A stretch of DNA of 15,800 bases from Promethearchaeati archaeon (GTDB lineage: Archaea; Asgardarchaeota; Heimdallarchaeia; JABLTI01). The translations under genes were made by a program, and so were the position numbers. The stretch lies in assembly GCA_034660795.1 (NCBI GenBank), contig JAYEJY010000168.1, positions 1 through 15,800 on the forward strand. The letters are read 5' to 3'. Of the stretch, positions 1 to 15,800 are shown piece after piece; position 1 is the first letter of the stretch, and each line of letters starts with the position of its first letter. The notes beneath the pieces are model-generated. The model had not been told where the DNA came from and searched no databases. It worked only from the letters and a program-made list of their open reading frames with translations.

Positions 1-1
1 A

Positions 2-661
2 ACATTAACTGGTCATGTTACGAATATAGAAAGTATAACAGCTGATGATGATTACCTATACACAACTTGTATAAATCGAGAAACTAAGATATGGGATAAA
101 ATAACTTTTGAAGAGATTCAATCCTTACATTCTGGTGGTGCACCAATTCAATGTATAGCTGTAGATGATAAATATATCTATCTTGGTTCCTTTCGCGTTT
201 TGCGAATTGTATTAAAAGAGAATCACAAAAGGTATCTTCTATTTAAAAGACATAAGAATACAATTTCTTCAATAGCCATTGATGATAAAAAAATCTATAC
301 AGCATCTTTTGATAAGACAATTAAAATTTGGAATAAGCGAAAAATCAATTTATTATTTAATAATGGTATTTTTAGAAAAATTTTCTATAGAAATCAATTT
401 CTAAATAAATTATATGGCACAAAAGAAGAAAAGACTTTGAAAAGCAATAAAAGAGCACTTTCAGCAATTGTTACTAATAATAAATATATTTTTACAGGTT
501 CATATGGTAATGTAATAAAAATCTGGGATAAGAAAACACTTAATGTAATTAAAAAGATAAATACACATTCTGGTGGTATTTCTACTCTAAGCATTGATAA
601 TAAACATCTTTATTCAGGTTCATTAGATAATACAATTAAGGTTTGGAAAATCTTAAATTGA
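2..661 (+). CDS. WD40 / beta-propeller repeat protein, C-terminal portion (5' end lies outside the window)
   Basis: Frame 2 is open from the window edge to TGA at 659-661, so the ORF-track TTG start at 200 is not needed. The translation shows about five ~40-aa units with the WD40 pattern: LTGHVTNIESITADDDYLYTTCINRETKIWD, HKNTISSIAIDDKKIYTASFDKTIKIWN, ALSAIVTNNKYIFTGSYGNVIKIWD and HSGGISTLSIDNKHLYSGSLDNTIKVWK. Confidence 0.8.
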   Translation, partial: TLTGHVTNIESITADDDYLYTTCINRETKIWDKITFEEIQSLHSGGAPIQCIAVDDKYIYLGSFRVLRIVLKENHKRYLLFKRHKNTISSIAIDDKKIYTASFDKTIKIWNKRKINLLFNNGIFRKIFYRNQFLNKLYGTKEEKTLKSNKRALSAIVTNNKYIFTGSYGNVIKIWDKKTLNVIKKINTHSGGISTLSIDNKHLYSGSLDNTIKVWKILN

Positions 662-700
662 TATTTTATATTGATAAATTGATATAAAATTTCTTTATTA

Positions 701-1054
701 TTATATTAAGAAAATACAAACCCCGATTAAATAGGATAATAAAATAGCTGCACTAATTATTAATCCAATAATACCTTTAAGTCTTTTAGATGTTAATATT
801 CCAGTAACCAAGCTTGTAAGAGGGAAGAGAATAAAAATTATCAAATAAAGATAATATCTAACCATTGAATTTGTTTCAATCATCTCCCACAAGATTAGTT
901 GAAATAACCAAGAAAAGAGAAGTAAAGAAATAATACTCAAATAAAAGGAGAGATTACCTAGAAAAGATTTCTTGCTTTTAGTAGCATTTTCACTAGAATC
1001 TTCTTGAAGACGAATTTTATCTTTTTGGTAATTATATATATCTTCATCTGGCAT
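701..1054 (-). CDS. Hypothetical small integral membrane protein (117 aa, about 3 TM helices, polar N-terminus)
   Basis: Intact ATG..stop ORF that fills the gap between neighbouring genes. It has a charged N-terminal ~30 aa followed by three hydrophobic stretches (LSFYLSIISLLLFSWLFQLILW, YYLYLIIFILFPLTSLVTGIL, GIIGLIISAAILLSYLIGVCIFLI). No recognisable family motif. Confidence 0.5.
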   Translation of the reverse strand: MPDEDIYNYQKDKIRLQEDSSENATKSKKSFLGNLSFYLSIISLLLFSWLFQLILWEMIETNSMVRYYLYLIIFILFPLTSLVTGILTSKRLKGIIGLIISAAILLSYLIGVCIFLI

Positions 1055-1128
1055 TTATTCCACTTCTATTATAAATTATTTTTCGCATTATTTATTAAAA
1101 TAATTCCTAGTTTATATTTACCATAGAA

Positions 1129-2223
1129 ATGAATGAAATAACCATGTTAACAAATAAGAATTACAAAATTGTTGCACCCGGTCGTGTTTTCCTTTTTGGG
1201 GAGCATAGTGATTATTTAGGCCTTGATGTCATTGCTATGGCAATAAATCGGAATCTTACCATAAATATTGAACCAACAAATAATGAGTTCTTTGAAATAA
1301 ACTATTTGGATCTAGAAGAAAAAGACAACTTTCCCAAAAACGAAATTTTGACCTATCGTCATTCTCGAGATTATGTACGAAGTGCTTATAATGTTCTATT
1401 AAGACAAGACATTATTCCAAAAAGATCAGCAAAAATGACCATTTCTAGTGACATACCAATTGCTAGCGGATTATCAAGTTCTTCAGCTTTATCAGTTGCT
1501 GCTATTTTAGCTTTTAGTTCATTAGCTGGAACACCTTTAACTAAAAAAGAAATTGTAGGATATGCATTTGAAGCTGAAGTTAAAGAATTTGGGGAAAGCG
1601 GTGGAAAGATGGATCACTTTGCATCAGTTTATGGTGGAATTATTCATGTTACCTTCCAGCAACAAATTGAACTTCAAGAAATAAACCTTAATTTATCTGA
1701 TTTTGTAATTGGTGACTCAAAAGAGAAAAAAGCGGATACTGTTGAAACTATAAAGTATATTCGTACGATGGTTGAGAAAGGTTATCAATTATTATCAAAA
1801 GAAATTCTTTCATTTAATCATAGGACAACTAGTCTGAAGGAAGTCAATGAACATATTGATAAATTACCTAAGACTGTACAAAAATTAACTCTTGCTTCAT
1901 TAAAAAATAGGGATATAACTAAGAAAGCTCTTATTTTTTTACAATCAAATAATTTCTCTGCACAAAAGTTTGGTTCATTATTGAATCAACATCATGAAAT
2001 TTTGCGCAATGATTTTTCCCGTTCAACGAAAAAGATTGAAAGGATGATTCAAGCTGCTAAGCAAGCAGGAGCATTGGGTTGTAAAATAAATGGGAGTGGA
2101 GGAGGGGGGACAATGGTAGCTTACGCTCCTGAAAAAGTCGAAAATGTTATCGAAGCTATAGAAAATGTTGGGGGGAAAGCATTTATTGTTACGCAATCTA
2201 ATGGTGCTTCAATTGTTTGTTAA
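1129..2223 (+). CDS. GHMP-family kinase, galactokinase-like sugar kinase (mevalonate/galactokinase superfamily)
   Basis: All three GHMP motifs are present: APGRVFLFGEHSDY (motif I), DIPIASGLSSSSALSVA (motif II, phosphate loop) and KINGSGGGGTMVAYA (motif III). PGRV..GEHxDY and GESGGKMDHF resemble the galactokinase PGRVNLIGEHTDY and GxxCGxMDQ strings more than mevalonate kinase (recalled consensus). ATG at 1144 is an alternative start. Confidence 0.8.
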   Translation: MNEITMLTNKNYKIVAPGRVFLFGEHSDYLGLDVIAMAINRNLTINIEPTNNEFFEINYLDLEEKDNFPKNEILTYRHSRDYVRSAYNVLLRQDIIPKRSAKMTISSDIPIASGLSSSSALSVAAILAFSSLAGTPLTKKEIVGYAFEAEVKEFGESGGKMDHFASVYGGIIHVTFQQQIELQEINLNLSDFVIGDSKEKKADTVETIKYIRTMVEKGYQLLSKEILSFNHRTTSLKEVNEHIDKLPKTVQKLTLASLKNRDITKKALIFLQSNNFSAQKFGSLLNQHHEILRNDFSRSTKKIERMIQAAKQAGALGCKINGSGGGGTMVAYAPEKVENVIEAIENVGGKAFIVTQSNGASIVC

Positions 2224-4172
2224 TCATTGGACCAAGAATCTCGAAGAGGAATAATTTGGTTAAAAATAGGTTTATTTTTTTTAGAATCTTTTGTATCAAT
2301 ACAGAAATACCCAATGCGTTCAAATTGAAATCTAGACCCTTTTGACTCATTTATTAGAAAAGGTTCAACAAAACCAGTTGTTTTTTCTAGGGAATTTGGA
2401 TTAATGAAATCAGTGAAATCTTTACCCTTTACTTTTTCAAGAGGATTTGCTTTCAAAAATAATTGATTATATAATCGAATTTTAACTTCCTTTGAATACT
2501 TAGCAGAAATCCAATGAATAATTCCTCTTACTTCTGGATATTCTTCCCCTGTCTCATCTTTTGAATCTGGTTCATAAGTACAATGAATTTCTTTTATTTC
2601 ACCTGTTTTTTTATCTTTTATTGCTTTCTCAAATTTAATAATATAAGCATTTTTTAATCGAACAGCTTGGGATGGCGTTAATCGGTAATAATCCTTTGGT
2701 GCTTTTTCCATGAAGTCCTCTTTTTCTATGTATAATGTTTTAGTAAATTTTACTTTGCGAGTACCCATGGATCTCTTCTTTGGATGATTCGCTAGAATAA
2801 ATTCTTCCTCTTTGTCTTCTGGATAGTTAGTAAGTACTATCTTTAAGGGATTAATAACACCCATTACTCGAGGGCATTTCTTGTAAAGATCTTCTCGAAT
2901 AGCATTATTTAAAATTGATTTGTCAATAACCTTATCCCGTTTTGAAACCCCGATTGTATTGGTGAATTGCTTAATAGCGGCTGGTGTTACTCCTCTACGT
3001 CGAAGACCTGCAAGAGTTGGCATTCTTGGGTCATCCCATCCTTCAACATAACCTTCCTTAACTAATCGTATAAGTTTACTTTTACTCATAATTGTATGTG
3101 AAATATTTACTCGAGCAAACTCTATTTGGCGAGGATGGTGGATAGGTTCTCCATTTTCATCTGTTAATTGTTCAAGATACCAATTATAGAGTGGACGGTG
3201 ATTCTCAAATTCTAAGGTACATATTGAATGCGTAATACCTTCAATACTGTCTTCTAAGCCATGTGCCCAGTCATACATAGGATAGATACACCAATCTTCT
3301 TCACGATGTGGGTGTTTTTGGTGAAGAATGCGATACATAACAGGATCACGGAGATTTAAATTAGGTGAACTCATATCGATTTTTGCACGTAGTACTCGTG
3401 ATCCCTCCGGGAATTCTCCTTTCCTCATTCGTTTAAATAAATCAAGGTTTTCATCAATACTTCGATCTCTATAGGGGCTGTTTTTACCTGGTTTGGTCAA
3501 TGTTCCCCGATATTGACTTATTTCTTCCGCACTTAGATCATCAACATATGCTTTGCCTTTTTCAATCATTTGTATAGCATATTCGTACATTTGCTCGAAA
3601 TAATCAGATGCAAAGAAGACATTATCTCCACCATTTCTTTTTTCGTAAACCCCTAACCATTTGATATCTTTTATCATAGCCTTAACATATTGTTCTTCTT
3701 CAGTTATAGGATTTGTATCGTCAAATCGAAAGTTAAATAGCCCATCATACTCTTTGGCTAAAGTATAGTTCATAATAATGGATGTCGCGTGTCCGATATG
3801 AAGATAGCCATTAGGTTCTGGAGGAAATCTCGTATGAACTTTGCCGTCGAACCGACTTGTTTCCATATCTTTATCGATAATTTCTCTGATGAAATCTTTC
3901 CCTTGAGCTTCTTCCATGTCTTCTTCAAGTTTTTCAAGAATTTCAGGATATTTTTCTGAAGCAAGTTTTTCAATTTCTAGTTGTGCCATTTCATTAATTT
4001 GTAATACCATTTGCTCAACGATTTCTTTTACTGCTTGAGCTTTTTTATGGTATTTGGGGAAAGATCCCATAATAATTTGCATAACAGGACCAACTTTTGC
4101 CTCACCATGTTCTAAAGCATTTTGAATTGCATATTTTTCACAGAGATTTTTTATTGAATCCATGTTTAACAT
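2220..4172 (-). CDS. glnS: Glutaminyl-tRNA synthetase (class I) with an ~95-aa N-terminal appended helical domain
   Basis: HIGH motif in VHTRFPPEPNGYLHIGHA; KMSKS variant in HTIMSKSKL. Long collinear matches to the recalled E. coli GlnRS sequence: NFRFDDTNP, YRGTLTKPGKNSPYRDRS, RAKIDMSSPN..RDPVMYRI, WCIYPMYDWAHGLEDSIEGITHSICTLEF, HPRQIEFARVN, VEGWDDPRMPTLAGLRRRG, FQFERIGYFC and PLRDSW. These are GlnRS-type strings, not archaeal GluRS-type (RFAPNPSG). The second Met, at 4163, is an alternative start. Confidence 0.92.
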   Translation of the reverse strand: MLNMDSIKNLCEKYAIQNALEHGEAKVGPVMQIIMGSFPKYHKKAQAVKEIVEQMVLQINEMAQLEIEKLASEKYPEILEKLEEDMEEAQGKDFIREIIDKDMETSRFDGKVHTRFPPEPNGYLHIGHATSIIMNYTLAKEYDGLFNFRFDDTNPITEEEQYVKAMIKDIKWLGVYEKRNGGDNVFFASDYFEQMYEYAIQMIEKGKAYVDDLSAEEISQYRGTLTKPGKNSPYRDRSIDENLDLFKRMRKGEFPEGSRVLRAKIDMSSPNLNLRDPVMYRILHQKHPHREEDWCIYPMYDWAHGLEDSIEGITHSICTLEFENHRPLYNWYLEQLTDENGEPIHHPRQIEFARVNISHTIMSKSKLIRLVKEGYVEGWDDPRMPTLAGLRRRGVTPAAIKQFTNTIGVSKRDKVIDKSILNNAIREDLYKKCPRVMGVINPLKIVLTNYPEDKEEEFILANHPKKRSMGTRKVKFTKTLYIEKEDFMEKAPKDYYRLTPSQAVRLKNAYIIKFEKAIKDKKTGEIKEIHCTYEPDSKDETGEEYPEVRGIIHWISAKYSKEVKIRLYNQLFLKANPLEKVKGKDFTDFINPNSLEKTTGFVEPFLINESKGSRFQFERIGYFCIDTKDSKKNKPIFNQIIPLRDSWSND

Positions 4173-4449
4173 ACTGTAAAAAAGTTCATAATAAATATTT
4201 AGTAGCTAAATCAATAAAAGCTAACCCAAAAAAAGCTTTTTTCTAGAAATTTTTCCCTAAAAAAGGTGTATTAATGTTAAAAAAAGTGAATCAAACAAAT
4301 AATAATAAATCTCTTATATCAGATATTATTTTCTTCAAACCCCTATTTGAGTAATTAATCTATTTTATTAAGTAATATTAGCGAAAATATTTTTAATACT
4401 CATATTTTATATTAAAAAGTTGATTAGTCTATAGACAAAAAGGCGATGT
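4173..4449. promoter_or_regulatory. AT-rich divergent intergenic region, presumed to hold the promoters for glnS (-) and the hydrogenase/complex-I-like operon (+)
   Basis: At 277 bp this is the largest non-coding gap in the window, and it lies between divergently oriented genes. A TATA-like tttatatt at 4406-4413 sits ~40 nt upstream of the operon ATG (4450). A TATA-like tract at 4188-4200 (minus-strand reading aaatatttattat) sits ~20-30 nt upstream of the glnS ATGs. The inverted repeat AAAAGCT (4216-4222) / AGCTTTT (4234-4240) has an 11-nt spacer. Specific elements are tentative because the whole region is A/T. Confidence 0.45.
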
Positions 4450-4788
4450 ATGTTGATTATAGTTACAAGAGAATATTCACTCTGGTTAGCACTGGGTTTA
4501 GTGCTTCTCGCCGTTATCCTACTATACCTATTGGGTCGGAGGATTGCCCCCTCCAAACCTACAGCAATAAAATGTTCTAGTTACGCTTGCGGAGAAGACA
4601 TGCCGGGCAAACATTCACAATTTTACCCGAATACCTTTATCTTTGCCATTTATTTCTCAATATTTGACATCTTGGCATTTGTCCTTGCAACCGCTATGAG
4701 TGTCTTTAAAGAAGGCCCTCAGTATGTGGCCGTTGCAGCAATATTTGCTGGAATAGGCCTATTAGGAGTGATCGTTTTACGACGGTGA
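4450..4788 (+). CDS. nuoA: NuoA-like membrane subunit (complex I subunit A / ND3 family), first gene of the operon
   Basis: 112 aa with three hydrophobic helices. The loop SSYACGEDMPGK matches the NuoA YECG loop, and FAIYFSIFDILAFVLA matches the NuoA TM2 FxxFDxE helix (Asp kept, Glu position is Leu). The position is the same as nuoA in nuo operons. Confidence 0.75.
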   Translation: MLIIVTREYSLWLALGLVLLAVILLYLLGRRIAPSKPTAIKCSSYACGEDMPGKHSQFYPNTFIFAIYFSIFDILAFVLATAMSVFKEGPQYVAVAAIFAGIGLLGVIVLRR

Positions 4789-4795
4789 AATACAC

Positions 4796-5296
4796 ATGGT
4801 TTTTAAAAAAACAGTTAATTGGGCGCGTGTAAAGTCACCATGGATCATCCACATAAATACCGGTGGCTGCAACGGATGTGATATAGAAGTTGTCGACGTT
4901 CTTACCCCAAGATATGACGTCGAACGATTTGGCATTGTTATTCAAGGCAGTCCACGACACGCGGATGTATTAGTGGTGACGGGACCAGCAACCCAGCAGA
5001 TGACGTCTCGATTAAAACGGTTATATGAACAGACACCAGATCCGAAATTTGTTGTCGCTATTGGCGCATGCGCTTGTAGTGGCGGGATTTTTAGACATAG
5101 CTATGTTGGTTGTAAAGGAATCGATACAGCCATCCCAGTTGATGTTTATGTACCTGGTTGTCCCCCTAAACCCGAGGCTATCATCTACGGAATAGCGCAA
5201 TTGTTAGCGAAACTACAGGGTAAAGAAACCCCAGTTATAACTCCTAAGGACATAAAGTCCGAAAAACTTGAACCCGATAAGGAGGTAGCTGTCTAA
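4796..5296 (+). CDS. Group 4 [NiFe]-hydrogenase small subunit / NuoB-family [4Fe-4S] subunit (MbhJ/HycG/EchC-like)
   Basis: 166 aa. [10 protein letters not shown] (Cys25/Cys28, nt 4868-4879), [12 protein letters not shown] (Cys92) and [11 protein letters not shown] (Cys122) supply the four ligands of the proximal/N2-type cluster. RYDVERFG and [12 protein letters not shown] are family-typical. The first two Cys are spaced CxxC as in hydrogenases, not adjacent CC as in complex I NuoB. Confidence 0.9.
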
Positions 5297-5298
5297 AA

Positions 5299-5817
5299 AT
5301 GAGTTCGTTAACAGCTGAACAAGAGGTAATTAACACCTTAAAAGATCATTTTGGAGATAAGATTCACGAAGCTGAAGCAACTCGTCCAAGAAGAATCCGA
5401 ATTAAAATCGCTGACCCTGACCAAGTTGAAGTGTTCAAATACGCAAAAGAATACATGAATGCATGGCATATGATTGCTATATCAAGTATTTACAAACCTG
5501 ATGGAACAATTGGTGTGGTTTATCATTTTGATATTAAACCACCTGTTAATGAAGGTCATAGCATTACCATGAATTTACATGTTGATTGCGAAGATAATGA
5601 GAACCCAAAACTTCAATCAGTAGTACCAGTGATACCTGGCGCAGGATTTTTTGAACGAGAAGCGTATGATTTAATGGGTATCAACTTCGAAGGACACCCA
5701 GATTTACGCAGACTTATTTTACCAGATGATTTTGAAGAAGGTGTACATCCTTTACGAAAAGACTTCCTTCTGGAAATCCAAAAGGAAGAAGCCAATAAAA
5801 AAGGCAAGAAAAATTAG
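5299..5817 (+). CDS. nuoC: NuoC-like 30-kDa subunit (MbhK/HycE-N-terminal type)
   Basis: 172 aa. The C-terminal signature [40 protein letters not shown] matches [17 protein letters not shown]...W.G.HPLRKD. A strong SD (AAGGAGGT, 5279-5286) precedes the ATG. Confidence 0.9.
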
Positions 5818-5819
5818 AG

Positions 5820-7100
5820 GTGACACAAGTGGCGAAAAAACAAATCAAAGTAACAGGTCCAGACACCGGTTGCGCGGCTTGTATGCCAAAGACACTTGAA
5901 ATTCCTCTCGGGCCGCAACATCCTGCTCTTAAGGAACCAACTCATTTTCTATTAGAAGTTGAGGGAGAAGTTATTGTTAATGCAACCCCTAGAATAGGAT
6001 ATGTCCATCGTGGCATTGAAAAACTCGCTGAAACAAAAACTTACTCTATGAACTTAACACTAGTTGAACGAGTCTGTGGAATTTGCAGTCATATCCATTC
6101 AATAACCTTGGCAAATGCTACTGAAACAGCACTTGCACAAAATGGATTTGAAATTCCCGAACGAGCACATTTTATTAGAACGATAGTTGCTGAATTAGAG
6201 AGAATTCACAGCCATGTCTTATGGTTAGGTGTCGCAGCACACGAAATAGGTTTCGATACCTTATTCATGTTATCATGGCGAGACCGTGAATTAACAATGG
6301 ATTTGTTAGAAGATATCTCAGGAAACAGAGTTAATTACGCCATGAATGAGATTGGCGGATGTCGGAGAGATATAAGTCAACAACAAAGTGAAAAGATAAA
6401 GAAATACATGGAAATTACTGAACAACGAATGGAACGTTATAAAGAGATTTGCTTAAAAGAAGAAACAATAAAAAGACGGACAAGTGGAGTTGGTGTCCTT
6501 AATACAGCAAAAGCAAAAGAATTATGTGCTGTAGGACCAACTGGTCGAGCATCTGGTATAGAAACGGATATTCGACATGATGATCCCTATTCAGCATATG
6601 ACCTCGGTTTGCAAGATATTTTCAAAGTTGTAACATTTGATACCAATGATGTATTTTCCAGAGTAGTTGTTCGTATAATTGAAACAATTGAGGCAACAAA
6701 ATACATTCGATGGTTGCTTGATAATATGCCTGAAGGTGATGTCTTTAAACGACCTCCTCGCAAAGTACCAGAAGCAAAAGTACTCTCCCGGACAGAAGCT
6801 CCAAGAGGAGAACTTATTCATTATCTCTGGTCAAATGACAGTGACAAACCATATCGATTGAAAATAACTACCCCAACACTCAACAATATCCAATCTGTGG
6901 CTGAAATGCTTCGAGGCGATTATATTGCTGATTCAACAATTACCCTCGCTTCAATAGATCCCTGTTTTAGTTGTGAAGATCGTTCTATAACTATTATCAA
7001 CAAAGATCGACGAAAACCAGAAATAACAACTTTAACAGAATCAGAATTACGACGACGAAATAAGAAATGGCATGAAAAAAATGGATGGGATAAAAGATGA
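5820..7100 (+). CDS. Group 4 [NiFe]-hydrogenase large (catalytic) subunit at the NuoD position (NuoD/HycE/MbhL/EchE family)
   Basis: N-terminal Ni-Fe motif ERVCGICSHIH (Cys codons 6075-6077 and 6084-6086). C-terminal motif DPCFSCEDR (6957-6983), followed by 38 further residues. GPQHPALKEPTHF is the hydrogenase-type loop. The start is GTG at 5820 or, more likely, GTG at 5829, which lies 5 nt downstream of SD AGAGGTGA (5816-5823). ATG at 5883 is also possible but has no SD. Confidence 0.9.
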   Translation: MTQVAKKQIKVTGPDTGCAACMPKTLEIPLGPQHPALKEPTHFLLEVEGEVIVNATPRIGYVHRGIEKLAETKTYSMNLTLVERVCGICSHIHSITLANATETALAQNGFEIPERAHFIRTIVAELERIHSHVLWLGVAAHEIGFDTLFMLSWRDRELTMDLLEDISGNRVNYAMNEIGGCRRDISQQQSEKIKKYMEITEQRMERYKEICLKEETIKRRTSGVGVLNTAKAKELCAVGPTGRASGIETDIRHDDPYSAYDLGLQDIFKVVTFDTNDVFSRVVVRIIETIEATKYIRWLLDNMPEGDVFKRPPRKVPEAKVLSRTEAPRGELIHYLWSNDSDKPYRLKITTPTLNNIQSVAEMLRGDYIADSTITLASIDPCFSCEDRSITIINKDRRKPEITTLTESELRRRNKKWHEKNGWDKR

Positions 7101-8188
7101 GTAATATTGTTTGGTGGATAACGACGGTTTTAGGGATATTATTTTTCCCTGGTATTGGATTTTGTATCTCTCTCGCACTATTTGATGAATGGTTAGATCG
7201 TAAATTTTACGCAGCTCTGCAAGATCGAATAGGTCCCCTACATACAGGTTTTAAGGGAATAATGCAACCTCTTGCTGATTTCTTGAAACTGATGGCTAAA
7301 GAAGATGTTGAACCAACAGTAGCCGATAAATGGGGTATGCGATTAACCGCAATATCCGCGTTAATTATACCTTTAGTCTCAATGCTCTTTATGCCAATTA
7401 TTGATACAACTGGGCTCATATCTTTTGAAGGTGACCTTTTGTTATTGGCGTTTCTAGGTACCTTATTAGCTATAATTATCTATCTTGCAGGCTGGTTCTC
7501 AGCCAATAGATTAGCTATGCCTGGAATGATGAGAGCGATCACTCAGTTATTGAGTTATGAAATTCCTTTGATGATATCATTGTTTGCTGTAGCATTACGA
7601 ACACAGTCATTATCAATTGCTGGCATAGTTGATTGGCAATTAACACATCACAGACCAACAATCTTCAGTCTTCCAATATTTTTGATGTTCGGTATATTCT
7701 TAATTTCGACCCAAGCAGAATTAGAACGAAGTCCTTTTGATATCCCAACAGCTGAAACAGAAATTGTTGGAGGTTGGGAAGTTGAATATTCTGGAAAGAA
7801 ACTTGCGTTTTTCAGATTAGGCTCTGATTTACAAATGATTTATGGTGCTAGCATCGGAACAGCATTATACTTAGGCGGACCCACTGGTGTTGAAATGTGG
7901 ATACCTGCATTTGCAAATACTCTTGCAACAACCCCAGGATATCATGTCTGGCCAATACTTTACTATACAGCAATGTTTATGCTGAAAACTTCGTTAATTG
8001 TACTTGTATTTGCAACAATAAGAGCACTCATGGCACGTTTACGAATTGAACAATTCTTAGAATTTTCATGGAAATGGCTTATTCCTATTGGACTTGGACT
8101 TATCATAGTAATCTTCTTCTGGGTTCCATGGATGGACGACATTTTATGGGACAGATTTGAGAATCTTGTAGAAGGAGTGACAACTTAA
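7097..8188 (+). CDS. nuoH: NuoH-like membrane subunit (ND1 / HycD / MbhM family)
   Basis: 363 aa, polytopic. LDRKFYAALQDRIGP...GIMQPLADFLKLMAKEDVEP is the NuoH signature (ER.....Q.R.GP...G..G.LQP.AD..K...KE...P). ELERSPFDIPTAETEIVGGW matches the conserved AE.E.EL.GF-type loop. The start overlaps the upstream stop (ATGA at 7097-7100). Confidence 0.9.
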   Translation: MSNIVWWITTVLGILFFPGIGFCISLALFDEWLDRKFYAALQDRIGPLHTGFKGIMQPLADFLKLMAKEDVEPTVADKWGMRLTAISALIIPLVSMLFMPIIDTTGLISFEGDLLLLAFLGTLLAIIIYLAGWFSANRLAMPGMMRAITQLLSYEIPLMISLFAVALRTQSLSIAGIVDWQLTHHRPTIFSLPIFLMFGIFLISTQAELERSPFDIPTAETEIVGGWEVEYSGKKLAFFRLGSDLQMIYGASIGTALYLGGPTGVEMWIPAFANTLATTPGYHVWPILYYTAMFMLKTSLIVLVFATIRALMARLRIEQFLEFSWKWLIPIGLGLIIVIFFWVPWMDDILWDRFENLVEGVTT

Positions 8189-8204
8189 ACAGGTGATATG
8201 AAAA

Positions 8205-8621
8205 ATGACACGACCTGCAGTAATAATTTGGGAAGCGTTAAAGAATGCATTCAAATGTAAGAAAGCAACCATAGATTATCCTTATGAAGAAGGTGTTAAA
8301 CCCGAAAAAGGTTTACGAGGAGCTCATCGCTTCGAAATCGAGAAATGCATCGGTTGCAGTAGATGTGCACGCGTATGCCCAGCTGACGCTATAGAAATGG
8401 TTCATTCAGACATCACTAGAACAAATAAACGACCCGTCATTAATCTCAGTGAATGTATTTTCTGTGCTCTCTGTGCAGATAATTGTCCAAAAGACTGTTT
8501 ACATATGACTGATTACATTGAACTTTCTGCTTTTAACCCAGAAGAAATGATTATTTATCAAAAAGAACCTCCAAAAGAAGAAATTTCTGAGGAGGAGGAA
8601 AAGAAGGAGAAATCAACCTAA
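8205..8621 (+). CDS. nuoI: NuoI-like 2x[4Fe-4S] ferredoxin subunit (MbhN/HycF type)
   Basis: 138 aa with two canonical motifs, CIGCSRCARVCP and CIFCALCADNCP. SD AGGTGA at 8191-8196. Charged Glu/Lys C-terminal tail. Confidence 0.9.
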   Translation: MTRPAVIIWEALKNAFKCKKATIDYPYEEGVKPEKGLRGAHRFEIEKCIGCSRCARVCPADAIEMVHSDITRTNKRPVINLSECIFCALCADNCPKDCLHMTDYIELSAFNPEEMIIYQKEPPKEEISEEEEKKEKST

Positions 8622-8638
8622 GAGTACCTTCTAGAAAA

Positions 8639-8971
8639 ATGGATGTGCAAAAAAATATGGATTTTAATTCAATATTATTAATAATCTTACTCGCGTTGGT
8701 AGTTCTTGCTGCCATTTTTGCTATAGAGCTCAAAGATTTGATTTATGCAGCCATTGCATTAGGAGTTCTAAGCATTGCACTAGCGGGTGTTTTTTGGATA
8801 TTAAATGCTCCTTGGGTTGCACTCTTCCAACTGATGATTTATGGAGGGGCTGTAACAATCCTCCTTATAACAACTGTTGCTCTTACTGAGCGACGAGAAA
8901 CAGGTGAACCTGTGGAGGATCTTGACGATATAGTCCCAACCAGAGAAAAACAGGAGGAATCAAGTGTATGA
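8639..8971 (+). CDS. nuoJ: NuoJ-like membrane subunit, N-terminal half (TM1-3; J1)
   Basis: 110 aa. LIYAAIALGVLSIALAGVFWILNAPWVALFQLMIYGGAVTILLITTVAL is collinear with the recalled E. coli NuoJ ALLYLIISLLAISGVFFSLGAYFAGALEIIVYAGAIMVLFVFVVMML, including the Y(A/G)GA helix-3 signature. ATG at 8657 is an alternative start. Confidence 0.7.
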   Translation: MDVQKNMDFNSILLIILLALVVLAAIFAIELKDLIYAAIALGVLSIALAGVFWILNAPWVALFQLMIYGGAVTILLITTVALTERRETGEPVEDLDDIVPTREKQEESSV

Positions 8972-9369
8972 AACCAAGAACATCTCAAATACTCAGTTTT
9001 GTGGTCGGGATTGTGCTAGCACTTAGCGTCTACGGCTTCATGATGTATGGTCTAAGAGATTTTAATGATCCAAATAACACTGATGATAGTTTTATAGGTT
9101 TAACTGATAACGACGACGATGACCGAGATAATTTTCCCTTTTTGAATTTAACAAATCTTTCTTATCATGAACTTGGTGAAAAGATGGGTGAATTGCTATG
9201 GAAAACACGAGCGATTGATGTTATTATTTTAGGCATCATATTAATTGTCGCCTCAGAATCAGCATCTTCAATAGTTAAAGGTATTGAAGAACAATGTGCG
9301 GAATTTCGTCAAGAATTATGTGAATCCAGTGAATACCTTGTTGTAACTGAAAAAGAGGAGGAGCAATAG
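8968..9369 (+). CDS. NuoJ-like membrane subunit, C-terminal half (J2), with a long acidic loop
   Basis: 133 aa: one N-terminal TM, a ~70-aa acidic loop (TDNDDDDRDNF), then LGEKMGELLWKTRAIDVIILGIILIVA. That last stretch resembles the NuoJ C-terminal LGxxLFTxYxxPFExxSxLLLxA segment. ATGA overlap with J1, and SD CAGGAGGA at 8951-8958. The assignment rests on position plus a weak motif. Confidence 0.5.
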   Translation: MKPRTSQILSFVVGIVLALSVYGFMMYGLRDFNDPNNTDDSFIGLTDNDDDDRDNFPFLNLTNLSYHELGEKMGELLWKTRAIDVIILGIILIVASESASSIVKGIEEQCAEFRQELCESSEYLVVTEKEEEQ

Positions 9370-9371
9370 CA

Positions 9372-9704
9372 ATGGATATACCATTTGATAACATTTATGT
9401 GATATTAGGATTTTCAGTGGCATTGTTAGTAATTGGTGTCTATACTTTTGCAGCAAAGAAAAACATGATCAAATATTTGATCGCCATTGAACTTTTGTTA
9501 GATGCAGCTCATCTTAATTTTATTGCATTCTCAAATATTTTTGGTGCTACAGGTGAGTTTGTCGATCCACTACCTCATGCTGTCGTAACTGTCAGTATTT
9601 GTATTGGTGGATGTGTTGCTGGCGTTGCGTTAGCCTTGATAATTCAAGCCTATCGCGTACACGGTACGATAAATTCTCAGAAATTATCCAACTTGAAATA
9701 TTAG
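9372..9704 (+). CDS. nuoK: NuoK / MrpC (MnhC)-family small membrane subunit
   Basis: 110 aa, 3 TM. KKNMIKYLIAIELLLDAAHLNFIAF matches the NuoK/MrpC TM2 (conserved Glu present). DPLPHAVVTVSICIGG..ALALIIQAYR matches the MrpC-type DPLPQALILTAIVI....YR string. SD GAGGAGGAG lies upstream. Confidence 0.85.
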   Translation: MDIPFDNIYVILGFSVALLVIGVYTFAAKKNMIKYLIAIELLLDAAHLNFIAFSNIFGATGEFVDPLPHAVVTVSICIGGCVAGVALALIIQAYRVHGTINSQKLSNLKY

Positions 9705-9720
9705 GAGTGTATCAAAAAAA

Positions 9721-11847
9721 ATGTTCTCACAATATACCCCTATTATTAATTGGGCTGTACCTTTTGCTGGAGCTATTATTACTCCAATAATCGGTTTTAT
9801 CGCTGGTAAAATTAAGGAAGGAAAAACACAAGAAGTGTTATATTTTATCCGTAATTGGTTTGCAACCTTTACAGCAGCTATTTCCTTTATCTTTAGTTTA
9901 TCAATGGTTCCCGATGTTTTTGGAGGCTCTGGTGGAGAAACAGTCTGGGCTACATGGTTCTCCGGGCTACTCGATAAAAACCTGAATCCTATGATTGTTG
10001 AGTTTGGCACTTTAGTTGATCCGTTATCTGTCATGGTAGCGTGTTTCGCCTCAGGTGTAGGCTTAATGATTATGATTTATGGAGTTGGTTATATGAAAGG
10101 AGACAAACACCTTGATAGATATTGGTTTGAAATGCAAGCCTTTATTGGTGGGATGGTTCTCCTTGTAATGTCAAATAATCTCTTCATGACCTATGTTGGT
10201 TGGGAGATTGTTGGATTCTGTTCATATGCATTAATCGGGTACTACTTTAATAAAAAAGAAAAACAAGACCCTAGGGAATTAACACTACAGGAAGAAACTG
10301 AAGGTGATTACAATTCTCATGCAGGATTGAAAGCATTCATCACAACACGTATAGGTGATGTTATGATGCTCATGGGTATACTCATAGTTTTCTTCTATGC
10401 TGGCACCTTTAGTTATATGGATTTACTCGCTGATCTTTCCTGGATAACAGCACTGAAAAACAATAATATTTTGATCTTAACAGCTATCCTAATTTTTGGA
10501 GGACCTATTGGCAAATCAGCTCAATTCCCATTACAGGTTTGGTTGCCAGAAGCCATGGCAGGTCCAACAACAGTTTCTGCGCTAATTCACGCTGCAGCAA
10601 TGGTAAAAGCAGGTGTATACATGGTGACACGAACCTTCCCAATGTGGTATTTAGGACTGCATGATCTTGGTTTTGAAAATTTGAAGATATACTTCTTATT
10701 TGTTGCTGCTATTGGTGGTTTTACTGCCTTCATGGCTGCTACCATGGGTACAGCTTCACTAGAATTGAAGAAAGTCTTAGCTTTCAGTACCATCAGTCAA
10801 TTAGGCTATATGTTTATGTCTCTCGGTGTTGGTGGACTTATTGAACCAGAAGCTGGTGTCGTAGATTTTAACGGTTTCTTTGGTGGAACATTTCACATGC
10901 TTTCTCATGCAATGTTTAAGGCACTCCTGTTCTTATCTGCAGGTGCTGTTCTTCATGCTGTCCATAGTAAATATATGGATCGTATGGGAGGCTTGCGAAA
11001 AGATATGCCAAAAGTCTTTTGGCCGATGCTTGTAGGTGGTCTTTCGCTTGCAGGTATACCGCCGTTAGGAGGCTTTTTCAGCAAGGAATCAATCTTTGCC
11101 ACATGTCACCACTTGGGATCACAAGGCAATCCAGTAGGTTGGATATTCTTAGCCGTTGGAGCTATTGCAGCTGTTTTAACCTTATTCTACACTATTAGAT
11201 TCCTCGCTTTCACTTTTAGCGGAGAAAAATCAGAGAATGTACTCGAAGTTGAAGAACACCAAGGCGGTCATTTACACAAAACACACCCAACAATGTGGAT
11301 TCCACTAATATTATTAGCAGCTGGAACAATTGTAAGTGGATTTATTGGACCATTTGTAGAACAATTCATGAGTTCAAATACTTGGTTTAGTGCTGCAACA
11401 ACCTTTACTGTAGAAGAATTTCATCTGAATTATGGGCACTATCTTGCTCATACATTTGGCTCATGGACCTTTTACGGAGTAACCTTAGGCATTATTGCAG
11501 TAGGCGGTATCCCGGCATATTTCTTATTTGTTCAAAGAAAATGGGATCTCAAGAAACTAAAACAAGAAAATAAATTCATCAATGGACTTTACACAATCTT
11601 ACATCGTCGATGGTTTATCAATGATTTCTACTACATATTATTACGAGGATTTAAGAAATTTTCAGAATTAGCATACGAATATTTCGACTTACGAGTAATA
11701 GACCAATTAAATTACATTATAGCATCTGGTACAATGAAATCAGGCGAAGTTTTCCGAAAGACGCATACAGGAGTCCTGTCTGTGAACTTTATCTATCTAT
11801 TATTTGGCATAATGGCCATTTTAATAATATTACTATTTGCACTCTAG
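9721..11847 (+). CDS. nuoL: Antiporter-like subunit, NuoL / MrpA-N type, with C-terminal lateral-helix region
   Basis: 708 aa. Core motifs WEIVGFCSYALIGYYF, GKSAQFPLQVWLPEAMAGPTTVSALIHAAAMVKAGVY and FHMLSHAMFKALLFLSAG. The C-terminal RRWFINDFYY..FDLRVIDQLNY..RKTHTGVLSVNFIYLLFG plus a final TM matches the NuoL-specific amphipathic helix and anchor region. Confidence 0.92.
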   Translation: MFSQYTPIINWAVPFAGAIITPIIGFIAGKIKEGKTQEVLYFIRNWFATFTAAISFIFSLSMVPDVFGGSGGETVWATWFSGLLDKNLNPMIVEFGTLVDPLSVMVACFASGVGLMIMIYGVGYMKGDKHLDRYWFEMQAFIGGMVLLVMSNNLFMTYVGWEIVGFCSYALIGYYFNKKEKQDPRELTLQEETEGDYNSHAGLKAFITTRIGDVMMLMGILIVFFYAGTFSYMDLLADLSWITALKNNNILILTAILIFGGPIGKSAQFPLQVWLPEAMAGPTTVSALIHAAAMVKAGVYMVTRTFPMWYLGLHDLGFENLKIYFLFVAAIGGFTAFMAATMGTASLELKKVLAFSTISQLGYMFMSLGVGGLIEPEAGVVDFNGFFGGTFHMLSHAMFKALLFLSAGAVLHAVHSKYMDRMGGLRKDMPKVFWPMLVGGLSLAGIPPLGGFFSKESIFATCHHLGSQGNPVGWIFLAVGAIAAVLTLFYTIRFLAFTFSGEKSENVLEVEEHQGGHLHKTHPTMWIPLILLAAGTIVSGFIGPFVEQFMSSNTWFSAATTFTVEEFHLNYGHYLAHTFGSWTFYGVTLGIIAVGGIPAYFLFVQRKWDLKKLKQENKFINGLYTILHRRWFINDFYYILLRGFKKFSELAYEYFDLRVIDQLNYIIASGTMKSGEVFRKTHTGVLSVNFIYLLFGIMAILIILLFAL

Positions 11848-11863
11848 GAGGATTATCAAGACA

Positions 11864-13369
11864 ATGTTCAATACAACGTTATTAATATCAATAATTATCT
11901 TATTAGCAGCACCGCTGATAATCTTCATTATTGGTAATTGGAATGCTGATGTAGCAAAATGGTTGGCGTTTGCAGCAACACTAATTGCTGGTGTATTCTT
12001 TGCTCTCACCTTAGGTGATGTATTGAATTTAGGAATACATGAAGAAAGCTGGCCTTGGATGGACTTTATTGTTGGAAGCATTAATTTCAAAATCAGTTTT
12101 TCATTAATTGCTGATAATTTGAGCTTCCCTATCGTGGCAATCATTTTCATCTTGTCCTTAGCAGCAGTAATGTATAGCTTTAGCTATATGAAAGAAGAAA
12201 AAAATCTTGGAGTATATTATGCTTTACTGGTTCTCTACATCGCTGGTATGGTTGGTGTAGTGTTAGCTGGTGATCTTGTCCAATTTTACATTTTCTGGGA
12301 ATTAATGTTAATTCCATCATACTTCATTATTGCTCAATGGGGTTCAAAACCAAATAGTGTAAAAATTGCTTTCAAATATTTCATCTTTACTCATATTGGT
12401 GCAATGGCTATCCTAGCTGGCATAGGTGGTTTATGGGCCTATGGTTCACCAGATGGTAGTTTTACTATTGCAACACTCGATATGAGTTCCACACCCGCAA
12501 TTGCAATAAGATTACTGACGATCCTTTTCCTTGTAGGTTTTAGTGTCAAGATGGCAATCTTTCCAATTCACTCTTGGCTACCAGATACTCACAGTGAAGC
12601 ACCCACTCCAATAAGCGCCATTTTGTCTGGTGTAATGATCGAAACAGCCGCATATGGTATTCTTCGAATATGCACCGGAGTTATTGGTGAACCTGGTATG
12701 GGTGGATGGATGCGTTGGGTCTTAATCGGATTAGCGGTCTTCACAATGATGTACGGTGGAATCATGGCTTTGGCTCAAAAAGATACAAAGAGACTCTTTG
12801 CATATTCTTCAATATCGCAAATGGGTTACATATTCTTTGGTTTAGGCACATTTACCATGTTTGGATCAACTGGTTCAATGTTTCATATTGTCAGTCATGC
12901 CTTAGCAAAAGGCACTTTGTTTATGGTCGCTGGTATCTTAATGACACAAATCGGACATCATAAAGGACGAAACATCGAAAAACTAGGTGGTCTAGGATTG
13001 AAAATGCCTATTACAGCAATTGTTGCGATGATTGCAGCCTTGAGTCTTGCTGGCACACCACCACTAGCTGGCTTTATGTCAGAATGGATAATCTTCCAAG
13101 GTGGTTTACAAGCAAATAGTACTCTTGGCATAATCGCTGTAATCTTTGCAATACTTTCGACGGCCTTAACTGCTACTTATGTCTTGCTTTTCCTAAAGAA
13201 TGTCTTTTTAGGACCTGTGAAAGAAGAGTACGAAGACATTACAGATCCAAGTCCTTACATGTGGGTGCCTTTAGCAATAATTGCTATATTGAGTTTTGTT
13301 GTCGGCATCTTCCCAAATACAGTGCTAACATTCGTAACCGAAGTGGTTGCGAAAATTTTCGGAGCGTAG
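11864..13369 (+). CDS. nuoM: Antiporter-like subunit, NuoM / MrpD type
   Basis: ATG at 11864 is preferred over the ORF-track TTG at 11837, because SD TAGGAGGA (11845-11852) sits 11 nt upstream and the TTG start would overlap nuoL. Motifs: FYIFWELMLIPSYFII, VKMAIFPIHSWLPDTHSEAPTPISAILSGV, FAYSSISQMGYIF and FHIVSHALAKGTLFMVAG. Confidence 0.9.
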   Translation: MFNTTLLISIIILLAAPLIIFIIGNWNADVAKWLAFAATLIAGVFFALTLGDVLNLGIHEESWPWMDFIVGSINFKISFSLIADNLSFPIVAIIFILSLAAVMYSFSYMKEEKNLGVYYALLVLYIAGMVGVVLAGDLVQFYIFWELMLIPSYFIIAQWGSKPNSVKIAFKYFIFTHIGAMAILAGIGGLWAYGSPDGSFTIATLDMSSTPAIAIRLLTILFLVGFSVKMAIFPIHSWLPDTHSEAPTPISAILSGVMIETAAYGILRICTGVIGEPGMGGWMRWVLIGLAVFTMMYGGIMALAQKDTKRLFAYSSISQMGYIFFGLGTFTMFGSTGSMFHIVSHALAKGTLFMVAGILMTQIGHHKGRNIEKLGGLGLKMPITAIVAMIAALSLAGTPPLAGFMSEWIIFQGGLQANSTLGIIAVIFAILSTALTATYVLLFLKNVFLGPVKEEYEDITDPSPYMWVPLAIIAILSFVVGIFPNTVLTFVTEVVAKIFGA

Positions 13370-13383
13370 GAGATGATTAGAAA

Positions 13384-14910
13384 ATGAATATCTACTATAT
13401 CTTACCAATAATAATCCCGATCGCTGGTGCATTAGTTATTGCAATCCTTGGACGATTTGCGAAAAAACAGACCTTAGGTTGGATGTTAGGATATGCCTCG
13501 ATTGCTATCTTATGCCTTCTTACTTCCTTAGGGCTCATTATTTCTTTCTATCCACAAATAGGAAGTATTGATCCCTCAGAGTTAAATTGGAAAATTGGTG
13601 GGCTTATAGGTTCAACCTTTAAAATGGATACTATTACCTGGTGGCTTAGCTTAATATTCACCTTACTGGGAACTATTGTTGCTATCTATTCTATCCGTTA
13701 TATGGACAAAGATGATCGATTAGATAGATATTACTTACTCTTACTCATTCTTATTGAAGGAATGATTGGTGTAGTAATGTCAGGTGACTTGTTCACTTTG
13801 TTCATCTTCTGGGAAACAATGAGCCTTTCTAGTTATGTACTCGTTTCCTTCCGAAAAGAGCAACCAGATCCCATTGAAGCAGGTATAAAGTATCTCTTCA
13901 TGAGTGCTTTTGGAAGTATCAGTCTATTATTCGGTATGTCATTAATATATGGTACAACTGGAACATTGAATATTGCTAGTATCGCACAAATTTATCTTAC
14001 GAAAATTTCCGCATATGGCTTATCAAGTGTTCATTATGTCATCATAACAGCCCTTATTATTGGGTTTGGTGTGAAAGCTGCTATTGTACCTTTACATACA
14101 TGGCTTCCCGATGCTCATCCAGCCGCTCCCTCCGGAATCAGTGCAATGTTATCAGGCGTAGTCATTATGACTGGAATGTATGGAATGATTTATACCTTAA
14201 CCTCATTCTTTGCTCCAAGTATTGATACGCTGGGCTTTGTATTACTCTGGATAAGCATTGTAACAATGTTTGTTGGGAACTTGTTAGCATTACGACAAAA
14301 TGACTTGAAACGACTTTTAGCTTTCTCAACCGTATTGAATGTCGGTTTTATTCTATTCGGTTTAAGCATGGGGTCAGCTGGAATTAATGCTGATGCTTCT
14401 GCTTTAGGTGTTCAAGGTGGATGGTTCCATATTTTCACTCATTCCCTTGGAAAAGGTCTGGCATTTCTTTGCGCTGGGGCGATTCTCTATCGATTTAAAG
14501 AACGTGGTTTAGACAAACTGGAAGGCATTGGTAAAAGAATGCCATGGACTATGGGTGCTCTCACAATTGCACTCTTAAGTCTTGCCGGGGTACCACCATT
14601 ACCAGGATTCTGGTCGAAATTGAATATGGTCATCGCTGCAGTACAATCAGGGAATTGGCAATATTATGTTGGTGTTGGGTTATTCTTGCTTTCAAGCGTA
14701 ACATCAGTAGTTTATTACTTGATTGTTCTTCAACGCATGTGGTTTAAAGAACCAAGCGAAGAAGTGCAAAATGTTCAAGAAACACCACTTGAAATCATCA
14801 TTCCACTCTATGTTTTAGTAATAGTGATGGTTTTAGTGTCAATTATTCCTAATACCTTTTCAGCAATCGCTGCGAATGCAGCAAGCGATTTACTCAGTTT
14901 TATTCCATGA
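13384..14910 (+). CDS. nuoN: Antiporter-like subunit, NuoN type
   Basis: 508 aa. Motifs: LFIFWETMSLSSYVLVSF, EAGIKYLFMSAFGSISLLFGMSLIYGTTGTLNI (NuoN-type EA..KYF....LFG.SL.YG.TGS), VKAAIVPLHTWLPDAHPAAPSGISAMLSG and HSLGKGLAFLCAG. Ends with tandem stops TGA TAG (14908-14913). Confidence 0.9.
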   Translation: MNIYYILPIIIPIAGALVIAILGRFAKKQTLGWMLGYASIAILCLLTSLGLIISFYPQIGSIDPSELNWKIGGLIGSTFKMDTITWWLSLIFTLLGTIVAIYSIRYMDKDDRLDRYYLLLLILIEGMIGVVMSGDLFTLFIFWETMSLSSYVLVSFRKEQPDPIEAGIKYLFMSAFGSISLLFGMSLIYGTTGTLNIASIAQIYLTKISAYGLSSVHYVIITALIIGFGVKAAIVPLHTWLPDAHPAAPSGISAMLSGVVIMTGMYGMIYTLTSFFAPSIDTLGFVLLWISIVTMFVGNLLALRQNDLKRLLAFSTVLNVGFILFGLSMGSAGINADASALGVQGGWFHIFTHSLGKGLAFLCAGAILYRFKERGLDKLEGIGKRMPWTMGALTIALLSLAGVPPLPGFWSKLNMVIAAVQSGNWQYYVGVGLFLLSSVTSVVYYLIVLQRMWFKEPSEEVQNVQETPLEIIIPLYVLVIVMVLVSIIPNTFSAIAANAASDLLSFIP

Positions 14911-14920
14911 TAGAAATAAT

Positions 14921-14949
14921 AGCATGAAGACCTCTTCATGCTTTTTTTA
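14921..14949 (+). terminator. Intrinsic-terminator-like hairpin plus T-tract ending the operon
   Basis: Perfect inverted repeat AGCATGAAGA (14921-14930) / TCTTCATGCT (14933-14942) separated by CC, followed directly by TTTTTTT and a second T8 run at 14954-14961. It lies 11 nt after the nuoN stop, between convergent genes. Confidence 0.7.
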
Positions 14950-14990
14950 TCTATTTTTTTTAAAAGTAACATAATTATAATTTACTACTT

Positions 14991-15800
14991 CTAATTAGGT
15001 ACTTGTTTTTCTGATGTTTTTTGTCGATTTCTTCTTGTAATAGTTCTTACAAAACGTACTATCAATACTATTCCACCAAGTAACCCTGGAAAAATAACAT
15101 TAACTAAAGTTTGGAGGATGGATAGATTCAATGCATTATGTATCGATATAAACATAATTTTACTAAAAAGCTCTCTAAGAATAGTATCACGTATTCCTAT
15201 CCCACTGATGCTGAAAGGAAAAGCTATAGCTGATAACGCACCTATTGCTAATATCCCGCTGATTAGTAAAGGTTGGAAAGTACTTTCACCAAAAGCTAGA
15301 AGAAAGAAAACACCTTGGAAACCAAGCACTATCCAGAAAAGCACTGAGAAGATAGTTAAGAAGAAGTAATTTCGTATTTTAAATTTCTTTTGAAAAACAA
15401 AAAAATCATTAGATATGTCATCAGTTTGTATCAAAATTTTATTTTGTCTACTTTTTTTCTTAAATGCTCTAGCAATAAATTTAACAAAAAATGTGATTAT
15501 TTTACGCGTGAACTTTTTGTTAAAAATAAAAATTATTATTATTACAAAAAGTACAAAACCAATTACTATACCAAGAAAAATCCACCAAGAAAGATCAAGA
15601 AAAACAACCTTTGTTAATAAAAAAGGAAAGGAAACCAGTAAAATAATTAAAATTCCTCCCAAATCCAACAATCTATCGAAGACAACTGAAAAAATAGTAC
15701 TTCCAATTTTTGCTTCGTCATTATTTTTTGATAAATAAAAAGCTCTTAAAATATCACCAACTTTTGCGGGTGTTAGACTAGAGCCAAAGGTGCCTATCAA
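14991..15800 (-). CDS. Polytopic membrane protein, possibly UPF0104 / LPG-synthase-TM (flippase-like) family; N-terminus outside window
   Basis: The ORF is open to the window edge, so the ORF-track M is a TTG at the boundary and not a real start. It has at least 6 hydrophobic helices and a basic C-terminal tail. LTPAKVGDILRAFYL and FPFSISGIGIRDTIL resemble the paired P.x.GG.G..E helix-loop motifs of UPF0104-type proteins. The family call is tentative. Confidence 0.6.
   Translation of the reverse strand: MIGTFGSSLTPAKVGDILRAFYLSKNNDEAKIGSTIFSVVFDRLLDLGGILIILLVSFPFLLTKVVFLDLSWWIFLGIVIGFVLFVIIIIFIFNKKFTRKIITFFVKFIARAFKKKSRQNKILIQTDDISNDFFVFQKKFKIRNYFFLTIFSVLFWIVLGFQGVFFLLAFGESTFQPLLISGILAIGALSAIAFPFSISGIGIRDTILRELFSKIMFISIHNALNLSILQTLVNVIFPGLLGGIVLIVRFVRTITRRNRQKTSEKQVPN

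Follow-up and report, generated by a model that had tools for sequence, protein, structure and literature searches.

Hyf (hydrogenase 4) joins a group 4 head to three antiporter-like subunits, HyfB/D/F, as does the operon described here; neither Hyc nor Hyf is known to contain NuoA or NuoJ. The "energy-converting hydrogenase related" complexes (Ehr) and Mbx/MBS follow the same module logic and are likewise treated as bridging hydrogenases and complex I; in them, the Ni-Fe cysteines are partly or wholly lost. P. furiosus Mbh (6CFW, group 4d) has a single antiporter-like subunit together with an Mrp-type Na+ module (MbhA-C, F), and it lacks a NuoL bearing a lateral helix. In 2024, "complex I-like" group 4 [NiFe]-hydrogenases were published from Asgard genomes, namely those of Heimdallarchaeia subgroups 4j/4m/4p/4q (Appler et al. 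2024, bioRxiv 10.1101/2024.07.04.601786) and the Freyarchaeia/Atabeyarchaeia complex (Valentin-Alvarado et al. 2024, Nat Commun, PMC11291895).

The sequence analysed here ("the window") covers 15,800 nt of a publicly available contig from an Asgard MAG. It contains an operon of a Heimdallarchaeia-type archaeon whose probable product is a group 4 [NiFe]-hydrogenase that is bound to the membrane and translocates ions. In this enzyme, an Mbh-like catalytic module is joined to a membrane arm resembling that of the 11-subunit complex I core (Nuo/Fpo/NDH-1), and the reaction would run from ferredoxin to H2 with H+ pumping. AF2-multimer work on related Asgard clusters has led to an equal reading (bioRxiv 10.1101/2024.07.04.601786; PMC11291895). 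Thus, the operon is a rediscovery rather than a new class, and the caveat of a preliminary description of this DNA, that equivalent operons might already have been noted in metagenomic surveys, was justified (PMC11291895). Like the published complexes, this one is of Asgard origin, has a NuoB-C-D-I peripheral arm without NuoEFG, intact Ni-Fe Cys in the large subunit, and a complete lateral helix on its NuoL-like subunit, and is predicted to couple a ferredoxin-to-H2 reaction to ion pumping. Compared with these published complexes as a group, the window's clade differs in having three antiporter-like subunits (L, M, N), all encoded within a single uninterrupted 12-gene operon that follows the nuo/fpo order.

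Layout of the operon

The operon spans positions 4450-14910 and consists of twelve co-directional ORFs in the order NuoA-B-C-D-H-I-J1-J2-K-L-M-N (Table 1). Successive intergenic gaps are 7, 2, 2, -4, 16, 17, -4, 2, 16, -11, and 14 nt. In each -4 overlap the shared letters are ATGA (7097-7100, D/H; 8968-8971, J1/J2), and the -11 overlap (L/M) is the product of a TTG start picked by the ORF lister. The likely true start of the NuoM-like gene is ATG 11864, which has GGAGGA upstream and gives an L-M gap of +16. For the large subunit, GTG 5829 is the more likely start; it lies downstream of GAGGTGA and agrees with a 423-aa NCBI model. The coordinates and both ATGA sites bear out the earlier account of twelve co-directional ORFs with gaps of at most 17 nt and two ATGA overlaps.

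Table 1. Coordinates of the operon's genes and flanking elements within the window
Feature	Positions	Strand	Basis or remark
Divergent intergenic region, AT-rich, 277 bp, 21% GC	4173..4449		between operon and GlnRS gene
NuoA-like subunit (A), 112 aa, 3 TM helices	4450..4788	+	PF00507, 36.2 bits (cut-off 23.3)
Hydrogenase small subunit, NuoB/MbhJ type (B)	4796..5296	+	PF01058
NuoC/MbhK-like subunit (C)	5299..5817	+	PF00329
[NiFe]-hydrogenase large subunit (D)	5820..7100	+	PF00346 + PF00374
NuoH-type membrane anchor and coupling subunit (H)	7097..8188	+	PF00146, 256 bits
NuoI/MbhN-type 2x[4Fe-4S] subunit (I)	8205..8621	+	Pfam 2x4Fe-4S
NuoJ N-terminal half (J1, MbhD-like)	8639..8971	+	PF00499 positions 2-68 of 146; PF13244 MbhD
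Putative NuoJ C-terminal half (J2)	8968..9369	+	position, two TM helices, weak profile match
NuoK-like subunit (K)	9372..9704	+	PF00420, 72 bits
NuoL-type antiporter-like subunit (L), 708 aa	9721..11847	+	TIGR01974 455.6 (cut-off 407.5), full length
NuoM-like antiporter-like subunit (M)	11837..13369	+	TIGR01972 329 (cut-off 264); PDB ranking
Third antiporter-like subunit, NuoN position (N)	13384..14910	+	closest to MbhH
Hairpin, 9-bp stem (14921-14942), then T-rich tracts	14921..14968	+	

Pfam matches are found for A, B, C, D, H, I, J1, K, L, M, and N; J2 is the sole ORF without a family match. All the families that had been proposed for searching the membrane ORFs (PF00507, PF00499, PF00420, PF00146, PF00361) are matched, and the assigned order agrees with that first described, J2 being placed by the features given in Table 1. 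As also described, the operon has no NuoEFG-type input module; FpoF is absent as well, and no other plus-strand ORF of at least 60 aa could serve as such a module.

Upstream, the operon shares region 4173-4449 with a GlnRS gene of opposite orientation, and this region is presumed to hold the promoters of both; a σ70 scan is uninformative for an archaeon. Downstream, the hairpin is followed by TTTTTTTATCTATTTTTTTT, and transcription of the operon presumably ends within 14921-14968. Both flanking elements of the preliminary description are located, with promoter and terminator as their presumed roles.

The catalytic module

In the large subunit, the Ni-Fe ligands are Cys86/Cys89 (in RVCGICSHIH) and Cys382/Cys385 (in DPCFSCEDR). 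These residues match, column for column, the Ni-Fe ligands of P. furiosus MbhL (6CFW) and E. coli HycE (7Z0S), and Glu39 (MbhL E21) and the arginine of DPCxxCxxR also align with both; T. thermophilus Nqo4 has D86/H89/V/D at the four Cys columns. The complex I quinone ligands, Nqo4 His38/Tyr87, align with Lys38/Gly87. The subunit ends in a 37-residue tail whose homologue in HycE is the pro-peptide that is cleaved off. Alignment with relatives shows that the whole clade has kept the four Cys and this cleavable-type pro-peptide. Among solved structures, MbhL scores highest (283 bits), followed by HycE (260) and Nqo4 (202), while MbsL, at 154 bits, ranks only 16th. The large subunit scores under the cut-off of all NuoD NCBIfam equivalog models. 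In the phylogeny that had been proposed, here a neighbour-joining tree of 123 representatives of 50%-identity clusters computed without support values, it falls among four-Cys proteins, far from the Cys-less NuoD cluster and sister to an archaeal A-B-C-D-H-I hydrogenase clade; partial-Cys patterns (CDCD, CECD, CSCE) occupy a separate part.

The small subunit carries the proximal [4Fe-4S] ligands GGCNGC...GAC...GCPP. Its GxCNGCDIE aligns with the CNGC (CxxC) of MbhJ, where complex I has a tandem CC, and it scores 185 bits with MbhJ versus ~144 with complex I PSST and 142 with HycG. Thus the preliminary description was right both about the CNGC, RVCGICSHIH, DPCFSCEDR, and pro-peptide features and about the hydrogenase-type B and D subunits. 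The C subunit has no clear preference (MbhK 61 bits, Nqo5 59 bits). The I subunit contains the cluster motifs CIGCSRCARVCP and CIFCALCADNCP; by likeness to Mbh and NDH-1, it is presumed to be the ferredoxin docking site.

Mbh is accordingly the closest solved homologue of the large and small subunits, with the same Ni-Fe and cluster motifs. E. coli FHL-1 (Hyc, 7Z0S) follows, with HycE as the second-best match and a homologous pro-peptide; however, the operon, unlike Hyc/Hyf, lacks formate dehydrogenase and a HycB/HyfA-type polyferredoxin.

The membrane arm

The NuoA-like subunit has a YACGED loop resembling the YECG loop of complex I, and orthologues occupy the equivalent position in the other four clade loci (below). 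The H subunit scores 156 bits with NdhA and 119 with Nqo8, versus 62 with MbhM, 59 with MbsM, and 47 with HycD; its bit score with NdhA/Nqo8 is thus 2.5 times that with MbhM, and it is very distant from HycD. J1 and K have counterparts in Mbh, which contains an MbhD-like and a NuoK-like subunit. J2 has no match in Pfam, NCBIfam, or the PDB. It contains an acidic loop (~45 aa) and, in its C-terminal part, the conserved motif QCAEFRxExC, and is kept in 5/5 clade loci. With hhalign, it matches (86% probability) a 77-aa protein at the equivalent position in a Thermoplasmatota relative (L005), which in turn faintly matches PF00499 positions 78-146; these similarities suggest that J2 is the C-terminal half of NuoJ.

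L, M, and N each contain PF00361 and PF00662. L scores 268 bits with NdhF, 180 with MrpA, and 122 with MbhH. Its AF2 model (pLDDT 84.7) has a lateral helix, HL, at residues ~610-683 (~74 residues), followed by a terminal anchor TM helix at 686-707, and the best Foldseek matches of this model, over its full length, are NdhF/NuoL/ND5. N prefers MbhH (250 bits, again making Mbh the closest solved homologue) to NuoN chains (~110-138) and reaches 252 with TIGR01770, under the cut-off of 333. A TM5 Glu, a TM7 Lys, and a charged TM12 residue are kept in all three subunits; the first two agree with complex I, as does the TM12 pattern, K/E/K (L/M/N), the Glu of M being like that of NuoM. At TM8, M has Glu and N has Met in place of the central Lys, so some of the channels may be non-canonical.

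The complex is thus a mosaic, with B, D, and N nearest to Mbh, H and L nearest to complex I/NDH-1, and M NuoM-like. This upholds the proposal of a hydrogenase head on a complex-I-type arm, since NuoA, H, J, and K are joined by three distinct antiporter-like subunits, of which L and M pass TIGR01974 and TIGR01972. Relative to the complex I core (Fpo, fpoABCDHIJJKLMN; Nuo; NDH-1L, 6HUM), the operon shares the gene order with split J, the subunits NuoA, H, J, K, L, and M, the lateral helix, and K/E/K. It differs in its Ni-Fe rather than quinone catalytic site, the CxxC of its small subunit, and an N subunit that fails the NuoN model and lacks the TM8 Lys. As in cyanobacterial ferredoxin-dependent NDH-1L, there is no NADH module and ferredoxin is the likely donor.

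Proposed mechanism and alternatives

In the mechanism proposed from homology, reduced ferredoxin would dock on the NuoI-like 2x[4Fe-4S] subunit, and electrons would pass through the small subunit, with its single [4Fe-4S] cluster, to the Ni-Fe site, where 2 H+ would be reduced to H2, possibly reversibly. The energy would be relayed through the NuoH/A/J/K "E-channel" region to N, M, and L, which the lateral helix of L would clamp and which would transport H+ across the membrane. The modules would be arranged as in complex I rather than as in Mbh. An Mrp-type Na+ module, an NADH/F420 input module, and a canonical quinone site are all absent. By our arithmetic, electron transfer from ferredoxin (-500 mV) to H+/H2 yields ~17 kJ per H2 at 1 bar and ~39 kJ at 10 Pa H2, while moving 4 H+ against 150 mV costs ~58 kJ. 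This counts against the proposed mechanism: with four channels, the arm cannot keep to complex I stoichiometry while H2 is being evolved.

The same enzyme might instead run in reverse, with pmf (3-4 H+ per H2) driving uphill ferredoxin reduction by H2 at low H2 pressure. Eha, Ehb, and Ech of methanogens carry out such pmf-driven reduction, which feeds biosynthesis or CO2 fixation with low-potential electrons, and in principle group 4 enzymes can run both ways. The 39 kJ required at 10 Pa (ferredoxin at -500 mV) corresponds to ~3 H+ at 150 mV, again by our arithmetic, so a long arm suits this direction much better than H2 evolution. The retention of the TM5 Glu, the TM7 Lys, and the charged TM12 residue in L, M, and N also fits. 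However, descriptions of Heimdallarchaeia and of cultured Hodarchaeales present them as H2-producing, peptide-fermenting syntrophs, CO2-fixation genes adjoin the operon in none of the five clade loci, and the published interpretation is H2 evolution (Appler et al. 2024, bioRxiv 10.1101/2024.07.04.601786). On balance, operation in reverse is unlikely.

It is highly improbable that the operon encodes an ordinary quinone-reducing, ferredoxin-dependent 11-subunit complex I (Nuo/Fpo/NDH-1 type) merely retaining hydrogenase-like Cys. Such an identity would fit the identical nuo/fpo order, split J included, the affinities of H and L, and the NCBI labels of relatives. However, it is largely refuted by the exchanged quinone ligands, the clade-wide Cys and pro-peptide, a small subunit without the tandem-Cys N2 motif, and the NuoD profile and tree results; in addition, quinone access was not found in published models (Appler et al. 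2024, bioRxiv 10.1101/2024.07.04.601786). An Mbs/Mbx-type sulfane-sulfur (polysulfide) reductase, or an Ehr-type complex whose hydrogenase chemistry is lost, is barely credible. MbsN is the best complex-type PDB match of I (75 bits) and MBS has two antiporter-like subunits, but MbsL matches the large subunit far less well than MbhL, all four Cys are present, with partial-Cys patterns elsewhere in the tree, and neither the ORF list nor Pfam reveals MrpE/F/G/B-like genes at the locus. A ferredoxin-dependent, H2-evolving hydrogenase is therefore preferred.

Conservation in the clade

The neighbourhood survey suggested earlier shows the 12-gene order in all five clade loci examined (the window, L001, L003, L012, and L013). 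The preliminary description had held that a characterised group 4 subgroup with this same content would count against it; the content is indeed routine in the clade, but the subgroup has been described in silico only. No hyp maturation genes or HycI-type protease gene lie within the window. HypD is seen only near a Hodarchaeota relative, and HycI only in the Thermoplasmatota relative, where its gene is within the operon. NCBI annotates relatives of the operon's proteins as NADH dehydrogenase subunits. Large subunits of the clade are 74-80% identical and share a clade-specific N-terminal TGCAAC motif; a Freyarchaeota large subunit (L006) is 57% identical to that of the window.

Organization of the operon

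The ORF listing of the window places twelve co-directional genes in the order A-B-C-D-H-I-J1-J2-K-L-M-N (named by their nuo equivalents), with B and D encoding the small and large subunits, respectively. The intergenic distances are 7, 2, 2, -4, 16, 17, -4, 2, 16, -11, and 14 nt, and both -4 overlaps have the sequence ATGA. For the eleventh gene, M, the ORF lister took the first TTG as the start, hence the -11 overlap; the likely start of this gene is an ATG just after a GGAGGA, which changes the gap to +16. The large subunit most likely begins at a GTG that follows GAGGTGA, in agreement with the 423-aa NCBI protein model. A 277-bp intergenic region (21% GC), common to a divergent gene, lies 5' of the operon, and a hairpin lies 3' of it. 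A scan for sigma-70 promoters yielded sites no more numerous than in shuffled controls, and such a model is irrelevant for an archaeon.

Pfam models assign NuoA, NuoB, NuoC, NuoD together with NiFeSe_Hases, NuoH, a 2x[4Fe-4S] NuoI, NuoK, an N-terminal NuoJ half (which also matches MbhD), and three Proton_antipo_M/N proteins. Within the operon, the ORF listing and Pfam reveal no genes for NuoEFG, FpoF, or formate dehydrogenase and no MrpE/F/G/B-like genes (MbhA, B, C, F). The eighth ORF, J2, is without a match in Pfam, NCBIfam, or PDB, even at E = 10. It contains two TM helices and is conserved in the clade (the Heimdallarchaeia loci with 74-80% identical large subunits). An hhalign comparison of J2 with the same-position protein of a Thermoplasmatota relative gives 86% probability, and that protein, in turn, has a faint match to the NuoJ model over the C-terminal half of the model. 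By position, J2 may be the C-terminal half of NuoJ, this weak link to its positional equivalents being its one support. The preliminary description had proposed a twelve-gene operon with no gap above 17 nt, two ATGA overlaps, the 277-bp upstream region, and a hairpin, and all of this is confirmed. Pfam matches cover membrane ORFs A, H, J1, K, L, M, and N; the label of J2 is the only one that we infer.

The GC content of the operon is 38%, compared with 23-34% in its flanks (GC3 of 0.23-0.38 versus 0.16-0.22), and is highest in genes A and B (42-45%). This contrast may stem from how strongly the genes are expressed, from amino-acid constraint, or from a history unlike that of the flanks.

Positions of features in the window and in related loci
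Sequence	Positions	Strand	Feature
Window	200-661		153-aa WD40-repeat ORF (TTG start, 23% GC), left end of contig
Window	2220-4172	-	Glutamine-tRNA ligase (GlnRS) gene, divergent, upstream of operon
Window	4450-14910	+	Twelve-gene operon
Window	5060-5120		Small subunit: two extra Cys (GACAC, xCxG) and ~25-aa C-terminal tail
Window	5820-5900		Large subunit: ~22-aa N-terminal extension bearing TGCxxC(M/V/I)P
Window	5829		GTG, most likely start of large subunit
Window	7097-7100		First ATGA overlap
Window	8968-8971		Second ATGA overlap
Window	9270-9369		J2 C-terminus, carrying QC(A/S)EFRxExC
Window	10249-10311		L residues 177-197, acidic insertion
Window	11837-13369		M, as listed
Window	11864		ATG, likely start of M
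Window	13384-14910		N
Window	14921-14942		Hairpin, 9-bp stem, then T-runs
Window	14991-15800	-	Convergent flippase-like membrane protein gene (LPG_synthase_TM, TIGR00374)
L003 (clade locus)	6146-8453		Gene trio directly 5' of nuoA
L012 (clade locus)	1601-3940		Gene trio directly 5' of nuoA
L013 (clade locus)	6096-8409		Gene trio directly 5' of nuoA
L010 (Hodarchaeota)	6496-15268		J1-J2-K-L-M-N with divergent A-B-C
L011 (vent metagenome)	5684-15277		J1-J2-K-L-M-N with divergent A-B-C

The catalytic subunits

The large subunit is matched best by the large subunits of two hydrogenases, P. furiosus Mbh and E. coli formate hydrogenlyase (HycE). Its L1 motif (RVCGICSHIH) and L2 motif (DPCFSCEDR) align with the motifs of HycE and with C68/C71/C374/C377 of MbhL. 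Cys86, Cys89, Cys382, and Cys385 all fall on the CGIC and DPCxSC cysteines, in the Ni-Fe ligand columns of both proteins; in the alignment, these ligand motifs are kept in all clade members. At the same four positions the complex I protein Nqo4 has Asp86, His89, Val, and Asp, and in place of its quinone ligands His38 and Tyr87 the window protein has Lys38 and Gly87. Glu39 of the window protein aligns with a conserved Glu of MbhL (HPGLEEP). The 37 residues after DPCFSCEDR are homologous to the C-terminal extension (pro-peptide) of HycE. A wider archaeal clade also keeps this extension, and in one of its members, the Thermoplasmatota relative L005, the operon includes a gene for a HycI protease. 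HypD is seen near the Hodarchaeota relative L010; protease and hyp genes are outside the window's gene content. All NCBIfam NuoD and FpoD models, including the NuoD equivalog, score below their cut-offs on the large subunit, and since NCBIfam seemingly lacks a dedicated group 4 large-subunit model, the NuoD/FpoD names cannot classify this protein.

In the small subunit, GGCNGCDIE takes the place of GLACCAVE, the tandem-Cys sequence of complex I (CCxxE of cluster N2), and the ligand set of the subunit (GGCNGC, GAC, and GCPP) is the CxxC...C...CP pattern of a single proximal [4Fe-4S] cluster. Hydrogenase-type subunits at the B and D positions, which had been proposed from their motifs, are borne out by this motif, the four aligned cysteines, and the HycE-like pro-peptide; the predicted catalytic head is that of a hydrogenase, not a quinone reductase.

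Clusters at 50% identity, taken from 1.84 billion proteins, supplied 123 near-full-length representatives for a neighbour-joining tree; having no support values and only MbhL, HycE, and one NuoD as named anchors, it gives a rough placement. Here the window's clade lies among proteins carrying all four cysteines, and its sister group is archaeal, with A-B-C-D-H-I clusters (Thermoplasmatota, Loki/Frey/Jord, and Thermoproteota); the Cys-less NuoD cluster (pattern DSVE) lies on the far side of the tree. By distance from the window's large subunit, alphaproteobacterial NuoD ranks 138th of 139. A scan of genome contigs with the large subunit recovered just two distant relatives, alphaproteobacterial NuoD and a homologue from an uncultured archaeon.

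PDB matches of operon subunits (bits)
Subunit	Matches
D	P. furiosus MbhL 283, E. coli HycE 260, T. thermophilus Nqo4 202, MbsL 154
B	MbhJ 185 (best), complex I PSST ~144
C	MbhK 61, Nqo5 59; no preference
H	NdhA 156, Nqo8 119, MbhM 62, MbsM 59, HycD 47
I	MbsN 75, NdhI 72, HycF 58, MbhN 57; no preference
L	NdhF 268, Nqo12/NuoL 232, MrpA 180, MbhH 122
M	MbhH 212, NdhD 189, NuoM 182
N	MbhH 250, MbsH 201, complex I NuoN ~110-138

The membrane arm

The membrane set comprises NuoA, H, J, K, L, M, and N in nuo order, with J2 assigned by position and N scoring below the NuoN cut-off; L is above the cut-off of NuoL model TIGR01974 at full length, and M above that of NuoM model TIGR01972. Judged from these matches, the membrane arm resembles that of complex I, and the complete complex would be a mosaic, an argument to which C and I, with no clear preference for Mbh or complex I, add nothing. 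The alignment of L to solved homologues extends to its last residues. In an AlphaFold2 model made from a 52-sequence alignment (pLDDT 84.7, pTM 0.86), helices, one of them 53 residues long, cover residues 610-683, and a terminal TM helix spans residues 686-707; these are the predicted lateral helix HL and its anchor. A Foldseek search with the model matched NdhF, NuoL, and ND5 at full length, with TM-scores of 0.7-0.8. The complex-I-type arm of the preliminary description (A, H, J1, K, and three antiporter-like subunits) therefore stands, with a lateral helix in the L model. Relative to cyanobacterial NdhF, L also has an acidic insertion of ~20 residues (KKEKQDPRELTLQEETEGDYN) between TM5 and TM6, a region of lower model confidence.

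As in complex I, all three antiporter-like subunits contain the TM5 Glu and the TM7 Lys, and the TM12 residue is Lys in L, Glu in M, and Lys in N. However, the central TM8 Lys (K265 in E. coli NuoM) is replaced by Glu in M and by Met in N. Hodarchaeota L010 and the clade loci L001 and L003 share both replacements; the Lys is retained in MbhH, NuoM, and NdhD.

Three cysteine features, at the large-subunit N-terminus, the J2 C-terminus, and in the small subunit (see the table of positions), are present in 5/5 clade loci and absent from relatives at 55% identity. Together, they could form an additional, clade-specific metal or redox site.

Relatives and gene neighbourhoods

A 100% identical large subunit, MEA2070776.1, is labelled "Asgard group archaeon". 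About two dozen cluster representatives are 74-80% identical, several of them labelled Heimdallarchaeota, and the next relatives are at most 57% identical. The neighbourhoods of the closest homologues bear out the gene order, which is the same twelve-gene order in all five clade loci examined (the window, L001/L002, L003/L004, L012, and L013). The next clade out has looser arrangements: J1-J2-K-L-(M/N-like)-A-B-C-D-H-I-HycI adjoining an A-type ATPase in Thermoplasmatota, A-B-C-D-H-I with J1-J2-K-L-M as a separate cluster in Freyarchaeota, and A-B-C-D-H-I alone in Thermoproteota. The Hodarchaeota and vent-metagenome loci have J1-J2-K-L-M-N and A-B-C with no adjoining D-H-I; an A-type ATPase, like HypD, is near the Hodarchaeota locus. 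Since these two loci contain L-M-N, three antiporter-like subunits are not unique to the window's clade within Heimdallarchaeia.

The L003 contig (GCA_035528535.1, DATKYH010000063.1), with a 77%-identical large subunit and the full twelve-gene operon, was deposited as "candidate division Zixibacteria bacterium"; it is probably mis-binned, because its gene content is that of the Heimdallarchaeota loci. In L003, L012, and L013, a co-directional trio precedes nuoA, encoding a ~417-aa protein with no Pfam match, a 243-aa metallo-beta-lactamase/ODP (oxygen-binding di-iron) protein, and a ~105-aa protein. The trio, which is absent from the window and L001, may serve in oxygen protection or sensing.

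Relationship to known complexes

A hydrogenase head on a complex-I-type arm, the central proposal of the preliminary description, is supported, but it is a rediscovery: the kind of enzyme was published in 2024. Appler et al. (bioRxiv 10.1101/2024.07.04.601786), whose subgroups are named 4j-4q, report complexes that have NuoBCDI but lack NuoEFG, take electrons from ferredoxin, carry an active hydrogenase NuoD, and offer quinone no access, and note that ORFs may be missing from their inputs; Valentin-Alvarado et al. (PMC11291895) also describe this kind of Asgard complex I-like hydrogenase. With these group 4 enzymes the window shares the Asgard lineage, NuoBCDI without NuoEFG, the Ni-Fe cysteines, and the full NuoL lateral helix. 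Compared with the published complexes, the window's clade has all three antiporter-like subunits in a single operon in fpo/nuo order.

Several other identities were considered. The membrane subunits in nuo order and the NuoL lateral helix are shared with the complex I core (Nuo/Fpo/NDH-1). However, a quinone-reducing Nuo11/Fpo is rejected, given Lys38 and Gly87 in place of the NuoD His38 and Tyr87, Cys86, 89, 382, and 385, a small subunit without the NuoB tandem Cys, and NuoD models that stay below their cut-offs. Mbx/MBS and Ehr complexes have lost the Ni-Fe cysteines partly or completely, whereas the window keeps all four; this rejects both an Ehr complex and an Mbx/MBS sulfur reductase, the latter also by its lower score (MbsL 154 bits versus MbhL 283). 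Formate hydrogenlyase is rejected because the operon has no formate dehydrogenase genes. Mbh (group 4d) has an Mrp module and a single antiporter-like subunit, whereas the window has three such subunits and no Mrp-type ORFs. The features shared with group 4 [NiFe]-hydrogenases are the L1/L2 ligand motifs and the small-subunit cluster motif. The HycE-like pro-peptide may be the target of a HycI-type endopeptidase, and genes for HycI and HypD are seen in relative L005 and near relative L010, respectively. The operon product is probably an H2-evolving or reversible group 4 hydrogenase.

Complex I is thought to derive from a membrane-bound hydrogenase and an Mrp-type antiporter. Among living enzymes, those that combine a Ni-Fe site with NuoA, a complex-I-type NuoH, a lateral-helix NuoL, and subunits at the NuoM and NuoN positions model that transition most closely, and they are found in the archaeal lineage nearest eukaryotes. 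As a compact, single-operon, full-length version, the clade lends itself to heterologous expression or cryo-EM, and it would permit a direct test of the number of ions that a low-energy redox couple can drive through a complex-I arm.

Proposed mechanism and energetics

Homology with Mbh, NDH-1, and complex I suggests the following steps: reduced ferredoxin would donate electrons at the NuoI-like subunit, three [4Fe-4S] clusters would carry them to the Ni-Fe site, and this site would turn protons into H2. Subunits H, A, J, and K would then pass energy on to N, M, and L. We likewise infer ferredoxin as the donor, as well as the ion and the direction of the reaction.

By our own arithmetic, electron transfer from ferredoxin (-500 mV) to H+/H2 yields ~17 kJ per H2 at 1 bar and ~39 kJ at 10 Pa H2. 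Moving one H+ against 150 mV costs 14.5 kJ, and four H+ cost ~58 kJ; a four-channel arm would therefore be unable to keep the stoichiometry of complex I while evolving H2. Possible ways out are fewer ions moved, a low pmf, or reverse running. Fewer ions, or a non-canonical stoichiometry, would fit the TM8 changes in M and N. Reverse running would make the enzyme a pmf-driven H2:ferredoxin reductase, and that this is its main physiological role seems improbable. A broader reading takes the clade as the one case of a true hydrogenase head that drives, or is driven by, a full-length, four-channel complex-I arm, perhaps with an extra Cys-based metal or redox site; since 4 H+ per 2 e- exceed what the ferredoxin/H2 couple can supply, the enzyme would have a lower or variable stoichiometry or work mainly as the pmf-driven reductase. 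Taken as a whole, this combination is rather doubtful; none of its points was found in the literature searched.

Flanking genes

The divergent gene upstream of the operon scores 678 bits with TIGR00440 glnS (cut-off 426) and 793 with the GlnRS/YqeY fusion model NF011291 (cut-off 681), and with archaeal GluRS models it stays below the cut-offs; these scores identify its predicted product as a bona fide GlnRS. To our knowledge, GlnRS is absent from most archaea, and its occurrence on an Asgard contig is notable. At the other end, the LPG_synthase_TM gene is next after the operon in the window. Three of the four other clade loci (L001/L002, L003/L004, and L013) have it there too, with a gene for an NAD-dependent epimerase/dehydratase after it.

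Follow-up and report, generated by a model that had tools for sequence, protein, structure and literature searches.

A predicted complex-I-like group 4 [NiFe]-hydrogenase of a Heimdall-type Asgard archaeon whose large-subunit precursor carries a HycE-like C-terminal tail

Complex I is thought to be derived from membrane-bound [NiFe]-hydrogenases. In Asgard archaea, group 4 [NiFe]-hydrogenases that resemble complex I are described by Appler et al. (2024, bioRxiv 10.1101/2024.07.04.601786; Heimdallarchaeia subgroups 4j/4m/4p/4q) and by Valentin-Alvarado et al. (2024, PMC11291895). In Bathyarchaeia the corresponding enzyme is Hfo, an Fpo-like 11-subunit hydrogenase of HydDB subgroup 4g (Loh et al., 2021, PMC7886697). 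More distant relatives are the membrane-bound hydrogenase (Mbh) of Pyrococcus furiosus (PDB 6cfw) and Escherichia coli hydrogenase 3, part of formate hydrogenlyase (PDB 7z0s), in which the endopeptidase HycI cuts the large subunit HycE after Arg537, freeing a 32-aa peptide (PMC7654741). The class of enzyme to which we assign the locus analyzed here is already described (Loh et al., 2021; Valentin-Alvarado et al., 2024; Appler et al., 2024); this reading of the locus is correct but not new.

The window, that is, the whole stretch of DNA analyzed, is an entire 15.8-kb contig. Pfam and NCBIfam searches of its ORFs revealed a 12-gene cluster with the gene set nuoABCDHIJKLMN on the forward strand, and six further Heimdall-type contigs share its gene order, A B C D H I J1 J2 K L M N. 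An input module for NADH or F420 (NuoEFG, FpoF/FpoFO) is missing from the gene cluster of the window. Hfo likewise has a nuoABCDHIJKLMN-type order, lacks FpoFO/NuoEFG and carries the L1 and L2 motifs in its D subunit (PMC7886697). The Asgard group 4 enzymes of 10.1101/2024.07.04.601786 and PMC11291895 come from the same lineage (NCBI names the window protein and its relatives Asgard group or Heimdallarchaeota), have the same NuoBCDI arm without NuoEFG and the same complex-I-like membrane arm with an HL-type NuoL, and retain the same intact Ni-Fe ligands in a NuoD that is predicted to be catalytic. The Bathyarchaeial large subunits that we recovered are just 52-57% identical to the window protein.

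The cluster begins with genes for a nuoA-like membrane subunit of 112 aa (4450-4788; Pfam Oxidored_q4, 7e-09), a nuoB-like hydrogenase small subunit (4796-5296) with MbhJ as its best PDB match (6cfw_J, 5.2e-54), and a nuoC-like subunit of 172 aa (5299-5817; Pfam Complex1_30kDa, 1e-28). They are followed by the nuoD-position gene for a [NiFe]-hydrogenase large-subunit precursor (5820-7100), which matches both Pfam Complex1_49kDa and NiFeSe_Hases. The original prediction gave the gene this full span. Its end holds, with the stop codon at 7098-7100, which overlaps the ATG of nuoH (ATGA). The start is more likely to be GTG 5829 than GTG 5820, because the Shine-Dalgarno sequence GAGGTGA (5817-5823) lies 5 nt upstream of GTG 5829, NCBI likewise places the start of its 423-aa protein at 5829, and the N-termini of homologues read MAKKKIKV. 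An ORF read from GTG 5820 has 426 aa, and from GTG 5829 it has 423 aa.

The large subunit retains all four cysteine ligands of the Ni-Fe site and the catalytic residues around them. The motif CGIC was found at 6075-6086 within the L1 motif ERVCGICSHIH (6066-6098; C86, C89, H93), and the L2 motif DPCFSCEDR at 6957-6983 (C382, C385, R388), in both cases where they had been predicted. A shift of the cysteine pairs relative to the L1 and L2 columns had been named as evidence against this assignment, and the HMMER alignments to MbhL and HycE show no such offset. ERVCGICS stands opposite ERMCGICS of MbhL (6cfw_L, E = 3.8e-83, 41% identity), the best PDB sequence match, and opposite DRVCGICG of HycE (7z0s_E, E = 2.7e-76, 36% identity over the core); DPCFSCEDR stands opposite DPCLSCTDR and DPCYSCTDR, respectively. 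RVCGICSHIH agrees with the L1 pattern RxCGxCxxxH, is invariant in 36 aligned sequences and was found in 92/92 related loci. The second motif agrees in register with the L2 pattern DPCxxCxx(R/H), and D380, P381, C382, C385, D387, and R388 are invariant in the 36-sequence alignment. The predicted beta1-beta2 loop, GPQHPALKEPTHF, is present at 5910-5948. Its E39 pairs in the alignment with MbhL E21, a proposed proton relay, and is one of three accessory catalytic residues that are all kept, the others being the L1 histidine H93 and R329, the PRG arginine. C86, C89, C382, C385, E39, H93, R329, and R388 are invariant in the 36 sequences and likewise in the 24-member clade. MbhL thus shares with the window protein the proton-relay glutamate, the cysteine ligands, and the terminal arginine. 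Judged by these alignments, the match to the Ni-Fe ligand sites far exceeds chance.

The gene order of the cluster is that of Nuo and Fpo. We considered that the protein could be a degenerate, noncatalytic NuoD/FpoD in an oxidoreductase that passes electrons from ferredoxin to quinone or methanophenazine, its cysteines being ancestral relics. The top NCBIfam matches by name are indeed NuoD and FpoD models, although all fall under their cut-offs, and some sources label close homologues 'NADH dehydrogenase subunit'. The complex I subunit NuoD/Nqo4/49-kDa shares with the window protein its fold (TM ~0.77) and with the window cluster its operon order and membrane subunit set, but has no Ni-Fe cysteines, has a quinone-binding His and Tyr, and lacks an assembly peptide. 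The large subunit differs at the last three of these points. Across 92 loci of ~50% identity its four cysteines and accessory catalytic residues never vary, which points to purifying selection on the Ni-Fe site, and it still carries a maturation tail. The quinone-headgroup ligands of Thermus thermophilus Nqo4 are replaced, with Lys38 opposite Nqo4 His38 and Gly87 opposite Nqo4 Tyr87 in the HMMER alignment. In an AlphaFold2 (AF2) model of the large subunit (pLDDT 80.9), the best Foldseek matches were HycE (7z0s_E) and MbhL (6cfw_L) at 36-41% identity, with NuoD proteins at 26-31%, and NCBI already names the protein nickel-dependent hydrogenase large subunit.

The small subunit bears on the same question. 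The nuoB-like protein has the [4Fe-4S] ligands C25, C28, C92, and C122, conserved in 83/83 loci, and a hydrogenase-type GGCNGC (CxxC) motif, in contrast to complex I, where PSST has GLACCAVE at this position, with a 3-residue gap and the tandem CC of cluster N2. Taken together, the in-register L1 and L2 motifs, the GGCNGC of the small subunit, and the replaced quinone-site residues support the prediction of a nickel-dependent hydrogenase subunit, and we regard a degenerate NuoD as extremely improbable. The product of the ORF is likely to be the precursor form of the catalytic large subunit in a membrane-bound, complex-I-like [NiFe]-hydrogenase of group 4 from a Heimdall-type Asgard archaeon, with a tail that would be removed by proteolysis.

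The genes downstream of the large subunit encode the remainder of a complex-I-like enzyme. The nuoH-like gene (7097-8188; Pfam NADHdh, 5e-76) is followed by that for a nuoI-like 2x[4Fe-4S] ferredoxin subunit (8205-8621; Pfam Fer4 families), whose eight cysteines are all conserved in 6/6 Heimdall-type loci and in at least 75/76 others; all twelve Fe-S cysteines are thus kept in the small subunit and NuoI. The ORF at 8639-8971 corresponds to the N-terminal, MbhD-like half of NuoJ (Pfam Oxidored_q3 and MbhD; PDB matches to NdhG residues 10-90 and MbhD). It is followed by a protein of 133 aa with two TM segments and an acidic loop (8968-9369), which occupies a conserved position in all Heimdall-type loci and matched nothing in the PDB and no Pfam family credibly. 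By its position it may be the second, MbhE-like half of a split NuoJ. In P. furiosus Mbh NuoJ is likewise split, with an MbhD-like first half; in the Bathyarchaeial loci L054 and L059, which have the same gene order, no J2 ORF was detected.

The cluster continues with a nuoK-like gene (9372-9704; Pfam Oxidored_q2, 3.5e-20) and ends with genes for three antiporter-like subunits, nuoL-like (708 aa, 9721-11847), nuoM-like (11837-13369; NCBIfam NDH_I_M, 329 bits, over the cut-off), and nuoN-like (13384-14910; NCBIfam MrpD and NuoN family matches). Residues 92-706 of NuoL align with NdhF (6hum_F, 1.3e-78) and residues 88-702 with Mycobacterium smegmatis NuoL, whilst the match to MbhH reached just 1.7e-34. 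Because the ND5/NdhF/NuoL alignment extends to residues 702-706 of 708, into the predicted C-terminal lateral-helix region, NuoL is by its sequence of the ND5 type including the C-terminal extension, and far closer to ND5/NdhF than to MbhH. Mbh differs further from the window enzyme in its other gene order and in having one antiporter-like subunit, MbhH, together with an Mrp-type module. The E. coli enzyme is also unlike the window enzyme, in that HycE is fused at its N-terminus to a NuoC-like part and works in a formate-oxidizing complex with a smaller membrane arm.

After the arginine of the L2 motif the ORF continues for 38 residues, SITIINKDRRKPEITTLTESELRRRNKKWHEKNGWDKR, at 6984-7097, as predicted. 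A likeness of this segment to the C-terminal peptide of HycE had been proposed. The HycE sequence given for it was nearly exact, the true peptide beginning MTVVDVRKKKSKVVPYKELE, and the likeness was borne out by a tail-only HMM, which matched the E. coli HycE assembly peptide with 18.2 bits, a score that 0/1000 shuffled sequences reached (mean -0.9, SD 2.4, maximum 7.0; n = 1000). The HMMER alignment of the large subunit with HycE also continues into the HycE tail, up to query residue 409. Both tails combine a hydrophobic strand with a run of basic residues and an (E/Q)L(E/R)RY motif, and both follow a conserved arginine at the cleavage position. Sequence comparison thus indicates that the two tails are homologous. 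Tails of 25-50 aa accompany the L1 and L2 motifs in 92/92 related loci, those of the Bathyarchaeial L054 and L059 being 29-30 aa long. R388 is the predicted P1 residue of a cleavage site; the deposited MbhL chain, 6cfw_L, stops exactly at the arginine aligned with it.

These features are compatible with an assembly peptide that is removed, as the original prediction had proposed, but the genes expected for its removal were not found nearby. A six-frame HMM search (E<=0.1) detected no hycI, hyp, or Ni-transport genes on the contig, and the 10-kb flanks of the 18 Asgard loci, Heimdall-type included, likewise contain none; the search for HycI/HyaD and hyp genes that had been proposed as a check, run on the contig and these 10-kb flanks, thus found none. 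A HycI endopeptidase gene lies in the ~10-kb flanks of 53/92 related loci, typically as the last gene of the operon, and the distribution is uneven, with HycI-like genes near 0/18 Asgard compared with 53/74 non-Asgard loci (Fisher p=1e-8). In E. coli hycI lies inside the hyc operon, and hycI also adjoins L054 and L059, the two Bathyarchaeial loci of the same nuo gene order. Homology searches with the HycI beside a Thermoplasmatota-type homologue (L008) and with a profile of four Bathyarchaeia-type HycIs gave no Asgard name among the best 120 matches of each; these carried only Thermoplasmatota, Methanomicrobia, or Bathyarchaeia names. Our literature search found no paper naming both 'HycI' and 'Asgard'.

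With hycI and hyp genes missing both from the contig and from the 10-kb surroundings of the 18 Asgard loci, removal of the tail in the Heimdall-type organism is put forward here by inference, from the homologous tail and from the hycI genes near 53 of the 92 relatives. The same distribution of hycI, which in most other lineages belongs to the operon, could instead mean that the enzyme is a hydrogenase whose tail, in Asgard archaea, stays on as a structural or assembly element or is processed by an unrelated protease. In keeping with such a role, conservation within the clade is strong towards the end of the tail (LRxY..W[YH]..GWKK), and the AF2 model gives the tail a regular secondary structure (strands 389-394 and 401-406, helix 407-421), albeit with moderate confidence (pLDDT 52-70). 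Against it, the tail is homologous to those at hycI-bearing loci and to the cleaved HycE peptide, and the MbhL chain of 6cfw goes no further than the aligned arginine. Moreover, endopeptidase genes often sit apart from the gene for their substrate. A single Thermococcus kodakarensis protease serves group 3b and group 4d enzymes (PMC7654741), and PMC11291895 lists the transcribed maturation factor hyaD among the expressed hydrogenase-associated genes of Atabeyarchaeia/Freyarchaeia. We consider a retained or otherwise processed tail unlikely and favor its removal by a dedicated endopeptidase.

Several cysteines outside the Ni-Fe site distinguish the Heimdall-type proteins. C106 of NuoB and C97 of NuoC are enriched in the clade, as are C211 and C236 of the large subunit. 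The large subunit also has an N-terminal extension of ~25 aa with the motif CAAC (5871-5882; C18, C21), which is confined to the Heimdall-type clade and absent from the Bathyarchaeial proteins: this CxxC is present in 20/20 full-length clade proteins and 0/96 others or, counted by locus, in 6/6 clade loci and 0/82 others. The AF2 monomer model leaves the extension unplaced, with pLDDT <50. We can only speculate that the CxxC pairs with the extra NuoB and NuoC cysteines. The Heimdall-type enzymes might even form a distinct variant combining a full complex I membrane arm (L, M, N, and an ND5-type NuoL), an extra metal site (CxxC, C211, C236), and a conserved tail that is matured without an operon HycI, by another protease or by retention. 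This seems very doubtful to us; if true, such a variant would be a nearer intermediate between hydrogenases and complex I than any so far described.

Based on its gene content, the most likely function of the predicted hydrogenase is that of a ferredoxin-linked, ion-pumping enzyme. Reduced ferredoxin would dock on NuoI, and three [4Fe-4S] clusters would carry its electrons to the Ni-Fe site, where protons would be reduced to H2, or the reverse. NuoH, NuoA, NuoJ, and NuoK would relay the redox energy to the three antiporter-like subunits, which would move H+ or Na+. During assembly, the tail after Arg388 would keep the site open while Hyp proteins insert Fe(CN)2CO and Ni, and an endopeptidase of the HycI/HyaD family, with its gene at another place in the genome, would then cut after the arginine before the small subunit docks.

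The physiological direction could also be the opposite, with H2 uptake and an ion gradient driving ferredoxin reduction, as Loh et al. put forward for the Bathyarchaeial 11-subunit Hfo, whose genes follow the same order (PMC7886697). In principle group 4 enzymes can run both ways, and with three antiporter-like subunits the coupling stoichiometry would be large. For the Asgard enzymes, however, 10.1101/2024.07.04.601786 and PMC11291895 favor ferredoxin oxidation with H2 evolution, and no Wood-Ljungdahl or other direction-indicating genes are present within the window. We view the uptake direction as possible but rather unlikely.

The window adds one more member to a known class, together with details of its maturation: a family-wide tail homologous to that of HycE, and two minor details that are new, the N-terminal CxxC of the clade and the lack of an operon hycI at any of the 18 Asgard loci. 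The C-terminal peptide and the CxxC are not discussed in the available text of Appler et al. (2024) or Valentin-Alvarado et al. (2024). Earlier papers have already raised the evolutionary point for this enzyme class. With its complex I gene order, three-antiporter arm, and predicted live Ni-Fe site, the locus, which comes from the archaea most closely related to eukaryotes, illustrates the transition between hydrogenases and complex I, and it is relevant to the question of whether eukaryotes had an archaeal ancestor that made H2 or one that used it.

The large-subunit ORF at 5820-7100 on the forward strand translates to 426 aa (numbering used here), and all strings quoted in the original prediction lie where it placed them, also on the forward strand: the L1 Ni-Fe motif ERVCGICSHIH with CGIC at 6075-6086, the L2 motif DPCFSCEDR at 6957-6983, the 38-residue tail after the L2 Arg at 6984-7097, and the segment GPQHPALKEPTHF at 5910-5948. 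Among all PDB sequences, P. furiosus MbhL (6cfw_L, 3.8e-83) and E. coli HycE (7z0s_E, 2.7e-76), each the catalytic subunit of a group 4 hydrogenase of known structure, matched best, with the complex I subunit Nqo4 of T. thermophilus next (1.3e-58). When aligned to the PDB sequences, both cysteine pairs sit in the L1 and L2 columns of the hydrogenases with no offset: ERVCGICS pairs with ERMCGICS (MbhL) and DRVCGICG (HycE), and DPCFSCEDR with DPCLSCTDR (MbhL) and DPCYSCTDR (HycE). At the level of sequence, this shows that the Ni-Fe ligands are present. Moreover, E39, the Glu of KEP, pairs with MbhL E21, and the L2 Arg (R388) aligns with the exact last residue of the deposited MbhL chain, whereas the quinone-site residues His38 and Tyr87 of Nqo4 are replaced by Lys38 and Gly87. 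C86, C89, C382, C385, E39, H93, R329, D380, and R388 are invariant across a 36-sequence alignment spanning 51-81% identity. Structural comparison of the AF2 model (pLDDT 80.9) ranks HycE and MbhL highest (36-41% identity), compared with 26-31% identity for complex I 49-kDa subunits.

The tail following the L2 Arg is found in all of the best 120 database homologues listed and in 92/92 loci fetched around large-subunit homologues, with a length of 25-50 aa and a common pattern of a hydrophobic strand, a basic or W-x-W stretch, and (E/Q)LRRY..W(Y/H). Scored with a tail-only profile built from 101 unique post-Arg tails, the 32-aa peptide of E. coli HycE reached 18.2 bits, whereas 1000 composition-matched shuffles gave a mean of -0.9, an SD of 2.4, and a maximum of 7.0 bits. 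We therefore concluded that the window's tail is, as predicted, homologous to the HycE assembly peptide, which HycI removes after Arg537 (PMC7654741). AF2 predicts strands at 389-394 and 401-406 and a helix at 407-421 with moderate confidence; the modeled strands fit the published picture of immature large subunits, which have a C-terminal beta strand (PMC7654741).

A HycI HMM, built from database matches to the hycI gene adjoining a Thermoplasmatota-type homologue (L008), detected a HycI-like ORF in 53/92 loci, nearly always at the end of operons with the gene order (M M N) J1 K A B C D H I HycI; hycI likewise sits next to the cluster in L054 and L059, the two Bathyarchaeial loci of nuo-type order. 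Within the fetched flanks, a HycI-like gene was found in 0/18 Asgard loci (L001-L007, L009, L011-L016, L019, L022, L043, and L067, covering Heimdall-type, Loki, Freya, Jord, Borr, Baldr, and Promethearchaeota) versus 53/74 bacterial and other archaeal relatives (Fisher p=1e-8). A six-frame search of the window gave no HycI match, and HycI homology searches returned no Asgard-named protein among the best 120 matches listed. The literature indirectly supports a protease that may be encoded elsewhere in the genome: PMC11291895 lists the maturation factor hyaD with the hydrogenase-associated genes that Atabeyarchaeia and Freyarchaeia express, and a single T. kodakarensis protease matures both group 3b and group 4d enzymes (PMC7654741). 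The proteolytic maturation originally proposed is thus well supported for the family, and for this organism we infer it.

The ORF's first GTG (5820) falls within a GAGGTGA Shine-Dalgarno sequence (5817-5823, + strand; window 5817-5831). Given the position of this ribosome-binding site, the 423-aa length of the NCBI protein (MEA2070776.1, already named 'nickel-dependent hydrogenase large subunit' there), and homologue N-termini reading MAKKKIKV, the true start is likely GTG 5829, giving a product of 423 aa. The window spans an entire 15.8-kb contig, which belongs to an 'Asgard group archaeon' MAG. Heimdall-type proteins carry an N-terminal extension of ~25 aa (KKxIKVxxPxTGCxxCxPxT), which AF2 leaves disordered. 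Its CxxC (C18 and C21; 5871-5882, + strand) is conserved in 20/20 full-length clade proteins versus 0/96 other homologues. Large-subunit C211 and C236, NuoB C106, and NuoC C97 are also clade-enriched, and these features could represent an additional metal site or serve as a handle for maturation.

The large subunit is encoded at the fourth position of a nuoA, B, C, D, H, I, J1, J2, K, L, M, N cluster (4450-14910) that lacks NuoEFG and FpoF. The NuoB-like subunit best matches P. furiosus MbhJ (5e-54) and has the hydrogenase motif GGCNGC where complex I carries a tandem Cys-Cys; its four cluster ligands are kept in 83/83 related loci, and the eight NuoI cysteines in nearly all of these. NuoL (708 aa) aligns with NdhF, NuoL, and ND5 up to residues 702-706, with MbhH a far worse match, and is therefore assigned by alignment to the ND5 type; it also has the C-terminal portion from which the lateral helix is formed. 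The split NuoJ (8639-9369) is shared with Mbh. Its first ORF resembles MbhD and the NuoJ N-terminal half; the second (133 aa, two TM helices, an acidic D/N-rich loop), which by position would be the other half, gave no match to PDB or Pfam but is conserved in place in all Heimdall-type loci. The nuoD stop and nuoH start overlap (ATGA, 7097-7100), and overlaps also join nuoJ1 to J2 and nuoL to M, as would fit translational coupling of the operon genes.

Heimdallarchaeota MAGs carry the same 12-gene cluster with 74-80% large-subunit identity. The same operon and neighbors occur in L003 (GCA_035528535.1, contig DATKYH010000063.1), labeled 'candidate division Zixibacteria bacterium' at NCBI; its homologue P0004 shares 77% identity with the window protein, and mis-binning or misclassification of this contig is probable. 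The next gene downstream of nuoN is a flippase-like LPG_synthase_TM gene on the other strand (14991-15800, - strand). This arrangement recurs in L001, L003, and L006, the three Heimdall-type relatives whose genes were called, and may simply reflect conserved synteny. The contig also encodes a glutaminyl-tRNA synthetase (2220-4172, - strand; TIGR00440 glnS, 678 bits versus a cut-off of 426), bacterial-type by its matches (E. coli 6e-191; yeast and human about 1e-105 to 1e-111), whose extra N-terminal region (~88-110 aa) had no Pfam match. Most archaea are not known to have GlnRS, so the gene was probably acquired horizontally. A short WD40-repeat ORF (153 aa, 200-661) lies at the contig edge.

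The analysis confirms the original observation and supports its Ni-Fe hydrogenase interpretation, with the protease step inferred. The genes show Ni-Fe ligands, binding sites for three Fe-S clusters, and an antiporter arm that is complete, with no dedicated NADH or F420 module. Ferredoxin would donate electrons at NuoI, and these would pass through NuoB to the Ni-Fe site, where protons would be reduced to H2, or the reverse; the redox energy would be coupled to ion translocation via NuoH/A/J/K/L/M/N. For the Bathyarchaeial enzyme Loh et al. favor H2 uptake (PMC7886697); for Asgard enzymes two studies favor H2 evolution (10.1101/2024.07.04.601786; PMC11291895).

Three papers already describe such an enzyme, so the finding is a correct rediscovery of a known class: Hfo, the Fpo-like 11-subunit hydrogenase of Bathyarchaeia with L1/L2 motifs in its D subunit (Loh et al. 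2021, PMC7886697), complex-I-like group 4 hydrogenases of Asgard archaea that have an HL helix (Valentin-Alvarado et al. 2024, PMC11291895), and NuoD of Heimdallarchaeia, termed 'a catalytically active [NiFe]-hydrogenase' and set in a complex-I-like architecture (Appler et al. 2024, 10.1101/2024.07.04.601786). Our modest additions are that homology to the HycE assembly peptide holds across the family, that hycI is missing from Asgard operons within the fetched flanks of 18 loci, that the Heimdall-type clade has a clade-specific N-terminal CxxC extension, and that it encodes the full set of three antiporter-like subunits L, M, and N with a full-length ND5-type NuoL (9721-14910 in the window), whereas Appler et al. 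describe a shortened arm (10.1101/2024.07.04.601786).
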